This document shows, one piece after another, positions 1 to 64,000 of a stretch of DNA of 64,000 nt (positions within the stretch are counted from its first letter, which is position 1; each line of letters starts with the position of its first letter). The DNA is from an uncultured Pseudomonadota bacterium (GTDB lineage: Bacteria > Pseudomonadota > Alphaproteobacteria > Rs-D84), in assembly GCA_902771095.1 (NCBI GenBank), contig CACXVH010000001.1, positions 12,197 to 76,196 of the forward strand, written 5' to 3'. Both the position numbers and the translations under genes were made by a program. Under the pieces are notes generated by a model. That model searched no databases. It was not told the origin of the DNA and was given only the letters and a program-made list of their open reading frames with translations.

Positions 1-13
1 GCCAAAATACACA

Positions 14-1525
14 TTGGAAGAATTAGAAGCGAAATTTCCCCCGCGTCAATTGAAAGAGGGCGCTTTTGTCACGCGTTTTGCACCAAGTCCAACGGGTTTT
101 ATGCATATTGGAAATTTGTATGGTGCATTGATTGATTATAAATTGGCACAACAATCAGGTGGTGTTTTTATGTTGCGTATCGAAGATACTGATACAAAAC
201 GCGAAGTAAGTGGTGTGGTTGAGGTTGTTAAAAACGCAATGGCTAATTTTGGTTTCAAATATAATAACGATGAAAAATATGGTCCATATTATCAATCAAA
301 ACGCAAAGATATTTATCATAGTGTCGCTGCATATTTATTGGAAAAAGGTCTGGCATACCCTTGCTTTTTAAAAGCCGAAGAGATGGATGAAATTCGTAAA
401 AAACAAACATCTGCTGGTTTTGCCACCGGTATTTACGGCGAATGGGCAAGGGACAGAAATTTAACAGATGATGAAATAATTGCGCATCTTGATAATGGCG
501 AAGTTCCATCGATTCGTTTATATTCAAATGGAAATCCAGAAAACAGAATTTATTGTAAAGATTCGGTGCGTGGTTCTATATCTTTTCCAGAAAATAATGA
601 AGATTTGGTGTTGATAAAATCTAATGATGGTTTGCCAACTTATCATTTTGCGCATCTTGTTGATGACCATTTTATGCGAACAACACATGTGGTGCGTGGT
701 GAAGAATGGTTGCCATCATTACCTTTGCATTATCAGTTGTTCCGCACAATGGGTTGGACACCACCGCTTTATATACATACATCTACATTGGATAAAATCG
801 ATTCGGAAACGGGCAAGCAGCGCAAGATGTCTAAACGCAAAGATCCCGAATGTAATGTTGATTTCTTTTTACAAGAAGGTTGGCCGACCGAATCAGTAAT
901 TGAATATTTGGGAAATATTTTGGCATCTGGTTACGAAGATGCCAAGATGAAAGGCGCGGTTAAAAATTATTGGGAATATGAAATGAAGCCGAAAAAGATT
1001 CCTATGTCGGGGGCTTTGTTTGATATGAAGAAATTAGAATGGTGGGCCAAAGAATATATCGCGACTATGTCTGTCCCCGATTTAGTAAAATCTGTTGTTG
1101 ATTGGGCGGGTGTTTATGGAAACGATGATAATAAAAAACAGGTTGAAAATATTGATTATTTAACATCTATATTATCTATTGAACGTGATAATCCAAAACG
1201 CATTCGTAAAGATTTCATTACTTGGCAGCAAACATTAAAAGAGATTGCGCCGTTCTTTGATTTCTTGTTTACACCAAATCGCGAATATGAATATAACATT
1301 GATGCTTTGCGTGAATTTTTGGCTGGCTTTAATGAATCAGATGATAAAGATTCTTGGTGGCAAAAAATCGTGTATACGGCGGAAAAACTGGGGTTAAAGC
1401 CAGGCGAGGTTGCAATGAATTTGCGTGTCGCAATGTTGGGTCGCACGAACACACCAGATTTATATTCTGTTATGCAGGTCTTGGGTGGCAAACGTGTTCG
1501 TGATAGAATCAGCATGATTATTTAA
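14..1525 (+). CDS. gltX: Glutamate--tRNA ligase (GluRS)
   Basis: 503 aa. Class I HIGH-type motif FMHIGN near the N-terminus and a KMSKR (KMSKS-type) motif; overall GluRS/GluQRS architecture. Confidence 0.9.
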   Translation: MEELEAKFPPRQLKEGAFVTRFAPSPTGFMHIGNLYGALIDYKLAQQSGGVFMLRIEDTDTKREVSGVVEVVKNAMANFGFKYNNDEKYGPYYQSKRKDIYHSVAAYLLEKGLAYPCFLKAEEMDEIRKKQTSAGFATGIYGEWARDRNLTDDEIIAHLDNGEVPSIRLYSNGNPENRIYCKDSVRGSISFPENNEDLVLIKSNDGLPTYHFAHLVDDHFMRTTHVVRGEEWLPSLPLHYQLFRTMGWTPPLYIHTSTLDKIDSETGKQRKMSKRKDPECNVDFFLQEGWPTESVIEYLGNILASGYEDAKMKGAVKNYWEYEMKPKKIPMSGALFDMKKLEWWAKEYIATMSVPDLVKSVVDWAGVYGNDDNKKQVENIDYLTSILSIERDNPKRIRKDFITWQQTLKEIAPFFDFLFTPNREYEYNIDALREFLAGFNESDDKDSWWQKIVYTAEKLGLKPGEVAMNLRVAMLGRTNTPDLYSVMQVLGGKRVRDRISMII

Positions 1526-1541
1526 TGAAAAGGAAAGGGAA

Positions 1542-2318
1542 ATGGTAAAAAATAAAAAGATAGTAAAACAAAAATTGCGTGCGGTTAAAAAGGATAAACA
1601 CGCATATGGTTTGTTGAAGTTATTACAGGCCACGGGACTTTTCCGTTGGGAACGTCCATCCACTAAATCCGAAGAAGTTTTAAATATTTTAACACATGGA
1701 ATAGGGATTGGTCTTGCCATGGCGGGATTGTGTTTATTGGTTGGCTGGGCTGTGTATTATCATAATGTTTGGGCGATTGTTGCATGCTCTATATTTGGGG
1801 TGACGATGTTTACGCTTTATTTTGGTTCAACCATGTGTCATGCAACAATTGGTGACAGGTGTGAATGTTTTTTCGAAGTGTGGGATTCAATCGCTATTTA
1901 TGCGCTGATTGCTGGGACTTATACACCATTTTTGTTGGTAAATCTAAATCGATGTGGACATACTGCATTGGGATGGACAATGTTTGGGATTCTTTGGGCG
2001 GTTGTTATTTTTGGCGCTGTTATGAAGATATCCAGTCCACATAAACAGCCAAAATGGATGGTTGCGCTTTATTTAATTATGGGCTGGGCGCTGCTTTTCA
2101 TATTGCCTGCGATGATAGAAACTATATCAGCGCGTGGAATGTGGTTCGTTTTGGCGGGTGGTTTATCTTATTCAATTGGTGTAATCTTTTATTTATGGCG
2201 GCGTCTTAAATTTGCACATGCACTTTGGCATTTGTTCGTAATTGGGGGTAGTGTGTGTTTCTTTTTCGCAGTGCTTTATGGGTCAATAATTGACTTTGCA
2301 CAAAAGTGTATAAGATAG
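1542..2318 (+). CDS. Hemolysin-III / PAQR family 7-TM membrane protein
   Basis: 258 aa with about 7 predicted TM helices. N-terminal EEVLNILTHGIG motif resembles the Hly-III family signature (ExxNxxTHxxG). The first ~40 residues are basic and may precede the true start. Confidence 0.7.
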   Translation: MVKNKKIVKQKLRAVKKDKHAYGLLKLLQATGLFRWERPSTKSEEVLNILTHGIGIGLAMAGLCLLVGWAVYYHNVWAIVACSIFGVTMFTLYFGSTMCHATIGDRCECFFEVWDSIAIYALIAGTYTPFLLVNLNRCGHTALGWTMFGILWAVVIFGAVMKISSPHKQPKWMVALYLIMGWALLFILPAMIETISARGMWFVLAGGLSYSIGVIFYLWRRLKFAHALWHLFVIGGSVCFFFAVLYGSIIDFAQKCIR

Positions 2319-2343
2319 AAAAACCGCCGTATGGCAGTTTTTT

Positions 2344-3669
2344 TTAATCAAATGGATTTGCGTCTTTTTTATATTCAATTATTATCGGTAAATGTTCCAG
2401 ATGCAGGGCATTTGCAATTCCACGGCGCAGATATCGTGTATAAGATTCTGGGATATCAGATGCGCCACCAACATTGATTGTGAATTTAATTGGGTGATGC
2501 CCCGTTTGGCGTGCAAACTTAATCTTCATCGGTCGTTTAAGGCGCGACATTGGTGGTTGACGGTCCGCAACCAATTTTTCAACAATTCTGTTAATCAAGC
2601 TGGTTGGGGTGTCTGTTTTTGAAATATCCCATTGTTCATAAATTCTTTTAAATAAATTTTGAACACCGGTTCCTTTTTCCGCAGATATCGCCAAAATCAT
2701 CGGCTTTATAATCTGATGAAAAGAATTAGTAAATTGATGTTTTAATTTTAATAATTTTTCATCCCGCTCTAATGGCTCAACCAAATCCCATTTATTAAGT
2801 GCAACACATAAAATTTTCCCCGCGTCATATACGCGCGCCGCAATTGATAATGCCTGGTTTTCAATGTTTTTTGTGGCATCGACTATTAAAATTACAATGT
2901 CCGATTTTTCAATTGCGTCCAATGATTTTAATGCAGACAAAGTTTCCACATCATCTGTCACACCCGCTTTGCGCCGCAGTCCCGCCGTATCCATTAATAT
3001 GATATCGCGACCATAAAAGTGTGTTGGTATTTTCACAGTATCGCGTGTGATGCCCGGGGCATCCATAACAATTTGTCGATTTTCACCCAAAACACGATTT
3101 ACAAATGTAGATTTTCCAACATTAGGTTGACCCAAAACTGCAATTTTTATTTTTGAATCATTTTCGCTGTATACGGCAGATTCTGTCGTATACAGCCCGT
3201 CAATAAATTCGTAAATTGTATCAAATCCGCGTTTGTGTTCTGCAGATATCAAAATTGGTTCACCAAATCCGAGTTTGTAAAAATCGTGTATATCAGCCAA
3301 TCTTTTTGTTGATTCAGATTTGTTGATTAAAAGTAGGGCAGGTGCCTTTGATTTTTTATGAACCAATTTTGCCCATTCAATATCCATTGGTGAAAGTCCC
3401 ACGCGACCATCGACAACAAATAAAATTGCATCCGCCGTTTCAATCGCATTTATTGCCATATCGGTTGAATTATGTGCGATACCTGTTTTTGCATTTTCAA
3501 GACCCGCGGTGTCAAATACCACCCATGGGCGATTTGGCATATTGCCAGAAATTGTATCGCGTGTGACACCAGGGCGGTCGTGAACCAGCGCGTCCCGCGA
3601 ATTAGTCAAGCCATTAAACAATGTCGATTTACCAGTATTTGGGCGACCGACAATAACCAATTTTTTCAT
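2344..3669 (-). CDS. der: Ribosome-associated GTPase Der (EngA)
   Basis: Two tandem GTPase domains (GRPNTGKSTLFN ... DTAG and GQPNVGKSTFVN ... DTAG) followed by a KH-like C-terminus. The 602-aa ORF in the track is spurious upstream read-through. The true start is the internal MKKLVIVG (ATG ending at 3669) or MEKNMKK (ATG ending at 3681). Confidence 0.9.
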   Translation of the reverse strand: MKKLVIVGRPNTGKSTLFNGLTNSRDALVHDRPGVTRDTISGNMPNRPWVVFDTAGLENAKTGIAHNSTDMAINAIETADAILFVVDGRVGLSPMDIEWAKLVHKKSKAPALLLINKSESTKRLADIHDFYKLGFGEPILISAEHKRGFDTIYEFIDGLYTTESAVYSENDSKIKIAVLGQPNVGKSTFVNRVLGENRQIVMDAPGITRDTVKIPTHFYGRDIILMDTAGLRRKAGVTDDVETLSALKSLDAIEKSDIVILIVDATKNIENQALSIAARVYDAGKILCVALNKWDLVEPLERDEKLLKLKHQFTNSFHQIIKPMILAISAEKGTGVQNLFKRIYEQWDISKTDTPTSLINRIVEKLVADRQPPMSRLKRPMKIKFARQTGHHPIKFTINVGGASDIPESYTRYLRRGIANALHLEHLPIIIEYKKDANPFD

Positions 3670-3739
3670 ATTTTTTTCCATTGATTTTTTATAATTATAA
3701 AGCAAAAATATAAATAAGCAAATATCCAGGGGGCGAAAA

Positions 3740-4381
3740 ATGAAATTAAGAAGAAATCCTAGAACTTTGAAACCGGCAAAACCCACAAAAATTAAAAAAA
3801 GGGGTTGGTTGGCTAAATTGACAGATATATTTTTTAAGCCCAAATACTTTTTTTCCCGCATTGTCGCAGACGGCAAAATGGAAGATGCGATATTAAAGGC
3901 ATTTCTTTGGGGCTTGGTTGGTGGAATAGTTGTTTTGATTTTGAATCTGGTTCGTGGGGATGCGTTTACAATATTTTCTTTGTTCCGTACATTGATTGGT
4001 TTCCCTGTGTTGGCGGTTATTTTATTGTTCGTGTTTGCTGGGTTGATGATGTTGGTATCCGAAGTGACAGGTGGCGATAGGGACTGGGAAATCGCGGTCA
4101 AAGGGATTGCATCTATGTTTTTTATATATCCACTTGCATTGATTTTGAACACATTGGCATTTAATTGTACATCTATGTGGTTGATAAGTGTGATTGTCGA
4201 TTCATATATGCTATTTTTGCTTTATAATATCGCAGTGTATTGTCTGCATGGGAAAAAGGTTAGTGTCCTTTTTGTTTTGATGGTATGCGCAATATTTTTG
4301 GCATGCCTTTATATGTCAGATTATCGAAATGTTTGGTTCATGGCAAAGAACATCCCCGCTACAATGACATGTTTGGGGTAA
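3740..4381 (+). CDS. Hypothetical polytopic membrane protein (Yip1-like topology)
   Basis: 213 aa. Basic N-terminal tail, then about 5 hydrophobic helices. No catalytic motif recognised. Confidence 0.4.
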   Translation: MKLRRNPRTLKPAKPTKIKKRGWLAKLTDIFFKPKYFFSRIVADGKMEDAILKAFLWGLVGGIVVLILNLVRGDAFTIFSLFRTLIGFPVLAVILLFVFAGLMMLVSEVTGGDRDWEIAVKGIASMFFIYPLALILNTLAFNCTSMWLISVIVDSYMLFLLYNIAVYCLHGKKVSVLFVLMVCAIFLACLYMSDYRNVWFMAKNIPATMTCLG

Positions 4382-4395
4382 TTGACTAATTTAGT

Positions 4396-4424
4396 AAAAA
4401 AACCGGCATTCGCCGGTTTTTTGT
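4396..4424. terminator. Bidirectional rho-independent terminator
   Basis: Perfect hairpin ACCGGC-ATTC-GCCGGT followed by a T6 run. It sits between convergent genes (3740..4381 + and 4438..5043 -). Confidence 0.8.
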
Positions 4425-4437
4425 TGATATATTTTCT

Positions 4438-5043
4438 TTACCATGTTGGGGCGTGGGTGCCTTCTTTGATAATTGGCTGTTCATCTTCCCAAACTGAAAG
4501 TCCTGTTTTCAAATCCGTTAATGTTAATTGTAAATAATATTCTACGCGTGTATCAACAGATGAAAACCAGCCCGAATCCAATTTTAAATTTCTTTGCAAC
4601 ATTTTTCCAGATAATGACATGTTCGGTGCAACCAATGTTCCGGTCTTTGCAATGGTTTCTTGGTCGTATTCTGCGTTTGTGCGCATGCTGCGCATTTTTT
4701 CTGTTGTTGTATCTTCGCCAGAGAAATTAGTTGCAATTTGTGCTGTGCCAGATTTCAACAATGTAGTTCTGATTTTTTTAATCAAAACATCTGTATCAAA
4801 TCTTTGTTGGGTATCGTTCACAATCGGACCCATCGCAATTACTGGATTTTGAACCCGACGAAAAGCATTGCTTTTTAACATCGATTCGGTCATCGTTTCT
4901 GCGGTCTTGGTCCAATCGCGATATTCCAATTCCATCACATCTTGCATTGCGGCAACTTCTTTTTCGTTGTTTAAATCAACAACGCGTGTTCCGCCGCATG
5001 CGCAAAGTGTAAGCATCAATGCAACAGGTATCATTTTTTTCAT
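4438..5043 (-). CDS. Lipoprotein, LpoB-like (possible penicillin-binding protein activator)
   Basis: 201 aa. Signal peptide with lipobox LTLCAC|GG. Size and the central conserved block (AMGPIVNDTQQ) resemble LpoB-family lipoproteins. Last gene of an operon with the two upstream genes (12 bp gap). Confidence 0.45.
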   Translation of the reverse strand: MKKMIPVALMLTLCACGGTRVVDLNNEKEVAAMQDVMELEYRDWTKTAETMTESMLKSNAFRRVQNPVIAMGPIVNDTQQRFDTDVLIKKIRTTLLKSGTAQIATNFSGEDTTTEKMRSMRTNAEYDQETIAKTGTLVAPNMSLSGKMLQRNLKLDSGWFSSVDTRVEYYLQLTLTDLKTGLSVWEDEQPIIKEGTHAPTW

Positions 5044-5055
5044 ATTTTTTCTCCT

Positions 5056-6237
5056 TTATTTCAGGTTGATTTGTTTGTTGTCTGTTATTCTACCATTTAT
5101 TATTCGTGTGTAAATTAAATTATTTTTCAAAGTGCCTGATTCGTTTTTACGAATTACATATATATATTTTGGTAATGTTGCCCATGTCCGAACATCTGTG
5201 TTTGATGAAGCAACTGTATAAATAGATGAAAGTATCCCAAGTATTGGTGCAGAATCACTGCCGGAATTGTACATGGTTGCTTGTAATGTTGCTTTGCTGG
5301 CCGCAGAAGTAAAAGAACGCAACACTTCATTTGTTTGATATTCGCGGTATTCTGTCATAAACATTGCGTCTACATTAGCCAGCAGTTGTGCATTTTGTGG
5401 TGCGCCAAAATCGTCATTCAAGTAAGGTTCAGAAAAAGAAAAATACACCATACCGATATTTGGTAAAAATATTCCTGCATTTTGTTCGCGAAGACGCGGC
5501 GCAAAACCAGAATCAATAAATTGCCAGGTTGTGTTTTTAGGTGCGATTCTTTTTTGCGCCATTTCAAGGTCTTGTTTAATAAAAGTGTTTTCTGGCATCA
5601 TACCATTTGCGCGTTTAAGGTATGTTATCGCGTTATCAAAATCACCATCGTTCAAAAAATATATTCCAGATAGATACATCAATGCTGGATTCATAATATC
5701 AGTGAACGCCACCCAATCGGCTGTGTTTTTATCAATAATTTCATTTAATTCCGAATTTTCCGAAATTTTATTTTTGTTTTCTTCTATCATTTTTTTGTAT
5801 TCAATCGACATATTCTGCTGACGCGCATAAGATTGATTTATAACCACGCGCGCGTTTGCCCAATCGGACAGCGCCAACAAATCCCATATCTGATAATAAG
5901 ATACAAAAAGCGAATCCATCATATACGGCTTATAAGAATTAACACCGCCACCAAGTAAAAGTCCGGTGGCTTCGCGGGAAATCGATGAAGAAGTTTCGCT
6001 TAGATTTCTTTTATTAAATTCTTCAAATTCTGCATCGCTTTCTTTGTATTTATCGGCATGAAATAGGGCGATACCATTTATTAACAAATCAAGATTGTTT
6101 TGTTCTGTCACATTTTTTTCAGATGCTTCAAAATTACCATTTGCAAAATTGTTTTGAATATTATTTAAATACGATTCTGTTGTTGATGCACATGCACCAA
6201 GAAATAAAAACAAACAAAAGCAAATTATTTTACGCAT
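5056..6237 (-). CDS. Hypothetical lipoprotein
   Basis: 393 aa. Lipoprotein signal LFLGAC|AS. Predicted soluble helical/TPR-like domain with no recognised motif. The gap to the upstream T4CP gene is 3 bp. Confidence 0.4.
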   Translation of the reverse strand: MRKIICFCLFLFLGACASTTESYLNNIQNNFANGNFEASEKNVTEQNNLDLLINGIALFHADKYKESDAEFEEFNKRNLSETSSSISREATGLLLGGGVNSYKPYMMDSLFVSYYQIWDLLALSDWANARVVINQSYARQQNMSIEYKKMIEENKNKISENSELNEIIDKNTADWVAFTDIMNPALMYLSGIYFLNDGDFDNAITYLKRANGMMPENTFIKQDLEMAQKRIAPKNTTWQFIDSGFAPRLREQNAGIFLPNIGMVYFSFSEPYLNDDFGAPQNAQLLANVDAMFMTEYREYQTNEVLRSFTSAASKATLQATMYNSGSDSAPILGILSSIYTVASSNTDVRTWATLPKYIYVIRKNESGTLKNNLIYTRIINGRITDNKQINLK

Positions 6238-6240
6238 ATT

Positions 6241-8511
6241 TTAATGCAATGGTTCCAAGATTTTTATTTCATTAGTATTTGGATTCAAAACGCATGGTGT
6301 CCCAGAATAACCCATAATTGCGTGATGAGATGGAATTAAAAATTCTGGTAATGGCGATGCTTCACCCATTGTAACTTTTTCGTACAATTTTTTCTCGATA
6401 TCTGTTTTGTTCAAGAACCATCTTTCTTGATCTGCTTCAATTGGACGATGATACCAACCCTGGTAAATAACGAGTTGTTTACCAGTTTTTAATCGCATTA
6501 TTTCGTATTCGCTGAATATGGGTTCTTCTTTTGGTTTTTTGACTTCTTTACCATCTTCACCTTTTTCAATTTTTTCTGTTTTTTTCATGCCCATCATTTC
6601 AGAAAATCTTTTTGCTGTTTCTGGGTCGTTTTGTCGCAAAACAATTTTTGCCGCGGTTGTAGATATAATCGTATCAGCCGCATCGGCACCGTATTTTTCA
6701 CGAATTTGATGGATATCTTGACCAATTATTAAATAAGACACATTACATCCACGCCCCAAATCTGGTCCCTGGATAACAGCATCCAGTTTTTGCATTTTTG
6801 GCATTTCATCCAACACGAATAACACAGGGCAAGGTCCCATTTTTATTCCGTCTATGGTTTGATTAATATTGTGTGCCAATAAATAACTGGACATCAATTC
6901 AATAAATATTGCGGTAATCGGATTTAATGCCTGGGCATCAACCATATTGATTGATAAGTAAACAGTTACAGGTTTAAATTGACCATCCCTTGGATCAAGC
7001 ATTCCGCGTAAATCAGAAAAATGAAAATCAGAGTGAGATGTTCTGTTTCGAACAGCGGCATTACGGAATATTGCCAAACCTTCAACCATTGTTGAAAGTA
7101 TAGAACCACGTTCTTTATCTGGTGTGTTCGCCAATTGTGTTAATTCAGAAACCGCACGATGTGCGTATGCATAACGGCGCGCTTCTTCGACAGCATTTAA
7201 TAAAACATCTTTCATCGGGTCTGCCATCATAACCATTTGATCGCCCTGGCGTCTGCGTTCTTCCATTTCTTCGGCAATCGCAACCTGGCTTGATGTCAAC
7301 CAATCAAGTATCATTGCAAAAGATGCCTCACGCCCATGCCATGAATCAGGTATGTTTGCCCATGTCCCAACATGAACATAATTCGTTGTGTTTAATTCGC
7401 CGCGTTGCAACATTGAATAGGCAGCATATGCATTTGGATCGTTCATCATTGATAAATAATAATCGCCCAAAAGTGCGGCATCATCCTTGCTTAGTGTGCC
7501 ACTGTTTATGCGGGAATAGAAATAATCGTCTGCCTTGGCGCGTTCTATCTTTGATACGATAAAATTTACCAATCCTGATAATCCGGCGCGTCCAGTATTC
7601 GCCCAGTGTGGGTCTGCATTTGCGCCCTTGCTGTCTGGAACCAAAACCTTGGCCATAGAATCAATATACAAATCGCGCTGTTCCGGATTATAAGGAAGAT
7701 GTTCTGGTGATAATGGATTCCATGATGGATAATATATCCCGCGTGCCGGGTCATCTTGCCCCGCCCAATTCATAATAAACACAGGTCCCACCGTCGAACG
7801 ATACCCAGATGTCAACTGTTTTAATTCTGGTTTTGGGTCATTAATAATCATTGAAACTGTATCGCAATCAAGAATTGTTGGTATTACAACACCGGCGGTT
7901 TTACCAGTTCCTGGAGGTGCCACACACAAAGTAGATAATGCTTCATCAAACATCAATGGTTTGTTTTCACCTTTGTATTTAAAGTATCCCAATACCATCA
8001 TAAAACCATTGAAAAGCCCTTCTTTGTTTTTAAAGTTTGTTCCCATCTTTTTTATATCATCAGCATTTGCCTTGCGCGCAGATTTTTCATCATAGTTATC
8101 TTTGCCGGCAGGATTAAATTCTGATTTTAATGTATCGTCTGCCAAGAAATAATATACAATTACAGGTATCAGTGGTGTCACACATGCAAAATCTGGGTTA
8201 TGAACAGTCCGTGATAACCAATACGGAATTTCCGCGATAACAGACATCCCCAATGTTGAAAACATATTTTTTATATACAGCCAAACCCAATGTGCAGATG
8301 CGGGGCCCCATCCATAACGCCACACATGTTCAACCGCAAAAGATAATCCAAAAGCAAAGGCGCATATCAACCACACCCCGATATTCCATCGGATGTTCCA
8401 AAATTTGCGCGCCACAGGTGCCTGTTCGTGTTCTTTGTATTTTGTTGAATCAAAGATACTTAAACCCTTGCCTGAACCACTGCCTGAGAAAAGGTTGAAC
8501 TTTATTTCCAT
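6241..8511 (-). CDS. Type IV secretion coupling protein, VirD4/TraG family (T4CP)
   Basis: 756 aa from the internal start MEIKF (the track ORF extends to 8580). N-terminal TM helices. Walker A VAPPGTGKTAGVVIPTILD matches the TraG/VirD4 pattern (APTRSGKGVGxVIPxLL). Walker B-like VLFVLDEMP and the LIIGQD motif are present. Length is typical of T4CPs. Confidence 0.7.
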   Translation of the reverse strand: MEIKFNLFSGSGSGKGLSIFDSTKYKEHEQAPVARKFWNIRWNIGVWLICAFAFGLSFAVEHVWRYGWGPASAHWVWLYIKNMFSTLGMSVIAEIPYWLSRTVHNPDFACVTPLIPVIVYYFLADDTLKSEFNPAGKDNYDEKSARKANADDIKKMGTNFKNKEGLFNGFMMVLGYFKYKGENKPLMFDEALSTLCVAPPGTGKTAGVVIPTILDCDTVSMIINDPKPELKQLTSGYRSTVGPVFIMNWAGQDDPARGIYYPSWNPLSPEHLPYNPEQRDLYIDSMAKVLVPDSKGANADPHWANTGRAGLSGLVNFIVSKIERAKADDYFYSRINSGTLSKDDAALLGDYYLSMMNDPNAYAAYSMLQRGELNTTNYVHVGTWANIPDSWHGREASFAMILDWLTSSQVAIAEEMEERRRQGDQMVMMADPMKDVLLNAVEEARRYAYAHRAVSELTQLANTPDKERGSILSTMVEGLAIFRNAAVRNRTSHSDFHFSDLRGMLDPRDGQFKPVTVYLSINMVDAQALNPITAIFIELMSSYLLAHNINQTIDGIKMGPCPVLFVLDEMPKMQKLDAVIQGPDLGRGCNVSYLIIGQDIHQIREKYGADAADTIISTTAAKIVLRQNDPETAKRFSEMMGMKKTEKIEKGEDGKEVKKPKEEPIFSEYEIMRLKTGKQLVIYQGWYHRPIEADQERWFLNKTDIEKKLYEKVTMGEASPLPEFLIPSHHAIMGYSGTPCVLNPNTNEIKILEPLH

Positions 8512-8564
8512 GGTTGCTATTATATCACAAAAATAGAGATTTTTATAATATAAAAGATTAAAAA

Positions 8565-9224
8565 ATGCAAAATGTGCCAAGAATATATTTGAACGAAAAT
8601 TTGGAATCTGGAAAAAGTTTTCCGATTGATAAAGATGTTGTTCATTATCTGCGTCGTGTAATGCGGCGGGATAATTGTTTGGTCTTTAATAAAGGCATAG
8701 AATATACCGCCATACTAAGTGATGATAACAAAAGTATAATTATTGGTGAAAAAACGAATCGAATTGATCCATCCAATGATATTGTTTTTTATTTTGCACC
8801 AATTAAGAAAATAGATGAAATGTTAAATATGGTGACACAAATGGGGGTTGCGGTATTACAACCTGTGATAACCGAACGTACAGTTGCCAATCATATAAAT
8901 TGGGTGCGTCAGAAAAAAATTATTGTTGAAGCATCAGAACAATCGAATCGCAACAGTATCCCAGAATTAAGAGAACCAATTAAATTCGTTGATTTAGATT
9001 TAAAAAATTTAATTGTTGCAGATGAACGTTTTGCACACGAATTAAAAGTAGAAAAAAAACAAATAAAAACGAATCGCATTTTTGTTGGCCCCGAAGGGGG
9101 CTTTTCCCCGAAAGAATTTGAAAAAATGGATGTGGCAGGGGTTTGTAGTTTGTCTTTGGGTAAAACTATTTTGCGTGCCGAAGTGGCGGCTGTGGTTGCG
9201 ATATCAAAGGTGTTAAATAAATGA
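8565..9224 (+). CDS. rsmE: 16S rRNA (uracil1498-N3)-methyltransferase RsmE
   Basis: 219 aa. N-terminal PRIYL motif and C-terminal GPEGGFS ... ILR-AE-A block are characteristic of RsmE (SPOUT family). Confidence 0.85.
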   Translation: MQNVPRIYLNENLESGKSFPIDKDVVHYLRRVMRRDNCLVFNKGIEYTAILSDDNKSIIIGEKTNRIDPSNDIVFYFAPIKKIDEMLNMVTQMGVAVLQPVITERTVANHINWVRQKKIIVEASEQSNRNSIPELREPIKFVDLDLKNLIVADERFAHELKVEKKQIKTNRIFVGPEGGFSPKEFEKMDVAGVCSLSLGKTILRAEVAAVVAISKVLNK

Positions 9225-9919
9225 ATATCAGGTTGGCTAAATTTATTGCAGATAGTGGTGTTGCTTCACGGCGCATGGCAGAAGATTTAATTAAATCTGG
9301 TCGGGTGTCTGTTGACGATAAAGTGATAGATACACCTGTGTTTTTTGTTAATGGAAATGAAAAAATTTGTGTCGATGGAAAAATAATAAAAAAAGAATCG
9401 GGAACAAAATTGTATATATTTCATAAACCGATAAACACTGTGACTACAACGCGTGACCCCCAAAATCGAAGGACTATATATGATGTCCTGGCTAAACGAT
9501 ACAGAAATTTAAAATATATTGGTCGTCTTGATTATAAAACTACGGGACTTTTATTACTAACTAATGATGGCGATTTTGCGCGTAAAATGTCTTTGCCAGA
9601 AAATCAAATACCAAGAACTTATATTGCAAAGGTAAGTAGTTTTACCCAAAACGGTTTGGATGCTGCGCGTCGCGGTGTTGTTGTTGATGGAATTAAATAT
9701 CTTCCAATGAAAATAGAAGTAATAAGTCAACATGATTTAAAGATAACGGTGGTCGAAGGCAAAAAAAACGAAATCAGAATCGTTTTGAAACATGTTGGTT
9801 CGCCTGTGATTAAATTACATCGTGTGAAATATGGACCTGTAAAGTTGGGAAATTTGGAACCTGGAAAAATTTTAGAAGTGGATAAGAAAACTATTGACCT
9901 GATTTCCAAAAATTTCTAG
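9221..9919 (+). CDS. Ribosomal pseudouridine synthase with S4 domain (RsuA/RluB/RluF family)
   Basis: 232 aa. N-terminal S4 RNA-binding motif (RLAKFIADSGVASRR) and catalytic-Asp motif GRLDYKTTGLLLLTNDG. Start overlaps the rsmE stop (ATGA). Confidence 0.85.
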   Translation: MNIRLAKFIADSGVASRRMAEDLIKSGRVSVDDKVIDTPVFFVNGNEKICVDGKIIKKESGTKLYIFHKPINTVTTTRDPQNRRTIYDVLAKRYRNLKYIGRLDYKTTGLLLLTNDGDFARKMSLPENQIPRTYIAKVSSFTQNGLDAARRGVVVDGIKYLPMKIEVISQHDLKITVVEGKKNEIRIVLKHVGSPVIKLHRVKYGPVKLGNLEPGKILEVDKKTIDLISKNF

Positions 9920-9949
9920 AATCAAGAAAAAGGGAAGAGGGAGTTTTAC

Positions 9950-10909
9950 ATGAAAAAAATAAAAACTACTAGAAATGTCAAGGTAAAGAAGGTTGTAACC
10001 AAGGGTTCAACTTGCCAGAATGTTATGTGGTCTTGGGCTATATATGTTTATTGGTTTATAATTTTGTTCTTTATCGCGGCTACTTTTTACATTATTGGTC
10101 GTGGTCATGAATTTTTAAGCCCGACAAATAGAAAATTCGTTGTTTCAGAAGAAGTTTTGCAACAATCTCAGGACTATGTTGATGCAGCCAAAGAAAAAAT
10201 AATCGCAGGCGATATAGAGGCGGCAATTGTTGATTTGGATGCAGCGATTGATGCTAATTCAAATGCAAATGTTTATATCTTGCGTGGTGAAGCATATATG
10301 CAAATGGGTGATTATCAAAAAGCGCTAAATGATTTTGATGCCGCACTAGATGTTGATGGTATGAATGCGGTTGCTTTTTATGATAGGGCTTTGTTGAATA
10401 TGCGCCTTGAAAATTATGAAGCGGCGTTGACAGATGTAAACAATGCTTTGGCGGCACAATCTATGAAACCGATGGATGTATTATCGATGCGTGATTTATA
10501 TGCAAAACGCGGTCAATTGAATTTATGGATGAAAAATTGGCAGGGTGCAATTGCTGATTATACCAATTCATTGGCGCGCGCCGAAGGAAGTGTATCTGCG
10601 GATGTTTATGCAGAAAGGGCAGAGGCATACACAGCAATGGGTGAATATGAAAATGCGATTAACGATTATACTTCGGCTGTGCGTGTGATTTCTGAACAAA
10701 TTCAGGCAGAACCAACACAAGAAGGACGCGAATCGCAATCAAGCAATGCAATGTCCTATTTTGAAAAATCTGCTGCACTGAATTTGCAATTGGGACGCAA
10801 TGCATTGGCAAAAAATGATTTGGAATCTGCATATGCTATTGCTGTTGCGTTGAATGATACGGAAAGTATGAACAGAATCCAAAATTTAATAAATGGGTTG
10901 AACAACTAA
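9950..10909 (+). CDS. TPR-repeat protein with N-terminal membrane anchor
   Basis: 319 aa. One TM helix, then repeated 34-residue blocks (A..Y.RG.AY...GDY.KAL.DF..AL). Confidence 0.6.
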   Translation: MKKIKTTRNVKVKKVVTKGSTCQNVMWSWAIYVYWFIILFFIAATFYIIGRGHEFLSPTNRKFVVSEEVLQQSQDYVDAAKEKIIAGDIEAAIVDLDAAIDANSNANVYILRGEAYMQMGDYQKALNDFDAALDVDGMNAVAFYDRALLNMRLENYEAALTDVNNALAAQSMKPMDVLSMRDLYAKRGQLNLWMKNWQGAIADYTNSLARAEGSVSADVYAERAEAYTAMGEYENAINDYTSAVRVISEQIQAEPTQEGRESQSSNAMSYFEKSAALNLQLGRNALAKNDLESAYAIAVALNDTESMNRIQNLINGLNN

Positions 10910-10913
10910 AAAA

Positions 10914-10939
10914 ATCCGCCAAACGGCGGATTTTTTTTT
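10914..10939. terminator. Rho-independent terminator
   Basis: Hairpin ATCCGCC-AAAC-GGCGGAT followed by a T9 run immediately after the TPR gene stop. Confidence 0.8.
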
Positions 10940-10966
10940 GACTTTTATTTCAAATAGTAATAATAT
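10938..10966 (+). promoter_or_regulatory. Sigma70-like promoter upstream of thrS
   Basis: TTGACT-N17-TAATAT, read directly. The -35 overlaps the terminator T-run. The predicted transcript would carry an approximately 140 nt leader before thrS. Confidence 0.5.
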
Positions 10967-11114
10967 GCAAATATGGTTTATAAATTATTTATCTTTGCCG
11001 CCACAACTACAACCCCTTTGGGGGTCTAGGTTTTCATTTGCGCTAAGATTTCGCGCGTATTATAATAAGCAAGCAATTTAATAAAATAATATACAAAAAA
11101 AGAAGGTATTTATT

Positions 11115-12848
11115 ATGTCTTATCCAATAGAAACGATTCGTCATTCACTGGCTCATGTGATGGCAGCAGCAGTTAAAAAATTACATCCAGATGTTAAATT
11201 TGCTGGTGGTCCTGCGATTGAAAACGGGTTTTATTATGATTTCGATACTGAATACAGATTCAGCGAATCGGATTTTGAACAAATTGAAAAAGAAATGAAA
11301 TCTTTGATTAAATCTGATGGTCGATTCGATAGACGCGAAATTACACTGGACGAAGCAAAGGAAATTTTTAAAGATCAACCATATAAAATGGAATGGTTAA
11401 ATGAATACGATGCAAGGGGTGAAGCATTATCTATTTATACTTTCCGTGACTTTGTTGATTTGTGTCGTGGACCACACGTTGAATCAAGTAAAGATTTACC
11501 ACGGGACGGCTTTAAAATAAGAACTGTCGCGGGTGCTTATTGGAAGGGTGATTCTAAAAATAAAATGTTGCAAAGAATCTATGTTGATGCGTTTGCAAAT
11601 GCCGAAGAATTGGCTGCGTTTTTGAAAATGCAAGAAGAAGCCGCCGCGCGAGATAATCGTAAGCTTGGTAAAGAAATGGATTTGTTTCATTTTGAACCAG
11701 AATATGCACCGGGTGCTGTATTCTGGCATGACAAAGGATATAAAATTTATCGCAGATTAATAGATTATATTCGTGCGCGTCAGGAAAAGGCCGGCTATTT
11801 AGAAATTTCAACCCCTTCTGTGATGGACAGATGTTTGTGGGAAAAATCAGGACACTGGGCGAAATATGGCGCTCATAATTATTCTGGAACAACTCAGGAT
11901 GGTAAGGTTTTCTGTGTAAAACCTATGTCTTGTCCTGGTGGAATGTTGGTGTTTGGTCAAGGTATTAAATCTTATAAAGATTTGCCATTATATTTGGCTG
12001 AATTTGGCAAGGTAAATCGTTATGAAGCCGCTGGTGCGTTGTCTGGTTTGATGCGTGTTCGTGAATTCACTCAAGACGATGCACATATATTCTGCACAGA
12101 AGAACAATTGGAAAGCGAAGTCGTAAAAATTTTGCGCTTCATTAAAGATATCTATAATAAATTTGGATTTGAAAAAATTACAATGAAATTGGCTACGCGC
12201 CCATTGTCTGAATTTAGAATCGGTAGTGACGAAGTTTGGGACAGGGCAGAAGGTGCACTTAAAAACGCATTGGATAAAAATGGTATCGAATATGAAATTG
12301 CTGAAAACGATGCAGCATTTTATGGGCCTAAAATAGATAATTATTTAAAAGATTCTATGGGACGCGTGTGGCAATGTGGTACTGTGCAATTGGATATGAA
12401 TTTGCCGGAAAGATTTGATTTATCTTATATTGGTGAAGATGGCGAAAAGCATCGTCCAATTATGTTGCATCGCGCTATGTTGGGTTCTATTGAAAGATTT
12501 ATGGGAATTTTGTTGGAATCCACAGGTGGTAATTTGCCATTGTGGTTGTCTCCAGAACCAGTAGTGGTCGCACCTGTATCTGAAAAGTATAAAGATTACG
12601 CGGAAAAAGTCGTAGCTGCATTAAGAAATGCGGGTGTTTATGCGCGTGCTGATTTGCGTGACGAAAAAGTTAATTACAAGGTTCGTGAATTATCATTATC
12701 CAAAACACCAATCATTGCCGTTGTTGGTGAAAAGGAAATGGAAAACGAATCGGTAACATTGCGTTATCTTGGCAAAGAAGGTCAAGATGTGAAATCTTTG
12801 TCTGAATTTGTTGATTATATGAAAGACGCAGTTAAATTGCCGTTATAA
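11115..12848 (+). CDS. thrS: Threonine--tRNA ligase (N1/TGS-domain-less form)
   Basis: 577 aa. Begins at the N2 editing domain (HSLAHVMAAAV ... GFYYDFD). Class II motifs FRDE, GLMRVREFTQDDAHIF and a C-terminal anticodon-binding domain. It lacks about 60 aa relative to E. coli ThrRS. Confidence 0.9.
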   Translation: MSYPIETIRHSLAHVMAAAVKKLHPDVKFAGGPAIENGFYYDFDTEYRFSESDFEQIEKEMKSLIKSDGRFDRREITLDEAKEIFKDQPYKMEWLNEYDARGEALSIYTFRDFVDLCRGPHVESSKDLPRDGFKIRTVAGAYWKGDSKNKMLQRIYVDAFANAEELAAFLKMQEEAAARDNRKLGKEMDLFHFEPEYAPGAVFWHDKGYKIYRRLIDYIRARQEKAGYLEISTPSVMDRCLWEKSGHWAKYGAHNYSGTTQDGKVFCVKPMSCPGGMLVFGQGIKSYKDLPLYLAEFGKVNRYEAAGALSGLMRVREFTQDDAHIFCTEEQLESEVVKILRFIKDIYNKFGFEKITMKLATRPLSEFRIGSDEVWDRAEGALKNALDKNGIEYEIAENDAAFYGPKIDNYLKDSMGRVWQCGTVQLDMNLPERFDLSYIGEDGEKHRPIMLHRAMLGSIERFMGILLESTGGNLPLWLSPEPVVVAPVSEKYKDYAEKVVAALRNAGVYARADLRDEKVNYKVRELSLSKTPIIAVVGEKEMENESVTLRYLGKEGQDVKSLSEFVDYMKDAVKLPL

Positions 12849-12854
12849 AACAGG

Positions 12855-12880
12855 GTGGGGCGATTTCGCCCCGCCTTTGA
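12855..12880. terminator. Putative rho-independent terminator after thrS
   Basis: Hairpin GGGGCG-ATTT-CGCCCC followed by TTTGAG. The T-tract is weak. Confidence 0.5.
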
Positions 12881-12898
12881 GAAAAAAAGGAAGTAAAG

Positions 12899-13042
12899 AT
12901 GAAAAAAATTGCCGTTTTGATTGCTTTGTGTTCGTTGGTTTGTGTGGTCGCTGGGTGTTCTTGCAAATGCGAAAATGAACCTATTGTCGAAGCCAATCAT
13001 AAACTAATAGTTCCACCTAATTTTGGAAATATGCCAAAATAA
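12899..13042 (+). CDS. Small predicted lipoprotein (47 aa), not in the ORF track
   Basis: ATG at 12899 with an upstream AAGGAAG RBS. Translation: MKKIAVLIALCSLVCVVAGCSCKCENEPIVEANHKLIVPPNFGNMPK. Lipobox VVAGC. Below the 60-aa track cutoff. Confidence 0.4.
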   Translation: MKKIAVLIALCSLVCVVAGCSCKCENEPIVEANHKLIVPPNFGNMPK

Positions 13043-13105
13043 TTTGGTGATATCGTTTTTTTATGGTATAATGCCCTTAGAATGTAAAACCAAGAGGGAC
13101 ATATC

Positions 13106-13876
13106 ATGGACAAAGATGAAAGTTTAGATTTATTAGATTTAGAAGATTCTAACGATGTTGATGCATTGCCAGAAGCAACACCGTTTTCCAATCCACGACC
13201 AAAAAAACCTTGGCTGTTGATGGGGCTTGGAATCGCAATTATCGTTTTGGCGACTTGGATTATCGTTGCGAAAATCGGTGGCGATTCGGGGACCGTTGTT
13301 AATATAGATTTGGATACCCCTGTGGAATCTGTGGACAAACCTGGTGAATCTGTGCCAGATTTAAATGTCCCACCAAGACCAGTTGAAGGGATGCCACAAC
13401 CGGGGACCGAACAACAACCAGCACCAGTTCCGGGACCAGCGCAACAGCCAGCGCCTGCACCGGTTGAAAGACCTGCGATAATGGTTCCTGTATCCGAAAG
13501 CGGAACACCTGTGCGTGTTGTCGAAGACAGAAAGGAAGTGACATTTAACCCAGATAAGCCAGCAACACAAAAACCTGTGGCGAAAAAGCCGGTGAAAAAA
13601 GCGACAACAACAAAAACTGTGGCTTCGGCATCTAGTGGTGATATTTATGTCCAATTTGGCTCTTACAGTACGCGCGCCTTGGCACAAAGTGCGGAACAAA
13701 AAATGCGTGCATCGCACAGCAATTTGTTTAGCGGAAAACAGTTTGTGATTTTGGCGGCCCAGGTTAAGGGTAAAACAACATACAGATTGCGTATCGCTTT
13801 CCATAGTGCTAATGAAGCAAATGGTTTTTGCAGAAATGCAAAATCTGATGGCTTAGATTGCTATGTGACAAAGTAA
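13106..13876 (+). CDS. SPOR-domain cell-division/peptidoglycan-binding protein (DedD/FtsN-like)
   Basis: 256 aa. Acidic N-terminus, single TM, Pro/Gln-rich linker and a C-terminal SPOR-like block (YVQFGSYSTRALAQ ... YRLRIA). Confidence 0.65.
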   Translation: MDKDESLDLLDLEDSNDVDALPEATPFSNPRPKKPWLLMGLGIAIIVLATWIIVAKIGGDSGTVVNIDLDTPVESVDKPGESVPDLNVPPRPVEGMPQPGTEQQPAPVPGPAQQPAPAPVERPAIMVPVSESGTPVRVVEDRKEVTFNPDKPATQKPVAKKPVKKATTTKTVASASSGDIYVQFGSYSTRALAQSAEQKMRASHSNLFSGKQFVILAAQVKGKTTYRLRIAFHSANEANGFCRNAKSDGLDCYVTK

Positions 13877-13893
13877 TAATTAAGGAGTTTGAT

Positions 13894-14085
13894 ATGAGAG
13901 GCGGCTTTTGGGAAATACTTTTAATTGTTTTGCTTGTTTTAATTTTGTTTGGTTCGGCAAAGATTCCAGCGATGGCGAAAAATATTGCAAATGGTATCAA
14001 GACCTTTAAAAAAGAAGTCAAAGACGAACCAGTAAAAAAACAAACAGTCAAAAAAAAGAAAGCACCAGTTAAAAAAAGTAAATAA
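13894..14085 (+). CDS. tatA: Sec-independent translocase subunit TatA/E
   Basis: Internal start MRGGFWEILLIVLLVLILFGSAKIP with a GGAG RBS. Classic TatA TM helix with the hinge FG and a Lys-rich tail. Confidence 0.85.
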   Translation: MRGGFWEILLIVLLVLILFGSAKIPAMAKNIANGIKTFKKEVKDEPVKKQTVKKKKAPVKKSK

Positions 14086-14203
14086 TAATAACCACCCATT
14101 CGGGTGGTTTTTTTATGTAAAAAAATCTATATTTTTGTTTTTTTCTCTTTTATTATAGTCATTTTTATGATAAAATAGATGTAAAGTAAAATGGAGAAAA
14201 GGG

Positions 14204-17200
14204 ATGAGAAACATCGTCAAAATACTTAGTTTATTGTCAATAATTGCCGTAATTCCGGCATCTTTTGCGGCTACTTCGCGTGTCAGTGTGACAAGTAAGG
14301 CATCGCCGCGTTTGCCGTCTATTGCGACCCGGTTGGTGTCTGGAACGGTGACAGGAACAACCACAACTTCGTCTACGGCTGCATATTATGGCGACAGCGA
14401 ATGTATTGAAAAATATACCGACTGTATCAAGGCAGATGATGTTTGTGGTTCTGATATGCAAGAATGTACGACAAATGTTTTGTTCCACGGACAAATGGCA
14501 AATTGTTTAAGTGTTTTGTATCAATGCTCTTCATCTGGTATTAACGCATTGTTTGGAACAACTGCGATAAACGCGTTGTCTAATGTTGCGGAATCGCATA
14601 CAATACCATCTGCGACCCGCAGTGGCGCGACAGAGGTTGTTGTCGATAGATATACATATCCGGCAAATGGTTCTGTATTGGGTCAATTGATTATCGGTGC
14701 CGGTATTACAAATAAATTAACAACCGAACAATGTGTCCGTCGTTATACAAATTGTTTGCAACGCGATGATATTTGTGGTGCTGATTTTGAATTGTGCACA
14801 TCGGCCAAGACATTTAAGAAGCAGGCATTGCTTTGTGATTCGACATTACAACGTTGCCAAGAAACCGGTAAAACACAGTTATTTGGTTCTGTTGCGAACG
14901 CAAATAATTTAACATATGCTGGTGATTCCAGAATTGGCACTTTGGTTGCCGAAGGGGCATCCACAGCGGCATTGAACGCGGTTAAGACCTGTCAAAAGGT
15001 AACAGATAACTGTTTGGTTAACGCGTGTGCAAAAAATCCATTAAGTTGTGTCGAAGGGACCAGCTTGGCATCAATCGACGCAGCCAATATTATTGCCGAA
15101 GGAACTGGTGCTTTGACAACTTCCCAGGTTATGCATGATGGTGTTGAAACAGCCAGTGCTTCGGATGTTCGTAAATTGTTAAAGACCGCGTGTTTGGAAA
15201 CAATCGGTTCGAACAGATATTGCCATATGACATATCGTGAAAAAGTTCCTTCTGACCGTGAATTGGGAGATCCAGATTTACAAGAAGAAGTATTTTCATT
15301 GGCTTATTCTGCACGTAAAAGTTATGCAAATACCAAGATTCAAGAAGCAATGAAAAAATTCGATACCAAGGCAAAGAATTCTTGTGTTGAAACAATCAAA
15401 GAATGTGCAATGCGTTCTTGCGGTGGGGGACTTGGTTCTGTGTGTTATACAAGGTCTAAATCTGGTGATGGTGTGCATGTGAACGATACCAGAACTTATG
15501 GTGATATTTTGTCTGGGTGTTCTGCGATTGTAAATGCTGATGCAAATTGTATCTATGCTGCGACATCTGCCGGAACAGATGGATACACATATACATATTA
15601 TGATGAAGATGGTTCAACATTTAGTACTTTGTTCCCATCTTATAATGAATCCGTATCTGATCCGATTGGTGCGGTTGCGACATTGAATTCTATACTCTCT
15701 ACATCTTATAATCCTGCGGCGATTGAAAATATGAAAAAACAATGTCAAACGATTGCTCTTTCTTGTGTAAAGGCCATGTGCGGTAAAGAATATGTTAATT
15801 GCTATCGCAGCAGAACAGATATTGTTTCTGGAACTTATGATACTGGTAATGCGAGATTGGATCGTAGCATGAATAAGATGGGCGGTGTCCTGGATTACAA
15901 TATTGTTATCGGTTTGTGTATGAATACGGTGAAAACATCATCTGTATGTGAAGAGCATTTGAAGATAGCAATTGCGGATCAATGGCCAGATGATAGAAGT
16001 GATACAACTTCATGGAATGGGTACACATCTGTTCGTGAAGCATGGCGTGGTGCGAATTCAACAGAAGTCGCAGCATACGAAGGTAAAGGTATCGTTGTTG
16101 CTTGTGCTGCTTCAAGTATTCAACAACTTGCTTCAACAGTAGCGGCTTTGGTCGGTGGAGAAGATGCAGCAGATTGTACAGGCACTATGGAACCGCTTGT
16201 TAACAGCGAAGGAATGACATATTGTGATCAGTCCGTGATCGATTCAGATACCGGGTGTATATATGATCAACCAGTTTACCAATCACAAACGGAATATTTG
16301 TTGACTAATGCTGGTACATCTTTGTTCCAAACATTGTTAGCGGATGTTGAAAAAGAAGTTCAGGCGATGTACAATGCCAAATTAAACAAAGAGCAACGTG
16401 TTTGTATGGCTAATAATAATGGTGGAATTATGGGTAACAAAGAAAGTGGTTCTACATTTTTGTGGGTAAAGTTGAGAAATAGCAAGGTACCAAAGAACTA
16501 TGTTTCGAAAGGTTTAACCACAAAACAATTCGTTGAATCAAATGATTTGTATGGTTCGTTCTGTCGTGCAAGAATTACTGTGCAATCTGACGACAAAGAT
16601 ATCCAAGATTTGTTGAAAAATAATTCTGTGGCATACTTTGCGGTTGGTGATTCATTTACCTGTGGTTCTTGGATAAGCGATGCTGATTTGCGCAAGATTT
16701 CGGATACAGTTGGTAACCGTGAATTGTGCAAACAGGGTTATGGTCAATGGGTTGATGGCGAATGTAAGGGCAGCAAATTATCAACCAAAGAGAAGATTGC
16801 TTATGCCTGGGGCACAGTCGCACCTGCGTTGGCTGGAACAGGAATTGGTTTGGGGTTGACTGAAAGTGGTTTACTTGGGGGATGGATGAATAGTGCTGAT
16901 TCTAAATTAAATGATGAGGCGACGAGAGGGAGAAGCAGAAACAGTTGTATAAATTATGCTAATTCGGCAAATACCGCATCTGATTTAAGCTTGTGTGAAA
17001 GTTATTTAAATTCTGCTGAGACATTGTGTGAAGAAGTCGGTGGTAATAGTAATCTTTGTTCACAATCGATACAAGGTAACAATGATGAAACAAAGTTGAA
17101 AGATTGTAAAAATAAAGCATTGATTGTCAAAGATGAATGTACATCGGCATATAAATCAAATATGAAAACAAATACGGCGGCACGTGTCACGATTCCAATT

Positions 17201-17389
17201 GTTACAGGGTTTGCTGCTGGTGGTTTGGGTGCTGGTATAACTGCTTCGGTTATTAAACAGAACAAAGAAAATATTAAAAATGAAGCGGCACAACAATGGA
17301 TGGATGAAATCGGTGAACATATCCAATGCTATATTGGCACCGAAGAATTGGGAACATACGGCGATGTCGTAAGTATCGAATTAGATTAA
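14204..17389 (+). CDS. Large secreted cysteine-rich repeat protein with C-terminal glycine-zipper/TM anchor
   Basis: 1061 aa. Sec signal peptide (AVIPASFA|AT). At least two tandem internal repeats of about 110 aa with spaced Cys (ECIEKYTDCIKADDVCGSDMQECT.. / QCVRRYTNCLQRDDICGADFELCT..). C-terminal hydrophobic Gly-rich segments (GTGIGLGLTESGLLGG; IPIVTGFAAGGLGAGITASVI) and a short tail. No known domain recognised. Confidence 0.5.
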   Translation: MRNIVKILSLLSIIAVIPASFAATSRVSVTSKASPRLPSIATRLVSGTVTGTTTTSSTAAYYGDSECIEKYTDCIKADDVCGSDMQECTTNVLFHGQMANCLSVLYQCSSSGINALFGTTAINALSNVAESHTIPSATRSGATEVVVDRYTYPANGSVLGQLIIGAGITNKLTTEQCVRRYTNCLQRDDICGADFELCTSAKTFKKQALLCDSTLQRCQETGKTQLFGSVANANNLTYAGDSRIGTLVAEGASTAALNAVKTCQKVTDNCLVNACAKNPLSCVEGTSLASIDAANIIAEGTGALTTSQVMHDGVETASASDVRKLLKTACLETIGSNRYCHMTYREKVPSDRELGDPDLQEEVFSLAYSARKSYANTKIQEAMKKFDTKAKNSCVETIKECAMRSCGGGLGSVCYTRSKSGDGVHVNDTRTYGDILSGCSAIVNADANCIYAATSAGTDGYTYTYYDEDGSTFSTLFPSYNESVSDPIGAVATLNSILSTSYNPAAIENMKKQCQTIALSCVKAMCGKEYVNCYRSRTDIVSGTYDTGNARLDRSMNKMGGVLDYNIVIGLCMNTVKTSSVCEEHLKIAIADQWPDDRSDTTSWNGYTSVREAWRGANSTEVAAYEGKGIVVACAASSIQQLASTVAALVGGEDAADCTGTMEPLVNSEGMTYCDQSVIDSDTGCIYDQPVYQSQTEYLLTNAGTSLFQTLLADVEKEVQAMYNAKLNKEQRVCMANNNGGIMGNKESGSTFLWVKLRNSKVPKNYVSKGLTTKQFVESNDLYGSFCRARITVQSDDKDIQDLLKNNSVAYFAVGDSFTCGSWISDADLRKISDTVGNRELCKQGYGQWVDGECKGSKLSTKEKIAYAWGTVAPALAGTGIGLGLTESGLLGGWMNSADSKLNDEATRGRSRNSCINYANSANTASDLSLCESYLNSAETLCEEVGGNSNLCSQSIQGNNDETKLKDCKNKALIVKDECTSAYKSNMKTNTAARVTIPIVTGFAAGGLGAGITASVIKQNKENIKNEAAQQWMDEIGEHIQCYIGTEELGTYGDVVSIELD

Positions 17390-17404
17390 TATAATTTGAT
17401 TAAG

Positions 17405-17435
17405 AAAAAAGGTTGCGGGAACGCAACCTTTTTTT
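17405..17435. terminator. Rho-independent terminator
   Basis: GGTTGCG-GGAA-CGCAACC hairpin followed by a T7 run, just after the large gene. Confidence 0.8.
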
Positions 17436-17607
17436 ATAGGTTATTATGGATTCCCACGGTCACTGATATATTCTAAGAATAATAACGTTTGCCTTTTGAT
17501 TGTTTTGTTTTTATAATCAAATAAAATTTGATTATGGTAAAAGTGGAAACCACCCCGGTGCTTCGCACCACCCCTCCATAGAGGGGAACTAAAAAAAGGA
17601 ATGCATC

Positions 17608-18657
17608 ATGTTTAAAAAATTATTACGGAAAATTTTTGGTCCACGCGGTAAAAAAATTACAGCTGGGGAATTGGCTAAAAAATTTGGTTTGGAATTAAAA
17701 GGTAATTCAAAACAGCTTGTTGACGGTGTTGCACCAATCGCTGATGCAAAACCTGGACAACTGGCTTTCTATTCCACAGAACGTAATTCAAATGCTTTTA
17801 AAATATTACCGATTGAGGTTTTGGAAAATACCAAGGCATCGGTCATTTTATTACAAAAAGAGCAAATTAAACATGCACCAAAAGGGGCTACTCTTTTGAT
17901 AACAGATTCCCCGCGTGGAAACATTGTTAAAATATTGGGGGAAATTTATGCTGAAAAACCGCGCTTTGGTGTGTCTTATTTTGCAACTGTGGAGCGCGGG
18001 GTTTTCTTTCGCAAAAAGCGCACTAATTATGTCGGTCAATACGCAACGATTGAAAAGGGCGCTGTGTTAGAGGCGGGGGTAAAGATTTATCCTGGTGCTT
18101 TTATCGGTCGTAATGTGATTTTGGGGGCAAACACAGTTGTTCATACTGGCGCACATATTGAAAATGCAACCATTGGTTCTGATTGCGTTATAAATGCGAA
18201 TGCTGTTATTGGTAAAGACGGTTTTGGATATACGCGTCAAAATGGGAAAAATGTGTTTATTCCGCATACTGGACGCGTGATTTTGGGTAATCGTGTATCT
18301 GTTGGTTCAAATACTTGTATCGACCGTGGTGCGATGACAGACACCATTGTTGGGGACGGAACAAAAATTGATAATTTGTGTCAGATTGCACATGGTGTTG
18401 TTATCGGCAAAGAATGTTTCTTGGCGGCTGGTGTTGGATTGGCCGGCGGTGTGGTCGTTGGTAATCGTGTGCTGTTGGCGGGGCAGGTTGGTATTCCAAA
18501 TGGTATTCATATTGGTGATGATGTTGAAGTTGGTGCAAAAAGTGGTGTGTTCCGTAATATTCCAAAAGGTGAAAGATGGATGGGATTGCCTGCGGGCCCT
18601 GGTATAGAATTCTTCCGTCATTATGCGTGGGTAAAAAAGAATATGGAAAAGAAATAA
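17608..18657 (+). CDS. lpxD: UDP-3-O-(3-hydroxyacyl)glucosamine N-acyltransferase
   Basis: 349 aa. N-terminal LpxD-type domain followed by many hexapeptide (left-handed beta-helix) repeats (IGxNVxIGAN...). Confidence 0.85.
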   Translation: MFKKLLRKIFGPRGKKITAGELAKKFGLELKGNSKQLVDGVAPIADAKPGQLAFYSTERNSNAFKILPIEVLENTKASVILLQKEQIKHAPKGATLLITDSPRGNIVKILGEIYAEKPRFGVSYFATVERGVFFRKKRTNYVGQYATIEKGAVLEAGVKIYPGAFIGRNVILGANTVVHTGAHIENATIGSDCVINANAVIGKDGFGYTRQNGKNVFIPHTGRVILGNRVSVGSNTCIDRGAMTDTIVGDGTKIDNLCQIAHGVVIGKECFLAAGVGLAGGVVVGNRVLLAGQVGIPNGIHIGDDVEVGAKSGVFRNIPKGERWMGLPAGPGIEFFRHYAWVKKNMEKK

Positions 18658-18687
18658 TCTGTCTTTATTTTCACAAAGCCACGACAA

Positions 18688-19188
18688 TTATTTTTTGAAA
18701 TATTTTTTCAAGGTTTCGTATGCAGCGGTTATACGCGTGAACTCGGCGGTTGATGATTTTTTGTTTTGTGCTGTATCTGGGTGATATTTTTTAGCAAGCA
18801 TTCTGTATCTTGTTCCAACTTCGCGCCAGGTGGCAGTGATTGGTAATTGAAACACTTGCATTGCAGAAACAATTTGTGAAGGCACAGTTTTTTTAGGTGG
18901 CATTTTATCAAAGTTAGAACGTCCCATTAAAAAGTCATTTAAAAATTGAACATATTCAGATTCTTTTTTGTTGATCGCTTCTTTGTCTTTATCGGCAATT
19001 CCAAAAGTTTCGCGTTCCCATTCTGCATCAATTTCATCAGCTGTCATATTTGCATAGTAATTCCAATTTTTATTGTATTCGGCGGCATGCTCTTTACAAA
19101 ACCACCAATACTCTTTTAAATCACGCGACTTTGGCGCACGACAAGTGCCGGCTTTACTACATCCAGGATGGTCACATTTGGTTATCAT
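18688..19188 (-). CDS. J-domain protein with N-terminal Cys/His cluster
   Basis: 166 aa. C-terminal J domain with the HPD tripeptide (KKYHPDTAQN ... AYETL). N-terminal CDHPGC ... C ... CKEH putative metal-binding cluster. Confidence 0.6.
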   Translation of the reverse strand: MITKCDHPGCSKAGTCRAPKSRDLKEYWWFCKEHAAEYNKNWNYYANMTADEIDAEWERETFGIADKDKEAINKKESEYVQFLNDFLMGRSNFDKMPPKKTVPSQIVSAMQVFQLPITATWREVGTRYRMLAKKYHPDTAQNKKSSTAEFTRITAAYETLKKYFKK

Positions 19189-19189
19189 T

Positions 19190-20053
19190 TTATAAATCCT
19201 TTATTCCATTATGTGCCAATGGATGTGCGCTTTCCACTGTGTCTTTTAATTTTTCTGGTAAAACATGAGTGTATATTTGTGTTGTGGAAATATCTTCGTG
19301 TCCCAGCATCGTCTGTATCACGCGTAAATTCGCCCCGCCTGCCAATAAATGTGATGCAAAAGAATGACGCAGAACGTGTGGCGAAACGCGTGATGGTTCA
19401 ATACCCGCCAATACAGCGCACTTTTTTAATATCTTGAAAAAGCCATCACGGGTTATATGTCCGGTTTGCGAATTTGATGGAAAGACATATTTCGAATCGT
19501 TATCGCCACGAAGTTCTAGCCATTTGTGTAATGCATGTTGCGCCGCTTCGTGCATGGGGACCAATCTTTCTTTGGCGCCTTTGCCATGTATCAATAATTT
19601 ATCGCCCAAATTTGCAGAAAGTGGTAATTCGCATAATTCAGATACGCGCAGTCCAGATGCATACAATAATTCCAGCATACATTTTAATCGAACCGATGTT
19701 TTTATATCCCCAGATGAAGATATCAATAATTCTATTTCTTCGGGTGATAAATATTTAGGTAGTGTGCGCCCGCGTTTTGGTAATTCCAAATTAGCAGTTG
19801 GATTTTTTGTTATGATTTTTTCCAACATTAAAAATTTGTAAAATGTGCGAAGTGCGCTGGCTTTGCGTGAAATAGATGATGGTTTATCTGGCAAATGTGA
19901 TAAATAATTTTGGATGTCATCAGCAGTTGCGCTTAATAAGTCGCCGATTTCATCTTCTGCATGATGCAAGTCAGATGCATACGCGCTTAGTGTCTTTTGA
20001 CTGCGACCCTTTTCTGCGGACAATGCCTCTAAAAATATTTCTATGTATTTCAT
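19190..20053 (-). CDS. xerD: Tyrosine site-specific recombinase XerD/XerC
   Basis: 287 aa. Catalytic R..HxxR..Y signature (LRHSFASHLL; IYTHV). N-terminal core-binding domain. Confidence 0.8.
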   Translation of the reverse strand: MKYIEIFLEALSAEKGRSQKTLSAYASDLHHAEDEIGDLLSATADDIQNYLSHLPDKPSSISRKASALRTFYKFLMLEKIITKNPTANLELPKRGRTLPKYLSPEEIELLISSSGDIKTSVRLKCMLELLYASGLRVSELCELPLSANLGDKLLIHGKGAKERLVPMHEAAQHALHKWLELRGDNDSKYVFPSNSQTGHITRDGFFKILKKCAVLAGIEPSRVSPHVLRHSFASHLLAGGANLRVIQTMLGHEDISTTQIYTHVLPEKLKDTVESAHPLAHNGIKDL

Positions 20054-20188
20054 GGATAAAGAACTACTTCGTTAAATTCAGGATTTGGCGCAAATGATAT
20101 TATCATCAATATTAACAATATGATTGCAATACCCCATATAATATATTTTTTATTACTTGTTTTTTTACGCAGTGGCATATTGTTCCCC

Positions 20189-21256
20189 CTATATTGTGTC
20201 AAAACTGGTTATGAACATACATGATCCAGCAATAATTATTATTTGTGGTGCAATGATTGCTATTAATGGTGGCAATGTTCCAGTATTCCCCAGCGCATTA
20301 AATAAATTCACAATGAAATAAAGCGCAAAACATGTTAATATCCCCAAACTGAATTTTAATCCAAAAGTATAATTACGACGTTGTCTTGTCTGTGAAAACG
20401 CGATTCCCAATGCAACCATTGCCATCATATTAAGCGGCAAGAAAAATAATGTCCAGAATTGCACCAAATGCCCCCGTGTCGGAACACCGATACCCTTCAT
20501 CTTTTGTATAAAGCCCGGCAATTTCCAGAAAGAAATTTGATCTGGTTGTAAATATCTGTCCAGAACAGTTGTTGGGGTTAATTTTGTGTTTATATGAGAA
20601 GGTTCTTTTTTTGTGACACCATCAGCAGTCGTAACATCAGCCATTTCAGTATCAAATCCCCATTCAGATAATGTCGCAGATTGTGCAAATACCTGCTTTT
20701 GTAATTTGAATGTGTTGTCTTGTAACAGTATTGTTATATTATCAAAAATAACATCTTTGTTTTTTGCTATGTGTAACCCTTCGGCACGGGCAGTCAAAAT
20801 CCCATCGTTAGTTTTCTCACGAAGCCATATTGCGCTGTCTATCAGTTTCAATTGATGGTTTGTTAAGTTTTTAGTTGTCAAATTTACAGAATAAGGATTT
20901 ATAACACATGATGCAAAAAGTCCGATTATAAATGCGCCAAACAAAAATGGACGCGATATTTGAAAAGGTGATAGCCCGGTTCCAGATGCAATTATCAGTT
21001 CTGAAGATTTAGTCAAATTATAAAACGCAACCAATGTCCCCATAAATACAGCCAACGGCAAAAACATTGGAATATATTCCAATAATCGCAGCCATGAATC
21101 AACAAGGGTAGATATTGCGTCTGGATTCGCAGAAAGTCGTTCTACAAATGTGACGGCAAAAATCACACCGCACACAGTTAACATTACCAAAAAGAAACTG
21201 GCAAAAAAACGGCGCAGTAGGAATAATGTCAAAACTTTCGGTTTTAATCTTATCAT
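20189..21256 (-). CDS. LPS export permease, LptF/LptG (YjgP/YjgQ) family
   Basis: 355 aa. Six-TM permease with a periplasmic beta-jellyroll-like insert between TM3 and TM4, typical of LptF/G. Confidence 0.7.
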   Translation of the reverse strand: MIRLKPKVLTLFLLRRFFASFFLVMLTVCGVIFAVTFVERLSANPDAISTLVDSWLRLLEYIPMFLPLAVFMGTLVAFYNLTKSSELIIASGTGLSPFQISRPFLFGAFIIGLFASCVINPYSVNLTTKNLTNHQLKLIDSAIWLREKTNDGILTARAEGLHIAKNKDVIFDNITILLQDNTFKLQKQVFAQSATLSEWGFDTEMADVTTADGVTKKEPSHINTKLTPTTVLDRYLQPDQISFWKLPGFIQKMKGIGVPTRGHLVQFWTLFFLPLNMMAMVALGIAFSQTRQRRNYTFGLKFSLGILTCFALYFIVNLFNALGNTGTLPPLIAIIAPQIIIIAGSCMFITSFDTI

Positions 21257-21331
21257 AAGTTACAGTATAATCGTTTCAAATCGTAATTGCAAAATTAAAA
21301 TTAATGTTATATTGTTAAGCAAAACATTAAG

Positions 21332-21811
21332 GTGATAGTTATGGAAAAGAAACCAATTTCGCGTCAGGGATTTGATACACTGTTGCGCGAATTAAAAGAT
21401 TTAAAAGAAAATCAAAGACCCGAAATATTAAAGGTTGTTCAATGGGCGCGTTCCCTTGGCGATTTGTCTGAAAATGCAGATTATAGCGCTGCCAAAGAAA
21501 AACAGCGCCAAATTGATAAAAGAATTCAATTTATAGAATCTACCATAGAAAATGCCCAGGTCATAGATATTGATTCGCTTTCTGGGAATCGTGTTGTCTT
21601 TGGGGCAAAGGTTATTACAGAAGATGAAGACGGTAATAAAATGGAATGCAGAATTTTATCAGATATAGAATCTGATGGAAAAATGATTATATCATGCAGT
21701 TCGCCTGTGGGGCGCGCTTTGATTGGGCATTGTGTTGGTGATACTTGTACGGTGCGTCTTCCCAGTGGTGAAAAAGAATTTGAGATAATTGATGTAAGTT
21801 TCAAGGATTAA
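21332..21811 (+). CDS. greA: Transcription elongation factor GreA
   Basis: N-terminal coiled-coil with conserved acidic residues (DLSENADY) and a C-terminal FKBP-like domain. The likely start is MEKKP at 21341. Confidence 0.9.
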   Translation: MIVMEKKPISRQGFDTLLRELKDLKENQRPEILKVVQWARSLGDLSENADYSAAKEKQRQIDKRIQFIESTIENAQVIDIDSLSGNRVVFGAKVITEDEDGNKMECRILSDIESDGKMIISCSSPVGRALIGHCVGDTCTVRLPSGEKEFEIIDVSFKD

Positions 21812-21812
21812 A

Positions 21813-23549
21813 ATGTCTATTCGCGTTTTGCCAGATTTTTTGATAAATCAAATTGCTGCGGGCGAAGTGGTTGAAAAGCCAGCAAGTGTTGTCAAAGAAT
21901 TGGTTGAAAATGCGCTGGATGCTGGTGCGGACCAAATAATGGTGGATGTTGTTGATGGCGGTCGTACAATGATATCTGTGATTGATAATGGTCGCGGTAT
22001 GAATAGGGAAGATTTGGCAAATTGTGTTTTGCGCCATGCGACATCTAAATTACCAGACGATGATTTGTTGAATATAAATTTTATGGGTTTTCGGGGTGAG
22101 GCATTGCCATCGATTGCATCTGTGTCAGATATGACAATTGATACTTTTCATGACGGGGCGCCAAATGGTTTGCAATTAAATGTTGATACAATGGAAATAA
22201 AACCGTCTGATTGGGAAAACGGAACAAGAATAAGGGTTGCAAATTTATTCGCAAAAACCCCGGCGCGATTAAAATTTTTACATACGGACAGGGCAGAGAT
22301 GTTGTCGGTTGTTGATACTGTAAAACGGCTTGCCATGGCGCGCGTGGATGTTGGGTTTGTTTTGAATAACAAATGGCGGTTTCCAAAAAATCAAGATTTA
22401 CTAGAACGCATAATTTCCATTATGGGTATCGAGGTTCGCGGTAAAATGTTGCCGGTGGATGCAACTTCGTCTTCATCAGATATGAAATTACATGGATATA
22501 TTTCAAATCCAACATTACGGCGTGCATCATCTATTGACCAATATTTGTTTGTAAATGGTCGACCGGTCAAGGATAAGGTTTTGGTTTCGGCACTTCGCGC
22601 TGCATATATGGATGTTATGCATGCGCGTGAATTTCCGTTATGTGCGCTTTATCTTGAATTGCCGTCACAATATGTTGATGTAAATGTGTCGCCCGCAAAA
22701 ACCGAAGTGCATTTCTTGGAACCAACACATGTGCGTTCTTTTATTATAAAATCTTTGCGTGAAGTATTGTCGAAAACATTAAATCAAAATTTACAAAATA
22801 ATAATATTGAAAAGAATAAAAATTTTGAAATTCCGTTAATACAAACTTTCTTTAATTCGCGCACGCAAGATTCAAATTTGTACGCAAAACATTTTGTATC
22901 TGAACCGTCGCTATACGACGGAAACCGCCGTATAGACAAAATTTATACACCCCAAGAAATTGTTAAACAAGAATCTGAATTTGATTTGCCATTGGGACGT
23001 GTTATTGGCCAATTAAATGACAAATATATTTTGGCAGAAAATGCAAATGGTTTTGTTATTGTTGATCAACATGCCGCACATGAAAGAATTACTTATGAAA
23101 AATTGCGTAAACATGAAATTAAAACACAACCACTATTAACACCGTTGGTTATAAAGTTGCGCAGTGAAGAAGTAGAATCGGTATTGATGATTGCAGATGA
23201 ATTAAAACAATGTGGTTTGCATATTGATAGTTTTGGTGATGGTGCAATTGCGATTTTTGAAAAGCCATCTGATTGGGATTTAAATTGGGAAAAGTGTTTC
23301 AAAGAAATTGCAGACGAAGTTCGCGCAAACGGTCATTCTTCGAAATTACAAGAAAAATTGCATCTTAAATTGGCGAATTTTGCATGTCATCATTCGGTGC
23401 GGGCGGGGCGCAAATTGAATATGGCGGAAATGAACGCGATTTTGCGTGATATCGAACAAACAGAGCGGGGCGGAGAATGCAACCATGGTCGCCCGGTTTA
23501 CCAGGTTATACCGATATCAAAACTGGATGCTTTGTTTGAACGGGGATAA
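21813..23549 (+). CDS. mutL: DNA mismatch repair protein MutL (endonuclease-motif type)
   Basis: 578 aa. GHKL ATPase N-terminus (LVENALDAGA, DNGRGM). C-terminal DQHAAHERITYE (the DQHA(x)2E(x)4E nicking motif) and CNHGRP. Confidence 0.9.
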   Translation: MSIRVLPDFLINQIAAGEVVEKPASVVKELVENALDAGADQIMVDVVDGGRTMISVIDNGRGMNREDLANCVLRHATSKLPDDDLLNINFMGFRGEALPSIASVSDMTIDTFHDGAPNGLQLNVDTMEIKPSDWENGTRIRVANLFAKTPARLKFLHTDRAEMLSVVDTVKRLAMARVDVGFVLNNKWRFPKNQDLLERIISIMGIEVRGKMLPVDATSSSSDMKLHGYISNPTLRRASSIDQYLFVNGRPVKDKVLVSALRAAYMDVMHAREFPLCALYLELPSQYVDVNVSPAKTEVHFLEPTHVRSFIIKSLREVLSKTLNQNLQNNNIEKNKNFEIPLIQTFFNSRTQDSNLYAKHFVSEPSLYDGNRRIDKIYTPQEIVKQESEFDLPLGRVIGQLNDKYILAENANGFVIVDQHAAHERITYEKLRKHEIKTQPLLTPLVIKLRSEEVESVLMIADELKQCGLHIDSFGDGAIAIFEKPSDWDLNWEKCFKEIADEVRANGHSSKLQEKLHLKLANFACHHSVRAGRKLNMAEMNAILRDIEQTERGGECNHGRPVYQVIPISKLDALFERG

Positions 23550-23617
23550 GGCACTTTTTTCTTTACTTATGCTCGTTTTTTTACTAGGGTTTATATATTA
23601 ACTTAAGGAGAATATTC

Positions 23618-23932
23618 ATGAATGAAACAATCGAAGTTGCAAATCAAGTGACGCAAACTGCACCAATGGCTCAACCCCAAGATGGTATGTGGGGTATGGT
23701 TATTTATTGTGTTGTTATAATGGCAATACTTTATTTCTTTATGATACGACCAAATAAAAAACGTATGGCGGAATATCAAAAGATGCTGGATTCTATTAAG
23801 GTTGGCAATCGCGTTTTGGCGGCTGGCATTTATGGAACTGTGAAAAAAATAAATGAAAAAAGTTTAGATGTTGAAATTGCCAAGGGTGTTGTTGTTGAAA
23901 TAAACAAAAATGCTGTTGCAAGTGTTGAATAA
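23618..23932 (+). CDS. yajC: Preprotein translocase subunit YajC
   Basis: 104 aa with one TM helix and a conserved YajC C-terminal block. It sits immediately upstream of secD-secF. Confidence 0.8.
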   Translation: MNETIEVANQVTQTAPMAQPQDGMWGMVIYCVVIMAILYFFMIRPNKKRMAEYQKMLDSIKVGNRVLAAGIYGTVKKINEKSLDVEIAKGVVVEINKNAVASVE

Positions 23933-23955
23933 TATTTTTTTAAGGTTGGGTTATC

Positions 23956-25515
23956 ATGTTTAAAAAATTAGCAATTATTTTTATTTCTTTGTTTGGATGC
24001 TTATTGGCTGTGCCAACTTTGTCGCCTAAATTGGCACCTTATTTTCCATCGTGGATTCAGCCGATTCCGTTGGGGTTAGATTTAAAAGGTGGCGCACAAT
24101 TATTGTTAGAGGTTGATACAGATGTTATGTTAAAAGAAAAATCTGCACAACTTTATGACGAAGTGCGCAGCGCGATGATTGACCGCAACAAAGGTGTTAT
24201 TCGTTTTTCTGATTTGCGTAATACTGGTAAAGAAGTTACTTTGGTCGTTCGTGATGATGGCGAAGTGTCAAAAGCCAAGGGGCGTTTGCGCAGTGTTTTG
24301 GGAAACAATGTTGATGTGTCATCAAGTGGTAAAACTTTGACCATATCTTATACATCCAAGGCGCGTGAAGAATTTATCAATGATGCGATGTCGCGCAGTA
24401 TTGAAATCGTTCGTCGTCGTATTGATGCGCTGGGGACCAAAGAACCTTCAATTCAATCCCAGGGCGGTAAATATATCTTGGTTCAATTGCCAGGTGTAGA
24501 TAATCCAGAACGTATCAAAGAGTTAATTGGAAAAACGGCAAAAATGTCTTTCCATTTGGTTAATGAAAATATCACTAGCGCGCAATTGCAATCTGGACAT
24601 GCACCAAGTGGGACTATGTTTTTGGAATATATGGAAAATCCAGGGCAACTTATTCCTGTGTATTCGCGTGTTGAAGTGTCGGGGGACAGTTTGAAAAATT
24701 CCCAGGCAGATTTTGACCAGAATAATATGCCGGTCGTGACGACTGAATTTGACGCAAGCGGAACACGCAGATTTGCAAAGTTAACGACCGAACATGTCGG
24801 TGAAAGATTCGCAATTGTATTGGATGACAAGGTTTTGTCTGCCCCAACAATTCGTGAACCAATTCCGGGGGGGCGCGGTCAAATCTCTGGTGGGTTTACT
24901 TTACAGGGGGCGAAAGATTTGGCGGTTTTGTTGCGTTCGGGCGCGTTGCCTGCACCATTAGAGGTTATCGAAGAACGCACAGTTGGTGCTGGATTGGGGG
25001 CTGATACAATCGCGACTGGGAAAATTGGTTCGGTTGTAGGTGTAATATTCATATTAGTATTCATGGCGATGATGTATGGAATCTTTGGCTTGTTCGCAGA
25101 TGTCGTTTTGATTGTTAATTTGCTAATGATTGTTGGTGTGTCTGCTTTGTTCGGTGCAACATTAACTTTGCCTGGTATCGCAGGTATCGTGTTGACATTG
25201 GGTATGGCGGTGGACGCAAACATTTTACCTTTTGAAAGAATCAGAGACGAAGTTCGCGAAGGTGTTCCGACATTACGTGCAGTTGATTATGGATTTACAC
25301 GTTCTACCAAGACAGTTATGGACGGTGAATTGACCAATTTAATCTGTGCATTGATTTTGTTCCAGTTTGGGGCAGGTCCGATTCGTGGGTTTGCTGTGAC
25401 ACTGTCTATTGGTGTGGCGACAACATTGTTCACTTGCTTGCTTTTGACACGTGTATTTGTTGATTACTATATGAACGGCAAAAGCAAGAAAATTGGTTAT
25501 ATAAGAATGAAATAA
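23956..25515 (+). CDS. secD: Protein translocase subunit SecD
   Basis: 519 aa. Large periplasmic domain followed by 5 C-terminal TM helices of the SecD/SecF family (GLGADTIATG ... LPGIAGIVLTLGMAVDANIL). Confidence 0.9.
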   Translation: MFKKLAIIFISLFGCLLAVPTLSPKLAPYFPSWIQPIPLGLDLKGGAQLLLEVDTDVMLKEKSAQLYDEVRSAMIDRNKGVIRFSDLRNTGKEVTLVVRDDGEVSKAKGRLRSVLGNNVDVSSSGKTLTISYTSKAREEFINDAMSRSIEIVRRRIDALGTKEPSIQSQGGKYILVQLPGVDNPERIKELIGKTAKMSFHLVNENITSAQLQSGHAPSGTMFLEYMENPGQLIPVYSRVEVSGDSLKNSQADFDQNNMPVVTTEFDASGTRRFAKLTTEHVGERFAIVLDDKVLSAPTIREPIPGGRGQISGGFTLQGAKDLAVLLRSGALPAPLEVIEERTVGAGLGADTIATGKIGSVVGVIFILVFMAMMYGIFGLFADVVLIVNLLMIVGVSALFGATLTLPGIAGIVLTLGMAVDANILPFERIRDEVREGVPTLRAVDYGFTRSTKTVMDGELTNLICALILFQFGAGPIRGFAVTLSIGVATTLFTCLLLTRVFVDYYMNGKSKKIGYIRMK

Positions 25516-25538
25516 AAATGCGTTGAAGGAGTTGTGTT

Positions 25539-26402
25539 ATGAAATTGCATTTTATGAAATATCGTAAATTATCGTATTGGATTTCTGCAATCTGTATTGT
25601 GTTGTCTATATTGTCCATCGTGTTCAAAGGGTTTAATTATGGTATCGACTTTTCTGGCGGTATATCAATGGAGGTTAAGCCAACATCTGCCGAATATACC
25701 ATTGATAAAATGCGTCATGAATTGGCGGAATTTAAACCAGAATTACAGGCGGTTGATGGTGATGCTATTTTGTTGCGTGTCGGTTTGCCAAAGGGTTCTA
25801 CTGACGAACAACAAAACGAACGTGTTGCACAAATTAAAAATATTTTGGGCGATCATGTAACTTATTCCCAGGTTCAAGTTGTTGGACCAAAAATCGGTGG
25901 GGAATTGATTCGTGGTGGTGTTTTGGCGATATTGGTATCGTTTATTATGATGTCTGTGTATATTTGGATTCGTTATCGTGGTGGATATGCGGTTGGGTCT
26001 TTTGTGTCGTTGATATTTGACCTTATCTTGATGTTTGGGTTCTTTTCGATTGCGGGATTGGAATTCAATCAGACAGCGATTGCGGTTATTTTGATGGGGG
26101 TTGGATATTCTGTTAATGATAAAGTTGTGAATTATGACAGAATTGATGAAAACCTTAAAAAATATCACAAAATGCCGGTTAGCGAAGTTATCGATTTATC
26201 TGTGAACGAAATGTTATACAGAACAATTATGACCAGTGTTTCGACTATTTTGGCGATGGTTGGTATTTATATGTTTGGCGGTCAAATGTTGCGTGAATTT
26301 GCGGTTGCGATGACTTTCTCCATCATAAGTGGAACATTAACAAGTATCTATATTTCTAATGTTATTTTGTATCACTTTAATTTGCGGGAAACAGATTATT
26401 AA
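25539..26402 (+). CDS. secF: Protein translocase subunit SecF
   Basis: 287 aa. SecF signature (GIDFSGG ... YSVNDKVV) and 6 TM helices. Confidence 0.9.
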   Translation: MKLHFMKYRKLSYWISAICIVLSILSIVFKGFNYGIDFSGGISMEVKPTSAEYTIDKMRHELAEFKPELQAVDGDAILLRVGLPKGSTDEQQNERVAQIKNILGDHVTYSQVQVVGPKIGGELIRGGVLAILVSFIMMSVYIWIRYRGGYAVGSFVSLIFDLILMFGFFSIAGLEFNQTAIAVILMGVGYSVNDKVVNYDRIDENLKKYHKMPVSEVIDLSVNEMLYRTIMTSVSTILAMVGIYMFGGQMLREFAVAMTFSIISGTLTSIYISNVILYHFNLRETDY

Positions 26403-26440
26403 AGGCAAATTAGACCAAACAAAGGAAAGGAGAGAAAAAT

Positions 26441-27952
26441 ATGAAAATAAAACAAATCTTTTTATTACTTGGTTTGGTCTGTTGGCCATTGTATGTTCAA
26501 TCTGCGACTTTGTTTTATGACAATGTTGAAATTCAAGACGATTTGGATGTTTATGCTGTATCTGATGTTTTTGCAGATATTTATGAAAAACTGGACGGTG
26601 TAAATTGGGCGGGTAAAAACATTGATGTTGCGATTGAAAGTTTGGAAAAATTAAATCCTGATGCGCATATTGCAGCAACTGGGGAAAGGGCTGTTTTGGT
26701 GTGGGGCGATGAATTGATTGCTAATTATCCATATCCAAAAAGTAAAGATTGGAAGGCATATGGTGAATTAACAACTACTTTGTTGTTGCGGATGCGTGAA
26801 AGAGATGCGCGGTTGCGTGCACTGAAAGATGCAGAATTATACCAGGTTGTTGTTAATGCTTTGCTTTCTGGAATTGATCAAAACGGAAATTATATTTATT
26901 CGCGTGATATGTTAAATGGCGATGATTCGCATATTTTAACGAGTTTGGGCTTTGATGGTGGTCGTGATTCGCGTGGCAATTTGCGCGTCACCGGGGTTTA
27001 TAAAGATTCGCCGGCTGATATGGTCGGTATAAGGGAAGGGGACATCGTTTCCGAAATCAATGGCGAACGTGTTGAAAGAATGTCTGACGAAGATATATCT
27101 GGAATATTGGCTGGGTATAATTCTGGCACAGAAAAATTAAAATTATTAACGCCATCTGGAAATAGATATGTGACTTTGCGCCGTGCAACAATTATGATGG
27201 CGGATGCAGATGTTATTTATCGCGCGCCGAACAAAGATGCCAAGGGTGGTATTTTGGAAATAATAATTCATAAAATTTCTGATGGCGCGGTTGACATCGT
27301 GAACGAAGCATTGGCAAAACATAGTGATGTTGCTGGTATTATTTTAGATTTAAGAACTGCCACCGGGGATAATGAAAAATCAGCGGCAAAATTGGCGGGA
27401 TTATTTATGGGACAAAAACCAATTATGCGTGCGATTGAAACGGCTGTGGACGAATTAGAAATTGTTCCGGGGGGCGATGCTGTGACAGGGGTTCCTGTGG
27501 TGGTTGTGATTTCAGATACTACGCGTGGCACAGCAGAGGCGCTGGCGGCATCTTTTAACGAAAACAAACGCGGTGTTTTGATTGGAACACCAACCGCAGG
27601 TCGCGCAAGAATCGCCAGTTTCATAGATTTGAAAAATGGCGGTGTTTTGGAGTTATTGAATAAATCTGTAAAGACCGGATATGGCAAGGTTCTTGATGGG
27701 CGCGGTGTTTTTCCAATTGTATGTTTATCTAATATAAGAAATTCAGAGCAGCAAGAATCTTTTCTTTTGAATGTAATCAATGGAAAATTCAATGCGCACG
27801 ATTATAACAATGATAAAAATGTCGATGTTAATGCCATGCGAAACGCGTGCCCAAAGATTGTAAGCGGAACAGATGAAGACGCCTTGGCGGGCGCGGTAAG
27901 TGTTCAAATATTAACAGATAGCAAGGTCTATGATCAACTAATGGATATATAA
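26441..27952 (+). CDS. C-terminal processing peptidase, S41 family (PDZ domain)
   Basis: 503 aa. Signal peptide, PDZ domain (YKDSPADMVGIREGDIVSEINGE) and an S41 catalytic region (GTAEALAASF; Ser/Lys dyad region). Confidence 0.75.
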   Translation: MKIKQIFLLLGLVCWPLYVQSATLFYDNVEIQDDLDVYAVSDVFADIYEKLDGVNWAGKNIDVAIESLEKLNPDAHIAATGERAVLVWGDELIANYPYPKSKDWKAYGELTTTLLLRMRERDARLRALKDAELYQVVVNALLSGIDQNGNYIYSRDMLNGDDSHILTSLGFDGGRDSRGNLRVTGVYKDSPADMVGIREGDIVSEINGERVERMSDEDISGILAGYNSGTEKLKLLTPSGNRYVTLRRATIMMADADVIYRAPNKDAKGGILEIIIHKISDGAVDIVNEALAKHSDVAGIILDLRTATGDNEKSAAKLAGLFMGQKPIMRAIETAVDELEIVPGGDAVTGVPVVVVISDTTRGTAEALAASFNENKRGVLIGTPTAGRARIASFIDLKNGGVLELLNKSVKTGYGKVLDGRGVFPIVCLSNIRNSEQQESFLLNVINGKFNAHDYNNDKNVDVNAMRNACPKIVSGTDEDALAGAVSVQILTDSKVYDQLMDI

Positions 27953-27953
27953 A

Positions 27954-28637
27954 ATGTTTATAAGAAAAGATAATACTTTGAAATGGAAATGGATTTTATT
28001 TGGCGCGATTTTAACAATTGCGCTGGTGTTGGGATGTGTGTTCGGTTGGGACAAGGATTTATATTCAATTTTACACAATCCACAATGTAACCCGTGGACA
28101 ATGGGTGATGGATTTTGGTGCGGCGTTGCATTTGTATTGGGAAAAATTTTTAGTACAAAAATGTGGTTTGTGGCATCTTTGTTGGCAGTGATAAGTTTCT
28201 TTGTATACAAAGCTGTCACGAATGAAAACGATTTCCGATTCGCTTTTGTAAAGATAAAGAACAGTTATGCTTTCTATTTATTGTGTTCTGTATTGATGGC
28301 GATTTTAACAACCGGTGTATTAAAGGTTTTAATTGGTCGTTCCAGACCCATTATTTACGAGGCATTAGATGCGACTTTCTTTGTCCCTGGGACATTTGAA
28401 AGTGTGTTTAATTCAATGCCGTCTGGACATACAGCGGTCAGTTTTGCCGGTCTTGTTATGATTGGAATGTTGCTTCCGAAAATTAAATGGGCAACATGGA
28501 CCTTGGCAATAATTATTGGTTTGTCGCGTGTTTATATCGGCGCGCATTGGGCGGGTGATGTTATTTTGGGTGCGTTTATCGGAATGTTATGCGCAGATTT
28601 GACCAAGGCATTGTTAAAGAAAATAAATACGAAATAA
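27954..28637 (+). CDS. PAP2-family lipid phosphatase (PgpB/LpxE/LpxF-like)
   Basis: 227 aa. Polytopic membrane protein with PAP2 motifs KxxxxxxRP (KVLIGRSRP), PSGH (MPSGHTA) and SRxxxxxHxxxD (SRVYIGAHWAGD). Confidence 0.75.
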   Translation: MFIRKDNTLKWKWILFGAILTIALVLGCVFGWDKDLYSILHNPQCNPWTMGDGFWCGVAFVLGKIFSTKMWFVASLLAVISFFVYKAVTNENDFRFAFVKIKNSYAFYLLCSVLMAILTTGVLKVLIGRSRPIIYEALDATFFVPGTFESVFNSMPSGHTAVSFAGLVMIGMLLPKIKWATWTLAIIIGLSRVYIGAHWAGDVILGAFIGMLCADLTKALLKKINTK

Positions 28638-28644
28638 AAAAATT

Positions 28645-28810
28645 CTCCCCCAGTGGGGGAGTACCGATGAAGGCGGGGAGGGGGGTGAACCCTCCCCACC
28701 GCAATGCGGTCCCCCCCCCTCCGGTGGAGGGGAATTCACACTCGTCGCGGACTTACATTCTCTCCCTGTGGGGGAGGGAACCACGAAGTGGTGAGGGGGG
28801 TAAAAAACTT
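28645..28810. repeat. GC-rich composite repeat, copy L (short G/C hairpins plus a direct repeat ending GGTGAGGGGGGTAAAAAA)
   Basis: In an AT-rich background there are palindromes CTCCCCC-AGT-GGGGGAG (28645..28661), CCGC-AAT-GCGG, a C9 homopolymer, CCTCC-GGT-GGAGG and CCAC-GAA-GTGG. The 65-bp block 28743..28807 is repeated at 29242..29309. Confidence 0.8.
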
Positions 28811-28846
28811 CTTGCTAGTTATGTTTATTTGTTTTACTTTTTTTGC

Positions 28847-29194
28847 ATGCATAATTATAACGGTAAACTTAAAAAATTAGCGCGCGCAAATCGCAGGGCG
28901 GGAAATTTATCAGAAGCATTGCTTTGGTGTGAATTAAAGAACAGTAAACTAGGGGTAAGTTTTACCAAGCAAAAACCGATTGGGAATTATATTGCTGATT
29001 TTTACTGTGCTGAAAAAAATATGGTTATAGAAATAGACGGTTGGTCGCACGATAATAAATACGAATATGACAAGGTGCGTGATGAATACATGAAAACACT
29101 TGGGATACATGTGTTGAGAATATCTGATATAGATGTAAAACGTGATATGTCAGGGACTCTTGATTGGATAAAGATAAATCTTGATATGTTGTAA
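28847..29194 (+). CDS. DUF559-type endonuclease-domain protein (very-short-patch-repair/Mrr-like restriction fold)
   Basis: 115 aa from the internal ATG at 28847. Motifs match DUF559 proteins (ALLWCELKN ... FTKQKPIGNYIADFYC ... IEIDGWSHD). The track ORF starts at 28589 only because the GC-rich repeat happens to be an open frame. Confidence 0.65.
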   Translation: MHNYNGKLKKLARANRRAGNLSEALLWCELKNSKLGVSFTKQKPIGNYIADFYCAEKNMVIEIDGWSHDNKYEYDKVRDEYMKTLGIHVLRISDIDVKRDMSGTLDWIKINLDML

Positions 29195-29309
29195 CCCCCC
29201 TCCGGCTGGCGCCGCACTCCCCCGGTGGGGGAGAATCCGCCCGCGACAGGGACTTATATTCTCCCCCTGTGGGGGAGGGGACCACGAAGTGGTGAGGGGG
29301 GTAAAAAAA
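29195..29309. repeat. GC-rich composite repeat, copy R
   Basis: C7 tract, palindrome CTCCCCC-GGT-GGGGGAG (29217..29233), and a 68-bp direct repeat (29242..29309) nearly identical to 28743..28807, including CTGTGGGGGAGGG, CCACGAAGTGGTGAGGGGGGTAAAAAA(A). Confidence 0.8.
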
Positions 29310-29377
29310 CACTTTTCATAAAAATTAAAATATGGTATAATATTCATATTGAATTCATATAAGAAAGGAGGAAAATT

Positions 29378-30412
<1,035 letters not shown>

Positions 30413-30427
30413 TAGATTTATAGTTCA

Positions 30428-30459
30428 TAAAAACACCGCCCGTTTGGGCGGTGTTTTTT
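30428..30459. terminator. Bidirectional rho-independent terminator
   Basis: ACACCGCCC-GTTT-GGGCGGTGT hairpin followed by a T6 run, between convergent genes. It overlaps the dksA stop codon. Confidence 0.85.
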
Positions 30460-30890
30460 CATTTCTTTCTTTTTTCGTATTCTTCTTGCTCTTCGGTGGT
30501 CATTGTCGCCAATGGTCGCGCCAACATGCGTTGTAAACCGATTTCATCACCGGAAATTATACTATATCCATATGTTCCGTTTTCAATTCTTTCCAATGCT
30601 GCATTTATCTTTTGTAACAAATTCGAAGCGCGTTCATTCATACGCAAATTCATGGTGATTTCTTGTTCCGCAGCCGCCTGGTCTTGTTCATCACCAACCC
30701 CAGCAGTTTCATTCTTTTCAGCCAAGCGAACATCACTTAATACAGAATCGCGGTCTTGTAAAATTTCATCGCGCTGATTATTCAATAACTGATAGAAATA
30801 CGCCAACTGTTCAGTACACATATATGGTTCTGATTTTTTTGGTTTGTATTTTGAATCCAATTCAATGTTTTTATAGTTCTTTTTTGCCAT
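30459..30890 (-). CDS. dksA: DksA/TraR-family RNA polymerase-binding transcription factor (Cys-less zinc-finger region)
   Basis: 143 aa. Coiled-coil with acidic tip residues (DEQDQAAAEQE) and a C-terminal DksA block GYSIISGDEIGLQRMLARP. The four Zn-finger cysteines are replaced. Confidence 0.75.
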   Translation of the reverse strand: MAKKNYKNIELDSKYKPKKSEPYMCTEQLAYFYQLLNNQRDEILQDRDSVLSDVRLAEKNETAGVGDEQDQAAAEQEITMNLRMNERASNLLQKINAALERIENGTYGYSIISGDEIGLQRMLARPLATMTTEEQEEYEKRKK

Positions 30891-30892
30891 CT

Positions 30893-31213
30893 TTACATCG
30901 CCTTTAATTCTTTAATCCATTGGGTTAATGTTTCGTCATCCATCAATCCTGTTCTGGCTTCTTTCAATTCGCCGTTTTTAAATGCCAAAACACTTGGGAT
31001 ACTGCGTATGCCGAACTTTGCCGGTGTGCGACGATTACCTTCGTCAATTTCAAATTTTACAAAATGAACATCCTTTTCTTTTTCAGATACATCTTCAAAT
31101 ATAGGTCCAAACATTTGGCACGGGCCACACCATGATGCCCAAAAGTCCACCAATGTCAAACCATCCCGTACCATTGAATCAAAGTTTTCATCGTTTGCGT
31201 GCTGTAATGCCAT
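30893..31213 (-). CDS. trxA: Thioredoxin
   Basis: 106 aa. WCGPC active site and conserved thioredoxin fold motifs. Confidence 0.9.
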   Translation of the reverse strand: MALQHANDENFDSMVRDGLTLVDFWASWCGPCQMFGPIFEDVSEKEKDVHFVKFEIDEGNRRTPAKFGIRSIPSVLAFKNGELKEARTGLMDDETLTQWIKELKAM

Positions 31214-31290
31214 ATTTTTCTCCTATTGAATATTATTGATATTTCATTTGAGTTTATTATAATCATAGCAAAAAGCAAGAGAAAAACGAT

Positions 31291-32400
31291 ATGAAAAAAA
31301 TCGTATATATGGACGCAAGCGCAAGTTGGCTTAAACCTCTATCACTGGTTGAGACAGAGGCAGAATTTCTGCGTAAATTTTATGCTAATGCAGGGCGCGG
31401 GGTCTGTGCGCGGGCGGGGCATGTTGACGAATTAATCGCAAATTCCAGAAAAATTGCTGCCGCTTTTATCGGTGCAAAGCCACAAAACATAGTTTGGACA
31501 TCTGGGACAACCGATGCTTTTAATAGAATTGTTAATATCATAAAAAATACATTGAATAAAAAAAATTTGATCGTTGCGGTATCTGATTTGGATCATCACA
31601 GTGCGCGTCTGCCGTGGGAAATGTTCGCAAAGAAAAGACAATGTAAAATAGTCGTTATGCCACTTGATAAAAATTTAAATATTGATACAAAAAAAATTCC
31701 AAATGCTGATGTTATGGTTATAACTGCGATGTCTAATGTGTTGGGAATTAAGCAAGATGTTAAATCAATAATTGCAAATGCACGCAAACAAAATAAAAAT
31801 GTTATTACAATCGTGGATGCGGCGCAATCTGTCGTACACAGCAAATTAGATGTTAAAAAATTAGATTGTGATTTTTTGTGTTTTTCGGGACATAAAATTG
31901 GTGCCGATACTGGTGTAGGGGTAATGTATATTAAAAATCCCGAAACATGGAGTGTTGATAAATTTGGTGGCGGCATGGTCAACAGAATTATCGGTGAAAA
32001 AATTGTGCTGAATAAATCACCAGAAAAATTCGAAGCGGGAACTTTGCCAATAACCCAGATTGTCGCTTTGCCAAAGGCGATTGAATATTTGTCATCCTGG
32101 GGTGGCGGACAAGATTTAATTCATTTTATGTATGATGAATTATCAAAATTAAAAAATATAAAAATATTAACAGTGCGCGATTCTTGTATGATATCTTTTG
32201 TCCCGAAAAATATGCATGTCCTTGATTTCGGGGCTTTGCTTGGTGCGCATGATATTTGTGTGCGTGCCGGAAATATGTGTGCATCTTGGATACACAAAAA
32301 ATTAAACATAGATGGGTCGGTTCGTATATCTGTCGGACCATGGAACACCAAGAAAGACGCCGTATACATCGTTAATGTGATTAAAAAATTGGTGAAATAG
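31291..32400 (+). CDS. sufS: Cysteine desulfurase, SufS-like class V aminotransferase
   Basis: 369 aa. PLP-Lys motif SGHKIG and active-site Cys in RAGNMCA (SufS-type RxGHHCA). It is the first gene of a sufS-sufT-sufE cluster. Confidence 0.7.
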   Translation: MKKIVYMDASASWLKPLSLVETEAEFLRKFYANAGRGVCARAGHVDELIANSRKIAAAFIGAKPQNIVWTSGTTDAFNRIVNIIKNTLNKKNLIVAVSDLDHHSARLPWEMFAKKRQCKIVVMPLDKNLNIDTKKIPNADVMVITAMSNVLGIKQDVKSIIANARKQNKNVITIVDAAQSVVHSKLDVKKLDCDFLCFSGHKIGADTGVGVMYIKNPETWSVDKFGGGMVNRIIGEKIVLNKSPEKFEAGTLPITQIVALPKAIEYLSSWGGGQDLIHFMYDELSKLKNIKILTVRDSCMISFVPKNMHVLDFGALLGAHDICVRAGNMCASWIHKKLNIDGSVRISVGPWNTKKDAVYIVNVIKKLVK

Positions 32401-32715
32401 ATGGCGATAAATCGTGAAGATATTATTAATGAAATTAAGAAAGTTTATGACCCAGAAATACCGGTTAACATCTGGGATTTGGGTTTGATATATGATATAT
32501 CTATAAATGATGATGGTGTCATTATTGAAATGACTTTTACCAGTCCAACTTGCCCCATGATGGAAGAAATTTTAAACGAAGTTAAAACAAATGTTGAAAC
32601 TGTAACAGATGGAAAACCAGTTGATGTAAAATTGGTCTGGGACCCAGCATGGGATTTGTCCAGAATGAGTGATGCGGCGCGAATCGAACTAGATTTAACA
32701 GACCAAGGGTGGTAG
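32401..32715 (+). CDS. Fe-S assembly DUF59/MIP18-family protein (SufT-like)
   Basis: 104 aa. DUF59 signature (IKKVYDPEIPVNIWDLGLIY ... TFTSPTCP). Confidence 0.6.
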   Translation: MAINREDIINEIKKVYDPEIPVNIWDLGLIYDISINDDGVIIEMTFTSPTCPMMEEILNEVKTNVETVTDGKPVDVKLVWDPAWDLSRMSDAARIELDLTDQGW

Positions 32716-33080
32716 TTTTGAATTACGAAAAAATAAAAAAATCTTTGGCATTAATTGAAAATCCTGTCGACAAATTGGAATTTGTTATGGATTTGGGTAA
32801 AAATTTGCCAGATATACCAGAAAAAGCCCAATGCACAGAAATTTTAGGGTGTTCTTCGTTTGTGGAAATCTGTCAAAAAGGGGGGCTTTTTTATGGTCGT
32901 GCCGATTCGTTAATGGTTCGCGGAATCGTTGCAATTATTTTGGCTATGGTTAAAGGAAAAAGTATCAAAGAAATTAAAAAAATAGATTTTGAAGCCGAAT
33001 TTAAATGCCTGAATTTGAACTTTGGTGCCGCCAGATTAAACGGTATTCAATCTATGATTAGTTTTTTTAAGAATTTGTGA
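32709..33080 (+). CDS. sufE: Cysteine desulfuration sulfur-acceptor protein SufE
   Basis: 123 aa. Conserved active Cys context ILGCSSFV (the SufE GCxS motif). Confidence 0.7.
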   Translation: MVVLNYEKIKKSLALIENPVDKLEFVMDLGKNLPDIPEKAQCTEILGCSSFVEICQKGGLFYGRADSLMVRGIVAIILAMVKGKSIKEIKKIDFEAEFKCLNLNFGAARLNGIQSMISFFKNL

Positions 33081-33112
33081 TAAAATACATATAGAAAAAA
33101 AGGAAAGGTTTT

Positions 33113-33400
33113 ATGCGAGACGATGAAAAAATGTTCAACATTGGTTTCACAATGGTTTTTGCTGTTGTATGTTTGACTGCATTTTTACAAGTGTGTTATC
33201 GTGTCCAAGAAAATAATTTGAAATCTGTGCGACAAAGTACGGAAACAACCAAACAAGAATATGATATTGCGGGGACAAAGTTTTCTGCACTGTCTTCGGC
33301 TGGCTTTTTGCGTGCATCGGTTGCAGAAACAAATCCAAAAATGGAAACAGTGTCTTTTAGCAAGACCGTTCACATAGATGAAATACCAATGGTGGAATAA
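33113..33400 (+). CDS. Putative cell division protein FtsL-like
   Basis: 95 aa bitopic protein (one TM, periplasmic coiled-coil-like tail). It lies directly upstream of and overlapping ftsI, as in mraZ-rsmH-ftsL-ftsI order. Assignment is by position only. Confidence 0.4.
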   Translation: MRDDEKMFNIGFTMVFAVVCLTAFLQVCYRVQENNLKSVRQSTETTKQEYDIAGTKFSALSSAGFLRASVAETNPKMETVSFSKTVHIDEIPMVE

Positions 33401-35066
33401 AATGCGTTTCAATATCGGACAAGATGTTTTGCCACACGAATACCAAGGTGAAATATATCACCGTGAAAGTGCTGCGCGTCTTCGTTGGATAATGTTCGGT
33501 TTTACGGTGATGTTCGGGATTTTTATCGCAAGAACACTGCAGCTGGGAATTCAAAGTAACGATATAAAAAAATACAGTTTGTATGGAAATGAAATAGAAG
33601 CCCGCGCAGATATTGTTGATAGAAATGGTGTTGTTCTGGCGAAAAGTGTGCGGTCTGGAAATATTAAACTTTATCCGCAAAAGGTTAAAAGCGAAGATAT
33701 AAATAATGTCGCTAATGTTATTCATGAAATTGCGCCTATGGATTACAGTGTTGTTGATGCACTTAATCTTATCCGTTCTGACAAGCGCGGTGTGTATATA
33801 AAAAAGAACGCGACCGAAGAACAAATAAAATTTGTTAAAGATGCACACAGAAAATATAACTGTTTCGAAGTAGAACAATTTACACATCGTCGATATCCGC
33901 AACGCAATGTTTTTGCGCACGTTGTAGGTTTTGCTGGTAAAGACGAAGGTTTGGAAGGTGTCGAATACACATATGATAAATATTTGCGCGAAAATAAAGA
34001 TCCACTACGACTTTCCATAGATTCACGTGTTCAAAATATTTTCTATGAACAATTAAGTTATGCAATGAGCAAATATCGTGCCAAAGGTGCTTTGGGTATG
34101 TTGATGAATTCCAGCACAGGCGAAATGATAGCAATGGTGCAATTACCTGACTTTGATCCAAATAATTATAATTCTAGTCCGGTTAGTGTACGCAGATTCA
34201 GGGCTTTGCGTGATAACTTTGAAATGGGGTCTATATTTAAAATCTTTAATACTGCGCTGGCATACAAAAATGGTTTGCAAAATAAAGATTATAAAATCAG
34301 TGAGCCGTTGATGATATATGATAAATATGGGCGACCTGCAATGCGAAAGCCAATTGATGATGTTTCGTCTTTTAAACGCGATGTTGTTAAAAAAATGGGA
34401 AAAAGAACATTAAAAGCCAAAGATATAATGTTGTATTCTTGTAATGTGGGTAGTGCGCGAATCGCTCTTGATTTGCCAGATGGCGCACAAAAGGAATTCT
34501 TTGAGACATTGCAATTTAATAAACCTTTGAATTTAGAGTTCGGAAAAACAGAAACAGGTTTGACTTATCGAACATGGGGGCCTACAGAAAGGGCAACTGC
34601 ATCATTTGGACATGGAATTGCTGTTACACCTATGCATTTATTGTTGGCTGTAAATTCTATGACAAATGGCGGAATATATATATATCCAACATTATTAAAA
34701 AGGAATATCGGCGCTGTGCGTGGGGAAAGAGTGCTTAGCCCTGAAATATCATCAACTTTGCGGACAATCATGTTTCATATTGCAGAAGAAACAACTGCCA
34801 AGAAAGCGCGGGTCAAAGGTATTGAAATCGGTGGAAAAACAGGAACCGCTGAAAAAAGAGGTGCGGACAGACATGTTGATAAAAACAGAAATACGACTGT
34901 GTTTACCGGAATTTTTCCAGTATCTGCACCACAGTATATTATTATGATTATGTTGGATGAACCCCAGGGAACAACAGAGTCCGGCGGATGGAAAACAGCC
35001 GCTTGGAATGCTGTGCCAACAGCAGGCGCAATATTAGATGGAATCATCCCATTGCTATTTGAATAA
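33378..35066 (+). CDS. ftsI: Peptidoglycan D,D-transpeptidase (class B PBP, FtsI/PBP3-like)
   Basis: 562 aa. N-terminal TM anchor, a dimerisation domain, and transpeptidase motifs SIFK (SxxK), SCN (SxN) and KTGTA. Confidence 0.8.
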   Translation: MKYQWWNKMRFNIGQDVLPHEYQGEIYHRESAARLRWIMFGFTVMFGIFIARTLQLGIQSNDIKKYSLYGNEIEARADIVDRNGVVLAKSVRSGNIKLYPQKVKSEDINNVANVIHEIAPMDYSVVDALNLIRSDKRGVYIKKNATEEQIKFVKDAHRKYNCFEVEQFTHRRYPQRNVFAHVVGFAGKDEGLEGVEYTYDKYLRENKDPLRLSIDSRVQNIFYEQLSYAMSKYRAKGALGMLMNSSTGEMIAMVQLPDFDPNNYNSSPVSVRRFRALRDNFEMGSIFKIFNTALAYKNGLQNKDYKISEPLMIYDKYGRPAMRKPIDDVSSFKRDVVKKMGKRTLKAKDIMLYSCNVGSARIALDLPDGAQKEFFETLQFNKPLNLEFGKTETGLTYRTWGPTERATASFGHGIAVTPMHLLLAVNSMTNGGIYIYPTLLKRNIGAVRGERVLSPEISSTLRTIMFHIAEETTAKKARVKGIEIGGKTGTAEKRGADRHVDKNRNTTVFTGIFPVSAPQYIIMIMLDEPQGTTESGGWKTAAWNAVPTAGAILDGIIPLLFE

Positions 35067-35108
35067 ATTTGTATTATAATTATTCCGATAATAAAAAAAG
35101 AGTATAGT

Positions 35109-36863
35109 GTGCGTAATATAGTAGAAAAGTCCATGCTGGGGAAAGTGTGGGCTGTGTCGGATGATTATAATATGGACAAGTGTCCAACCGATACAGAAAA
35201 TTTGATAAAAAATATTTTGACTTCGCGGGGGATTACCGGTGATGTTGCTGTGGCGCGTTTTTTGCACCCTTCTATCAAAGAATATATGCCTGATCCATCT
35301 GTTTTGAAAGATATGGATAAAGCGACACAAATAATCGCAGATGCTATTTGTAAAAATGAAAAAATCGCAATATATGGCGATTATGATGTAGATGGAATAA
35401 CTTCGACCGCAGTTTTTGTAAAATATTTACGTGAAATTGGTATTGATGTTTCGTGGCATTTGCCGACCCGTGAAGGAGAAGGATATGGGCTTAATATTTC
35501 TGCCATAGAACAAATCGCGCAAACTGGTGTAGATTTGATGATTACAGTTGATTGCGGTATTAGTGGTATAAAAGAAGTGCAGCGCGCCAAAGAACTTGGG
35601 TTAAAAGTAGTGGTGACAGACCATCATTCGCCTGATAATGTTTTACCAAATGCTGATGCTGTGGTGAACCCAAAACGCGAAGATGATACATCTGGATTAA
35701 CTTTCCTTGCTGGGGTCGGTGTTGCCTTTTTGACACTTGTTTCATTGAATCGCGAATTAAAAAAACGTGGATTTTTTGGTAATGGAAGAAATCAAATTAA
35801 TTTGTTGAATTATATGGATATGGTGGCATTGGGGACGATTTGTGATACTATGCCTTTGATAGATTTAAATCGTGCTTTTGTTTCAACGGGGTTAAAAGTT
35901 TTGGGGTTGCGCCAAAATCTAGGTCTTAGAACTTTGATGGATTTGGCGGGGATAAAAAATCCTTCGGTATATGCTGTGGGCTTTGCATTGGGACCACGTC
36001 TTAATGCTGCTGGTCGTCTTGATTCTGCATCGCCTGCGCTGGAATTATTATTAACAGATAATCCATTGGTTGCTAGTGATTTGGCAAACAAGTTGCATCA
36101 TATGAACCAAGAAAGAATAGATATTCAAAATGCAATCATGGTAGATGCGATAGATATGGCAAATAAATGTTGCGAACATGGAAATTGTAGTTTGTTTGTC
36201 TGTGGTGATAATTGGCATGGCGGTGTTATGGGAATTATCGCAGGGCGATTAAAAGATAAATATAATTTGCCAACTTGTGTCGCGACAAGAATAGACGGTG
36301 TTATTAATGGTTCAGGGCGTTCTATACCAGAAGTTGATTTAGGAAGAATTATCCACGAAGCATTAGCCAAAGGCATTTTATCCGAAGGTGGTGGACATGC
36401 TGCTGCTGCTGGGTTTTCATTAGATGCAGAACATGAAGAAGAGTTTTGCGGATTCTTGGAAAAATCTGTGGTTGAACAATTAAGTGGCGAAAAACCAAAA
36501 ACAGAAATAATTGTTGATGCAGAGATAGACGCAAGTGGTGCAAATATGAAATTGGTTGAAAAATTGGCTGATTTGGCACCGTTTGGACAATCTAATCCTG
36601 AACCTACATTGGTTTTACGCGGTTGTGTGCTGAAATTTGCATCTGTTATTGGAAGTGGCGCCCATTTGCGCGGTGTTATTAGGACGAGTAATGGTGGACA
36701 ATTATCTTTTGTGGGTTTTAATTTGGTTGGAACACCTGTTGGTAATTTTTTACTGGACGATGCGAATACAAATACTAAAATAATGATGTTGGGCAAGTTA
36801 AAAGAAAATGAATATAACGGTCGGGTCAGCGCTCAATTCACATTGGAAGATATAGCAATATGA
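35109..36863 (+). CDS. recJ: Single-stranded-DNA-specific exonuclease RecJ
   Basis: 584 aa. DHH motifs (GDYDVDGITS; VVTDHHSP), a DHHA1 domain (GGGHAAAAG) and a C-terminal OB-like domain. Confidence 0.85.
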   Translation: MRNIVEKSMLGKVWAVSDDYNMDKCPTDTENLIKNILTSRGITGDVAVARFLHPSIKEYMPDPSVLKDMDKATQIIADAICKNEKIAIYGDYDVDGITSTAVFVKYLREIGIDVSWHLPTREGEGYGLNISAIEQIAQTGVDLMITVDCGISGIKEVQRAKELGLKVVVTDHHSPDNVLPNADAVVNPKREDDTSGLTFLAGVGVAFLTLVSLNRELKKRGFFGNGRNQINLLNYMDMVALGTICDTMPLIDLNRAFVSTGLKVLGLRQNLGLRTLMDLAGIKNPSVYAVGFALGPRLNAAGRLDSASPALELLLTDNPLVASDLANKLHHMNQERIDIQNAIMVDAIDMANKCCEHGNCSLFVCGDNWHGGVMGIIAGRLKDKYNLPTCVATRIDGVINGSGRSIPEVDLGRIIHEALAKGILSEGGGHAAAAGFSLDAEHEEEFCGFLEKSVVEQLSGEKPKTEIIVDAEIDASGANMKLVEKLADLAPFGQSNPEPTLVLRGCVLKFASVIGSGAHLRGVIRTSNGGQLSFVGFNLVGTPVGNFLLDDANTNTKIMMLGKLKENEYNGRVSAQFTLEDIAI

Positions 36864-37810
36864 AGAAAAAAATAGAAATCTTAATAGAAAAAATAAAAAA
36901 TGCGAAAACAATCGCGATATCTGGACACAAAAATCCAGATGGAGATTCGTTATGTTCTGCATTGGCTTTGATGAAAATCATAGAATTAAATTTTAAAAAA
37001 AAGCCGGTGGTTATTCATGATGGTAATATACCAAAAGAATTAGATAATGTCCCTTTGCGTAAAGAAGTAATAAGCCATAATCATATCCCAGAAGATTCAA
37101 AGTATGATTTGTACATACTGGTTGATTATGGAACCAAGAAAAATTTGGGTGCGATTATAAAATTTGTGGAAAATTCTGATTTTGTTATTGAAATAGATCA
37201 TCATTATAACGATGAATTGATGGGAATTTTGTGTTTCGATAATACTGAAAAGGCGGCTACATCCCAAATTATTTATGATATTGTGCGTGATGCTAAATTT
37301 CAAACCAATCAAGAAATTATCAATCTTTTGACATTGGCTATTATTACGGATACAGGAAATTTTAAATTTGTTCGACACAGTGATGTTTTAAAGGATGCAG
37401 CACAACTGGTTGATGCTGGTGCTAATATGACATACCTTGTAAATTTGCTAAATAACAAAAGTAAAAAGACCGTATTGGTGGAATCAAAGACCGTTTCTAA
37501 TGCAGAGTTTTTTATGAAAGGACGTCTTGCGGTGGCAACGATTAATCATGATGATTATAAAAAATTAGATGGTCGTGGCGAATTGGTTATGCAGTTGTTG
37601 GGGCAGATTCACGGTGTTGAATATGTGGCATTGTTAAAGGAACAAAAAGAAAATCAAATTGGAATCTCTTTACGCAGTCGTAAAATACCAATTAATAAAA
37701 TTGCAGAATCTTTTGGGGGTGGTGGACATCTGTGTGCGGCAGGCGCTGTCGTATCGGACAGTTTGCAGAATGTCCATGATAAAATAATAAATGCTTTTAA
37801 GGGGATGTAG
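36860..37810 (+). CDS. nrnA: DHH-family phosphoesterase, NrnA-like (oligoribonuclease/pAp phosphatase)
   Basis: 316 aa. DHH motifs ISGHKNPDGDSLCS and DHH, and DHHA1 motif GGGGH. Confidence 0.7.
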   Translation: MKKKIEILIEKIKNAKTIAISGHKNPDGDSLCSALALMKIIELNFKKKPVVIHDGNIPKELDNVPLRKEVISHNHIPEDSKYDLYILVDYGTKKNLGAIIKFVENSDFVIEIDHHYNDELMGILCFDNTEKAATSQIIYDIVRDAKFQTNQEIINLLTLAIITDTGNFKFVRHSDVLKDAAQLVDAGANMTYLVNLLNNKSKKTVLVESKTVSNAEFFMKGRLAVATINHDDYKKLDGRGELVMQLLGQIHGVEYVALLKEQKENQIGISLRSRKIPINKIAESFGGGGHLCAAGAVVSDSLQNVHDKIINAFKGM

Positions 37811-37811
37811 A

Positions 37812-38426
37812 ATGAAAAAAATTATATCTGTGTTTTTCGGTTTGTTTGTTTGTTTTTCTGGTTATGCAGCGGTGGATAAAAAGTTGGTTGCAGATGCCGA
37901 AAAATACCTTAATTCCATAACTGGTTTACAAGGGGGATTTAGTCAAACTGCAAATGGAAAAACAGAAAAGGGAACATTTTCAATGTTGCGCCCAGGACGC
38001 GTCAGATTAGATTACAAAGATGCACCAATTCAATTGATTGCAGATGGTAAAGATTTATATTTTTATGATAAATCTTTGGATCAAATTACAACGGTTCCGT
38101 TGACTAGCACTCCGGCTGGGATTTTGGTTCGTAAAAAAATAGATTTACAAAATGCAGATATAAAAGTGACAGATACAAATTCTGATAAAAATACTTTTTC
38201 TTTAAAAATGCATTTGCGTGACCAAGAAGGTTTGGGACATATGGTTGTTGTTTTTGATAAAAGCCCTGTGAAACTGAATTCTTGGTCTGTGGTGGATGCC
38301 ACTTCAAATAAAACAGATGTGGTATTTAAAGATTTGAAATCAAAAACAGATTTTGGAAAAAATTATTTCCAATTATCGCGTCATAAAACTGTGTCAACCA
38401 GTGGCGGTGATGATTTCTATGACTAA
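37812..38426 (+). CDS. lolA: Outer-membrane lipoprotein carrier protein LolA
   Basis: 204 aa from the internal ATG. Signal peptide, then LolA-family block (GFSQT ... FSMLRPGRVRLDYKDAP ... LYFYDKSL). Confidence 0.8.
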   Translation: MKKIISVFFGLFVCFSGYAAVDKKLVADAEKYLNSITGLQGGFSQTANGKTEKGTFSMLRPGRVRLDYKDAPIQLIADGKDLYFYDKSLDQITTVPLTSTPAGILVRKKIDLQNADIKVTDTNSDKNTFSLKMHLRDQEGLGHMVVVFDKSPVKLNSWSVVDATSNKTDVVFKDLKSKTDFGKNYFQLSRHKTVSTSGGDDFYD

Positions 38427-38434
38427 GGCATAAT

Positions 38435-38716
38435 ATGTTCGGTATAAGTTGGACTGAATTTTTAGTGATTTTATTGGTGGCAATTTGTGTTGTGCCTGCG
38501 AAATATTGGCCCGAAGTTGCAAAATTTTTGGCGCATGTTGTTAAATATATAAGAAAAATAATCTGGCAAATTACCGATTTTTCAGAAGAAATTCAACATC
38601 GTATAGATTTAGAAAAGCCAATTGATGATTTGTTGCAAAATGCTAGTGATAATATGTTCGGTGAAAAAATAAAAACCAAAAAGAAAAGTGTTGTAAAAAA
38701 GGCGCGTAAAAAATGA
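38435..38716 (+). CDS. tatB: Sec-independent translocase subunit TatB
   Basis: 93 aa. TatA/B-type N-terminal TM (MFGISWTEFLVILLVAI) and an amphipathic helix. Located directly upstream of and overlapping tatC. Confidence 0.7.
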   Translation: MFGISWTEFLVILLVAICVVPAKYWPEVAKFLAHVVKYIRKIIWQITDFSEEIQHRIDLEKPIDDLLQNASDNMFGEKIKTKKKSVVKKARKK

Positions 38717-39423
38717 AAATGACTTTGATGCAACATTTTGCAGAATTGCGGCGTAGAATATTGTGGTGCGCGCTGGTTTTTGTCTTTGCTTTTTGTTTTG
38801 GGTGGGTTGTGTCGCCGTATGTAGAATTGTTTTTAACGCAACCTTTGTTAAATGTATGGGAAGATGCTGCATTGCTCTATACGGGGATTTCTGATGGTTT
38901 GATGATTCAATTTGCATTGGCTACATTGGTTGCTTTGGTAATCACAGTGCCTGCGTTATTGTGGCATATATGGGCATATGTTGCCCCAGGATTACATAAA
39001 AACGAAAAACAATTTTTAATTCCCATATTTTTATTGTCACCAATATTATTTATAACTGGTGCGGCTTTTGCTTTTTATGTTTTGTTTCCAACTGTGTTTA
39101 AGTTTTTCTTGGAATTGAATGAAAGCGCGTATGTGCCGACTGTTTTATTGCCAGCAATTAATGGGTATCTTGCTTTTTCTATCGGGATGTTAAAGGTTTT
39201 TGGTATCGCTTTTCAATTACCTTTGGTTTTAATTGGATTGAACAGAATAGGGGTGTTACCCAAAGATTCTGTGATAAAAAGTCGCAGATATGTTATTATT
39301 GCAGTGTTTATATTAGCCGCGATGTTGACACCACCTGATATTGTTTCCCAGATTTTATTAGCGATACCTATGTTGTTGTTGTTTGAAATCAGCATATTAT
39401 TTATGCGAAAAGATGCCGCATAA
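38713..39423 (+). CDS. tatC: Sec-independent translocase subunit TatC
   Basis: 236 aa. Six TM helices and TatC N-terminal signature (HFAELRRRIL). Confidence 0.9.
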   Translation: MKMTLMQHFAELRRRILWCALVFVFAFCFGWVVSPYVELFLTQPLLNVWEDAALLYTGISDGLMIQFALATLVALVITVPALLWHIWAYVAPGLHKNEKQFLIPIFLLSPILFITGAAFAFYVLFPTVFKFFLELNESAYVPTVLLPAINGYLAFSIGMLKVFGIAFQLPLVLIGLNRIGVLPKDSVIKSRRYVIIAVFILAAMLTPPDIVSQILLAIPMLLLFEISILFMRKDAA

Positions 39424-39469
39424 ATTCTTTTTTTATAGTGCTTTTTATGATATAATTTCTAATGTGAGA

Positions 39470-40990
39470 ATGTATAAGTTTTATTTACATGTGGTTGCTT
39501 TGTGCGCACTGGTTTTGTGTGCATGTGATTTGCAACCTAAAATTGCTTCTATCCCTGATAACATAGGTATGTTCATTGAAACGCGTTATCCAGCATTGTT
39601 GGCAGACCCGCAAAATCAACCAGAAATATATAATTCTGCGGTCACTGATTATGGTGTTTATGCATCGCCTGAATTATATGGTTCTGCAAACATAGAAGAT
39701 TATGTTTTGTATGCCAGTGTTGATGACTATGTTTTAACCCCCGAAGAAAAAGTTATAAATGTTGATACAGGAAAAGAAATTATCGAAGAAGATGATGAAC
39801 AAGATGAAGATTTTGTAGATCCAGAAATAATGTCTGAATATTTACTTGTGCCTCTATACGGCGGAAATACTGTGTTGGACGAAATTGAAGAAGAAAAAAC
39901 AACAGAAACAAAATCTGAAAAAGATAACAAAAAAGAATTTGTTCCAAATGAAAATAATAAACCTTTGGATGGTGATATGGTCACTGTTGAACGCGGGGAT
40001 ACATTGTATGCGCTGGCACGCAGAAGTAATACGACTGTTGCAGAATTGGCAAAATTAAACGATTTGAAAGAACCGTATACTTTATCTGTCGGGCAAAAGT
40101 TAAAGTTGCGTGTGGCAAAACCGGTCGAAAAAAAGATTGAAAAACCAGTGCCTAATGTGATTTCCGAAGAAAAAGTAAAACAAATCAAGGAAGAAAAGGC
40201 AAAAACCGTTCTCAAAGAAACCGTAAAACCAACATCTACGAAACGCGTTGATTTACAGGAAATAACAGTGGCAAAGGGTGATACATTGTATTCTTTGTCG
40301 CGCAAATATGAAATCCCTGTTAATGATTTGGCGGTCATGAATAAATTATCTGCGCCTTTTACTTTATCTGTGGGGCAAAAGTTAAAGGTTCCAAAATTGG
40401 ATACTGTTCAAACAAAACCGTCCGTGGTTGTGAAAAAAACTGTTGATAAAAAAACAGATAAGAAAATTACACCTGCAAAAACAACGACCAAACAAACAAC
40501 GACAACAAAGTCAAAGGCAGAAAAACAGCCGGATACAAAGGTCAAAGAAAAACAAAAAACGCAAACAAAAACAGAATCAAAAAATACTTCAAATAAAATT
40601 GTTGCACGGTCCAGTTCAAAGTTTTCTTGGCCAGTGCGTGGAACAATTTTGTCTGGATATGGTCCGAAAAATGGTGGTTTGGTTAATGATGGTATAAATA
40701 TATCTGCACCGCTAAATACTGTTGTCAAAGCGGCAGAAAATGGTGTCGTTGCATATGCTGGGAATGAAGTAAAGGGTATGGGTAATTTGATTATTATTCA
40801 GCACAGTGATGGTTGGATGACGGTCTATGCACACTTGAATTCAATGGATGTTCGTCGTGGTGCGCGGGTCAGTGTCGGTCAGGCAATTGGTAAAATTGGT
40901 AAAACGGGTAAGGTTGATAAGCCACAATTACACTTTGAAATTCGCAAAGGGACAAAATCGTATAATCCAACAAATTATTTAAAGAAATAA
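39470..40990 (+). CDS. LysM-domain M23 murein endopeptidase lipoprotein (NlpD-like)
   Basis: 506 aa from the internal ATG. Lipobox LVLCAC|D. Two LysM repeats (VERGDTLYALAR ... VGQKLKL; VAKGDTLYSLSR ... VGQKLKV). C-terminal M23 domain (HSDGWMTVYAHL ... GKVDKPQLHFEIRKG). Confidence 0.8.
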   Translation: MYKFYLHVVALCALVLCACDLQPKIASIPDNIGMFIETRYPALLADPQNQPEIYNSAVTDYGVYASPELYGSANIEDYVLYASVDDYVLTPEEKVINVDTGKEIIEEDDEQDEDFVDPEIMSEYLLVPLYGGNTVLDEIEEEKTTETKSEKDNKKEFVPNENNKPLDGDMVTVERGDTLYALARRSNTTVAELAKLNDLKEPYTLSVGQKLKLRVAKPVEKKIEKPVPNVISEEKVKQIKEEKAKTVLKETVKPTSTKRVDLQEITVAKGDTLYSLSRKYEIPVNDLAVMNKLSAPFTLSVGQKLKVPKLDTVQTKPSVVVKKTVDKKTDKKITPAKTTTKQTTTTKSKAEKQPDTKVKEKQKTQTKTESKNTSNKIVARSSSKFSWPVRGTILSGYGPKNGGLVNDGINISAPLNTVVKAAENGVVAYAGNEVKGMGNLIIIQHSDGWMTVYAHLNSMDVRRGARVSVGQAIGKIGKTGKVDKPQLHFEIRKGTKSYNPTNYLKK

Positions 40991-41020
40991 AAAGGGGCGA
41001 AAAATCGCCCCTGTTTTTTA
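40991..41020. terminator. Bidirectional rho-independent terminator
   Basis: AGGGGCG-AAAAAT-CGCCCCT hairpin followed by a T6 run, between convergent genes. Confidence 0.8.
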
Positions 41021-41031
41021 ACAATGATTTT

Positions 41032-41580
41032 TTATTGTTTTAATGTACCCCATGCAGCTTTGTATCCGCCATCGCGTGTCAGTATCAATTTAGCATTGTT
41101 TAATTGTGTTGCTGTTAATCCGCGAACTATATAGGTTTGTTGTAAGCGGTCGCCAGCATTGCTGACTGATAACTTTGGAAGGTCAACTGACATTGCTTCC
41201 GTTGCACAGCATGTGTTGTCGTTGCAAGCACCACATTGATAAATTTGTGCTGTGTAAATTGTGTTTGGACGCAAATATATTAAATCAGTGTTCATTTGTA
41301 AGCCGTCATTAGTTTCTGTGAACCAAATTGCCCCCATTTCTGCATCGCCACCTTGGGAACTGCGGGTTGCCATATTGGCTTTTACTCTTTTAACATCGGA
41401 GCCAGAATATGTCTGTTGGAATACCATTGGTTTTCCATCGTGTATTTTTTTATTATGTTTTTTGTGCTGTTGGTTATATGCACCACGGTCGTGCGTTTGT
41501 GTTGGGCATGTTGTGCAAGCACTTGTTAACAAAGTGACAGTACAAAGCGATGTCAGAACAAATAAAGTTTTATTTTTCAT
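41032..41580 (-). CDS. Hypothetical Cys-rich lipoprotein
   Basis: 182 aa. Lipobox LLTSAC|T and 10 Cys residues. No recognised domain. Confidence 0.4.
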   Translation of the reverse strand: MKNKTLFVLTSLCTVTLLTSACTTCPTQTHDRGAYNQQHKKHNKKIHDGKPMVFQQTYSGSDVKRVKANMATRSSQGGDAEMGAIWFTETNDGLQMNTDLIYLRPNTIYTAQIYQCGACNDNTCCATEAMSVDLPKLSVSNAGDRLQQTYIVRGLTATQLNNAKLILTRDGGYKAAWGTLKQ

Positions 41581-41673
41581 ATTTTTCTCCTTTTTTGGGT
41601 TTACAGAGTTATTTTATATTAAAGTATCGAAAATATCGCCAGGTTTGAATGCCTAGGGTTTTTGTGATAAAAC

Positions 41674-41701
41674 TTGCATTTTACGGAAAATGGTATATAA
41701 T
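41674..41701 (+). promoter_or_regulatory. Sigma70-like promoter for tRNA-Lys
   Basis: TTGCAT-N16-TATAAT, ending 20 nt upstream of the tRNA 5' end. Confidence 0.6.
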
Positions 41702-41720
41702 CTCGTTGCAAAAAAGTTCT

Positions 41721-41796
41721 GGATGCATAGCTCAGTTGGTAGAGCAACTGACTCTTAATCAGTGGGTCCAGGGTTCGAGTCCCTGTGCGTCCACCA
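41721..41796 (+). tRNA. tRNA-Lys (anticodon CUU), CCA encoded
   Basis: Cloverleaf folded by hand. The acceptor stem GGATGCA/TGCGTCC has one G-U pair. D-arm GCTC ... GAGC. The anticodon stem ACTGA/TCAGT encloses loop CTCTTAA (U33, CUU, A37). T-arm CAGGG-TTCGAGT-CCCTG. Followed by CCA. Confidence 0.85.
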
Positions 41797-41826
41797 GAAA
41801 TAGGCACGCCCATTTGGACGTGTTTT
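41777..41826. repeat. Direct repeat copy 1: tRNA-Lys 3' end plus terminator
   Basis: GAGTCCCTGTGCGTCCACCAGAAATAGGCACGCCCATTTGGACGTGTTTT. The terminator stem has one mismatch. Confidence 0.9.
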
Positions 41827-41953
41827 ATTTTTATGGCACGGGACGAGAACCCGAACAAAGTTGCGAAGCAACGAAGGGTTCGAAAACAAGTAGATTTTAC
41901 AAGCGAAGCGAAGTGAAATCGTCACGGTTTGCGCGCAGGCATTTATGCCGAGC

Positions 41954-42003
41954 GAGTCCCTGTGCGTCCACCAGAAATAGGCACGCCCGTTTGGGCGTGT
42001 TTT
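41954..42003. repeat. Direct repeat copy 2: duplicated tRNA-Lys 3' end plus perfect terminator
   Basis: GAGTCCCTGTGCGTCCACCAGAAATAGGCACGCCCGTTTGGGCGTGTTTTT. There are 48/50 identities with copy 1. The hairpin CACGCCC-GTTT-GGGCGTG is perfect and is followed by a T5 run. Confidence 0.9.
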
Positions 42004-42085
42004 TCTTTCGTTGAATTTAATCCCGTGTATCGCTTTTATATGAAATTTGTGATACAATAATTTCATATACAAAAGGATAAAGTGT

Positions 42086-44719
42086 ATGAAATATATGGGT
42101 CTGACTTCTAAACAAGTTTTTCAAAGCAGAAAAAAGTTTGGTTCTAATATTGTTCCAGGGGTAAAGCCAAAAAGTGCTTGGTATTTTTTTATGGAAACTT
42201 TCCATGACAAAATAAATCTTATTTTATTGGGTATGCTGGTTTTGTTTTTTGTGTTGGCTGTATTTGGCTTTGGCGGATATATTGAATCAATTGGGGTAGG
42301 GCTTGTTTTATTATGTGTTGGTATTATTGGAACAATTACTAAACTACGCGCACAGAAATATTCTTTGGATTTAAAAAATAAAACCGCTGTGCGATATGTC
42401 ATGGTTGTTCGTAATGGGAAATTCAAAACGATAAACACAGATGATATAGTTGTTGGGGATATCGTTTTTTTACAGTCCGGGGAAACCGTGCCTGCGGATG
42501 GTTATATCTTGGATGGTCGTATAAATGTGAATAATTCTGTGCTTAATGGGGAATCAGCAGAATGTCTAAAAGAACCAATAATCGGATTCAAGTATAACCG
42601 TAAAGCAACAATTACAGCTGATGATTATGTTAGTAAAAATTTGATGTTTTCTGGAACTACTGTGCAAAGCGGGGAATGCTTTATGGTTGTTGGCAAAGTA
42701 GGTATACATACTGAAAATGCAAAAACGTTGTTATCTATGCGAAACATAGAAGAAGTTAAAACTGATTTAGATATAAAACTGGATAAACTGGCGTTAACCA
42801 TAGGGCGCTTTGGCTATATTGGGGGAATCATAGTTGCGCTTGTATTGTTAATGGATACAGTTGTGATTGCAGGTGGTATACATGCTTTTTTATCAAGTGG
42901 AACATTGAATATAATTCATCAATGTTTAAATGTTTTAATTGTGTCTTTGACCATTGTTGTCGCTGCTGTACCCGAAGGATTACCTTTTATCATTACTATA
43001 ATCATATCACAAAATGCGCGTAATATGATAAAGCACAATGTGTTGGCAAAAAACACTCATAAAATTCCAGAGGCAGGAAATATACAAATCTTGTGTACAG
43101 ATAAAACGGGGACTTTGACATATGGTAATTTAATTCCAATTACGAATTATTTGGGTGATGGAAGCCAGGTTGATTTTAATTCTGATTTACCTATATCACG
43201 ATTTATTGCTGCTGATATTTTATTTAATACGGGTGCGAATTTTGATGAAAAAGGTAAGATTGTAGGCGGAACAAGTACACAACGCGCACTGTTGTCTGCG
43301 TTGGATAGAAATTCAAAATTATTCAAATCTGTCCAGAAAGAGATAAAAACTTTGGATAAAATCCCGTTCGATAGCGCGAATAAATTTTCTGCAGTACGCG
43401 TTATGCGACAAAAAGATAGAAAACAATTTGTGCTTTATACTGGTGCACCTGAAATTATACTTGAACATGTGACCAGGTATATTGATGTAAACGGCGTATC
43501 TCACCGTATAGACAAAAATAAGATGATGAAAATCATTCGTGAAAATGCTAAACAAGCAAAACGGATTTTGGCATTAGCTTTTGTATCTGGAAATAAATTG
43601 AATGCAAAATTACCTGATGATTTGACATTGATATCGTTGGTCAGTATTCGTGATGATGTCCGGCGCGAAGTCCCAAGTGCTGTGGCGCGTATGAGAAATG
43701 CTGGCATCCATGTGATTATGATGACTGGTGACATATTAGATACTGCGCGGGCAATTGCTGTGGACAGCGGAATTGTGAACAGCGATAATGATTTGGTTTT
43801 AACTGCACATGAATTAGATACAATGACTGACAAGGAAATAAAAAAGAATTTGTATAAAATAAAAGTGATTGCACGTGCTGTGCCAAAAACTAAATTGCGA
43901 TTGGTCAAAGTAGCTCAAGAAATGAATCTTTGTATCGGTATGTGTGGCGATGGGACAAACGATGCACCAGCATTAAGGCGCGCCGATGTCGGCTTTGCAA
44001 TGGGCAGCGGAACCGATGTTTGTAAAGAAGCGGGCGATATCATAATTACTGATGATAATTTTGTATCTATTGCAAATGCTGTATTATTTGGACGAACTTT
44101 CTTACATAATGTGACTAAGTTTTTATCTTTTCAAATGCCAATAAATATCACTTTGATTATATTAAGTGTTTTTTATCCTGTTGTTTTTTTGATTCCTGCG
44201 TTTGTGGCTGTTCAAATTCTGGTTATAAATATTTGTGAAGACAGTTTAAATTCGCTTGCTTTTGGTGGCGAACCCGCTAAAGCGGAATATATGAATATGC
44301 CACCGCAACCGAAGGGTGCTTCGCTTTTTGCTGGGGGGGCTTTGACTAAAATTATTGCATCTTCAATAGAATTTTTAATCATATTTTCTTTATTGTTTGT
44401 TCCGTCTATACGGCAGATTTTCGGCGATAGCGAATCTTTGAATTTAACAGTGCGTTTTGCTTTGATTATGCTGGTTGCTGCATTTAATGGCTTTAATGTT
44501 CGTGTTGATGATATGCATCTGTTCCGTGGCATAGGTAAAAATCCGATGTTTTTAGTGGTTGCTTTGTGTATTGTTATTGGCACAGTAGCCATTGTTAGTT
44601 TTGGTGGCGATTTATCCCAAGTTGTGCCGTTATCATATGAACAGTGGTTGGTTATCTTTGGGTTGGCTTTCTTGGTAATTCCAATGGATTTAATCAGAAA
44701 ACTGTTTGTCAAAAGGTAG
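42086..44719 (+). CDS. P-type cation-transporting ATPase (type II, Ca2+/Mg2+-ATPase-like)
   Basis: 877 aa. Phosphorylation motif DKTGTLT, nucleotide-binding MMTGD, hinge GDGTNDAPAL, about 10 TM helices with PEGLP in TM4. Confidence 0.85.
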   Translation: MKYMGLTSKQVFQSRKKFGSNIVPGVKPKSAWYFFMETFHDKINLILLGMLVLFFVLAVFGFGGYIESIGVGLVLLCVGIIGTITKLRAQKYSLDLKNKTAVRYVMVVRNGKFKTINTDDIVVGDIVFLQSGETVPADGYILDGRINVNNSVLNGESAECLKEPIIGFKYNRKATITADDYVSKNLMFSGTTVQSGECFMVVGKVGIHTENAKTLLSMRNIEEVKTDLDIKLDKLALTIGRFGYIGGIIVALVLLMDTVVIAGGIHAFLSSGTLNIIHQCLNVLIVSLTIVVAAVPEGLPFIITIIISQNARNMIKHNVLAKNTHKIPEAGNIQILCTDKTGTLTYGNLIPITNYLGDGSQVDFNSDLPISRFIAADILFNTGANFDEKGKIVGGTSTQRALLSALDRNSKLFKSVQKEIKTLDKIPFDSANKFSAVRVMRQKDRKQFVLYTGAPEIILEHVTRYIDVNGVSHRIDKNKMMKIIRENAKQAKRILALAFVSGNKLNAKLPDDLTLISLVSIRDDVRREVPSAVARMRNAGIHVIMMTGDILDTARAIAVDSGIVNSDNDLVLTAHELDTMTDKEIKKNLYKIKVIARAVPKTKLRLVKVAQEMNLCIGMCGDGTNDAPALRRADVGFAMGSGTDVCKEAGDIIITDDNFVSIANAVLFGRTFLHNVTKFLSFQMPINITLIILSVFYPVVFLIPAFVAVQILVINICEDSLNSLAFGGEPAKAEYMNMPPQPKGASLFAGGALTKIIASSIEFLIIFSLLFVPSIRQIFGDSESLNLTVRFALIMLVAAFNGFNVRVDDMHLFRGIGKNPMFLVVALCIVIGTVAIVSFGGDLSQVVPLSYEQWLVIFGLAFLVIPMDLIRKLFVKR

Positions 44720-44761
44720 GTAATTCTTGCAAAAATTGTGTTTTGTGATTAAATAATCTGT

Positions 44762-45448
44762 ATGAAAATCATAGATGCACATACACATATTGATTATATA
44801 ACCCCCATATTTCAAAAAGATGTTGTGGGGGCTGTCTGTTGTGCTACACAAGAATCTGATTGGCCAAAAATACTGGATTTAATGAAAGTGGATAATCATA
44901 TATATGGTGCTTTTGGCATTCATCCTTGGTTTGTTGAGGATGTTAATGATGATTTTGATAAAAAATTAAAACAATTATTACAAAGCAATTCGAATTATAT
45001 GGTCGGTGAAATCGGGGTGGATAAATATAAACCAGATATGGAAAAGCAGATGGATATTTTTATTAAACAATTTGAATTGGCTATTATATTAAAACGAATC
45101 GTTTGTTTACATTGTGTTGGTGCGTGGGATAAAATTTTGCGTGTTTTGAAACAGTATAATAAAGAAAATTTACCACCAATTATTGTTCACGGATTTAATG
45201 AAAACGAACAAATAATGACACAATTATTGCAATATAAAAATGTATTTTTTTCATTAAATAAAAATTCTGTATACGGTAAAAACTGTCGTATAGAGCAAAT
45301 ACCACAAAATAATATTTTAATAGAAACAGATGGTAAACCAGATGCGATATTGTCTGAATTGATTGATGTGATAGCCAAAAGAAAAAACAAATCGAATTTG
45401 CCAGAAATTATATATAATAATATGCAAAGGGTTTTAAATAATGAATAG
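44762..45448 (+). CDS. TatD-family metal-dependent hydrolase/DNase
   Basis: 228 aa. N-terminal IDAHTHID and further conserved His/Glu/Asp positions of the TatD/YcfH family. Confidence 0.75.
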   Translation: MKIIDAHTHIDYITPIFQKDVVGAVCCATQESDWPKILDLMKVDNHIYGAFGIHPWFVEDVNDDFDKKLKQLLQSNSNYMVGEIGVDKYKPDMEKQMDIFIKQFELAIILKRIVCLHCVGAWDKILRVLKQYNKENLPPIIVHGFNENEQIMTQLLQYKNVFFSLNKNSVYGKNCRIEQIPQNNILIETDGKPDAILSELIDVIAKRKNKSNLPEIIYNNMQRVLNNE

Positions 45449-46115
45449 ATTACACAGAATAACTTTGTTAATTGGGAATGAAGCAGTTAAAAAATTACAA
45501 AAATCAACAGTCATGGTTGTCGGATGTGGTGCTGTGGGATCTTTTGCAATTGAATCGTTGGCACGAAGTGGGCTGGGGCATATAATCTTGGTTGATTTTG
45601 ATAAAATTGAAGAATCAAATATAAACAGACAATTATTTGCATTAGATTCTACAATCGGTAAATCAAAAGTGGATGTTGCCAACATGCGAATCGCTGATAT
45701 AAATCCAAAAATCAAGGTTGATACATTTAATATGTTTTTTGATGAAAATACTGTATTAGATGTAAAACCAGATTTTGTCATAGATGCCATAGATACTGTT
45801 CCGTCTAAAATAGCATTATATAAATGGTGTTTTGATAATGATATTCCATTTATATCATCAATGGGGGCAGCGCGAAAAACCGATTTAACAAAAATAAAAA
45901 TAGGGACAATATCTAAAACGACAGTGTGCCCATTGGCATCCAAAATTAGGCATCAGATTCGTGATTTGAATATGAACGATTTTCCTGTTGTGTATTCAAT
46001 CGAATCTGCAACACCACAAAAAAATGTGGGCAAGGAATTTGGTTCTGTTATTACAGTAACAGGTATGTTTGGTTTAATGTTATCCGATTTTGTTATTAAA
46101 AAATTAATTTCTTGA
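45441..46115 (+). CDS. tcdA: tRNA threonylcarbamoyladenosine dehydratase (ThiF/MoeB-like, TcdA/CsdL)
   Basis: 224 aa. Rossmann GCGAVGS motif and the LVDFDKIEESNINRQ block of E1-like enzymes. Confidence 0.75.
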   Translation: MNRLHRITLLIGNEAVKKLQKSTVMVVGCGAVGSFAIESLARSGLGHIILVDFDKIEESNINRQLFALDSTIGKSKVDVANMRIADINPKIKVDTFNMFFDENTVLDVKPDFVIDAIDTVPSKIALYKWCFDNDIPFISSMGAARKTDLTKIKIGTISKTTVCPLASKIRHQIRDLNMNDFPVVYSIESATPQKNVGKEFGSVITVTGMFGLMLSDFVIKKLIS

Positions 46116-46244
46116 ATATTTTGTATACGGTAGATTCTGTCGTATATAAGAAATATATCCTATGGATACATGCCTATATAATTATCGCATATTGTTTGAT
46201 AGAATGGTTGTGTTGAGATTAATCAGCAACAAAAGGAGAAACTT

Positions 46245-46859
46245 ATGAAAAAACTTATTGCCGGTTCATTGGCAGTATTAGTAGCCGCGCCAGCTTTTGC
46301 AGGTGGGCAAGGTTATAAACAAGAAACAACAAATTTTCTTGGTTGGGACATTTTACCTTATGTCGCAGTACGTGGTGGTGCTACATATGGTAATTTGAAC
46401 TATAATTTCAATGATACCAAAAAAAGCGTGTCACAAGATTTGTATCAGGTGCGTGCCGCTCTTGGTTTAAGTATGTATGATACTGCACGTTTTGAAATCG
46501 AAGGTTCTTTCTTTACAAGGGGAAAGGATACCAAAGATTTTGGAACAATAGAAAATGTAAAGGTCACATCTGATAATATAGAATTGATGGCTAATGCATA
46601 TATGGATATCGGGCGTTTCCACTATATCCAACCATTTGCTGGTATCGGTGCCGGTATGGCATTTATTGATACAAAAGCAAGTGTAGCAGGTATATCTGAT
46701 AAAAAAGATAATACAAGATTTTCTGCAATGGCGACATTGGGCTTAGCAATGCCATTTGGGTGCTATGCTGTGGATGTAGCCGCACGTTATAACTATATTG
46801 ATGTTGCTTCTGGAATGCATGATTTCAGTGGAGATATCGGTATTCGTTATATGTTCTAA
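46245..46859 (+). CDS. Small outer-membrane beta-barrel protein (OmpA-like/opacity family)
   Basis: 204 aa. Signal peptide. Alternating hydrophobic beta-strand pattern. C-terminal aromatic residue (IGIRYMF). Confidence 0.6.
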   Translation: MKKLIAGSLAVLVAAPAFAGGQGYKQETTNFLGWDILPYVAVRGGATYGNLNYNFNDTKKSVSQDLYQVRAALGLSMYDTARFEIEGSFFTRGKDTKDFGTIENVKVTSDNIELMANAYMDIGRFHYIQPFAGIGAGMAFIDTKASVAGISDKKDNTRFSAMATLGLAMPFGCYAVDVAARYNYIDVASGMHDFSGDIGIRYMF

Positions 46860-46947
46860 GCTTTCCTTGTCTCGCTTTGAAATCCCGTTTTTACGGGATT
46901 TTTTTGTTGTTAGATGTTCAAATTATGTGCTAGTATAACTTAATGTT

Positions 46948-48519
46948 ATGAAAAGATTCCTTATACTTGTTTCATTGTTTTGCTTATGTACTGTTGCGCA
47001 TGCTGCGCAATACTTTGAAGCAGGGGTGAATTATTCTGGGATTTCTACTTTTTCAGATTCAATTGTTTATATCGATAGTGGGGCAATTGTTTCTTCAACA
47101 GGTAATAATATAATAATGAACGAACCTGTTTATTTATATAACAGTGGGCATATAGACGGAACAATAAACACAAATGGAAATACTTTGGTTGTTTATAATT
47201 CTGGACTGATGAATGGCGGGATAAATCCAAACGGTGGTTTGGTAAAACAGGTTATTACTGCGCCATCAGAAATAACAAATATTGGTATGCCCATGGGACA
47301 AAGTCCTGTTGTCGCAATAGAAAATTATGATAATTTTGATTTTAATAATTTGGATAGTATAAATGCGCAATCTTTTATCATAACTGATTCATCGATAGTT
47401 ATGGATAATTTTTCAGATTGGCAAATGTGTCCAGAAAATATAGAACTTAATGGCAATGTTTCTTTGATTATAAATAATCCGGACAGTGTCAATTCTGGTG
47501 AAGTTATAAAATACACAAAAAGCGGCACCAGAATTTTTGTTAAAATCAATAAGTTAGATAAAATGTATAAACCTGTATTAAAAGTTTCTAATGGTGGTAT
47601 TGTTTTGGATATCGTGCGTGAAACTGATTATAGTGTCATTTTTGGTAATGGTAATAGCGATGAGGATAAAAGAAATACTGCATTAGAAACAATAAGAGAT
47701 AATCATCCGAATGATAAATTATTAAAGGCTTTGGATGCAGCAGACAATTTGGGTGAAATAAAAAGATTAGAAAATTTATCGTATAGGTTTAATCATGGCA
47801 TTTTGTTGCGACCAATTAAAATGATAACGAAATTTTCAATGTCTGATTTAATAACCAATGAAAAAGATTTAGGGGTTGGTGTTATTCCGTATTATATCAT
47901 GTCAGATAAAATGGATGCAGTGGATGGGCATTTGTATATCGGGCATAAACACGATAATTTGTATTTCTATGCTGGGGTTAATTTGAATAAGTTTGAATAT
48001 AGTGATGAATTAAATGATTTTTCAGGGTTGTCTTATGGAATGGATTTTCAATCCAGACAAACATTTGATAAATTTTGGATTAACGAAGTATTGGGTTTTT
48101 CTTTGACAAGTTTCAAGGCAGATTATATTTCGATGGATGGCAAGATAAAAAATAATCCTTTGGGATTTTCTTGGTATGGTGATTTGTCTGTTGGGTATGA
48201 TTTTAATACGGATGAAAATATAATACTGACGCCAATTATGGGGCTTTCCTATCAACCGTATAATATAGCAGATGTTTCAGAAACAGATTCTTTTGTGCAT
48301 ATTGGAGCCGATGCAAAATACTTTTTTGTTGTGGATGGAATCAAATATGAATATGTTCTATCTGCTGCATACGGCACAAATGGTGATTTATTTGCTAATT
48401 TAAAAATAGGTTTTACATCTGTAATGGATGAAGCAGGTGTGTCGTTAAACACAGGTGTATTGAAAGATGATTTTGATTATCATTACAAAATATCACTAAA
48501 CGCAAAAGTAATGTTTTAA
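46948..48519 (+). CDS. Outer-membrane protein, autotransporter-like (beta-helix-like passenger plus C-terminal barrel)
   Basis: 523 aa. Signal peptide. N-terminal Asn/Gly-rich degenerate repeats (NSGxIDGTINTNGNTLVVYNSG). C-terminal amphipathic strands ending in the terminal Phe typical of OMP barrels. Confidence 0.45.
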   Translation: MKRFLILVSLFCLCTVAHAAQYFEAGVNYSGISTFSDSIVYIDSGAIVSSTGNNIIMNEPVYLYNSGHIDGTINTNGNTLVVYNSGLMNGGINPNGGLVKQVITAPSEITNIGMPMGQSPVVAIENYDNFDFNNLDSINAQSFIITDSSIVMDNFSDWQMCPENIELNGNVSLIINNPDSVNSGEVIKYTKSGTRIFVKINKLDKMYKPVLKVSNGGIVLDIVRETDYSVIFGNGNSDEDKRNTALETIRDNHPNDKLLKALDAADNLGEIKRLENLSYRFNHGILLRPIKMITKFSMSDLITNEKDLGVGVIPYYIMSDKMDAVDGHLYIGHKHDNLYFYAGVNLNKFEYSDELNDFSGLSYGMDFQSRQTFDKFWINEVLGFSLTSFKADYISMDGKIKNNPLGFSWYGDLSVGYDFNTDENIILTPIMGLSYQPYNIADVSETDSFVHIGADAKYFFVVDGIKYEYVLSAAYGTNGDLFANLKIGFTSVMDEAGVSLNTGVLKDDFDYHYKISLNAKVMF

Positions 48520-48522
48520 TGG

Positions 48523-49824
48523 TTATTTTATTATTTTACCACGTAGGGATGCTTTGTTTGCGTCTGTGATTTTTATCTTTTGCAAAGGTGTAATTTCAGA
48601 TTCTGGCTTTTCAACGATGCATTGTTGCATATATGGTGTGCGGAATACCAAATTGCGACCGGTCTTATCTGGACCTTCGCATAAACAAATCATCTCTTTC
48701 CCGATACAAGACATATTAAATTCGCGTTGATTTTCATTTAATAAAGAGTCGAGTTGTTGCAGCCGAACAGATTTAATTTGTTCACTTATTTGGTTCGGCA
48801 TTAGTGCAGCTGCCGTATGCGGCCGGGGGGAGTATTTAAATGAATAAGAATTTATATACTGTATTTCACGTGCAATAGACAGTGTTTGTTCAAAATCTTC
48901 GTCCGTTTCATCTGGAAATCCCACAATAAAATCAGATGAAATTTGTGTGTCTGGTCTGGCGTTTTTTAATTTATTTACAATATCTTTATATGCGTTTATG
49001 TCGTCTGGTCTGTTCATTTTTTTCAATATGCGTGGAGAGCCACTTTGTATCGGCATATTTAAAAATGGTAATAATTTTGATTCCGTCTTGAACATTTCAA
49101 TCAAATCATCTGTCATTTCTGTCGGATAACTGGACGTAAAGCGTATACGGTGGATTTCGGGCAGTTTAGCAGTTTCGCGTATTAAATCAGAAAGCCGATA
49201 TAGTTTGCCATTTTTATCTGTATATTTATATCCGTTTACATTTTGACCTAAAAAACATATTTCAATCGCGCCTGTTTTTGCGGCGTTAATTGTGTCGCGT
49301 ATAACATCATCAAATGGGCGCGATAATTCACGGCCACGCGTATATGGGACAATACAATATGTACAACAATGATTACAACCTTCTTGGATTGGTATATATG
49401 CCACAATTGGTGATTTTGTCATTTGTGGTAATTCATCAAATTTTTCAAGACCAGACATGTCAATATTTAATAATTTTGTATCCGGATTTTTAATTATTTC
49501 TGGCAATTTATGATAACTTTGTGGACCCAAAACAAAATTTAGTTCAGGTATGCGTTTGAAAGCATCAGCCCCCGATTCGCGCGCGACACATCCAACAATG
49601 CCGAGCAGGGCAGATTCTTTTTTTGCGCGTCTTATGCGTCCCAATGCAGAATATACTTTATCGGTTGCCTTGGCGCGCACAGCACATGTATTAAGTATGA
49701 TTATATCGGCATCTGCGACATCATCTGTGTGTGCAAAACCGTGTTTTTCAAGCATGGCGGCGATACGTTCACCGTCATAAACATTCATTTGGCAACCAAA
49801 AGTTTGTATAAAAAATTTCTGCAT
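48523..49824 (-). CDS. miaB: tRNA-i6A37 methylthiotransferase MiaB
   Basis: 433 aa. N-terminal MTTase motif TFGCQMN. Radical-SAM CNHCCTYCIVP motif. TRAM domain at the C-terminus. Confidence 0.85.
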   Translation of the reverse strand: MQKFFIQTFGCQMNVYDGERIAAMLEKHGFAHTDDVADADIIILNTCAVRAKATDKVYSALGRIRRAKKESALLGIVGCVARESGADAFKRIPELNFVLGPQSYHKLPEIIKNPDTKLLNIDMSGLEKFDELPQMTKSPIVAYIPIQEGCNHCCTYCIVPYTRGRELSRPFDDVIRDTINAAKTGAIEICFLGQNVNGYKYTDKNGKLYRLSDLIRETAKLPEIHRIRFTSSYPTEMTDDLIEMFKTESKLLPFLNMPIQSGSPRILKKMNRPDDINAYKDIVNKLKNARPDTQISSDFIVGFPDETDEDFEQTLSIAREIQYINSYSFKYSPRPHTAAALMPNQISEQIKSVRLQQLDSLLNENQREFNMSCIGKEMICLCEGPDKTGRNLVFRTPYMQQCIVEKPESEITPLQKIKITDANKASLRGKIIK

Positions 49825-49827
49825 TTT

Positions 49828-49998
49828 TTATTTGTGCTTAGTGTTTTCGCGTCTGATGTTCAAAGCATATTGTTGTTTTTTCTGTTGAACTTTGTTGACC
49901 AGATTTTTGTTTAATTTTTCATTTTCTGGGACGATTTCAACGGTTCCATATTTTACACCTGTAATAGGGCAATTTTCAGTCATAACTACTATTTCCAT
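49828..49998 (-). CDS. Small hypothetical ORF (56 aa), not in the ORF track
   Basis: Translation MEIVVMTENCPITGVKYGTVEIVPENEKLNKNLVNKVQQKKQQYALNIRRENTKHK. It shares the N-terminus (M-x-IVV) and C-terminus (TKHK*) with the adjacent 115-aa ORF. Confidence 0.3.
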   Translation of the reverse strand: MEIVVMTENCPITGVKYGTVEIVPENEKLNKNLVNKVQQKKQQYALNIRRENTKHK

Positions 49999-50010
49999 TT
50001 TATATCCTTT

Positions 50011-50358
50011 TTATTTATGTTTTGTTCTATTAAAAATTTTTTGTTTATATATTTGTTTAATTTGTTTGTATTTTTCGTTTGCTTGTGTGTATGATTTTTT
50101 GCGTGTCCCTTGCACTTGCGGTTTATTTATGTGTATTGAATCGATTAATTTATCAACTTCGGATAAACTTTTTTCTACAAGTTGTTCTGCCATTTCTTCA
50201 ACAGTCATATTTTTTTCCATTGTTTGTGGTTGTATAACAACAGTTGCACGATGTATATTGTTTGTTGTCGCTATATGGTGTATACGGAGTATTTCTGCGA
50301 TTTCCTGATTTTGCTCTGATGACAAACCTGTCCCAACATAAACGACAATATTATCCAT
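50011..50358 (-). CDS. Hypothetical protein (115 aa)
   Basis: Sits 1 nt downstream of the gatB stop. MDNIVVYVGTG ... ends KIFNRTKHK. No recognised domain. Confidence 0.35.
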   Translation of the reverse strand: MDNIVVYVGTGLSSEQNQEIAEILRIHHIATTNNIHRATVVIQPQTMEKNMTVEEMAEQLVEKSLSEVDKLIDSIHINKPQVQGTRKKSYTQANEKYKQIKQIYKQKIFNRTKHK

Positions 50359-50359
50359 A

Positions 50360-51886
50360 TTAACCCAACTTTTGTTTTAATAAATTACTTACCATTGCTG
50401 GGTTTGCCTGACCATGTGTTGCTTTCATAACATTACCAACAAAAAAGCCCAGTAATCCAACCTTGCCCGATTTATATTGTTCAACCTGGGCTGGATTGTT
50501 TTTTATGACTTCATCCACAGCTGATTCGATAGCGTCAGTGTCAGTAATTTGCTTCATGCCGTATTTATCGGCGATTTCATGAATTGTGCCACGTTCGCCG
50601 TCCAGCATTTTGATAAATATTTCTTTGGCTTGTTTACCGTTGATTTCGTTTGCTGCAATCATATCAACCAATTCAGCGATGTTTTCAGGTGTAATAATAC
50701 GCGGCGCATCTGGGTCAGTGTTTTCCGTAATCTTATTTTCTGAATCCCAATTTTCAGGATGTGCAAATAATTCAGAAATCAACCAATTTGCAACCGGCTT
50801 TGCGCGTTCTTTTTTACCGTTAACCGCTGCATCATACCAATGCGAAATATCAGTTGTTTCGGTTAAACGCGTTGCGTCATATTCAGATAAACCATATTCG
50901 TTGATATATCTGGCGCGGGTCGCAGTTGGCAATTCTGGCATAGTTTTACGAATGCGTTCAATGTCTTCATCGGTAATTTCCAGTTCCAATAAATCAGGGT
51001 CCGGGAAATAACGGTAATCAAGTGCATCTTCCTTGCTTCGCATAACAGTTGTTATTCCTTCGTCTGGATGATAGCGCATAGTGTCTTGGGAAACCGAACC
51101 GCCATTTTCAAGAATTTCTACCTGACGTTTTGCTTCATATTCAATAGCAGATTTAATGAATTTAAACGAAACCATATTTTTTGTTTCTGTGCGTGTGCCG
51201 AAAGTTTTTGAACCAACTGGGCGCACAGATACATTAACATCGGCGCGCATAGAACCTTCTTCCATATTAGCCTTTGATACACCAAGGGCACGTGCGATTT
51301 CACGAATTTGACGCAGATATCTTTCTGCTTCATCTGGCGAAGATATATAAGAATTATTTTCAGGATTTTTTGTATCCAAGAAAGTGACGATTTCAAGTAG
51401 TGCGACACCTGTTCGGTTATAATCAGCAAAAGATTTTGTCGGGTGGGCATCATGTTTTAATTTGCCAGCATCTTGTTCAAGGTGTGCGCGTTCAATTAAA
51501 ATCTTTTTTGGATTACCATCATCACCCATAATTTCAATATATCCACGACCTACAACCGGTGGTTCTTCGGCGGGCTGACTAATCTGATATCCCTGGGGCA
51601 GGTCAGGGTAAAAATACTGTTTGCGGGCAAAACGGCTGTGTTTAGAGATTTCAGCATTTATCCCAAGACCGAATTTAATCGCCTGTTCAACACAGTATTT
51701 ATTTAATACTGGCAACATACCGGGCATAGCGACATCGACCATACAGGTCTGGGTATTTGGGGCGACAGTTGGATTATAATCAGCAGATGCGCCACTGAAA
51801 ATTTTGCTGTTGGATAAAACTTCTATATGGGTTTCAAGTCCAATAACTACTTCCCAATCTTGTGTTTTGCCTTTTATTGTAAACAT
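50360..51886 (-). CDS. gatB: Asp/Glu-tRNA(Asn/Gln) amidotransferase subunit B
   Basis: 508 aa from MFTIKGKTQDWEVVIGLETH. The track ORF's N-terminal 27 aa run across the tRNA-Phe gene and are spurious. GatB/GatE catalytic and YqeY-like tail domains are present. Confidence 0.9.
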   Translation of the reverse strand: MFTIKGKTQDWEVVIGLETHIEVLSNSKIFSGASADYNPTVAPNTQTCMVDVAMPGMLPVLNKYCVEQAIKFGLGINAEISKHSRFARKQYFYPDLPQGYQISQPAEEPPVVGRGYIEIMGDDGNPKKILIERAHLEQDAGKLKHDAHPTKSFADYNRTGVALLEIVTFLDTKNPENNSYISSPDEAERYLRQIREIARALGVSKANMEEGSMRADVNVSVRPVGSKTFGTRTETKNMVSFKFIKSAIEYEAKRQVEILENGGSVSQDTMRYHPDEGITTVMRSKEDALDYRYFPDPDLLELEITDEDIERIRKTMPELPTATRARYINEYGLSEYDATRLTETTDISHWYDAAVNGKKERAKPVANWLISELFAHPENWDSENKITENTDPDAPRIITPENIAELVDMIAANEINGKQAKEIFIKMLDGERGTIHEIADKYGMKQITDTDAIESAVDEVIKNNPAQVEQYKSGKVGLLGFFVGNVMKATHGQANPAMVSNLLKQKLG

Positions 51887-51930
51887 TTTTATTTTTCCTT
51901 GCTTTTTTGTTTTTCTTACTTTATTATGCC

Positions 51931-52006
51931 TTCTACGGATGGCTAGATAGCTCAGTTGGTAGAGCAAGGGACTGAAAATCCCTGTGTCAGTAGTTCGATT
52001 CTACTT
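51931..52006 (+). tRNA. tRNA-Phe (anticodon GAA), CCA encoded
   Basis: Hand-folded cloverleaf. Acceptor GGCTAGA/TCTAGCC. D-arm GCTC ... GAGC. Anticodon stem AGGGA/TCCCT with loop CTGAAAA (GAA). T-arm AGTAG-TTCGATT-CTACT. Followed by CCA. Confidence 0.9.
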
Positions 52007-52021
52007 CTAGCCACCATTTTT

Positions 52022-53491
52022 TTATTCCCCCAAAATTTTTGTTGGACGATTATCAATTGCTGCTGCGGTTTCAATGTGCTTTGCCAATTGTAATACACGC
52101 ATATCATCAAAGCGACGACCAACTACTTGCATTCCCAATGGCAACCCGTTGCTTGCCAATCCACATGGAACAGATACCGCAGGAACACCGGCCAAATTCA
52201 TTGCCACGGTGAACAAATCAAGCGCATAGTATTCCAGTGGTGTCAAATCTGAATCAAGCGGTAATGCAGTCGAAGCACCAGATGGGCAAACAATTAAATC
52301 GCAATTATCAAACGCGGATGCGAAACTATCTGAAATCATACGGCGAACACGTGCGGCCTGCATAAAATATACTTCGTACGATTCGCTTGATAACACGGCT
52401 GTTCCAATCAACATACGGCGTTGGACCTCTTCGCCAAAGCCGGCTGCACGTGTCTTTTTGTATGTGTCTTCCAGGTCAACACCTTCAACACGCAGACCGT
52501 ATCTCATACCATCATAACGTGCAAGGTTTGAAGATGCTTCTGCTGGGGCGATAATGTAATATGCCGCCAACGCATCCAAAATATTCGGAATAGAAACCTC
52601 TACAATTTCCGCACCCAGAGATTTTAAATCTGCGATTCGCTTTTCAAACAGTGTTTTCATATCGTCAGAGATTTGAACATTGTTGAATTCTTTGATTACG
52701 CCAATACGCAATTTTTTCCCATCACCTAAAATTGGTTTTAATTCAGAATCAAATTCAAATTTTGCGTTTGGTGTGCTGGTCGAATCTTTGGTGTCATGTC
52801 CCGCCATTACGGATAAGAGCAAGGCAGCATCATTCACCGTTCTTGCAATTGGCCCGGGGGTATCAAGACTGGAAGCAAAAGCAACACAACCCCATCTTGA
52901 ACATAAACCATATGTTGGTTTCATACCAACCAGACCGGTAATGGAACACGGAAAACGAATCGAGCCACCTGTATCTGTTCCGGTTGCACCCATCGCCAAA
53001 CCGCCTGCAACTGCGCTGGTTGAGCCACCAGATGAACCACCAGCGGTTAAATGTTTTTCAATTTGCCATGGGTTGACCGGTGCACCAAAATAAGATGTCT
53101 TGGAAAATGTTCCCATTGCAAATTCGTCCAAATTAGATTTACCCAATAACACCGTTCCTGCATCAATAAATTTTTGTGAAATAGTTGATTCGTATTCTGG
53201 AACAAAGTTTTCCAACATACGCGAAGCAGCAGTTGTACGAATACCCTTTGTCGCAAACAAATCTTTCATCGCAATTGGAATACCATCAAGTGTCCGTGCA
53301 GTTCCATTAGCGATTCTTTCATCCGCAGCTGCTGCGTCAGCCAAGGCGCGTTCCGGTGTGCGCGTAATATAACAATTTAATTTATCGCCATATTTTTCAA
53401 TGCGTGAAAGATATGCATGTGTTAATTCAGTTGCACTGATTTCACGAGATTTTAATTTCTTTAATGCTTCGACTATGGTCAGGTTTATCAT
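52022..53491 (-). CDS. gatA: Glutamyl-tRNA(Gln) amidotransferase subunit A
   Basis: 489 aa. Amidase signature region (GGSSGGSTSAVAGG) and Ser-cisSer-Lys triad context. Confidence 0.9.
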   Translation of the reverse strand: MINLTIVEALKKLKSREISATELTHAYLSRIEKYGDKLNCYITRTPERALADAAAADERIANGTARTLDGIPIAMKDLFATKGIRTTAASRMLENFVPEYESTISQKFIDAGTVLLGKSNLDEFAMGTFSKTSYFGAPVNPWQIEKHLTAGGSSGGSTSAVAGGLAMGATGTDTGGSIRFPCSITGLVGMKPTYGLCSRWGCVAFASSLDTPGPIARTVNDAALLLSVMAGHDTKDSTSTPNAKFEFDSELKPILGDGKKLRIGVIKEFNNVQISDDMKTLFEKRIADLKSLGAEIVEVSIPNILDALAAYYIIAPAEASSNLARYDGMRYGLRVEGVDLEDTYKKTRAAGFGEEVQRRMLIGTAVLSSESYEVYFMQAARVRRMISDSFASAFDNCDLIVCPSGASTALPLDSDLTPLEYYALDLFTVAMNLAGVPAVSVPCGLASNGLPLGMQVVGRRFDDMRVLQLAKHIETAAAIDNRPTKILGE

Positions 53492-53512
53492 ATTTTGTCC
53501 TATTTATTTGAT

Positions 53513-53788
53513 TTAAATTGCGCGGTTGTTTGACAATGCGTTTAAATATGCGTTTTTTATAACGTTTTCTAAAGATAAACGGTCGTTTAATTCAACCTGT
53601 GGCACAGTATCAACATGTTGACCGATAGAATAAGAAAATCTATCAACATAGGTCGAAATCGCGTAAATGTTCCCTTTGTCAGTACGATATTCTTCAAGTT
53701 GATAAGTCGCGTTTTGTCTTGAACATGGATTAAACCGTGCATCTAATGAAGTATAATATAATCTTTGAGTAATAGTATGTCGTGTCAT
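53513..53788 (-). CDS. Hypothetical protein (91 aa) inserted between gatC and gatA
   Basis: ORF with no recognisable motif, in the 22-nt and 21-nt gaps between the gat genes. Confidence 0.3.
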   Translation of the reverse strand: MTRHTITQRLYYTSLDARFNPCSRQNATYQLEEYRTDKGNIYAISTYVDRFSYSIGQHVDTVPQVELNDRLSLENVIKNAYLNALSNNRAI

Positions 53789-53810
53789 AATTATTCCTTT
53801 TATTGTTTTT

Positions 53811-54107
53811 TTAATCTCCGTCCATAACCTTTGGTACTGCGAAATATCCGCGGGATACCCCTGTTTTATCGGGATCGTTTGCCAATATTTTATCGCGCAT
53901 ATTGGGTTCTGTTACAATATCTTCACGAAGAGGTAATTTGTGTTCAGCCGGGGATAACATTGGTTTAACACCCGTTGTATCAATTTTCTGTAATTTATCC
54001 AGCCATTCGATTACGCTGTCGATATTCATCTTTTCTAATTTTTCATCAGATATTTCAATTTTTATTAAATTTGCAAATTTATGTAATTGTTGCTTGCTAA
54101 ATGCCAT
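53811..54107 (-). CDS. gatC: Glutamyl-tRNA(Gln) amidotransferase subunit C
   Basis: 98 aa. Typical GatC size and motif pattern (KFANLIKIEISDEKLE ... DTTGVKP). Confidence 0.8.
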   Translation of the reverse strand: MAFSKQQLHKFANLIKIEISDEKLEKMNIDSVIEWLDKLQKIDTTGVKPMLSPAEHKLPLREDIVTEPNMRDKILANDPDKTGVSRGYFAVPKVMDGD

Positions 54108-54145
54108 TTTGAATCCTATTATTTAAAGCCAAGGGGTATTATACA

Positions 54146-54592
54146 ATGATTTTATCTGATTACAAGGATTTTCCGCGCAATGGGCGCATAATTGGTCTGG
54201 ATTGGGGACTGCGCAGATGCGGGGTTGCCATATCAGACGAAAATCGCGGTTTTGTCTTTGTTAGACCCCAAATAACTGTTAAAACCCAAAATGAATTAAT
54301 TCAAAAAGTTGTAGGTATAATTTCAACTGATAAAGTGTCTGGAATCGTATTGGGGTTACCTTTGCATGCGGATGGGACAGATTCTGATACAACAAAAATG
54401 GTGCGTGAATTTGCAAATTGTTTGTCTGAAAAGACAGATTTACCAATAATTTTTATCGAAGAAAATTTGACCAGCGCCGCCGCCCAAGAAGAAATAGGGC
54501 GCAAAAGCATACCTAAGATAAAACAAGAATTAGATTCTGTGTCTGCCAAAATAATTCTGGAAAACGCAATCGCTTTGTTAAAAAGGATTTAA
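54146..54592 (+). CDS. ruvX: Putative pre-16S rRNA nuclease YqgF/RuvX
   Basis: 148 aa. RNase H-like N-terminus IGLDWGLRRCGVAISD and conserved acidic residues. Confidence 0.85.
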   Translation: MILSDYKDFPRNGRIIGLDWGLRRCGVAISDENRGFVFVRPQITVKTQNELIQKVVGIISTDKVSGIVLGLPLHADGTDSDTTKMVREFANCLSEKTDLPIIFIEENLTSAAAQEEIGRKSIPKIKQELDSVSAKIILENAIALLKRI

Positions 54593-55635
54593 TCTGGCTG
54601 TGTTTCGTCTGGAATTTTTCCGTCTGTGGAAAGTAATGTCGCAATCCATCGTGTTGATTCGAATTGTGCTGTTGTGATATAAACAGCTGCCAAAATCGGA
54701 ACACTGAAAAACATACCTGCTGGTCCCCAAATCATTCCACAAAATACCAAGTTTATCAATATAGCCAGTGTTGATATATTTAATGTCTTTCCTGTTAATT
54801 TTGGGTCAATTATATTTCCAAAAACAATTTCTAGGGTAATCAAAGAAATGGCTGTAAATAAGGGCAGGTGCCATGTGTCACCACTTATCAATGCAAAAGC
54901 GATTGGTAATGCACACGACAATATAGAGCCAATGGTTGGTATATAGTTAAGAATAAATATTATAAATGCCCAGACACTGGCATATTCCAAACCAATTATT
55001 CTTAGTAATATATAAGCGCATAAACCAGTTGCAGCAGAAATAAATGTCTTGGTAAACAAATATTTTTTCATATTTTCATCAATGCTGTTCAATATATAAC
55101 GCAATTTTTTCGCCTTGATTTTTGACAATGGCATAGCATCAATTTTTTTGTTAAAAGAACTTTGTTCTATGAACATAAATATCAAATATATCAAAACCAT
55201 ACCAACAGATGTTGCGATGCCCGCCAAAGAAGAGCCGATATATCCAGCAATCTGGGGTAAATTCGGCACCAAATTCATATCTATTTTTATCCCTGTTTTA
55301 TCAGATAAATAATCAGAAAAAATAAACAACTTTTGTTGTAATACAGGTGTAGAATTGTATAGTTCAACCAACATTGGTTCGATTTGTGTTGCAAATAAAT
55401 ATATAATTCCACTGACTGTGGCAAAAGATAATATGCCAGATGTTATGTTGTATAATTTTGTTGGAACCTTGCATGAGCCAGTTGATGTTTTATAACATGG
55501 CATAATCTTTCTGTAATATGCAGCGATTGCATTTAACAAATACCATAAAAATGTTGCGAACAATAATGGAATAAATAAAGAACGACCAATCCACAAGAAA
55601 AATATTAAAGCAATGAAAAATACAAGGTTATTCAT
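54589..55635 (-). CDS. AI-2E family transporter (PerM/YhhT-like)
   Basis: 348 aa. About 8 TM helices. Conserved AI-2E pattern near the C-terminus (FSVPILAAV). Confidence 0.65.
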   Translation of the reverse strand: MNNLVFFIALIFFLWIGRSLFIPLLFATFLWYLLNAIAAYYRKIMPCYKTSTGSCKVPTKLYNITSGILSFATVSGIIYLFATQIEPMLVELYNSTPVLQQKLFIFSDYLSDKTGIKIDMNLVPNLPQIAGYIGSSLAGIATSVGMVLIYLIFMFIEQSSFNKKIDAMPLSKIKAKKLRYILNSIDENMKKYLFTKTFISAATGLCAYILLRIIGLEYASVWAFIIFILNYIPTIGSILSCALPIAFALISGDTWHLPLFTAISLITLEIVFGNIIDPKLTGKTLNISTLAILINLVFCGMIWGPAGMFFSVPILAAVYITTAQFESTRWIATLLSTDGKIPDETQPD

Positions 55636-55651
55636 ATTTTATTCCTTAATG

Positions 55652-56488
55652 TTATATGTATTGTATTATAACTGCCAATAATATGGCAAGGTTTATACCA
55701 ACAGCGGTTAAAGCATATCCTTTGTTAATATTCTTAACAAAATCTGATTTATGTTTCGTGTACCACAATGCATAAATAACCAGTGATATAATCGCCAGAA
55801 TCAAAGTTGCTGATCCAGCAATTAAACTTTTGAAAAATATTAACAGTAAAAATGCGAATAATGTATTGCCAAAATTAGACAACACCCATTTATTCAATTT
55901 TGAATACCATTGTGATTTGATTTCCAGTGCTGATTTTATCTCTTTATCTTTGATTAAATAACCCGGGGTCCACATCAATAAAAATGCAAAAGGCATGGAT
56001 AAAATAACCTTCCATGGGGATACACCCAATGTAACCACGCGTTTGTATTTTGCGTAAATTCCAGATAGGGCAACCCCAATTAAATACAAAGATGTCAACA
56101 TTACAAGCGATAACAAAGTATAAAATGTTGTCGGATGAGATATATACAACATCAGTATATCGCGTTGAATATTTGCCCCATAGCCACCTATGGTTAAAAC
56201 AGCAATAAAGGATGCAATAATTGAAATAAGTCCGGCACCATTTGTTATTGCGACGAAATCACTTTGATTCATTTTATCGCGTGGTAATTTTTGTATCGTA
56301 TAACACGCAGGCAAAATAAATGTTAATGCCAATAAAATATAAAGTGGTGTGATACTTTCAAAGTTAAATACACTTTGTATCACTGAATATCCAAAACCAA
56401 GTATTAACCCCAATATCAAAAACCAGAGTGTGAACATAAGTGGTTTGGTTAATAACCATGATTTCAAAGGTGTTTTTTCTATTTGCAT
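55652..56488 (-). CDS. Hypothetical polytopic membrane protein
   Basis: 278 aa, about 8 TM helices, no motif recognised. Confidence 0.4.
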   Translation of the reverse strand: MQIEKTPLKSWLLTKPLMFTLWFLILGLILGFGYSVIQSVFNFESITPLYILLALTFILPACYTIQKLPRDKMNQSDFVAITNGAGLISIIASFIAVLTIGGYGANIQRDILMLYISHPTTFYTLLSLVMLTSLYLIGVALSGIYAKYKRVVTLGVSPWKVILSMPFAFLLMWTPGYLIKDKEIKSALEIKSQWYSKLNKWVLSNFGNTLFAFLLLIFFKSLIAGSATLILAIISLVIYALWYTKHKSDFVKNINKGYALTAVGINLAILLAVIIQYI

Positions 56489-56513
56489 GATTTATCCTTT
56501 TTTATTGTCTTTG

Positions 56514-57191
56514 TTATTGTATCACAATTTTCCCGTCTGATAAAGTAGTTGTTTCGGTTATTTTTATAGACGATGAAAAATTATCTTGGTGTGATATGAA
56601 TAAAAATGTCGTTTTTTTCATTTTGTTTATTGTGTCAATTATTTGTTTTTGAACATCTTTGTCTGCACCAGAATCTGGTTCATCAAGAATTGCCAGTTTT
56701 GGTTGTGTTAGTAATAATCTTAACAACATAATGCGTTTGCGTTCACCACCAGAAAAACCGACATTTACATAACGGTTTAACCATTGTTTTGGGATGTTTA
56801 ATTCTTCGCGTGCCATTTCTAATTTTTCCAAGAATTCGCCCATTGATAAATCTTTGCCTGTTTCAAAATGTTTGTGTGCCGCCATAGAATGTTTAAGGAA
56901 ACCAAGAACTGTTAATCCCGGAATTTCTGGAACATTTTGGGCGCCCAAAAAAATTCCCATCAGCGCACGTGTTGTTGCGTTTTCATGTGTTATATCTTTT
57001 TTGTTAAAAATTATTTTACCAGAATCGATAGTGTATGAAGAATCGCCTGCTATGGTATTGACCAATGTAGATTTTCCAGAACCGTTATGACCAGCCAATC
57101 GATGACGCGCACCATTTTTGATAATCATATTGATATCTTTTAACAAAGGTTTCCCGTCCATTGATACGCAAAGATTTTTTATTTCAAGCAT
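56514..57191 (-). CDS. sufC: Fe-S cluster assembly ATPase SufC
   Basis: 225 aa. ABC ATPase with Walker A GHNGSGKST, signature LSGGERKR, Walker B ILDEPDSG. Located downstream of sufB. Confidence 0.85.
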   Translation of the reverse strand: MLEIKNLCVSMDGKPLLKDINMIIKNGARHRLAGHNGSGKSTLVNTIAGDSSYTIDSGKIIFNKKDITHENATTRALMGIFLGAQNVPEIPGLTVLGFLKHSMAAHKHFETGKDLSMGEFLEKLEMAREELNIPKQWLNRYVNVGFSGGERKRIMLLRLLLTQPKLAILDEPDSGADKDVQKQIIDTINKMKKTTFLFISHQDNFSSSIKITETTTLSDGKIVIQ

Positions 57192-57194
57192 TTT

Positions 57195-58535
57195 TTATTC
57201 CTTTGTTAAAGCCATTTGTATTAATTGTTTTGATTCTACCAAGAATTCCATTGGTAATCTAGAAATTATTGGTGATGCATTTGCCCCGATAATAAGTGCA
57301 ATCGCTTCGTCTTCATCAATTCCGTTTTGCATAAGATAAAGCAGGGTGTTTTTATCAATTGCACCTGTTGTTGCCTCATGCGATTGTTCGTTTAGACCGT
57401 TTGAATGAATTATCGTTGGAATCGTGTTCGCAGTCGCGTTGTCGCCGATAATACGGCTGTCGCACTTAGAAGCATTTTTTCCATTTTTGCCGGAAAAAGA
57501 AACTGTGCTGCGGAAAGTTTGTCTGGAATAATCTGTTGCCACACCATATGAAACAATATTAGATTTTGTATTATCGCCAATATGAATCATTTTTGTCCCC
57601 GTGTCCGCTTGTTGTATTCCACGGGTAATAGACAGAGAATAAAAATCACTATGCGAATTATCGCCATACAAAATTGTTGATGGATATTTCCAAGTCATGC
57701 TAGAGCCAATTTCAATTTGTGTCCAATCAAGACCTGCATTTTTGAAACATTTTCCGCGTTTAGTGACAAAATTTAATATACCATTTTTTGTGTTTTTAAA
57801 ATTGCTGTGTACGGCAGAATCTCCCGTATACCAGTTTTGAACAGTTGAATATTTTACATATGCATTGTCATGAACAATTATTTCTACTACACCACTGTGT
57901 AATTGATGATTTGGACGGCGTGGGGCGCTGCATCCTTCCATATAAGAAAGTGTGGAACCTTTTTCCGCAATAATCAATGTTCGTTCAAATTGTCCAATTT
58001 TTGCGGTTTCAATTCTGAAATAACTGGCTAAATCTATGGGGCATTTTGTGTCGCGCGGAATATAAACAAAAGTTCCATCTGAAAATACGGCTGCATTAAG
58101 CGCTGCAAAAAAATTATCGTTTGCCGGAACAACAGTCCCCAAATATTGTCTAACTAAATCTGGATATTTTTGCACTGCTTCGGATAACGGTAAAAATATT
58201 ATGCCTAATTTTTTTAATTCGTCAGTAAAAGATGTGTGAACAGATTTACTGTCGATAACTGTATCTGTTGCCATGCCAAGCAGGGCGCGTTGTTCAGATT
58301 CTGGTAACCCCATTTTTTCATAGGTCTTTTTCAAATCTGAATTATTAATTTTTTTCTTTTCGTTGTAATAATTCAATGAATCGTAATCGATTGGTTCGTA
58401 ATCAATTTCTGCCCAGTGTGGCTCTTGCATTTTTTTCCAAGTTTTGAATGCATTAAGTCGCCAATCTAGTAACCATTTTGGTTCGTTTCGTTGCGATGAA
58501 ATTTCGCGAATAAGTTTTTCGTTTAATTTTTTCAT
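57195..58535 (-). CDS. sufB: Fe-S cluster assembly protein SufB
   Basis: 446 aa. N-terminal NEPKWLLDWRL ... W ... M.EP.W ... IDY block matches SufB. C-terminal beta-helix region shared with SufB/SufD. Confidence 0.8.
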   Translation of the reverse strand: MKKLNEKLIREISSQRNEPKWLLDWRLNAFKTWKKMQEPHWAEIDYEPIDYDSLNYYNEKKKINNSDLKKTYEKMGLPESEQRALLGMATDTVIDSKSVHTSFTDELKKLGIIFLPLSEAVQKYPDLVRQYLGTVVPANDNFFAALNAAVFSDGTFVYIPRDTKCPIDLASYFRIETAKIGQFERTLIIAEKGSTLSYMEGCSAPRRPNHQLHSGVVEIIVHDNAYVKYSTVQNWYTGDSAVHSNFKNTKNGILNFVTKRGKCFKNAGLDWTQIEIGSSMTWKYPSTILYGDNSHSDFYSLSITRGIQQADTGTKMIHIGDNTKSNIVSYGVATDYSRQTFRSTVSFSGKNGKNASKCDSRIIGDNATANTIPTIIHSNGLNEQSHEATTGAIDKNTLLYLMQNGIDEDEAIALIIGANASPIISRLPMEFLVESKQLIQMALTKE

Positions 58536-59074
58536 TTATCGCTTGATGCCAATGCTTGTGCTTGGGCAAAAAATGTCAAAGATTGCCCCAGCAGACCATC
58601 TGTAAAGGTTGTTGATAATATGCCATCTGTGTCTGTAGCAGACATGTGCTGAAGAAACATATTTGTACGATTAAGGTAATGTGCGACATTGTGCGCTATG
58701 TTTGAATCTAGTTTTATTGCGCGACGCAATTTTTCCAAAACAAAAGGATTTTTTGCGTATTCGTCCATAATCCCACCCAATGCGCGCCAAAGCGGATGTT
58801 CCGAAGTTGTTCGTGGCATTACATCTATGGATGCCATGATTGGAATTAAATCTTGCAAAAGGTCTTGGTAAATTATTTCCGCCTTGTCCGTAGTTTCGTT
58901 GACTGTCGCCTTGCTTTTAAGGATATTCTGCATTTTCACAATCAAATTGTATTGGTGGGTCAAAGTTTTTGTCAATTCGCGTATATTTTTATGCAAATTA
59001 ATAAGTAAAAACAAAGAACTAACTATACATATTGTTGATACGATAAGCATGATTGTTATTGTTATATTTTCCAT
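58532..59074 (-). CDS. Hypothetical membrane-anchored protein upstream of sufB
   Basis: 180 aa, one N-terminal TM helix, soluble helical domain. Overlaps the sufB start by 4 nt (operonic). Confidence 0.35.
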   Translation of the reverse strand: MENITITIMLIVSTICIVSSLFLLINLHKNIRELTKTLTHQYNLIVKMQNILKSKATVNETTDKAEIIYQDLLQDLIPIMASIDVMPRTTSEHPLWRALGGIMDEYAKNPFVLEKLRRAIKLDSNIAHNVAHYLNRTNMFLQHMSATDTDGILSTTFTDGLLGQSLTFFAQAQALASSDK

Positions 59075-59181
59075 TTTTTTCTCCGATTTTCGGTTCTTTT
59101 TTGTCTTAGTATAACATGTTTTGTCGATTCGTGCGATTTTTTATCAAATTATATTTTTTTTAAAATTTGTGTTTTTAACTC

Positions 59182-59210
59182 TTGCACAGATTCGGTCAAA
59201 TTGATATAAT
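59182..59210 (+). promoter_or_regulatory. Sigma70-like promoter of the TcpQ-like/secretin operon
   Basis: TTGCAC-N17-TATAAT, about 30 nt upstream of the 59242 ATG (RBS AAAGGAAAA). Confidence 0.6.
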
Positions 59211-59241
59211 TAAATATAATAATTAAATAAAAGGAAAAAAA

Positions 59242-60129
59242 ATGTCCTGTAAGAATTGTTTTTTTGCTGTGATGGTCGGGTGTTTTTCATGGTCTGCTTT
59301 TGCCGAAATGCCCCAGGTTGTAACTTCTGAGGTTTTTGGTGATTCTCATCAGGAAGTGACAGAATACGTCCAAGAAGATTATGTTGAACCAGTTAGGGAA
59401 GAAGTGCCTGTGTGGCCATTGCCGGGGTCTGAGGCAGATGTTGAAATCGTTTGTGACGAAACAACTGGTTGTGGCGGTGAAGAAAAGATTGTCAACAGGA
59501 TTGGTTCCGGATTGATTATTGAAAACAATATTAATACTGTTGGGACAGGGTGGTCTGGTGGTCCAAATATTTCAAATGGCTATATGATACCCGAAGGTTT
59601 TGACTATGAATGTGCAAATGGTGCGGAAATGCCGTTAATGCGTCGTGAAATGATGGAAGATGATGGTGGTTCTGTGTTGGCTGTATCGCGCAGTGCAAGA
59701 AAAACTTGTGGTATGGCGGCAAATGCAGATTCTTATGCTGTGTTTGCACAACGCGCTGGATTTGCACCGGAAAAAACTTGTAATTCGGTAAACGGTATTG
59801 AAAATGGTGGTGTCGCTACAGAGGTTAGTGTTAACGGTTATATCGAAGAAGAAATCAATGACCCTGTTCAAGACCAGGTTCGTTCGTGGGTCGTTGCAGA
59901 TGGTCAAACATTACGCGAAGTTTTGCAATCTTGGTGTGATAAAGCGGGCTGGGATTTGGTCTGGACAACTGCGCGTGAATACCCGATTGAAGCAAGTGCT
60001 GTGTTCAAAGGCCGTTTTATGGATGTCGCTTCTGCTTTGGTTCGTAATTTTGAACGCGCAACACCAATTCCATATGCAAAATTTTACAAAGGTAATCGTG
60101 TAGTGGTCGTTTCAACTTCGGAAGAATAA
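59242..60129 (+). CDS. Secreted TcpQ/PilL-like protein (type IVb pilus / conjugative-pilus secretin partner family)
   Basis: 295 aa. Signal peptide (SWSAFA|EM). The C-terminal approximately 90 aa (WVVADGQTLREVLQSWCDKAGWDLVWTT ... FKGRFMDVASALV) match the W..G.TLR..L..W....GW.L.W pattern I recall for the TcpQ/PilL family. The N-terminal half is acidic/Gly-rich with Cys. Confidence 0.45.
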   Translation: MSCKNCFFAVMVGCFSWSAFAEMPQVVTSEVFGDSHQEVTEYVQEDYVEPVREEVPVWPLPGSEADVEIVCDETTGCGGEEKIVNRIGSGLIIENNINTVGTGWSGGPNISNGYMIPEGFDYECANGAEMPLMRREMMEDDGGSVLAVSRSARKTCGMAANADSYAVFAQRAGFAPEKTCNSVNGIENGGVATEVSVNGYIEEEINDPVQDQVRSWVVADGQTLREVLQSWCDKAGWDLVWTTAREYPIEASAVFKGRFMDVASALVRNFERATPIPYAKFYKGNRVVVVSTSEE

Positions 60130-60164
60130 ATTGCAGAAATATAGAAAGAGGGAAAGGGGAAAAC

Positions 60165-61796
60165 ATGAAAATGCGTTTAAATATATTCTTGGTTGGGTTG
60201 TTTTTTAGTGTGGTGTTGTCTGGGTGCACATTGCATGAATCAGCCAAAGTGTCCGCAGAAGTGGACCAAAATTTTGTCAACGCGTATGAGGCCTTTGAAA
60301 TGGCAAAAAATCCCCGTGCCAAGGTTTATGATGGTGATACTGTTTCTATGTCCGAAGGTGTTTGGTTGGGTAATAAATCTACACTATTGGAACACAAGAA
60401 TAGTTTGCCATCAAAATTTGAAACAGACACAGGTATTACTATATTGTTAAATGAACCTGTGACTTTACAGGTTTTGGCAAACGACATTAATTCTATTACT
60501 GGTATCCCGGTTAAAATAGACAGTCAGGTTGATAGTGAAAAATTAAGAAAGACCGTTGATGTTGCGTATACTGGAAAACTATCTGGTTTGCTTTCCCAGA
60601 TTGCGACAGATTTAGATTTGTTGTGGTATTATGACAAAGATTCAATCGTGTTTTATGAAACAGAAACAAGAACTTATACATTATATGCGCTGGGAACAGA
60701 TGTGTCTTATCAATCGTCTGTCCAAACAGATAGCGGTAATCAGGTATCATTAGAATCTACATTAAAAGAATGGGACGAAGTAGAAGCGACAATCAATTCT
60801 ATTATAAACAATTCAAAAAATGCTCAATTTACTGTATCGCGCAGTTTGGGAACAATAACCGTAACTGCTTCACCTTCGGTGTTGGCGCGTGTTAGTGATT
60901 ATATTGCGAAACAGAATAAACGACTTTCACAATTGGTAACGATTGATGTAAAAGTGTTACAGGTATCTTTATCTAATGAATCTGCGTTTGGTTTGAATTT
61001 AGCGGCGGCGATAAATTCTGCGTCTGGTTTAAATTTGGTTGCCAATCCAAAGAATAATTTGGCATCCACAGAAACATCTTCTATGAATATCGCGGTTTTG
61101 TCTAATGCAGTATCTGCTTTGACTGGGGCGACACATATTGATGCATCTGGTAATGTTGTCGAAGGTGCTTATACAAATGACCAAATCAATAATGGTTCAA
61201 TGGCACGAATCGCCGGAACAAATGCTTTGATTGAGGCATTGGCAAAGCAGGGTAAGGTGTCTTTGGTGACCAATGTTGGTGTGACAACGCGTAATAATCG
61301 TGTTGCGCCTGTGACGAATACAAAAACTACTGGATATATTAAACGTTTTGAATCGCGAACATTTACGACTGTGGAATCAAGTACAGTTGACCAAGACGAT
61401 TTGGAAACAGGATTTTCGATGCAATTGTTGCCGAATGTTTTGGAAAATGGCAAGATTTTGTTGCTGTTCAAAATGTCTGTGCGTGAATTGTTAAAGATGT
61501 CAACTCAGACAATTGGTGCGGTGACTTTGCAGTTGCCAGAGGTTGAAGAACGTTCGTTCATGCAAGAAGTTATTATGGAGTCCGGTCAGATGTTGGTCGT
61601 GTCTGGATTTGAAAAGCAAAAGAACAACGATACAAGATACGGTTTGGGTGATGCGGACTTTATGGCGTTGTCTGGGTCTCGTGATACGGCGGCTTCGCGT
61701 GAAGTGTTGGTTGTTATCTTGACACCGCAGGTTTTGGTTAGCCCGATGGATGCTGAACGCAGTATCCAACAACACTGGGGTACCCCTTTGAATTAA
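60165..61796 (+). CDS. Lipoprotein secretin (type IVb-pilus-type, PilN/TcpC/BfpB-like)
   Basis: 543 aa. Lipobox VLSGC|T. Central N-domain-like repeats. C-terminal secretin-domain pattern GQMLVVSGFEKQ ... YGLGDADFMALSGSRDTAASREVLVVILTPQVL (compare GG ... vP.LGdIP.lG.LF ... ELliFitP). Confidence 0.6.
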   Translation: MKMRLNIFLVGLFFSVVLSGCTLHESAKVSAEVDQNFVNAYEAFEMAKNPRAKVYDGDTVSMSEGVWLGNKSTLLEHKNSLPSKFETDTGITILLNEPVTLQVLANDINSITGIPVKIDSQVDSEKLRKTVDVAYTGKLSGLLSQIATDLDLLWYYDKDSIVFYETETRTYTLYALGTDVSYQSSVQTDSGNQVSLESTLKEWDEVEATINSIINNSKNAQFTVSRSLGTITVTASPSVLARVSDYIAKQNKRLSQLVTIDVKVLQVSLSNESAFGLNLAAAINSASGLNLVANPKNNLASTETSSMNIAVLSNAVSALTGATHIDASGNVVEGAYTNDQINNGSMARIAGTNALIEALAKQGKVSLVTNVGVTTRNNRVAPVTNTKTTGYIKRFESRTFTTVESSTVDQDDLETGFSMQLLPNVLENGKILLLFKMSVRELLKMSTQTIGAVTLQLPEVEERSFMQEVIMESGQMLVVSGFEKQKNNDTRYGLGDADFMALSGSRDTAASREVLVVILTPQVLVSPMDAERSIQQHWGTPLN

Positions 61797-61812
61797 TATA
61801 TATAATAAGATA

Positions 61813-61845
61813 AAAACACCGCCCGATTGGGCGGTAAATTTTTTT
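61813..61845. terminator. Bidirectional rho-independent terminator
   Basis: ACCGCCC-GATT-GGGCGGT hairpin followed by a T7 run, between the secretin gene and convergent rpsT. It is near-identical to the terminator at 30428..30459. Confidence 0.85.
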
Positions 61846-61855
61846 GCAATTTTAA

Positions 61856-62116
61856 TTATGCGATTTTGGCAACTTTTTTTGCCAAACGGGAAACCTTGCG
61901 TGAAGCTGCTTTCTTTGGCATTGTTTTGCCAGCCGCTTTCATAATTTTGCTTTCCGCAGCGCGCGTTGCAGCAATTGCCGCGGTTTTATCGCCAGATTCA
62001 ATTGCCTTAATCGCTTTTTTTGTTGCCGTCTTCACAGCACTTCTGCGCGCTGTGTTGATTTCGTTCTTTTTGGCCGTAACCAAAATTCTTTTTTTGCATG
62101 ATTTATGATTTGCCAC
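61856..62116 (-). CDS. rpsT: 30S ribosomal protein S20
   Basis: 86 aa. MANHKS.KKR ... helical basic protein matching bS20. Confidence 0.9.
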   Translation of the reverse strand: MANHKSCKKRILVTAKKNEINTARRSAVKTATKKAIKAIESGDKTAAIAATRAAESKIMKAAGKTMPKKAASRKVSRLAKKVAKIA

Positions 62117-62190
62117 TTTTTTTTCCTTTTGTTTTTAAGTGTTTTGGTGCTATTGTATAAAAAACAAATGTAAAATCAAGGAAAAATAAT

Positions 62191-62790
62191 ATGTTATATG
62201 TATTTGCAATCATTATTTCTTATTTATTGGGTTCTGTCCCTTTTGGTTTAATCATCGCAAAGTTGTTTAACAAGGGCGATATCAGAAAAGTTGGTTCTGG
62301 TAATATCGGTGCAACTAATGTTATGCGGGTCGGTGGTTTGCGTCTTGCTGGTTTGGTTTGGTTGCTTGATATGTTCAAGGCGATATTTGCGGTCTTAATC
62401 GGACAATATATTGGTGGTGATGCTTTTTCGGTGTGGTGTGGTTTTTTTGCGATAATTGGGCATTGCTTTCCGATTTGGTTGGGCTTTCATGGGGGCAAAG
62501 GTGTATCTGCGCTTTTTGGTGTGTTGATGGCGGTGAATCCGATTCTTTTTATTATATGTGGCGTTGAATGGTTAATTGTGGCTTTGTCCACAGGTTTTTC
62601 TTCGGCGGGTGCATTGGTTGTTTTTTGTATAATGCCTGTGCTCGGATTTTTCATAAGTTTCGGTGTAGGAATTGGATTTTTGGCGATATCTTTGCTTTGC
62701 GCTTGGCGGCTAATCTTTTTTTGTATTTATAATTTGTTTTTAACTCTATTTTGTGGTATAATGTGTATCATAAAGAGGAATGTAGTATGA
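62191..62790 (+). CDS. plsY: Glycerol-3-phosphate acyltransferase PlsY
   Basis: 199 aa. GSGNIGATN motif, HxFP ... GGKG motif (HCFPIWLGFHGGKGV), 5 TM helices. Confidence 0.85.
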   Translation: MLYVFAIIISYLLGSVPFGLIIAKLFNKGDIRKVGSGNIGATNVMRVGGLRLAGLVWLLDMFKAIFAVLIGQYIGGDAFSVWCGFFAIIGHCFPIWLGFHGGKGVSALFGVLMAVNPILFIICGVEWLIVALSTGFSSAGALVVFCIMPVLGFFISFGVGIGFLAISLLCAWRLIFFCIYNLFLTLFCGIMCIIKRNVV

Positions 62791-63548
62791 AATATTTTGT
62801 TTCTTTTGTCGTTTTGTCTATGTTGGTTTCTGGGGTAAATGCTGCCCAAAATGCCCGTCCGACAATGGTTGGAAAGATGGTGACAACAGCACCACGTTAT
62901 ACTGCTTCTGTGAACCAGTTGAATGGTGTCGGTATTAATCCATCAAATATTAATTCTGTGGCAGTAGAAACAGAGGTCGATAGACGCGAAGCAGAAAGAA
63001 ATGCGTGTATAAACAACAATATCGGTGTTGGGAATACTTTCGTCTGGGCATCCAAGTACAGTGATGTTTCTAATTATGCCAGTATGAACGAAGATGTTAA
63101 AAATCCAGAAAATAATGTTTGTTTTGTCCGTGTGGAATTAAAATCTGATGATGCAAAAATATCTGTGTCTGATGTTCCTGCAAAGTATTTTATGTGGGGC
63201 GAGAACATAGAATGCGGTTCTTGGGCAAATGAAAAAGATATGGAAAAAAGAATCTTGGATGCCAAAAAAGGTGCCCGTATTGGCGGTATAGTTGCTAGTA
63301 CCGTTGGTGGTGCTGGTCTTGGTGTTGGTATTATGGAAGCATTCGGAAATAGATTGATTGATGGCAAAGTCATGGGACAAAAATCATTAACCCCAACGGA
63401 ATTATACAGATCTCAATTGTTGGTATATAAAAATAAGAATAAATCAGAATATGACAGAATTTGTAACGCATTAAAGGTATTGGATAATAATAATGACACG
63501 ACTGTCAAAGGGGTTGATGTGAAAAGTTTAATAAGCGAATGTCGTTAA
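62787..63548 (+). CDS. Secreted Cys-containing protein, paralog of the C-terminal module of the 1061-aa protein
   Basis: 252 aa from the internal ATG (RBS AAAGAGGAA). Signal peptide. Blocks CINNNIGVGNTFVW, VCFVRVELKSDDAKISV and YFMWGENIECGSWANEKDMEKRIL, followed by a glycine-zipper segment (GGIVASTVGGAGLGVGIMEAFG). These align with residues approximately 730-880 of the 14204..17389 product. Confidence 0.5.
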   Translation: MKYFVSFVVLSMLVSGVNAAQNARPTMVGKMVTTAPRYTASVNQLNGVGINPSNINSVAVETEVDRREAERNACINNNIGVGNTFVWASKYSDVSNYASMNEDVKNPENNVCFVRVELKSDDAKISVSDVPAKYFMWGENIECGSWANEKDMEKRILDAKKGARIGGIVASTVGGAGLGVGIMEAFGNRLIDGKVMGQKSLTPTELYRSQLLVYKNKNKSEYDRICNALKVLDNNNDTTVKGVDVKSLISECR

Positions 63549-63574
63549 ATACTAATTAAAAAAAGGAATAAAAA

Positions 63575-64000
63575 ATGAAAAAGTTTTTAATTTTTGCTTT
63601 GTTGATTTTACCAGTGGCATCTTTTGGTGCTTCATCGGTTCGTGTTTTGGGAAGTGGTGCTGCAACACCAGCGGCTGGGGCGAAAACCACAACCACCAGT
63701 GCGGCAAAGGTTACCCCTGCAAAAGTGACGGCGGCGAAACCATCGGCTGCATCAACTGCATCAACTGCTACGACTTCGCGTATCGGAACAATTCGTGTAA
63801 AACCAAAGACGTCAACTGGAACAATATCGGCTGGGACATCTGGCGGGACAACCAGCACGGGTTCAAGATTTCCTGTGATTACGCCTGCACATTCTTACAA
63901 GGTTGTTAATACACAACAGGCGGCGGGTAATACTGGTGGCAGTAGTGGCGGAACACAAGTTGTTGGTGTAGATGATGACCCGCGTTTCGACATGATACAC
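63575..64000 (+). CDS. Secreted Ala/Thr/Gly-rich low-complexity protein (5' partial in window)
   Basis: ATG at 63575 after RBS AAGGAAT. Signal peptide MKKFLIFALLILPVASFG|AS. Reiterated AAKVTPAKVTAAKPSAAST-type low-complexity sequence. Runs off the window end. Confidence 0.45.
   Translation, partial: MKKFLIFALLILPVASFGASSVRVLGSGAATPAAGAKTTTTSAAKVTPAKVTAAKPSAASTASTATTSRIGTIRVKPKTSTGTISAGTSGGTTSTGSRFPVITPAHSYKVVNTQQAAGNTGGSSGGTQVVGVDDDPRFDMIH

Follow-up and report, generated by a model that had tools for sequence, protein, structure and literature searches.

Why would a gene for a VirD4-type coupling ATPase stand by itself among housekeeping genes, and with what could its product work? The question is raised by a 64-kb stretch of DNA (the window) from Candidatus Enterousia (order Rs-D84), an uncultured lineage, rich in species, from the guts of animals and humans, with genomes under 1 Mb. 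Members of Rs-D84 have genomes of 0.75-1.0 Mb with no TCA cycle, no respiration and no standard transporters, and dependence on a partner has been proposed for them (PMC12306168). The same comparative genome paper mentions no secretion system, and the word 'secretion' has 0 occurrences in it. An initial annotation of the window described an orphan type IV coupling protein (T4CP) gene in a three-gene operon with two lipoprotein genes and no type IV secretion system (T4SS) core nearby.

Three co-directional minus-strand ORFs encode the T4CP, a 393-aa lipoprotein and a 201-aa lipoprotein (Table 1). The ORF coordinates agree with the arrangement initially annotated, in which gaps of 3 bp and then 12 bp separate the three genes and rsmE is divergent. 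A scan for promoter and terminator consensus sites performed at chance (16 promoter-like sites vs 16.9 expected) and is uninformative; it is therefore the spacing that suggests co-transcription of the T4CP and lipoprotein genes in the window's lineage.

Table 1. Features of the T4CP locus (positions in the window).
Feature	Position	Strand	Remarks
201-aa LpoB-family lipoprotein	4438..5043	-	starts 12 bp past the 393-aa gene
393-aa lipoprotein	5056..6237	-	starts 3 bp past the T4CP stop; lipobox LFLGAC
virD4-like T4CP	6241..8511	-	756 aa; based on ORF, Pfam and AF2/Foldseek
Intergenic region T4CP/rsmE	8512..8564	.	53 bp, divergent; presumed promoter region of both genes
rsmE (16S rRNA methyltransferase)	8565..9224	+	PF04452, NCBIfam RsmE; synteny anchor of the T4CP
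rluB	9221-9919		with rsmE, part of the T4CP synteny anchor
TPR protein	9950-10909		with rsmE/rluB, part of the T4CP synteny anchor
Integrase-family gene	19190-20053		only one on the scaffold; XerC/D-type-like recombinase, 10 kb from the T4CP

The T4CP ORF spans 6241-8580, and its ATG at 8511 gives the 756-aa product; homologues share this start methionine (MAIKF/MAVKF). Two N-terminal hydrophobic/transmembrane segments (residues 42-62 and 106-125) are followed by a P-loop nucleotide-binding domain. The Walker A motif is VAPPGTGKTAGVVIPTIL (APPGTGKT, with K204 invariant), Walker B (VLFVLDEMP) lies at 563-571 and IGQD at 596. The motifs first taken to indicate a coupling protein (transmembrane helices, Walker A, VLFVLDEMP and LIIGQD) are thus all located in the product. 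A clade-specific helical insert of ~60 aa occupies residues ~325-392.

Profile and fold comparisons agree on the family. The protein matches PF02534 (1.3e-52, 179.6 bits, cutoff 20.1) as well as PF12696 (75 bits) and PF10412 (73.8 bits). A profile search of the PDB retrieves Cag-beta (7e-17), TrwB and DotL, while single-sequence phmmer matches no PDB chain at E <= 0.01. The AF2 model (pLDDT 84.5, pTM 0.75) is closest in Foldseek to Cag-beta (8dol, 2e-18) and TrwB (1e9s, ~3e-12); HerA and VirB4 folds are far weaker matches (1e-5 to 1e-6). The comparison with FtsK/HerA proposed in the initial annotation therefore comes out in favor of a T4CP. Among NCBIfam equivalogs, the protein falls below the cutoff of every VirD4, TraG and TraD subfamily (best NF045973, 135 bits vs 250; VirD4 PRK13897, 97.6 vs 728; TraG PRK13880, 116 vs 586), which places it in a T4CP subfamily not yet curated. 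By profile and fold, the product of 6241-8511 is a genuine VirD4-type coupling ATPase.

In a one-genome-per-species collection, 277 stretches encode a relative of this T4CP. We examined the best 80 of these 277; all are MAGs of Enterousia or Alphaproteobacteria from gut or rumen. The T4CP gene is divergent from rsmE-rluB in 80/80 species, and the order rsmE-rluB-TPR is kept in all related loci long enough to show it. T4CP identity across related species (67-94%) equals or exceeds that of neighboring housekeeping genes, and its dN/dS of 0.07-0.095 resembles that of housekeeping genes. The T4CP is a core gene of Enterousia, intact and under strong purifying selection, in line with the earlier view that an uninterrupted reading frame argues for retained function.

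The best plasmid matches of the protein are themselves T4CPs, mostly on conjugative-typed plasmids (31-36% identity), and are compatible with a remnant of an integrated conjugative element that still takes part in DNA transfer. We regard this origin as extremely improbable, since the gene holds the same chromosomal position in 80 species (best 80 of 277), its dN/dS is housekeeping-like, and a relaxase, integrase, repeat boundary and GC anomaly are all absent at the T4CP. A conjugative T4CP would be expected together with a relaxase, an oriT or the surroundings of a mobile element; no relaxase Pfam family occurs on the scaffold, and the position is fixed.

Precomputed Pfam annotation, covering the whole ~79 kb scaffold, contains no VirB, Trb or Dot component. 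This extends the earlier finding of no T4SS part or relaxase in the 64 kb, and on this scaffold no full T4SS adjoins the T4CP just outside the window. The ancestry of the protein nevertheless points to such a system. Its closest T4SS-linked relative, the canonical VirD4 P0281, is 42% identical over 571 aa and is encoded at the end of a chromosomal virB4...virB8-virB9-virB10-virB11-virD4 cluster (locus L087) in an alphaproteobacterial MAG (GCA_947457935.1). The two proteins have in common the P-loop context LCVAPPGTGKT...TSGYRS, Walker B and IGQD. They differ in the ~60 aa helical insert, the N-terminal membrane region and the C-terminal tail; in contrast to its relative, the window's gene does not adjoin virB11. 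By sequence relationship, the window's T4CP descends from a virB-linked VirD4.

We used the proteins of this virB cluster as tblastn queries. They matched L082, a MAG of the Enterousia clade that shares the rsmE-T4CP synteny. Its virB4 (805 aa) and a virB3-like gene are on the same contig as the T4CP, 5.6 kb away; Pfam agrees (VirB3 PF05101, 35.8 bits; VirB4 PF03135 and PF27097). We found virB4 at 69-92% identity in 22 gut or rumen metagenome contigs, where its neighbors are always ychF, a sufD-like gene, dnaG and topA and its Walker motifs are intact throughout. The clade VirB4 is 44% identical to its cluster-linked relative, close to the 42% of the T4CP, which fits co-inheritance. In all virB4 loci, the gene of a conserved ~205 aa protein with no Pfam match begins before virB4 ends, overlapping its stop codon. 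A low-GC rumen group of VirB4 proteins (806 aa, GC 0.35-0.39, 77-80% identity to L082) mirrors the window's clade B in habitat and composition, and from this clade-level and compositional correspondence we infer that virB4 is present in the window's own lineage.

These observations suggest that the T4CP is probably the VirD4 of a chromosomally fixed, vertically inherited T4SS dispersed among housekeeping genes in Enterousia. On this reading, the T4CP looks orphaned because the T4SS genes of the clade are scattered, singly or as small islets, among housekeeping genes: virD4 adjoins rsmE, and virB3-virB4 adjoin ychF, sufD-like, dnaG and topA. A complete channel presumably exists. By analogy with its family, the T4CP would act as a membrane-anchored hexameric ATPase that binds substrates on the cytoplasmic side and passes them on to a channel driven by VirB4. 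The substrates are most likely protein effectors, favored because a relaxase and oriT are absent, and in a metabolically dependent bacterium of less than 1 Mb the system would be used to interact with a partner cell or a host cell.

The label 'orphan' accordingly gives way to the initial annotation's own alternative, machinery encoded elsewhere, which is the better reading given conserved virB3-virB4 genes elsewhere among the clade's housekeeping genes and, in L082, on the T4CP's own contig. A T4CP that is truly orphan, left behind when the window's species lost its T4SS and repurposed in the membrane, possibly with the two lipoproteins, is distinctly unlikely. It would account for the lack of virB genes on the 79 kb scaffold and for three outgroup relatives (P0121, P0270 and P0289) that are likewise isolated among housekeeping genes. 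It also draws on one related locus (L072) in which ychF and sufD-like genes are present but are not followed by virB3-virB4, which means that virB4 varies in where it lies and possibly in whether it is there at all. However, the T4CP sequence is conserved to the same degree in clades that show a virB4 and in clades that do not, and VirB4 is equally conserved, with intact motifs, in the low-GC rumen contigs matching the window's clade. To our knowledge, no T4SS-independent function of a T4CP has been established.

The two downstream genes encode proteins that each begin with a signal peptide and a lipobox (LGAC, LCAC); in the 201-aa protein the lipobox lies in the N-terminus MKKMIPVALMLTLCAC. 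The lipoprotein homology search proposed at the outset places the 201-aa protein in the LpoB family (PF13036, 3.5e-32, 111.8 bits vs 22.3; TIGR02722, 120.8 bits vs 110.55). It shares this membership with Escherichia coli LpoB, the PBP1B activator, and is likewise an outer-membrane-type lipoprotein of ~200 aa. It differs in that pairwise comparison detects no similarity to solved LpoB chains (at E <= 1, the PDB yields no sequence match) and in being paired with a clade-specific TPR lipoprotein. A cognate partner would be a class A PBP (PBP1B with a UB2H domain); in the fetched DNA, only class B PBPs occur. The 393-aa protein is built of a TPR-like helical domain at the N-terminus and a beta-rich domain at the C-terminus (AF2 pTM 0.73). 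It has no Pfam or NCBIfam match above cutoff, and its PDB fold matches are generic TPR domains only (E >= 0.014). Its homologues among the matches listed all belong to the Enterousia clade and are all unannotated; dN/dS of the gene is 0.07-0.14.

The lpoB-like and 393-aa genes travel as a pair across related loci, and only about half of the related species have the 393-aa gene immediately after the T4CP. Adjacency of T4CP and lipoprotein genes is found in the basal branch, throughout clade B and in scattered members of clade C. The linkage is ancestral and has been broken repeatedly. The three-gene operon of the initial annotation therefore stands as the layout in the window but is not conserved as such: most members of one major clade have the T4CP by itself, followed by infB-nusA in convergent orientation. 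Relatives carry bamB-like, yfgM-like, sigma-factor and porin genes between lpoB and der. The lipoprotein pair, in this bamB/yfgM/der envelope neighborhood, is probably not T4SS-specific. The two are most likely cell-envelope proteins that would be co-transcribed with virD4 here without being obligatory T4SS parts, although the ancestral adjacency and the 3-bp gap leave room for a functional link to the T4CP.

Another reading is a machine that would keep only a VirB3-VirB4-VirD4 ATPase core and replace the canonical VirB6-B11 channel with lineage-specific envelope proteins, either the TPR and LpoB-like lipoproteins encoded behind virD4 or the products of small conserved ORFs that follow virB4. 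This minimized or hybrid machine is decidedly unlikely. Its appeal lies in the ancestral T4CP-lipoprotein adjacency with its short gaps, the ~205 aa protein overlapping the virB4 stop, a genome of less than 1 Mb, and the lack of VirB6, VirB8, VirB9, VirB10 and VirB11 homologues in the ~2 Mb of fetched Enterousia-clade loci, where tblastn with the L087 VirB8-11 proteins gave no match. Those loci, however, sample two genomic neighborhoods only. The lipoprotein genes are absent beside the T4CP in most of clade C and sit in an envelope neighborhood, and the 393-aa protein shows no similarity to the lipoprotein encoded in the related T4SS cluster (hhalign probability 2%). Taken together, it is unlikely either that Enterousia has only a VirB3-VirB4-VirD4 core with a non-canonical envelope part or that the T4CP works without any T4SS in the window's own lineage; the envelope part may be the TPR and LpoB-like lipoproteins, the post-virB4 small ORFs or a type IVb secretin.

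The secretin operon at 59.2-61.8 kb had been suggested as a partner of the T4CP. The window encodes TcpQ and a secretin, dprA lies just beyond it, related contigs encode PilO and a T2SSE ATPase, and prepilin-like genes adjoin the T4CP in two outgroup loci. We consider it very improbable that the T4CP works with this type IVb-pilus-like system in DNA uptake or export: the secretin is 51 kb away and the linkage is not conserved, the window has no prepilin gene, and VirB3-VirB4 offer the canonical partner. TcpQ and the secretin instead fit a type IVb pilus set; PilO and the T2SSE ATPase are encoded elsewhere in related contigs. We know of no precedent for a VirD4 feeding a secretin.

VirD4 and VirB4 appear to be core genes of Enterousia, with higher conservation than the rRNA-modification genes nearby, that were overlooked because they are scattered and because VirB4 is currently annotated as 'hypothetical'. 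They provide a concrete handle on how Enterousia interacts with a partner. Where a T4CP gene stands by itself among the housekeeping genes of a reduced alphaproteobacterial genome, a dispersed T4SS is more likely than an orphan.

The T4CP shares the nucleotide-binding and all-alpha domain fold of Helicobacter pylori Cag-beta (Cag5, 8DOL) and R388 TrwB (1E9R/1E9S), with Foldseek TM-scores normalized to target of 0.64-0.74 at only 13-16% identity. TrwB is relaxosome-coupled, whereas the scaffold of the window's T4CP has no relaxase. The proposed arrangement most closely recalls the Rickettsia rvh T4SS, whose vir islets form an 'archipelago' passed on by vertical inheritance (Gillespie et al., 2009; PMC2653234). 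In both, an alphaproteobacterium with a reduced genome carries P-type T4SS genes on its chromosome and inherits them vertically. The genes are placed as islets (including a virB3-virB4 islet) among housekeeping genes without a relaxase, and both systems are presumed to deliver effectors to a host or partner. The rvh virD4 stays with virB8-virB11, whereas the Enterousia virD4 is solitary beside rsmE and detached from virB11. Paralogues of virB6 follow rvh virB4, whereas nothing recognizable follows virB4 in Enterousia, and virB6 and virB8-11 were not found among the fetched loci. In contrast to Rickettsiales, Enterousia is a gut lineage of extracellular habitat. A dispersed T4SS in Enterousia would extend the 'vir archipelago' architecture beyond Rickettsiales.

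The type IV coupling protein (T4CP) gene heads a minus-strand row of three reading frames separated by gaps of 3 and 12 bp, and lies divergent from rsmE. Its coordinates and the profile matches of its products bear out the intact coupling-protein frame, with two lipoprotein genes behind it, that was described in the initial annotation. The mechanically called T4CP frame begins at a TTG at 8580; all homologs start at the same methionine. A promoter and terminator scan of the locus performed at chance level, so it is the spacing alone that suggests co-transcription of the T4CP and lipoprotein genes. Precomputed Pfam annotation of nearly all of the ~79 kb source scaffold contains almost exclusively housekeeping genes, a TcpQ–secretin pair at 59.2–61.8 kb being the exception, in agreement with the earlier statement that no type IV secretion system (T4SS) components lie near the T4CP gene. 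A 1061-aa reading frame between tatA and lpxD (window 14204–17389, plus strand) has no Pfam match even at E ≤ 1 and may encode a large envelope or surface protein peculiar to the lineage.

Genes of the T4CP locus (window coordinates)
Gene	Position	Strand	Remark
T4CP gene	6241–8511	−	756 aa from ATG
TPR-like lipoprotein gene	5056–6237	−	393 aa
LpoB-family lipoprotein gene	4438–5043	−	201 aa
rsmE	8565–9224		divergent from T4CP gene, 53 bp apart

The 756-aa protein matches T4SS-DNA_transf (Pfam accession PF02534, 1.3e-52), TraG-D_C and TrwB_AAD_bind. It has hydrophobic N-terminal segments at residues 42–62 and 106–125, with a periplasmic loop between them (63–105). Its P-loop is of VirD4 type (APPGTGKT, in which K204 does not vary among distant relatives), and it has a Walker B motif (VLFVLDEMP) at 563. 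An AlphaFold2 model built from a 42-sequence alignment is confident (pLDDT 84.5, pTM 0.75), and its top structural matches are the VirD4 homolog Cag-beta (8DOL, E = 2e-18) and TrwB (~3e-12). HerA, VirB4 and DndH rank only after these (1e-5 to 1e-6), so that fold as well as profile place the protein with T4CPs over FtsK/HerA, as had been proposed. A family profile searched against PDB sequences likewise recovered Cag-beta (7e-17), TrwB and DotL, whereas phmmer with the single T4CP sequence found no match in the PDB. Because fold and profile matches are to T4CPs while the curated NCBIfam T4CP subfamily models each score far below their cutoffs, this protein is a genuine T4CP from a subfamily that has not been curated.

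Homologs of the T4CP are encoded in metagenome-assembled genomes (MAGs) labeled Candidatus Enterousia or Alphaproteobacteria, from rumen, horse, sheep, chicken, mouse and human gut. Enterousia belong to the order Rs-D84; their genomes of 0.75–1.0 Mb encode no TCA cycle, respiration or standard transporters, and they have been proposed to lead a partner-dependent lifestyle (PMC12306168); secretion systems go unmentioned in that account. We identified T4CP relatives in 277 stretches of a one-genome-per-species collection. Among the best 80 of these 277 loci, every contig that extends far enough shows the T4CP gene divergent from rsmE-rluB-TPR. The product of the gene is 67–94% identical to the window protein (94% in JAZROY01, a near-complete MAG of the window's clade), values no lower than those for rsmE and rluB in these loci. 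The dN/dS of the T4CP gene against four relatives is 0.07–0.095, compared with 0.07–0.22 for rsmE and rluB. Conservation is high over the whole protein, including a ~60-aa helical insert (residues ~325–392) that the closest outgroup VirD4 lacks. Core status, fixed synteny and constraint thus give a pattern unlike that of a remnant mobile element.

An exhaustive homology search of 1.84 billion cluster representatives placed the T4CPs of the entire Enterousia clade in one 50% cluster, with the next relatives 40–50% identical. Three outgroup T4CPs (P0121, P0270 and P0289) are also isolated among housekeeping genes. The closest T4SS-linked relative, P0281 (42% identity over 571 aa), stands last in a canonical chromosomal cluster, virB4...virB8-virB9-virB10-virB11-virD4, and the Enterousia gene thus has its origin in a virB-linked virD4. 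Small prepilin-like reading frames adjoin two of the outgroup lone T4CP genes (L085 9503–9958 and L086 13437–13880); their N-termini read G|xxxxE ahead of a hydrophobic stretch (N_methyl E = 0.017). A prepilin motif search across the window found no reading frame of this kind. A literature search on orphan VirD4 returned nothing relevant.

All DNA retrieved for this analysis was searched by tblastn with the T4SS proteins of the P0281 cluster (locus L087, from an alphaproteobacterial MAG, GCA_947457935.1). The single match fell in L082, an Enterousia-clade MAG sharing the TPR-rluB-rsmE/T4CP synteny. Genes for a VirB3-like protein and for VirB4 (805 aa), at L082 1701–4415, lie just 5.6 kb away from its T4CP gene. 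A metagenome scan with this VirB4 identified 22 gut and rumen contigs (69–92% identity) with the common order ychF, sufD-like, virB3, virB4 and a conserved ~205-aa reading frame, flanked by dnaG, topA, rodA and PBP2. Pfam confirms the VirB3 (PF05101) and VirB4 (PF03135, PF27097) assignments, and both Walker motifs are intact in each of these VirB4 proteins. NCBI names this VirB4 ‘hypothetical’, which is partly why a T4SS has gone unnoticed here. The initial reading of the gene as a genuine but orphan T4CP therefore holds in its first part, by profile and fold, and is not supported as it stands in its second, as virB3-virB4 are kept in the same clade.

The clade VirB4 is 44% identical to that of the clustered relative. 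The T4CP is about equally distant (42%), and such near-equal distances are consistent with co-inheritance of virB4 and the T4CP gene. Two indirect observations bear on whether the window's own genome shares virB3-virB4. First, one VirB4 group (806 aa, GC 0.35–0.39, rumen samples, 77–80% identical to L082) parallels the window's own T4CP clade, clade B, in where it occurs, in its composition and in how far it has diverged relative to L082. Second, one contig of this group belongs to a series of assemblies from which clade B MAGs were likewise recovered. No gene was common to the window's reading frames and the virB4 loci. On this indirect evidence, the window's own genome probably has virB3-virB4.

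The ~205-aa protein always follows virB3-virB4 in the clade, overlapping the virB4 stop codon (L082 1701–5691; L113 9704–13748), and a 219-aa membrane protein is often next. Pfam gave nothing above cutoff for the former (best a weak DUF5740, 5e-5). Both proteins are candidates for unrecognized T4SS parts. In the species from mouse and human gut, the stretch upstream of virB3-virB4 (L113–L116 109–7040) carries a HipA/HTH toxin–antitoxin pair together with genes for an N6/N4 DNA methylase and a DUF87-like ATPase, and looks like a small defense or mobile island in an otherwise housekeeping-only genome.

The two lipoproteins differ in how well they can be assigned. The 201-aa protein belongs to the LpoB family (PF13036, 111.8 bits; TIGR02722, 120.8 bits against a cutoff of 110.55); phmmer with the single LpoB-like sequence found no match in the PDB. 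The 393-aa protein has a lipobox and a model with a TPR-like and a beta-rich domain (pTM 0.73), but matches no family, and a PDB search with this model gave no specific structural match. The anticipated lipoprotein homology was thus recovered for the smaller protein only. Literature on COG3014/COG3417 yielded nothing useful. The pair may resemble the Campylobacter Cj0089–Cj0091 lipoprotein operon.

On a neighbor-joining tree of T4CPs, the basal branch and all of the window's clade show T4CP–lipoprotein adjacency, and a third clade shows it in patches; most of that third clade has the T4CP gene alone, then infB-nusA convergently. The linkage is thus ancestral but can be dispensed with. The block found between lpoB and der in most close relatives holds bamB-like (PQQ_2), yfgM-like (TPR_21), sigma-70-family (RpoH-like) and 344-aa porin-like genes, and yfgM-bamB-der is a classic envelope neighborhood. 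A comparison by hhalign found the 393-aa family unrelated to the lipoprotein inside the outgroup clustered T4SS. For these reasons we regard the pair as envelope proteins co-transcribed, judging from spacing, with virD4 in the window's lineage; that they are outer-membrane parts of the T4SS is a minority possibility. The bamB-like/yfgM-like block of relatives, ~3.5 kb long (L006 14088–17560), is absent at window 4382–4437, between the LpoB-like gene and a conserved 213-aa multi-pass membrane protein (3740–4381, plus strand) without Pfam match, whose gene always forms a divergent pair with der (engA) across the clade.

The TcpQ-domain protein (PF10671, 2.9e-18) and secretin form a two-gene unit (window 59242–61796). 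PAP_PilO and T2SSE ATPase genes adjoin lpxK-lpxC on related Enterousia-clade contigs (L122 15676–19218), and type IVb-pilus-like genes thus also seem scattered across these genomes. dprA and dnaA lie just past the window end (L084).

We saw no virB6 or virB8–11 in ~2 Mb of clade loci, which cover two genomic neighborhoods only, so this absence carries little weight. A search with the 238-aa VirB4 C-terminus of L087 gave 16 short fragments and missed the full-length parent protein itself, so it is uninformative. A machine minimized to VirB3–VirB4–VirD4 and completed by non-canonical envelope proteins, or a T4CP acting independently of a T4SS in the window's lineage, is improbable. Most likely, the T4CP would receive the substrates and act as an ATPase for a T4SS whose genes are dispersed and inherited vertically. 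Because no relaxase or oriT was found, the substrates would be protein effectors, delivered to a partner or host cell. Such a system would be analogous to the Rickettsiales vir homolog (rvh) T4SS, whose genes form an ‘archipelago’ of islets scattered in the chromosome (PMC2653234). It differs from rvh in that no channel genes were seen in the clade loci covered and that virD4 is a solitary islet in Enterousia. The system is of a known kind, found in a little-studied lineage.

What the first reader, a model, noticed from the sequence alone, without database searches (positions are those of the whole stretch)
14204..17389. 1061-aa secreted cysteine-rich protein with tandem approximately 110-aa repeats and a C-terminal glycine-zipper anchor: a founder of a local paralog family
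It is the largest gene in the window. It has a signal peptide and at least two internal repeats with a fixed Cys spacing (EC..YT.C..DD.CG.D.ELCT ... C ... C). The C-terminus ends in two Gly-rich hydrophobic segments (GxxxG-type) with a short tail, suggesting a surface-anchored or pore-forming module. I recognise no described domain. A shorter paralog of its C-terminal module lies at 62787..63548. Proteins like this are candidate surface adhesins or host-interaction factors.
Basis: partly seen in the sequence, partly recalled or inferred. Interest (0 to 1): 0.55.

Follow-up and report, generated by a model that had tools for sequence, protein, structure and literature searches.

The report
Disulfide-rich envelope protein with swappable head
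This is a real, previously undescribed 1061-residue secreted protein, so far seen only in small-genome gut bacteria (Candidatus Enterousia); two glycine-rich membrane-type helices flank a roughly 100-residue domain that strains exchange wholesale, as happens in surface-exposed recognition modules.

Summary
ORF 14204..17389 (+) encodes a 1061-aa protein with a signal peptide and 46 Cys. It has two clear repeats (hhalign E 7e-24) and three degenerate 4-Cys units. Two glycine-zipper segments and a 253-aa paralog (62787..63548) that shares an alpha/beta module plus zipper (hhalign 96.7%) are also confirmed.

No Pfam, NCBIfam, PHROGs, PADLOC, PDB-sequence or Foldseek match was found. Homologs (256 clusters among 1.84 billion proteins) are all from Ca. 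Enterousia-type gut Alphaproteobacteria. The gene looks single-copy and usually sits next to lpxD.

New findings:
- The ~100 aa between the two zippers is a recombining hypervariable cassette. The window and a relative are collinear at 91-93% nt, but this segment has no detectable similarity (dN 0.87 against 0.014 in the N-terminal part).
- Backbones more than 90% identical often carry unrelated cassettes, and the reverse also occurs.
- Cassette Cys counts are even in 181/181 homologs, so this segment is disulfide-bonded and therefore extracytoplasmic.

Best model, inferred and not shown: a SlyB-like glycine-zipper hairpin sits in the outer membrane and displays a variable, disulfide-stapled helical head. 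The conserved rod, module and tail stay in the periplasm. Location and function remain untested. This is a new family, and I class it as a new variant of variable surface proteins.

The parts
14204..17389 (+). Complete CDS of the 1061-aa protein ('BIG'), stop codon included
   Evidence: the ORF listing. An exact-sequence match, P0001, is in the public collection. Full-length homologs are found in 30 GTDB species genomes.
14090..14203 (+). Upstream control region: the tatA terminator hairpin (14090-14109 plus T-run), an AT-rich spacer, and the ribosome-binding site GGAGAAAAGGG just before the ATG
   Evidence: Terminator scan and sequence. The in-frame 'KWRKG' codons conserved upstream in orthologs correspond to the ribosome-binding site. 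No promoter was identified with confidence.
14204..14269 (+). Signal peptide (aa 1-22), predicted signal peptidase I cleavage ASFA|A
   Evidence: Read from the sequence. It is the most hydrophobic segment of the protein. The A-x-A|ATSR junction is conserved in orthologs. No signal-peptide predictor was available.
14270..14383 (+). Conserved N-terminal linear motif (ATSRVS...SPRLPSIA; R26, R36-A41 invariant), followed by a variable Ser/Thr linker. The structure prediction treats it as disordered.
   Evidence: Invariant columns in A1. pLDDT is 25-31. Similar motifs follow the signal peptides of the paralog and of the ORF at 63575.
14384..14593 (+). Repeat R1 (aa 61-130): helical, six Cys with spacing C-x6-C-x6-C-x6-C-x12-C-x6-C
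   Evidence: hhalign R1 against R2 gives prob 99.6%, E 6.6e-24. pLDDT is about 80-85 and the segment is helical. About 11% of full-length homologs lack it.
14696..14923 (+). Repeat R2 (aa 165-240): same six-Cys helical unit
   Evidence: The Cys are 99% conserved over 181 homologs.
14951..15958 (+). Helical region with three degenerate 4-Cys units (C-x6-C-x4-C-x6/7-C at aa 263-282, 394-414, 514-533) and three further conserved Cys pairs (330/340, 439/449, 572/582)
   Evidence: Cys positions. Cys conservation is 99-100%. Weak profile similarity among the units and to R1/R2, E 2e-5 to 7e-4. Helical in the AF2 model.
16049..16288 (+). HVA (aa 616-695): second, weaker mosaic region, rich in indels, with 0/2/4/6 Cys
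   Evidence: Entropy 1.9-2.6 bits, up to 54% gaps. Window against L001: dN 0.21 and dS 1.61, while the flanks have dN 0-0.02 and dS 0.14-0.22. Cys counts are always even.
16289..16798 (+). Long helix plus alpha/beta module (aa 696-865) with three invariant Cys (734, 787, 820); this is the part shared with the 253-aa paralog
   Evidence: BLASTP E 5e-9. hhalign prob 96.7%. pLDDT 75-85 with mixed strands and helices. The module has 3 or 5 Cys, an odd number.
16799..16888 (+). Glycine zipper 1 (aa 866-895): AYAWGTVAPALAGTGIGLGLTESGLLGGW
   Evidence: Sequence. W869, G878, G882 and G889 have entropy of 0.9 bits or less. Hydrophobicity is marginal: 19-residue sum of +5.2, against -1 to -3.3 for single-span inner-membrane anchors in the same window and +4.4/+8.4 for E. 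coli SlyB zipper helices.
16889..17173 (+). HVB (aa 896-990): hypervariable, recombining cassette. It is a predicted helical bundle bracketed by conserved C915 and C979. The stretch with no blastn similarity to the closest relative is nt 16870-17157.
   Evidence: Entropy about 3 bits. No blastn similarity to L001 inside an otherwise collinear 14 kb at 91-93% nt identity. dN 0.75-1.29 in every close pair. Backbone and cassette are discordant in both directions. At least 125 cassette clusters among 181 proteins. Cys count is even in 181/181. pLDDT 80-90. This window's cassette type was found in only one other sequence.
17174..17257 (+). Glycine zipper 2 (aa 991-1018): ARVTIPIVTGFAAGGLGAGITASVIK
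   Evidence: Sequence. 19-residue hydrophobicity sum is +2.7. No Cys in any homolog.
17258..17386 (+). Conserved 43-aa tail (helix plus small beta-hairpin) with a single, nearly invariant Cys (C1042)
   Evidence: W1032, G1037, H1039, I1040, C1042, Y1043, G1045, G1050, Y1052 and G1053 are invariant. The tail has one Cys in 176/181 homologs, which complements the odd Cys count of the module. dN 0.03-0.05 against close relatives.
17411..17435 (+). Intrinsic-terminator-like hairpin after the stop codon (GGTTGCG-GGAA-CGCAACC followed by T7)
   Evidence: Read directly from the sequence. The pattern scan did not list it.
62787..63548 (+). 253-aa paralog: signal peptide, conserved motif APRYTASVNQL, variable linker, alpha/beta module with 3 invariant Cys (aa 66-160), one glycine zipper (aa 163-195, nt 63273-63371), and a variable tail (aa 196-253)
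   Evidence: The tail is the fastest-evolving part: 47% identity where the core is 90-95% identical. The tail has 0 or 2 Cys in 116/116 homologs. Conserved synteny is TcpQ-secretin-S20-PlsY-paralog-DprA-DnaA.

Best explanation
The gene encodes a lineage-specific envelope protein of Candidatus Enterousia, a group of gut Alphaproteobacteria (order Rs-D84) with genomes of about 0.75-1 Mb.

**What the sequence and its homologs show**
- It has a Sec-type signal peptide.
- It has about 23 potential disulfides, whose cysteines are nearly invariant or always occur in even numbers.
- It has a conserved helical repeat region and an alpha/beta module.
- It has two glycine-zipper segments that bracket a roughly 100-aa domain. 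That domain is replaced wholesale between strains by recombination, while everything around it is under strong purifying selection.

**Inferred mechanism**
1. After export, the two marginally hydrophobic glycine-zipper helices escape inner-membrane arrest. They insert as an antiparallel hairpin in the outer membrane, as the glycine-zipper helices of SlyB-type lipoproteins do.
2. The conserved N-terminal rod, the module and the C-terminal tail stay on the periplasmic side. The tail is probably disulfide-linked to the module.
3. The 'turn' of the hairpin has been expanded into a disulfide-stapled helical head displayed on the cell surface.
4. That head is the part seen by phages, host immunity or a partner cell. 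It is therefore kept hyperdiverse by balancing or diversifying selection and by allele exchange.
5. The 253-aa paralog is the minimal version: module, one zipper, variable exposed tail.
6. The invariant disordered N-terminal motif would dock the periplasmic end onto a conserved partner.
For: **Family and context**
- Only 256 clusters at E<=1e-3 among 1.84 billion representatives. All named hits are Ca. Enterousia, 'Alphaproteobacteria bacterium' or 'uncultured proteobacterium' MAGs from animal guts.
- The lineage is described as genome-reduced and metabolically dependent (PMC12306168).
- The cell is diderm: LpxD, LptF/G, LolA, an OMP beta-barrel, an autotransporter, a secretin, PBPs and a SPOR protein are all in the window.

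**Extracytoplasmic location on both sides of zipper 1**
- There is a signal peptide, and Cys 177-582, 734, 787, 820 and 1042 are nearly invariant.
- The cassette has 2, 4, 6 or 8 Cys, even in 181/181 homologs although Cys positions vary. The paralog tail has 0 or 2 Cys in 116/116.

**Module and tail on the same side**
- The module has an odd Cys count (3 or 5), and the tail has exactly 1 Cys in 176/181.

**The zippers do not look like inner-membrane anchors**
- The 19-residue hydrophobicity sums are +5.2 and +2.7. Single-span anchors encoded in the same window score -1.0 to -3.3. E. coli SlyB zipper helices score +4.4 and +8.4.
- There is no positive-inside bias at any of the four flanks.
- Precedent exists for glycine-zipper helices residing in the outer membrane: SlyB, YfgH, OsmB and YiaD (bioRxiv 10.64898/2025.12.22.696046).

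**Hypervariable exchanged cassette**
- Window against L001: the neighbourhood is 91-93% nt identical, yet nt 16870-17157 has no blastn match.
- For that pair, dN/dS components are 0.014/0.17 for aa 61-600 and 0.87/1.47 for the cassette.
- Of 190 pairs with more than 90% identical backbones, 100 have cassette identity below 30%, which is the level of shuffled sequences (18 +/- 4%).
- Backbones only 64% identical can share an 81% identical cassette.
- The cassette is nevertheless confidently predicted as a helical bundle (pLDDT 80-90) and keeps its C915/C979 bracket.

**Paralog shows the same polarity**
- Conserved module, then zipper, then variable tail.
Against: - **No direct evidence of location.** No proteomics, no topology predictor and no model coordinates were available, so disulfide pairings and zipper packing are inferred from Cys counts only.
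- **The zippers are poorly modelled.** AF2 gives them pLDDT 25-40 and does not build a hairpin.
- **No sequence link to known glycine-zipper families.** The zippers give no Pfam glycine-zipper hit even at E<=10, whether tested alone or concatenated, and the protein is not a lipoprotein.
- **A second mosaic region sits on the 'periplasmic' side.** HVA (aa 616-695) lies on the N-terminal side of zipper 1. If hypervariability means surface exposure, part of the supposedly periplasmic body is exposed too. That favours an all-surface topology.
- **No insertion pathway is known.** How a helical hairpin of a non-lipoprotein would reach and enter the outer membrane is unknown.
- **No disulfide-forming system was found.** None is encoded in the 64-kb window; only a cytoplasmic thioredoxin is present. 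The lineage reportedly lacks a respiratory chain, so the source of oxidising power for about 23 disulfides is unexplained.
- **dN/dS is not decisive.** In the cassette it is 0.5-1.3 with saturated dS, so positive selection is not formally shown.
Confidence: 0.4

Rival explanations
1. Wholly surface-located (or secreted and cell-attached) fibrous adhesin. The entire disulfide-rich rod is outside the cell, perhaps exported through the secretin encoded nearby. The zippers dip into the outer leaflet or hold oligomers together. HVA and HVB together form the variable binding face.
For: - There are two mosaic regions, one on each side of zipper 1.
- A TcpQ-secretin pair lies at 59242..61796, next to the paralog's locus.
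- Extensive disulfide stapling is typical of proteins that face a harsh exterior.
- The lineage is thought to depend on partner cells.
Against: - aa 61-600 are under very strong purifying selection. For window against L001, dN is 0.000 over aa 61-280 and 0.014 overall. That is unusual for an exposed fibre in a gut organism.
- No T2SS genes or pilin-like features are linked to the gene. Only the adjacency to lpxD is conserved.
- It does not explain why the variable cassette sits exactly between two membrane-type helices.
Confidence: 0.2
2. Periplasmic structural or oligomeric protein in which the glycine zippers mediate helix-helix packing or peripheral membrane association without spanning a membrane. 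The variable segments would simply be weakly constrained linkers reshuffled by recombination.
For: - AF2 gives no membrane-like hairpin, and confidence for the zippers is low.
- Zipper hydrophobicity is marginal.
- dN/dS in the cassette is not clearly above 1.
- The conserved adjacency to lpxD fits an envelope housekeeping role.
Against: - The cassette is not junk. It always keeps paired Cys and the C915/C979 bracket and is predicted as a confident helical bundle.
- Individual cassette types are conserved at 81% identity on backbones only 64% identical. That means selection maintains and transfers alleles.
- Synonymous divergence is 8-10 fold higher than in the flanks. This indicates old allelic lineages, not local relaxation of constraint.
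Confidence: 0.17
3. Inner-membrane anchored periplasmic protein, the first reader's 'anchor' taken literally. Zipper 1 and zipper 2 would be ordinary transmembrane helices and the cassette would be a cytoplasmic loop.
For: - There are two hydrophobic segments of about 20-25 residues after a cleaved signal peptide.
- Zipper 2 (+2.7) is about as hydrophobic as some helices of polytopic inner-membrane proteins in the window.
Against: - Even Cys counts in 181/181 hypervariable cassettes, and 0 or 2 Cys in 116/116 paralog tails, argue for disulfides. That implies a non-cytoplasmic location.
- There is no positive-inside charge bias.
- The zippers are much less hydrophobic than the single-span anchors of the same genome.
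- There is no obvious reason for extreme allelic diversity in a cytoplasmic loop.
Confidence: 0.1
4. Membrane-inserting toxin or effector. The glycine zippers, as in VacA or glycine-zipper bacteriocins and T6SS/T7SS effectors, would insert into a target cell's membrane to form a pore or an anchor. The variable cassette would be a polymorphic toxin or receptor-binding module.
For: - Tandem GxxxG zippers are typical of channel-forming helices (Kim et al. 2005, cited).
- Conserved backbone with a swapped cassette resembles polymorphic toxins.
- The organism probably lives off partner cells.
Against: - There is no immunity-like gene downstream. The gap between this gene and lpxD is 82-313 bp in most genomes, and the occasional inserts are DUF559-type ORFs.
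- The variable part is internal and is followed by a highly conserved zipper and tail.
- There are no toxin, PADLOC or PHROG domain hits.
- It appears to be a single-copy core gene in every species genome sampled.
Confidence: 0.08

Closest known systems
SlyB / YfgH / OsmB-type outer-membrane glycine-zipper lipoproteins (Pfam 'glycine zipper 2TM', PF05433)
   Same: - Sec-exported proteins of diderm bacteria with two GxxxG-rich, only marginally hydrophobic helices. The 19-residue sums are +4.4/+8.4 for SlyB and +5.2/+2.7 here.
- These helices reside in the outer membrane as a hairpin, with a folded domain on the periplasmic side.
   Different: - There is no HMM match, even when the two zippers are joined artificially.
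- It is not a lipoprotein.
- The two helices are separated by a roughly 100-aa hypervariable folded domain instead of a tight turn.
- It is 1061 aa with about 23 disulfides.
- Outer-membrane residence is not shown here.
Flagellin and type IV pilin architecture (conserved assembly or anchor segments flanking a hypervariable exposed domain or a disulfide-bounded D-region)
   Same: - Conserved flanks are under purifying selection and bracket a central or terminal exposed domain.
- That domain is replaced by recombination between strains and exists in very many allelic types.
- As in the pilin D-region, the variable part is closed by a conserved Cys pair (C915/C979).
   Different: - No sequence or fold similarity.
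- No filament-forming coiled-coil termini and no prepilin leader.
- The flanks here are glycine zippers.
Msp2/P44 and related hypervariable outer-membrane antigens of Anaplasmataceae (Alphaproteobacteria)
   Same: A major envelope protein of a genome-reduced, host-associated alphaproteobacterium, with a central hypervariable region between conserved flanks.
   Different: - Those are beta-barrel proteins (PF01617) that vary within one genome by gene conversion from silent cassettes.
- Here there is no beta-barrel domain.
- No silent cassettes are present in the 64-kb window or in the fetched flanks.
- The variation seen here is between strains.
Chlamydial cysteine-rich envelope proteins (OmcB/OmcA)
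   Same: Sec-exported, very cysteine-rich envelope proteins of a genome-reduced diderm, thought to be stabilised by many disulfides.
   Different: No homology: no hit to any chlamydial cysteine-rich envelope-protein family or to any other Pfam family. The fold here is helical, and there are glycine zippers and a hypervariable cassette.
Polymorphic toxins (CdiA, Rhs, MafB)
   Same: Nearly identical backbones carry unrelated swapped modules with sharp recombination boundaries.
   Different: The variable module is internal rather than C-terminal. There is no downstream immunity gene and no toxin domain.

Membership tests
Glycine zipper 2TM outer-membrane lipoproteins (SlyB/YfgH; PF05433 and related Pfam glycine-zipper families) | Significant match to the family HMM | tested here: not met
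   No Pfam hit for the whole protein at E<=1, for the isolated zipper segments at E<=10, or for the two zippers joined artificially at E<=10.
Glycine zipper 2TM outer-membrane lipoproteins (SlyB/YfgH; PF05433 and related Pfam glycine-zipper families) | Lipoprotein signal peptide with a lipobox Cys | tested here: not met
   The signal peptide ends ...IPASFA|ATS, and the first Cys is at residue 67. This is conserved in orthologs.
Glycine zipper 2TM outer-membrane lipoproteins (SlyB/YfgH; PF05433 and related Pfam glycine-zipper families) | Two GxxxG-rich helices of marginal hydrophobicity | tested here: met
   Interleaved GxxxG/S/T runs at 870-893 and 1002-1015. Hydrophobicity sums are in the same range as the SlyB helices.
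Glycine zipper 2TM outer-membrane lipoproteins (SlyB/YfgH; PF05433 and related Pfam glycine-zipper families) | The two helices are joined by a short turn | tested here: not met
   They are separated by a domain of 23-338 aa, median about 116 aa.
Glycine zipper 2TM outer-membrane lipoproteins (SlyB/YfgH; PF05433 and related Pfam glycine-zipper families) | Residence in the outer membrane | not testable with these tools
   Needs fractionation, proteomics or microscopy. Only indirect support is available: Cys parity on both sides of the zipper and no positive-inside bias.
Polymorphic toxin systems (CdiA/Rhs-like) | Variable toxin domain at the extreme C-terminus | tested here: not met
   The variable cassette (aa 896-990) is followed by a conserved zipper and a 43-aa tail with 10 invariant residues.
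Polymorphic toxin systems (CdiA/Rhs-like) | Cognate immunity gene immediately downstream | tested here: not met
   The gap between this gene and lpxD is 82-313 bp with no ORF in most of 21 loci. The occasional inserts are DUF559-like ORFs or an unrelated 187-aa ORF.
Msp2/P44-type hypervariable outer-membrane proteins | Surface_Ag_2 beta-barrel domain | tested here: not met
   No Pfam hit. The AF2 secondary structure is mostly helical, with only a small alpha/beta module.
Msp2/P44-type hypervariable outer-membrane proteins | Silent donor cassettes in the same genome | tested here: inconclusive
   tblastn of 181 cassettes against the window and all fetched loci hits only the gene itself. Only 64 kb of a genome of about 0.9 Mb was available.
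Autotransporter / beta-barrel-anchored adhesins | C-terminal beta-barrel translocator domain | tested here: not met
   No Pfam Autotransporter or OMP hit, whereas the window's real autotransporter (46948..48519) is detected. The C-terminus is helix plus a short hairpin.
Chlamydial cysteine-rich outer-membrane proteins (OmcB) | Match to the family HMM | tested here: not met
   No Pfam or NCBIfam hit of any kind.

The most novel reading that the evidence does not exclude
The protein and its short paralog would define a new way of building a bacterial surface protein. An alpha-helical glycine-zipper hairpin (a single helix in the paralog) spans the outer membrane of a diderm cell. It serves as a socket for a freely exchangeable, disulfide-stapled display domain. 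A conserved periplasmic rod with about 18 disulfides ties that socket to the rest of the envelope. In an uncultured, metabolically dependent gut symbiont, the cassette would then be the strain-specific determinant of partner, host or phage recognition.
Probability: 0.3. Interest if true: 0.8.

Novelty: new variant of a known kind. Interest (0 to 1): 0.6.

Why it matters
- **An untouched lineage.** Candidatus Enterousia / Rs-D84 are widespread but uncultured gut bacteria with genomes of about 0.75-1 Mb and no standard nutrient transporters. How they contact hosts or partner cells is unknown (PMC12306168).
- **A strong candidate for the interface.** This gene takes about 0.35% of such a genome and is present in every species genome sampled. 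It combines a strongly conserved body with one of the most diverse segments one can find: at least 125 types among 181 proteins, and this window's type was seen only once more in 5.8 billion sequences. That makes it a leading candidate for the lineage's main surface-recognition or phage-receptor determinant.
- **A practical marker.** The cassette could serve for strain typing in metagenomes.
- **Two mechanistic questions become testable.** Can glycine-zipper helices carry a folded domain across the outer membrane? How does an anaerobe without a respiratory chain oxidise about 23 disulfides?
- **If the outer-membrane model is wrong,** the finding still defines a new, sizeable orphan protein family with an unusual mosaic population structure.

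Tried and rejected
- **Domain libraries.** Pfam, NCBIfam, PHROGs and PADLOC were scanned with the whole protein, the paralog, the isolated zippers, the module and artificially joined zippers. Nothing was found.
- **Solved structures by sequence.** A PDB profile search gave only noise at E>0.09.
- **Structure of the paralog.** Its AF2 model was too poor to search with (pLDDT 52).
- **Third paralog at 28589..29194.** A weak BLAST hit (E 0.3) was rejected because this ORF is a DUF559 endonuclease.
- **Link to the type IV secretion coupling protein 6 kb upstream.** Rejected as a conserved association, because that synteny holds only in the closest relatives. Only the adjacency to lpxD is general.
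- **Toxin-immunity reading.** There is no downstream ORF.
- **Silent-cassette gene conversion.** No extra cassette copies were found in the sequence available.
- **Diversity-generating retroelement or hypermutation.** Not pursued, because cassettes differ by wholesale replacement with indels and saturated synonymous divergence rather than by point changes.
- **Hydrophobicity as a topology test.** Supportive only. The scale values were taken from memory of Hessa et al. 2005 and summed without position weighting.
- **Search for a periplasmic disulfide oxidoreductase in the window.** Only a cytoplasmic thioredoxin was found.
- **Search with this window's cassette alone.** It returned a single 142-aa fragment and did not even return the parent protein, so the word-index search is not exhaustive for such a short query.

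Full report
**1. The observation**

The window has an ATG-initiated ORF at 14204..17389 (+) of 1061 codons. It is the longest ORF in the 64 kb.

The N-terminus (MRNIVK-ILSLLSIIAVIP-ASFA|ATS) has the layout of a signal peptidase I substrate and no lipobox.

There are 46 cysteines. Positions 67/74/81/88/101/108 and 177/184/191/198/211/218 have identical spacing, exactly 110 residues apart. Profile-profile comparison of the two segments, using sub-alignments of 181 homologs, gives probability 99.6% and E 6.6e-24. The repeat is therefore real.

Three further C-x6-C-x4-C-x6/7-C units (263-282, 394-414, 514-533) resemble each other and R1/R2 only weakly (E 2e-5 to 7e-4).

Two Gly-rich hydrophobic stretches with interleaved GxxxG/S/T runs lie at aa 866-895 and 991-1018.

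The proposed paralog at 62787..63548 (253 aa) shares aa 730-888 of the large protein. The shared part is an alpha/beta module with three invariant Cys plus the following zipper, including a conserved Glu just after it. The support is BLASTP E 5e-9, hhalign probability 96.7% with E 3.2e-10, and reciprocal HMM hits to 29 orthologs. HMM searches of all window ORFs find no further member.

The gene has its own expression signals. The tatA terminator lies upstream, and a GGAG-type ribosome-binding site, conserved in orthologs, precedes the ATG. A terminator hairpin lies at 17411-17435.

**2. Whose gene it is**

The exact protein is in public assemblies (P0001). There are 712 word-index hits, all unnamed or 'hypothetical', and none has Pfam domains.

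An exhaustive profile search of 1.84 billion cluster representatives found only 256 clusters at E<=1e-3. Nearly all listed hits are full-length relatives or fragments of them.

In one-genome-per-species GTDB contigs the family occurs once in each of 30 genomes. These are labelled Candidatus Enterousia, 'Alphaproteobacteria bacterium' or 'uncultured proteobacterium', and come from rumen, horse, yak, sheep and human-associated samples.

Enterousia (order Rs-D84) has genomes of about 0.75-1.0 Mb. It lacks the TCA cycle, respiratory chains and standard nutrient transporters, and is suspected to live off partner organisms (PMC12306168).

The window encodes a normal diderm envelope: LpxD, LptF/G, LolA, an OMP beta-barrel, an autotransporter, a TcpQ-secretin pair, PBPs, an LpoB-like protein, a SPOR protein and Tat and Sec components.

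The gene lies directly upstream of lpxD in 21 of the 30 loci, whereas the upstream neighbours change. LpxD is 81-97% identical where the large protein is 36-85% identical.

**3. No known relatives**

- Pfam, NCBIfam, PHROGs and PADLOC are all negative for the whole protein, the paralog, the module, the isolated zippers and artificially joined zippers.
- A family profile finds nothing among PDB sequences.
- The AlphaFold2 model has mean pLDDT 65.7 and pTM 0.37, with domains at 75-90. It is mainly helical up to about aa 600. It then has a long helix and an alpha/beta module (690-860), low-confidence zippers, a very confident helical bundle at 905-981, and a small C-terminal hairpin.
- Foldseek against PDB and BFVD gives no match at E<=1e-3.

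**4. What the family alignment reveals**

Conservation was computed over 181 full-length homologs (24-90% identity to the window protein).

- *Conserved cysteines.* The cysteines at 177-582, 734, 787, 820 and 1042 are 99-100% conserved. R1 and its six Cys are missing from about 11% of homologs.
- *The most variable segment.* This is aa 896-990, between the zippers. Its entropy is about 3 bits, against 1-2 elsewhere, and its length ranges from 23 to 338 aa. Only C915 and C979 are fixed there (entropy 0.1).
- *Even Cys counts in the cassette.* Although the other Cys positions move, the cassette holds 2, 4, 6 or 8 Cys. The count is even in 181 of 181 sequences (178 distinct).
- *Even Cys counts in the paralog tail.* The variable tail after the paralog's zipper has 0 or 2 Cys, never 1, in 116 of 116 homologs.
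- *Odd counts that complement each other.* The module has 3 or 5 Cys and the C-terminal tail has exactly 1 in 176/181.

These parities are what obligate disulfide pairing predicts. I conclude three things, all by inference:

1. The N-terminal body and the cassette both fold in an oxidising, non-cytoplasmic compartment.
2. The tail Cys probably pairs with the odd Cys of the module.
3. The module and the tail are therefore on the same side, with the cassette at the tip of a zipper 1 / zipper 2 hairpin.

**5. The cassette is exchanged between strains**

*Window against L001.* The window and locus L001 (a Ca. Enterousia MAG) are collinear over 14 kb at 91-93% nucleotide identity. The exception is window 16870-17157, where blastn finds nothing.

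| Region (window vs L001, Nei-Gojobori) | dN | dS | Call |
|---|---|---|---|
| aa 61-280 | 0.000 | 0.14 | 86 |
| aa 61-600 | 0.014 | 0.17 | 65 |
| Cassette (aa 898-994 / 889-990) | 0.87 / 0.86 | 1.47 / 1.85 | 65 / 86 |

Five other close pairs show the same contrast.

*Protein-level discordance.* Among 190 pairs whose backbones (aa 150-600) are more than 90% identical, 100 have cassette identity below 30%. Shuffled cassettes give 18 +/- 4%, with a maximum of 30%.

- P0022 and P0030 are 98.9% identical in the backbone but 19% identical in the cassette.
- P0112 and P0092 are 64.5% identical in the backbone but 81% identical in the cassette.

*Diversity.* Single-linkage clustering at 45% identity gives at least 125 cassette types among 181 proteins. 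A search of 5.8 billion proteins with this window's cassette returned one 142-aa fragment at 83% identity.

*A second mosaic segment.* HVA (aa 616-695) lies upstream of the module. It is weaker and is not variable in every pair.

*The paralog* shows the same polarity in milder form. Its tail is 47% identical where its core is 90-95% identical.

*No extra copies.* No extra cassette copies occur in the window or in the fetched flanks. The variation seen is therefore allelic, between strains.

**6. Topology arguments**

- *Hydrophobicity.* A simple 19-residue sum of the Hessa biological hydrophobicity scale was used. The values were taken from memory and carry no position weighting. Zipper 1 scores +5.2, zipper 2 scores +2.7 and the paralog zipper scores +3.4. 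Single-span inner-membrane anchors in the same window (TatA, the SPOR protein, SecF TM1, LptF/G TM1) score -1.0 to -3.3.
- *Comparison with SlyB.* The glycine-zipper helices of E. coli SlyB score +4.4 and +8.4. SlyB is an outer-membrane lipoprotein that crosses the Sec translocon without arrest. Its zipper helices sit in the outer membrane (summarised in bioRxiv 10.64898/2025.12.22.696046).
- *Charge bias.* K+R content is the same (2.3-3.2 per about 15 residues) at all four zipper flanks, so there is no positive-inside signature.

Together with the cysteine parities, this argues against an ordinary inner-membrane anchor. It does not prove outer-membrane insertion.

**7. Best explanation and rivals**

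*Best explanation (confidence about 0.4).* I favour a SlyB-like hairpin of two glycine-zipper helices in the outer membrane. Its turn has been expanded into a surface-displayed, disulfide-stapled helical head. The conserved repeat rod, module and tail are periplasmic. The invariant but disordered N-terminal motif (ATSRVS...SPRLPSIA) acts as a docking peptide. The head is the target of strain-level selection by phages, host immunity or a partner cell.

*Main weaknesses.*
- There is no direct localisation.
- The zippers are modelled with low confidence.
- The second mosaic region, HVA, lies on the supposedly periplasmic side.
- No insertion route is known for a non-lipoprotein helical hairpin.
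- No disulfide oxidase has been identified in a lineage without a respiratory chain.

*Rivals.*

| Rival | Confidence | Main point |
|---|---|---|
| All-surface adhesin | 0.2 | HVA and HVB together form the variable binding face |
| Periplasmic oligomer with unconstrained linkers | 0.17 | Contradicted by the maintenance and transfer of cassette types |
| Inner-membrane anchor with a cytoplasmic loop | 0.1 | Contradicted by Cys parity and charge distribution |
| Zipper-based toxin or effector | 0.08 | No immunity gene; the variable part is internal; it is a core single-copy gene |

**8. Comparison with known systems and novelty**

- The anchor works most like the glycine-zipper 2TM lipoproteins. 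It fails their membership tests: no HMM match, no lipobox and no short turn.
- The population-genetic pattern works like flagellin central domains, pilin D-regions or Msp2/P44 hypervariable regions. There is no homology to any of these, no beta-barrel and no silent cassettes in the sequence available.
- The family itself is undescribed.
- I rate it a new variant of a known kind, namely variable envelope or surface proteins. There is about a 30% chance that it represents something more unusual: an alpha-helical outer-membrane display scaffold. Interest is 0.6.

Noticed in passing
window 63575..64000 (+), runs off the window end; complete in L031:10789-11310 (173 aa), with orthologs at L034:3786-4439 and L036:3774-4277: This is a third small secreted protein, directly after the paralog. 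It is Ser/Thr/Ala-rich and has no Cys. It keeps the motifs 'A|(A/P)SSVRVLG' and 'SSRFPVI(T/Q)PA', which resemble the large protein's 'A|ATSRVSV' and 'SPRLPSIA' and the paralog's 'APRYTASV'. Its C-terminal 'GYVFMWVEE' resembles the module's 'GSTFLWVK' (hhalign prob only 3%). The gene is absent from L035. This could be a lineage-specific N-terminal sorting or docking signal shared by several envelope proteins.
   Followed up: partly
window 16049..16288 (aa 616-695 of the large protein): This is a second mosaic segment (HVA) inside the otherwise conserved N-terminal body. Against L001 it has dS 1.61, while the flanks have 0.14-0.22. It is highly divergent in some strain pairs and conserved in others, and always holds 0, 2, 4 or 6 Cys.
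   Followed up: partly
window 6241..8580 (-): A VirD4/TraG-type type IV secretion coupling protein (PF02534, E 1e-52) stands alone, with no other T4SS genes around it. Its neighbours are an LpoB-like lipoprotein (4438..5043) and a 393-aa lipoprotein-like ORF without domains (5056..6237).
   Followed up: no
window 59242..61796 (+): A TcpQ-like protein and a secretin (PF10671, PF00263) form a pair with no other pilus or T2SS genes nearby. The pair is syntenic with S20-PlsY-paralog-DprA-DnaA in four genomes, so the right end of the window lies about 3 kb from dnaA.
   Followed up: partly
L012, L014, L018 (gap between the large gene and lpxD); window 28589..29194: Homologous 115-aa ORFs are inserted between the large gene and lpxD in some genomes. 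They resemble the DUF559 (Vsr-like endonuclease) ORF found elsewhere in the window (DUF559 assignment by eye only). L001 instead carries an unrelated 187-aa ORF there. This spot appears to be an insertion hotspot for small selfish genes.
   Followed up: no
L007:69-4952 and L019:63-4920: In more distant Enterousia-like genomes the large gene is preceded by five consecutive ORFs (about 450, 401, 442, 170 and 160 aa). None of the five L007 ORFs has a Pfam hit; the L019 ORFs have the same sizes and order but were not scanned. They are followed by a pseudouridine synthase. This is another block of lineage-specific unknown genes.
   Followed up: no
window 30893..31213 (-) and the whole window: The only thioredoxin-fold protein found in the 64 kb is a 106-aa protein without a signal peptide, so it is cytoplasmic. 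No DsbA, DsbB or VKOR candidate was seen, although this window alone encodes proteins that need about 25 disulfides, and the lineage is reported to lack a respiratory chain.
   Followed up: partly
window 16889..17173: The cassette has lower G+C (33.7%, GC3 23.5%) than the gene as a whole (40.4%, GC3 30.7%).
   Followed up: no

What the first reader, a model, noticed from the sequence alone, without database searches (positions are those of the whole stretch)
28645..29309. GC-rich hairpin/direct-repeat cassette bracketing a DUF559 endonuclease gene: candidate miniature mobile or selfish element
Within an AT-rich intergenic region, 665 bp are markedly GC-rich. Two copies of a composite repeat flank the gene. 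Each has a palindrome CTCCCCC-NGT-GGGGGAG, a poly-C tract and an approximately 65-bp direct repeat ending in CCACGAAGTGGTGAGGGGGGTAAAAAA. One copy is upstream (28645..28810) and one downstream (29195..29309) of a 115-aa DUF559 (Vsr/Mrr-like nuclease fold) gene. Additional mini-hairpins lie between them (CCGC-AAT-GCGG, CCTCC-GGT-GGAGG, CCAC-GAA-GTGG). The architecture resembles REP/RPE-type or MITE-like elements that have captured or carry a nuclease ORF. Alternatively it could be a structured RNA locus. The C9 and G6 homopolymers are additional slippage-prone sites.
Basis: seen in the sequence. Interest (0 to 1): 0.65.

Follow-up and report, generated by a model that had tools for sequence, protein, structure and literature searches.

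The report
Hairpin-bounded DUF559 nuclease selfish element
A small nuclease gene bracketed by inverted copies of a conserved 46-base GC-rich double-hairpin is a 660-bp insertion that is absent from the same site in related strains. The same gene-plus-hairpin design recurs across many bacterial phyla, so it looks like a so-far undescribed kind of selfish mobile DNA.

Summary
Two GC-rich blocks (28641-28807 and 29192-29308) flank an AT-rich 115-aa DUF559 gene (28847-29194). "665 bp GC-rich" is wrong, because the gene itself is 34% GC.

- **Module.** The blocks are five copies of one 46-nt module: AATTCCCCTCC-N3-GGAGGGG, a second hairpin that covaries and has a C-GNA-G triloop, and a G-tail. Copies next to the gene are inverted.
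- **Generality.** In 1.27 Mb of relatives, 146 of 186 modules lie within 500 nt of a DUF559 gene. The upstream neighbour points its G-tail at the gene in 39 of 39 cases.
- **Mobility.**
  - The orthologous site is empty in L090/L091 and holds modules only in L087.
  - A 416-nt core is identical in three different contexts.
  - Flank identity rises towards the element only between filled alleles.
- **Gene-less copies.** Searching by module first, only 11% of copies adjoin the gene, and gene-less pairs of 104-154 bp exist.
- **Protein.** dN/dS is about 0.1. The fold is Vsr-like, closest to NGO0050 and the homing endonuclease I-Bth0305I.

Best reading: a nuclease-only selfish element with MITE-like derivatives that spreads through host recombination. 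No match in Rfam and none in the paper library I could search. The mechanism is inferred.

The parts
28641..28687 (+). Module M_G1, G-orientation (hairpin 1 CTCCCCC-AGT-GGGGGAG, degenerate hairpin 2 CCGATGAAGGCGG, G-tail GGGGAGGGGGGT). With M_C1 it forms a gene-less head-to-head pair.
   Evidence: Covariance model R1, 49.9 bits, E 5.8e-12; sequence.
28688..28736 (-). Module M_C1, inverted orientation (AACCCTCCCC-ACCGCAATGCGGT-C9-TCC-GGT-GGAGGGGAATT). It contains the C9 run.
   Evidence: R1, 47.3 bits; sequence.
28737..28756 (.). Spacer CACACTCGTCGCGGACTTAC between two hairpin-1 ends. It recurs at 29238-29256 and in L001, L095 and L096.
28757..28803 (+). Module M_G2, the left inverted repeat next to the gene (ATTCTCTCCC-TGT-GGGGGAG, CCAC-GAA-GTGG, GAGGGGGGT).
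   Evidence: R1, 24.7 bits over 28757-28800; the same module type sits next to the gene in L007 and L009.
28793..29208 (+). Core: 416 nt with zero substitutions between the window and L001 (L002 is identical up to its contig end, which corresponds to 29204). It is bounded by the inverted sequences GAGGGGGGT and ACCCCCCTC.
   Evidence: Alignment A2.
28812..28840 (+). Promoter-like TTGCTA-17-TACTTT, ending 6 nt before the ATG, which implies a leaderless mRNA. The geometry is conserved in relatives (L007 TTGATT-17-TATGTT-6-ATG; L009 TTGAAT-17-TACAAT-6-ATG).
   Evidence: Read from the sequences. The consensus scanner did not call the window copy, whose -10 is weak. This part is inferred.
28847..29194 (+). 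DUF559 (Vsr-like PD-(D/E)xK) nuclease gene, 115 aa.
   Evidence: Pfam E 6.7e-26; PDB 3HRL E 3.5e-21; AlphaFold2 pLDDT 86 with Foldseek hits 3HRL, I-Bth0305I and Vsr; dN/dS about 0.11.
29192..29237 (-). Module M_C2, the right inverted repeat. It starts inside the stop codon (TAACCCCCCTCCGGCTGGCGCCGCA-CTCCCCC-GGT-GGGGGAG-AAT).
   Evidence: R1, 42.2 bits.
29257..29303 (+). Module M_G3, a solo G-orientation copy. Together with the preceding spacer it is the second copy of the 97-nt direct repeat.
   Evidence: R1, 39.1 bits; direct repeat D1.
17547..17590 (-). Solo module of another subtype (AACCACCCC-GGTGCTTCGCACC-ACCCCTCC-ATA-GAGGGGAAC), 17 nt upstream of the ATG at 17608.
   Evidence: R1, 45.2 bits; same subtype, score and length as L008 7539-7582; context.

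Best explanation
Window 28641-29303 is an insertion made of a small selfish element and its debris.

**Anatomy.** The autonomous unit is about 480 bp (28757-29237). It consists of a promoter plus a leaderless 115-aa DUF559 nuclease gene, bracketed by two inverted copies of a 46-nt double-hairpin module. The remaining modules are a gene-less head-to-head pair (28641-28736) and a solo copy (29257-29303). These are non-autonomous, MITE/REP-like relatives.

**Proposed mechanism.**
1. The nuclease recognises the modules, or the junction they form. The conserved parts that could be read are the stem of hairpin 1, the G-tail, and a hairpin 2 that is conserved in shape only. The modules are probably read as extruded or single-stranded DNA hairpins.
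2. The nuclease nicks or cuts there.
3. Host recombination and repair then copy the element, and gene-less module units, into the broken or homologous site. This is homing-like and carries flanking sequence along.
4. Slippage and recombination between modules produce the tandem arrays, shuffling and deletions seen between strains.

**Shown:** the anatomy, the conservation of the association across phyla, the insertion polymorphism, identical cores in different contexts, the identity gradient in the flanks, purifying selection, and the nuclease fold.

**Inferred:** that the nuclease acts on the modules, the DNA-level nature of the hairpins, and the copying pathway.
For: **Module.** A 46-nt consensus was derived from 80 unique copies.
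- Hairpin 2 has 28 different arm sequences. A Watson-Crick stem of 4 bp or more is present in 77.5% of copies, against 12.7% in shuffles.
- 35 of 62 hairpin-2 loops are GNA triloops.
- On 145 distinct copies, 5 of 6 hairpin-2 pairs show compensatory changes. The covariation score is 0.242 against 0.079, with 0 of 500 shuffles as high.

**Association with the gene.**
- C/G hairpins occur at 1.95 per kb within 400 nt of DUF559 genes, against 0.093 per kb elsewhere.
- 146 of 186 covariance-model hits lie within 500 nt of the gene.
- The adjacent upstream module is in G-orientation in 39 of 39 cases; the adjacent downstream module is inverted in 28 of 35.
- 30 loci have modules on both sides, including Chlorobi, Desulfatiglans and Gammaproteobacteria.

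**Mobility.**
- Empty sites: L090/L091, L088/L089 and L092-94. Modules-only site: L087.
- The window is empty at the position of the L018 element.
- Of the 22 close-clade loci compared, only L029 and L031 share any gene with the window's 20-kb neighbourhood.
- The 416-nt core is identical in the window, L001 and L002, each with an unrelated upstream context.

**Recombination-type spread.**
- Between the window and L096, the core is 98.4% identical but PAP2 only 88.8%.
- PAP2 identity per 60 nt rises towards the element: 83, 85, 73, 90, 100, 93, 91, 97.
- Against three empty alleles the profile is flat at about 80%.
- Diverged duplicates of the host gene's 3' end flank the elements in L013, L015 and L029.

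**Non-autonomous copies.** Only 9 of 81 evaluable module matches in metagenomes have DUF559 next to them. Nine gene-less head-to-head pairs of 104-154 bp were found.

**Protein.**
Against: - No biochemical link between the nuclease and the modules has been shown. The association could be maintained in another way.
- A 115-aa nuclease cannot carry out strand transfer, so copying must be done by the host. This is assumed, not shown.
- Gene-less head-to-head junctions sit right next to an intact gene (28677-28697) without being converted. That is awkward if the junction is the cleavage target.
- Module density in this genome is low: one solo in 64 kb.
- No clear target-site duplication is visible. 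The terminal AATT is part of the palindrome.
- The flank-identity gradient rests on one pair of filled alleles with three controls on the PAP2 side. The decline on the other side, against L001, has no control.
- The covariation alignment was fitted to the model.
Confidence: 0.6

Rival explanations
1. A REPtron-like domesticated system. The modules are the mobile, REP-like entities. The DUF559 gene is a resident host-level nuclease that processes or multiplies them, and the gene-plus-module unit does not itself move.
For: Modules far outnumber genes when sampling starts from the module. The gene is flanked by inverted modules, as RAYT genes are flanked by REPs (definition in PMC6006769). Some insertions are shared by several species: L029/30/31 and L024/28/38. 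E. coli ycjD is fixed within phylogroups.
Against: The gene-bearing core is nucleotide-identical in three unrelated contexts. It is absent from orthologous sites. It sits in a different neighbourhood in nearly every related genome. Some genomes carry two copies.
Confidence: 0.22
2. The GC-rich blocks are structured RNA: a cis-regulatory leader or trailer, a small RNA, or a partner RNA for the protein.
For: Both blocks fold better than shuffles, with z scores of -2.8 and -4.4. Hairpin 2 covaries. In the minimal forms (L024-L031) the G-tail GGGGAGGG lies 3-8 nt before the ATG, where a ribosome-binding site would be.
Against: No Rfam family matches, even at E up to 10. Modules occur in both orientations, around the gene and as solos, with no bias relative to neighbouring genes: 35/29 and 32/27. 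Loops are mostly 3 nt, typically C-GNA-G. From my own knowledge of nucleic-acid hairpins, that is the especially stable DNA mini-hairpin, not a typical RNA loop. The cassette promoter lies downstream of the upstream modules.
Confidence: 0.06
3. An ordinary Vsr-type mismatch-repair gene, or a remnant of a restriction system, that happens to lie among unrelated intergenic repeats.
For: The fold and family are Vsr-like. JGI labels several homologues "very-short-patch-repair endonuclease".
Against: Only DUF559 and a sub-threshold MTES_1575 match appear in Pfam. Neither neighbouring gene is a methyltransferase: they are a PAP2 gene and a secreted-protein gene. There is no convincing PADLOC match. 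The link to the modules holds across phyla, so it is not chance.
Confidence: 0.04
4. The upstream GC-rich block is coding: a 201-aa protein starting at 28589 with an N-terminal extension.
For: The frame is open from 28589 to 29194. Some database homologues are annotated with 129-175 aa.
Against: Most of the 120 best homologues are 115 aa. The extensions do not align with one another. They are translations of modules whose number and order differ between strains. A conserved promoter lies between the module and the ATG.
Confidence: 0.02

Closest known systems
REPtrons: RAYT/TnpA-REP genes with REP/BIME/REPIN repeats
   Same: A small nuclease gene is flanked by inverted copies of a short GC-rich hairpin repeat. 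The repeat also occurs without the gene, as singles, inverted doublets and mosaic arrays in intergenic DNA (PMC6006769).
   Different: The protein is a PD-(D/E)xK, Vsr-like nuclease, not an HUH-Y1 enzyme. There is no GTAG foot. The repeat is a double hairpin with a G-tail. Here the gene-bearing unit appears to move, whereas REPtrons are described as not transposing as a unit.
Free-standing homing endonuclease genes, especially the Vsr-like/EDxHD family (I-Bth0305I)
   Same: A nuclease-only selfish gene. I-Bth0305I is the second-best solved structural match, with TM 0.61-0.72 (PMC3239194 and PMC2677866 describe the family). The cassette is present or absent at one locus, and the flanks show a signature like co-conversion.
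   Different: It lies in intergenic DNA, not in an intron, an intein or a conserved gene. It carries terminal inverted double-hairpin repeats and has gene-less derivatives, which homing endonuclease genes lack. Sequence similarity to I-Bth0305I is marginal, at E 0.1.
IS elements with MITE derivatives, and IS200/IS605 with hairpin ends
   Same: Terminal inverted repeats, short gene-less derivatives, multiple genomic sites, and hairpin-forming ends.
   Different: No transposase of any known class is present. No clear target-site duplication is seen. The flank gradient points to recombination rather than transposition.
GC clusters and double-hairpin elements of fungal mitochondrial DNA
   Same: GC-rich hairpin modules scattered in AT-rich intergenic DNA and showing insertion polymorphism (PMC4478555, listed). 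From my own knowledge, mobile endonuclease ORFs in such genomes can leave duplicated 3' ends of genes, as seen here in L013 and L015.
   Different: Those elements are organellar, have unrelated sequences, and have no dedicated protein assigned to them.
E. coli YcjD and Neisseria NGO0050 (PDB 3HRL), uncharacterised DUF559 proteins
   Same: The same protein family. The ycjD locus also has a C/G hairpin with a G-rich tail and a duplicated 3' end of the gene downstream, and it is present in only 62% of complete E. coli genomes.
   Different: The E. coli module is too diverged to be found by model R1. No function or mobility has been reported for ycjD.

Membership tests
DUF559 / Vsr-like PD-(D/E)xK nucleases (PF04480) | Profile match above the curated threshold | tested here: met
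   90.7 bits against a cut-off of 20.6, covering 2-107 of 109 profile positions. NCBIfam PRK09767 (YcjD) matches at 55.8 bits, below its equivalog cut-off of 218, so this is a homologue and not an equivalog.
DUF559 / Vsr-like PD-(D/E)xK nucleases (PF04480) | Vsr-like alpha/beta nuclease fold | tested here: met
   AlphaFold2 mean pLDDT 86.4. Foldseek against the PDB: 3HRL (TM 0.69-0.84), I-Bth0305I 3R3P (0.61-0.72), Vsr 1VSR (0.56).
DUF559 / Vsr-like PD-(D/E)xK nucleases (PF04480) | Conserved acidic and histidine residues of the active site | tested here: met
   D51, E62, H68, D69 and D75 are invariant, and D64 is conserved in at least 90% of 31 sequences. Catalysis itself was not tested.
True Vsr repair endonuclease | Vsr profile (PF03852) and a partner cytosine-5 methyltransferase gene next door | tested here: not met
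   No Vsr Pfam match is listed at E 0.01 or better. The neighbours are a PAP2 gene and a secreted protein with a Flg_new domain.
Homing endonuclease gene | Presence/absence polymorphism of the nuclease gene at one locus | tested here: met
   Filled: window and L096. Empty: L090/L091, L088/89 and L092-94. Modules only: L087.
Homing endonuclease gene | Co-conversion of flanking sequence | tested here: inconclusive
   A gradient appears towards the element between filled alleles only, and the profile is flat against three empty alleles. This rests on one pair, so it is suggestive only.
Homing endonuclease gene | Cleavage of the empty allele by the encoded enzyme | not testable with these tools
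   Needs purified protein and substrates.
REPtron (RAYT + REP) | HUH-Y1 transposase-like protein | tested here: not met
   Pfam shows only DUF559 and MTES_1575.
REPtron (RAYT + REP) | Gene flanked by inverted hairpin repeats that also occur elsewhere without the gene | tested here: met
REPtron (RAYT + REP) | Tens to hundreds of repeat copies per genome, with a single stable gene | not tested
   No complete genome of this lineage could be scanned. The window has 1 solo in 64 kb.
IS / MITE | Terminal inverted repeats and gene-less derivatives | tested here: met
IS / MITE | A recognised transposase and a target-site duplication | tested here: not met
   No transposase domain was found. The terminal AATT cannot be told apart from the palindrome itself, and long flank duplications occur in only 4 loci.
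Rfam structured RNA families | Covariance-model match | tested here: not met
   In the window region only sub-threshold chance hits appear at E up to 10. In eight related loci, nothing but rRNA and tRNA reaches the gathering score.
Known anti-phage defence systems (PADLOC) | Match to a defence-system component | tested here: not met
   Only weak partial hits to nuclease domains of large proteins, the best at E 4.6e-5 and 19 bits.

The most novel reading that the evidence does not exclude
The small DUF559 proteins, annotated everywhere as "endonuclease domain-containing" or "very-short-patch-repair endonuclease" and including E. coli YcjD, may be the nucleases of a widespread and so-far unrecognised class of nuclease-only mobile element. 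These elements would have inverted double-hairpin ends recognised as DNA hairpins. They would seed REP/MITE-like GC-rich repeat families across Proteobacteria, Bacteroidota, Cyanobacteria, Chlorobi and the candidate phyla radiation, and would propagate by nicking plus host recombination rather than by a transposase.
Probability: 0.4. Interest if true: 0.85.

Novelty: new variant of a known kind. Interest (0 to 1): 0.72.

Why it matters
DUF559 is a large, widespread family with no assigned biological role. Linking it to a defined DNA module and to insertion polymorphism yields a testable function.

If the nuclease does act on the double-hairpin module, this would be a second, independent solution to the "nuclease plus hairpin repeat" life-style, using a PD-(D/E)xK enzyme instead of an HUH enzyme. 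It would also be a source of intergenic GC-rich repeats.

There are practical consequences:
- The modules break metagenome assemblies. Contigs L002 and L087 end in or just beyond them.
- They produce false N-terminal extensions in gene calls.
- They can sit directly in front of neighbouring genes.

A small nuclease with a long structured recognition site could also interest tool developers.

Tried and rejected
- **Rfam.** I scanned the region at E up to 10 and eight related loci at the gathering threshold. Nothing relevant appeared.
- **N-terminal extension.** Reading the upstream block as coding was rejected.
- **Target-site duplication.** None was defined. The terminal AATT is part of the palindrome. 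The empty site shows only A-runs on both sides.
- **Long host-flank duplications as a general signature.** They occur in only 4 loci: L013 (50 nt), L015 (81 nt), L029 (23 nt) and L023 (inverted, 250 nt). They are not general.
- **Homing into the palindromic junction GGGGGGT|AACCCCCC.** The core's identity boundaries fit this idea. But uninterrupted junctions lie next to an intact gene, and gene-less pairs have variable spacers. The question is left open.
- **Clean empty site for E. coli ycjD.** The alternative allele carries a different operon, eefRABCD, so there is no clean comparison.
- **Solo modules inside genes.** The crude stop-to-stop ORF test put half of loosely defined solos "inside" ORFs. 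I consider this unreliable in GC-rich contigs and did not use it.
- **Defence-system membership.** Rejected.
- **Literature.** Searches for DUF559, ycjD, Vsr-like plus REP, and hairpin elements found no description of this association.
Full report
**1. What is in the window**

The region is not one GC-rich stretch. Two GC-rich blocks (28641-28807 and 29192-29308) flank an AT-rich gene. The stretches of at least 70% GC, counted in 40-nt frames, are 28644-28752, 29185-29256 and 29260-29303. The gene is 34% GC in a window of 37.6% GC.

The ORF 28847..29194 (+) encodes 115 aa and matches Pfam DUF559 at E 6.7e-26.

- The 97-nt direct repeat is 84% identical, and its 27-nt end is identical in both copies.
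- The palindrome CTCCCCC-NGT-GGGGGAG occurs four times, with none expected by chance.
- The small hairpins and homopolymer runs are there.

Rfam finds nothing meaningful.

**2. The repeats are copies of one module**

Comparison with relatives shows a 46-nt unit with four parts:
- AATT, then hairpin 1: CCCCTCC-N3-GGAGGGG. In this lineage the stem is CTCCCCC/GGGGGAG.
- A short linker, TG.
- Hairpin 2: a 4-6 bp stem, usually closed by C:G around a GNA triloop.
- A G-rich tail: GGGG(A/T)GG(T)T.

Among 80 unique copies, hairpin 2 uses 28 different arm sequences. It forms a Watson-Crick stem of at least 4 bp in 77.5% of copies, against 12.7% of shuffles. Of 62 hairpin-2 loops, 35 are GAA, GCA or GTA.

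A covariance model (R1) finds exactly six copies in the 64-kb window with filters off. Five are at this locus in alternating orientation. One is a solo at 17547-17590.

On 145 distinct copies, hairpin 1 is 99% paired and almost invariant in sequence. Five of six hairpin-2 pairs show compensatory changes. The covariation score is 0.242 against 0.079 in shuffles (0 of 500 as high) and 0.04-0.06 when the partners are slid. That alignment is fitted to the model, so it leans towards the structure.

The locus therefore reads as follows:
- A gene-less head-to-head pair, 28641-28736.
- A spacer.
- A module in G-orientation, the promoter, the gene, and an inverted module: 28757-29237.
- The same spacer again.
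- A solo module, 29257-29303.

**3. The association with DUF559 is general**

The protein has 436 close homologues, mostly 115 aa. A scan of one genome per species returned 80 loci. The closest (65-83% identity) are gut and rumen Alphaproteobacteria, labelled Candidatus Enterousia. More distant ones come from Cyanobacteria, Bacteroidota, Chlorobi, Gamma- and Betaproteobacteria and the candidate phyla radiation.

- C/G-type hairpins are 21-fold enriched within 400 nt of the gene: 1.95 against 0.093 per kb.
- With R1, 146 of 186 modules lie within 500 nt of a DUF559 gene.
- The module next to the start codon has its G-tail towards the gene in 39 of 39 cases. The module after the stop codon is inverted in 28 of 35.
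- Thirty loci have modules on both sides.

The distance from the upstream module to the ATG falls mainly into two groups.
- At 41-49 nt, the gap holds a conserved promoter of the form TTGAAT-17-TAnAAT about 6 nt before the ATG. This implies a leaderless mRNA.
- At 3-9 nt, the G-tail GGGGAGGG lies where a ribosome-binding site would be.
- A few distant loci have gaps of 20-22 or 54-83 nt.

This reading of the gaps is mine, from the sequences.

**4. Evidence that it is an insertion and that it moves**

(a) *Empty sites.* I took orthologues of the neighbouring PAP2 gene and fetched their contigs.
- L090/L091 (PAP2 83% identical) go from the PAP2 stop codon through AT-rich DNA to the same (CA)n-bearing leader as in the window. 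They have no module and no gene.
- L088/L089 and L092-94 also lack the cassette.
- L087 (98% identical) has a truncated module and one full module but no gene.
- L096 is a filled allele with different module content.

(b) *Different neighbourhoods.* Of the 22 close-clade loci compared, only L029 and L031 share any gene with the window's 20-kb neighbourhood, and there the element sits at a different position.

(c) *A second empty site.* The window is empty where L018 carries a full element, in the orthologous intergenic region 17389-17608. It has its own solo module about 70 nt away.

(d) *Identical cores.* A 416-nt core (28793-29208) runs from GAGGGGGGT through promoter and gene to ACCCCCCTC. 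It has no substitution between the window and L001. L002 is identical as far as its contig reaches. These come from different samples and have unrelated upstream DNA. The shared downstream host gene is only about 83% identical between the window and L001.

(e) *Two copies per genome.* Four genomes carry two copies.

**5. Evidence on how it spreads**

Between the two filled alleles (window and L096), module plus core is 98.4% identical but the PAP2 3' part only 88.8%. PAP2 identity per 60 nt climbs towards the element: 83, 85, 73, 90, 100, 93, 91, 97. The same windows compared with three empty alleles are flat at about 80%.

This is what co-conversion during homing, or transfer by homologous recombination, would leave. 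It rests on one pair, so I treat it as suggestive.

In L013, L015 and L029 the last 23-81 nt of the upstream host gene are repeated after the element, with a few differences between the two copies. This also fits acquisition by recombination. It is not general.

No target-site duplication could be defined, and no transposase is present.

**6. Gene-less copies predominate**

I scanned metagenome contigs for the module itself, not the gene. This gave 105 matches in 80 loci. Of 81 matches with enough sequence on the tail side, 9 (11%) have a DUF559 ORF there. Ten of the 80 loci contain the gene at all. Nine head-to-head gene-less pairs of 104-154 bp were found, with variable short spacers.

Close strains differ in the number, order and indels of modules, and in the length of the C-run after the stop codon. 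In L095 the stop codon is lost and a 171-aa product is called. Solo modules show no orientation bias relative to neighbouring ORFs, though the gene calls used were crude.

**7. The protein**

- dN/dS among 16 close genes has a median of 0.11.
- D51, E62, H68, D69 and D75 are invariant, and D64 is conserved in at least 90% of sequences.
- The closest solved sequences are NGO0050 (3HRL, E 3.5e-21) and, marginally, the catalytic domain of the homing endonuclease I-Bth0305I (E 0.1).
- The predicted structure (pLDDT 86) matches 3HRL, I-Bth0305I and Vsr.
- There is no Vsr profile match, no adjacent methyltransferase and no defence-system match.

**8. Interpretation**

The best-supported reading is a nuclease-only selfish element bounded by inverted double-hairpin modules. 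It has MITE/REP-like gene-less derivatives and spreads with the help of host recombination.

I infer that the nuclease recognises the modules. The pattern of conservation is what protein-recognised DNA hairpins show in REP/RAYT and IS200/IS605 systems: hairpin 1 and the tail are fixed in sequence, while hairpin 2 is fixed in shape only. I also infer that the hairpins act as DNA rather than RNA, because:
- both orientations occur;
- there is no bias relative to neighbouring genes;
- triloops of the C-GNA-G type dominate. That these are unusually stable in DNA is my own knowledge, not a result obtained here.

The main rival is a REPtron-like arrangement in which only the modules move. The two readings are not exclusive.

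**9. Comparison with what is known**

It resembles REPtrons in layout (PMC6006769) and Vsr-like homing endonuclease genes in enzyme and in allele behaviour (PMC2677866, PMC3239194). It fails a defining feature of each: there is no HUH enzyme, no intron, intein or gene target, and no transposase.

I found no paper that links DUF559 with such repeats.

E. coli ycjD shows the same theme. Downstream of the gene lie a C/G hairpin, the sequence CCCCTCTGGGGAGAGGGTTAGGGTGAGGGG, and a duplicated 3' end of the gene. The region is complete in 3375 of 5426 complete genomes, and matches to parts of the query (which spans the ycjD gene and both flanking intergenic regions) occur at a median of 4 places per genome. 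A recent study notes that ycjD sits where other phylogroups carry eefRABCD (PMC12817139).

**10. Verdict**

It is a new variant of a known kind of system, with a mechanism that remains to be shown.

Noticed in passing
window 29431-29455: An (AC)n tract of about 12.5 units lies in the 5' part of the downstream secreted-protein ORF (29378-30412), giving HTHTHT in the product. Its length differs between strains: longer in L001, similar in L095, about 7 units in L090/L091. It is a candidate phase-variation switch.
   Followed up: partly
window 17547-17590: A solo double-hairpin module of another subtype lies 17 nt upstream of the ATG at 17608. The same subtype occurs as a solo in L008 at 7539-7582. 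The same intergenic region carries a full DUF559 element in L018.
   Followed up: yes
L217 (E. coli K-12 NC_000913.3) 5200-5460, minus strand: The DUF559 gene ycjD is followed by a C/G hairpin, a roughly 40-nt duplicate of its own 3' end, and a module-like CCCCTCTGGGGAGAGGGTTAGGGTGAGGGG. The region is complete in 3375 of 5426 complete genomes; others carry eefRABCD at this site. Matches to parts of the query (ycjD plus both flanking intergenic regions) occur at a median of 4 places per genome.
   Followed up: partly
L004/L005 1327-2691: A 108-aa ORF and a 341-aa reverse transcriptase (RVT_1) lie directly upstream of the DUF559 element. The layout resembles a diversity-generating retroelement.
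   Followed up: no
L023 9656-9905 and 10402-10651: The host DNA on the two sides of the element forms an inverted repeat of at least 250 nt at 86% identity, so the element sits at the centre of a large palindrome.
   Followed up: no
L007 about 10880-10920 and 12745-12790; L009 downstream of the gene; L013 downstream; L021 both flanks: A second, less GC-rich hairpin repeat (about GTAACGATTnCnC..CACTTCGTTTG..AATCTACTTGTATTC) repeatedly lies next to the double-hairpin modules.
   Followed up: no
L095 291-806; proteins P0001, P0002, P0013, P0053, P0065: Database gene calls for this family often carry 15-60 extra N-terminal residues, which are translations of the modules. In L095 the stop codon is lost (TAA to TAC) and the C-run is expanded, so the product reads through.
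   Followed up: partly
L003/L008 (about 3560-3660 in L003) and L027 upstream flank: Some elements lie directly beside tRNA genes. In L027 the left module begins a few nucleotides after a tRNA 3' end.
   Followed up: no
L096 1195-1260: In a strain with the same PAP2 site filled, an extra lone hairpin (ATTCTCCCCCAAGGGGAGAAT) and further GC-rich sequence are inserted between the promoter-like region and the start of the downstream gene.
   Followed up: no
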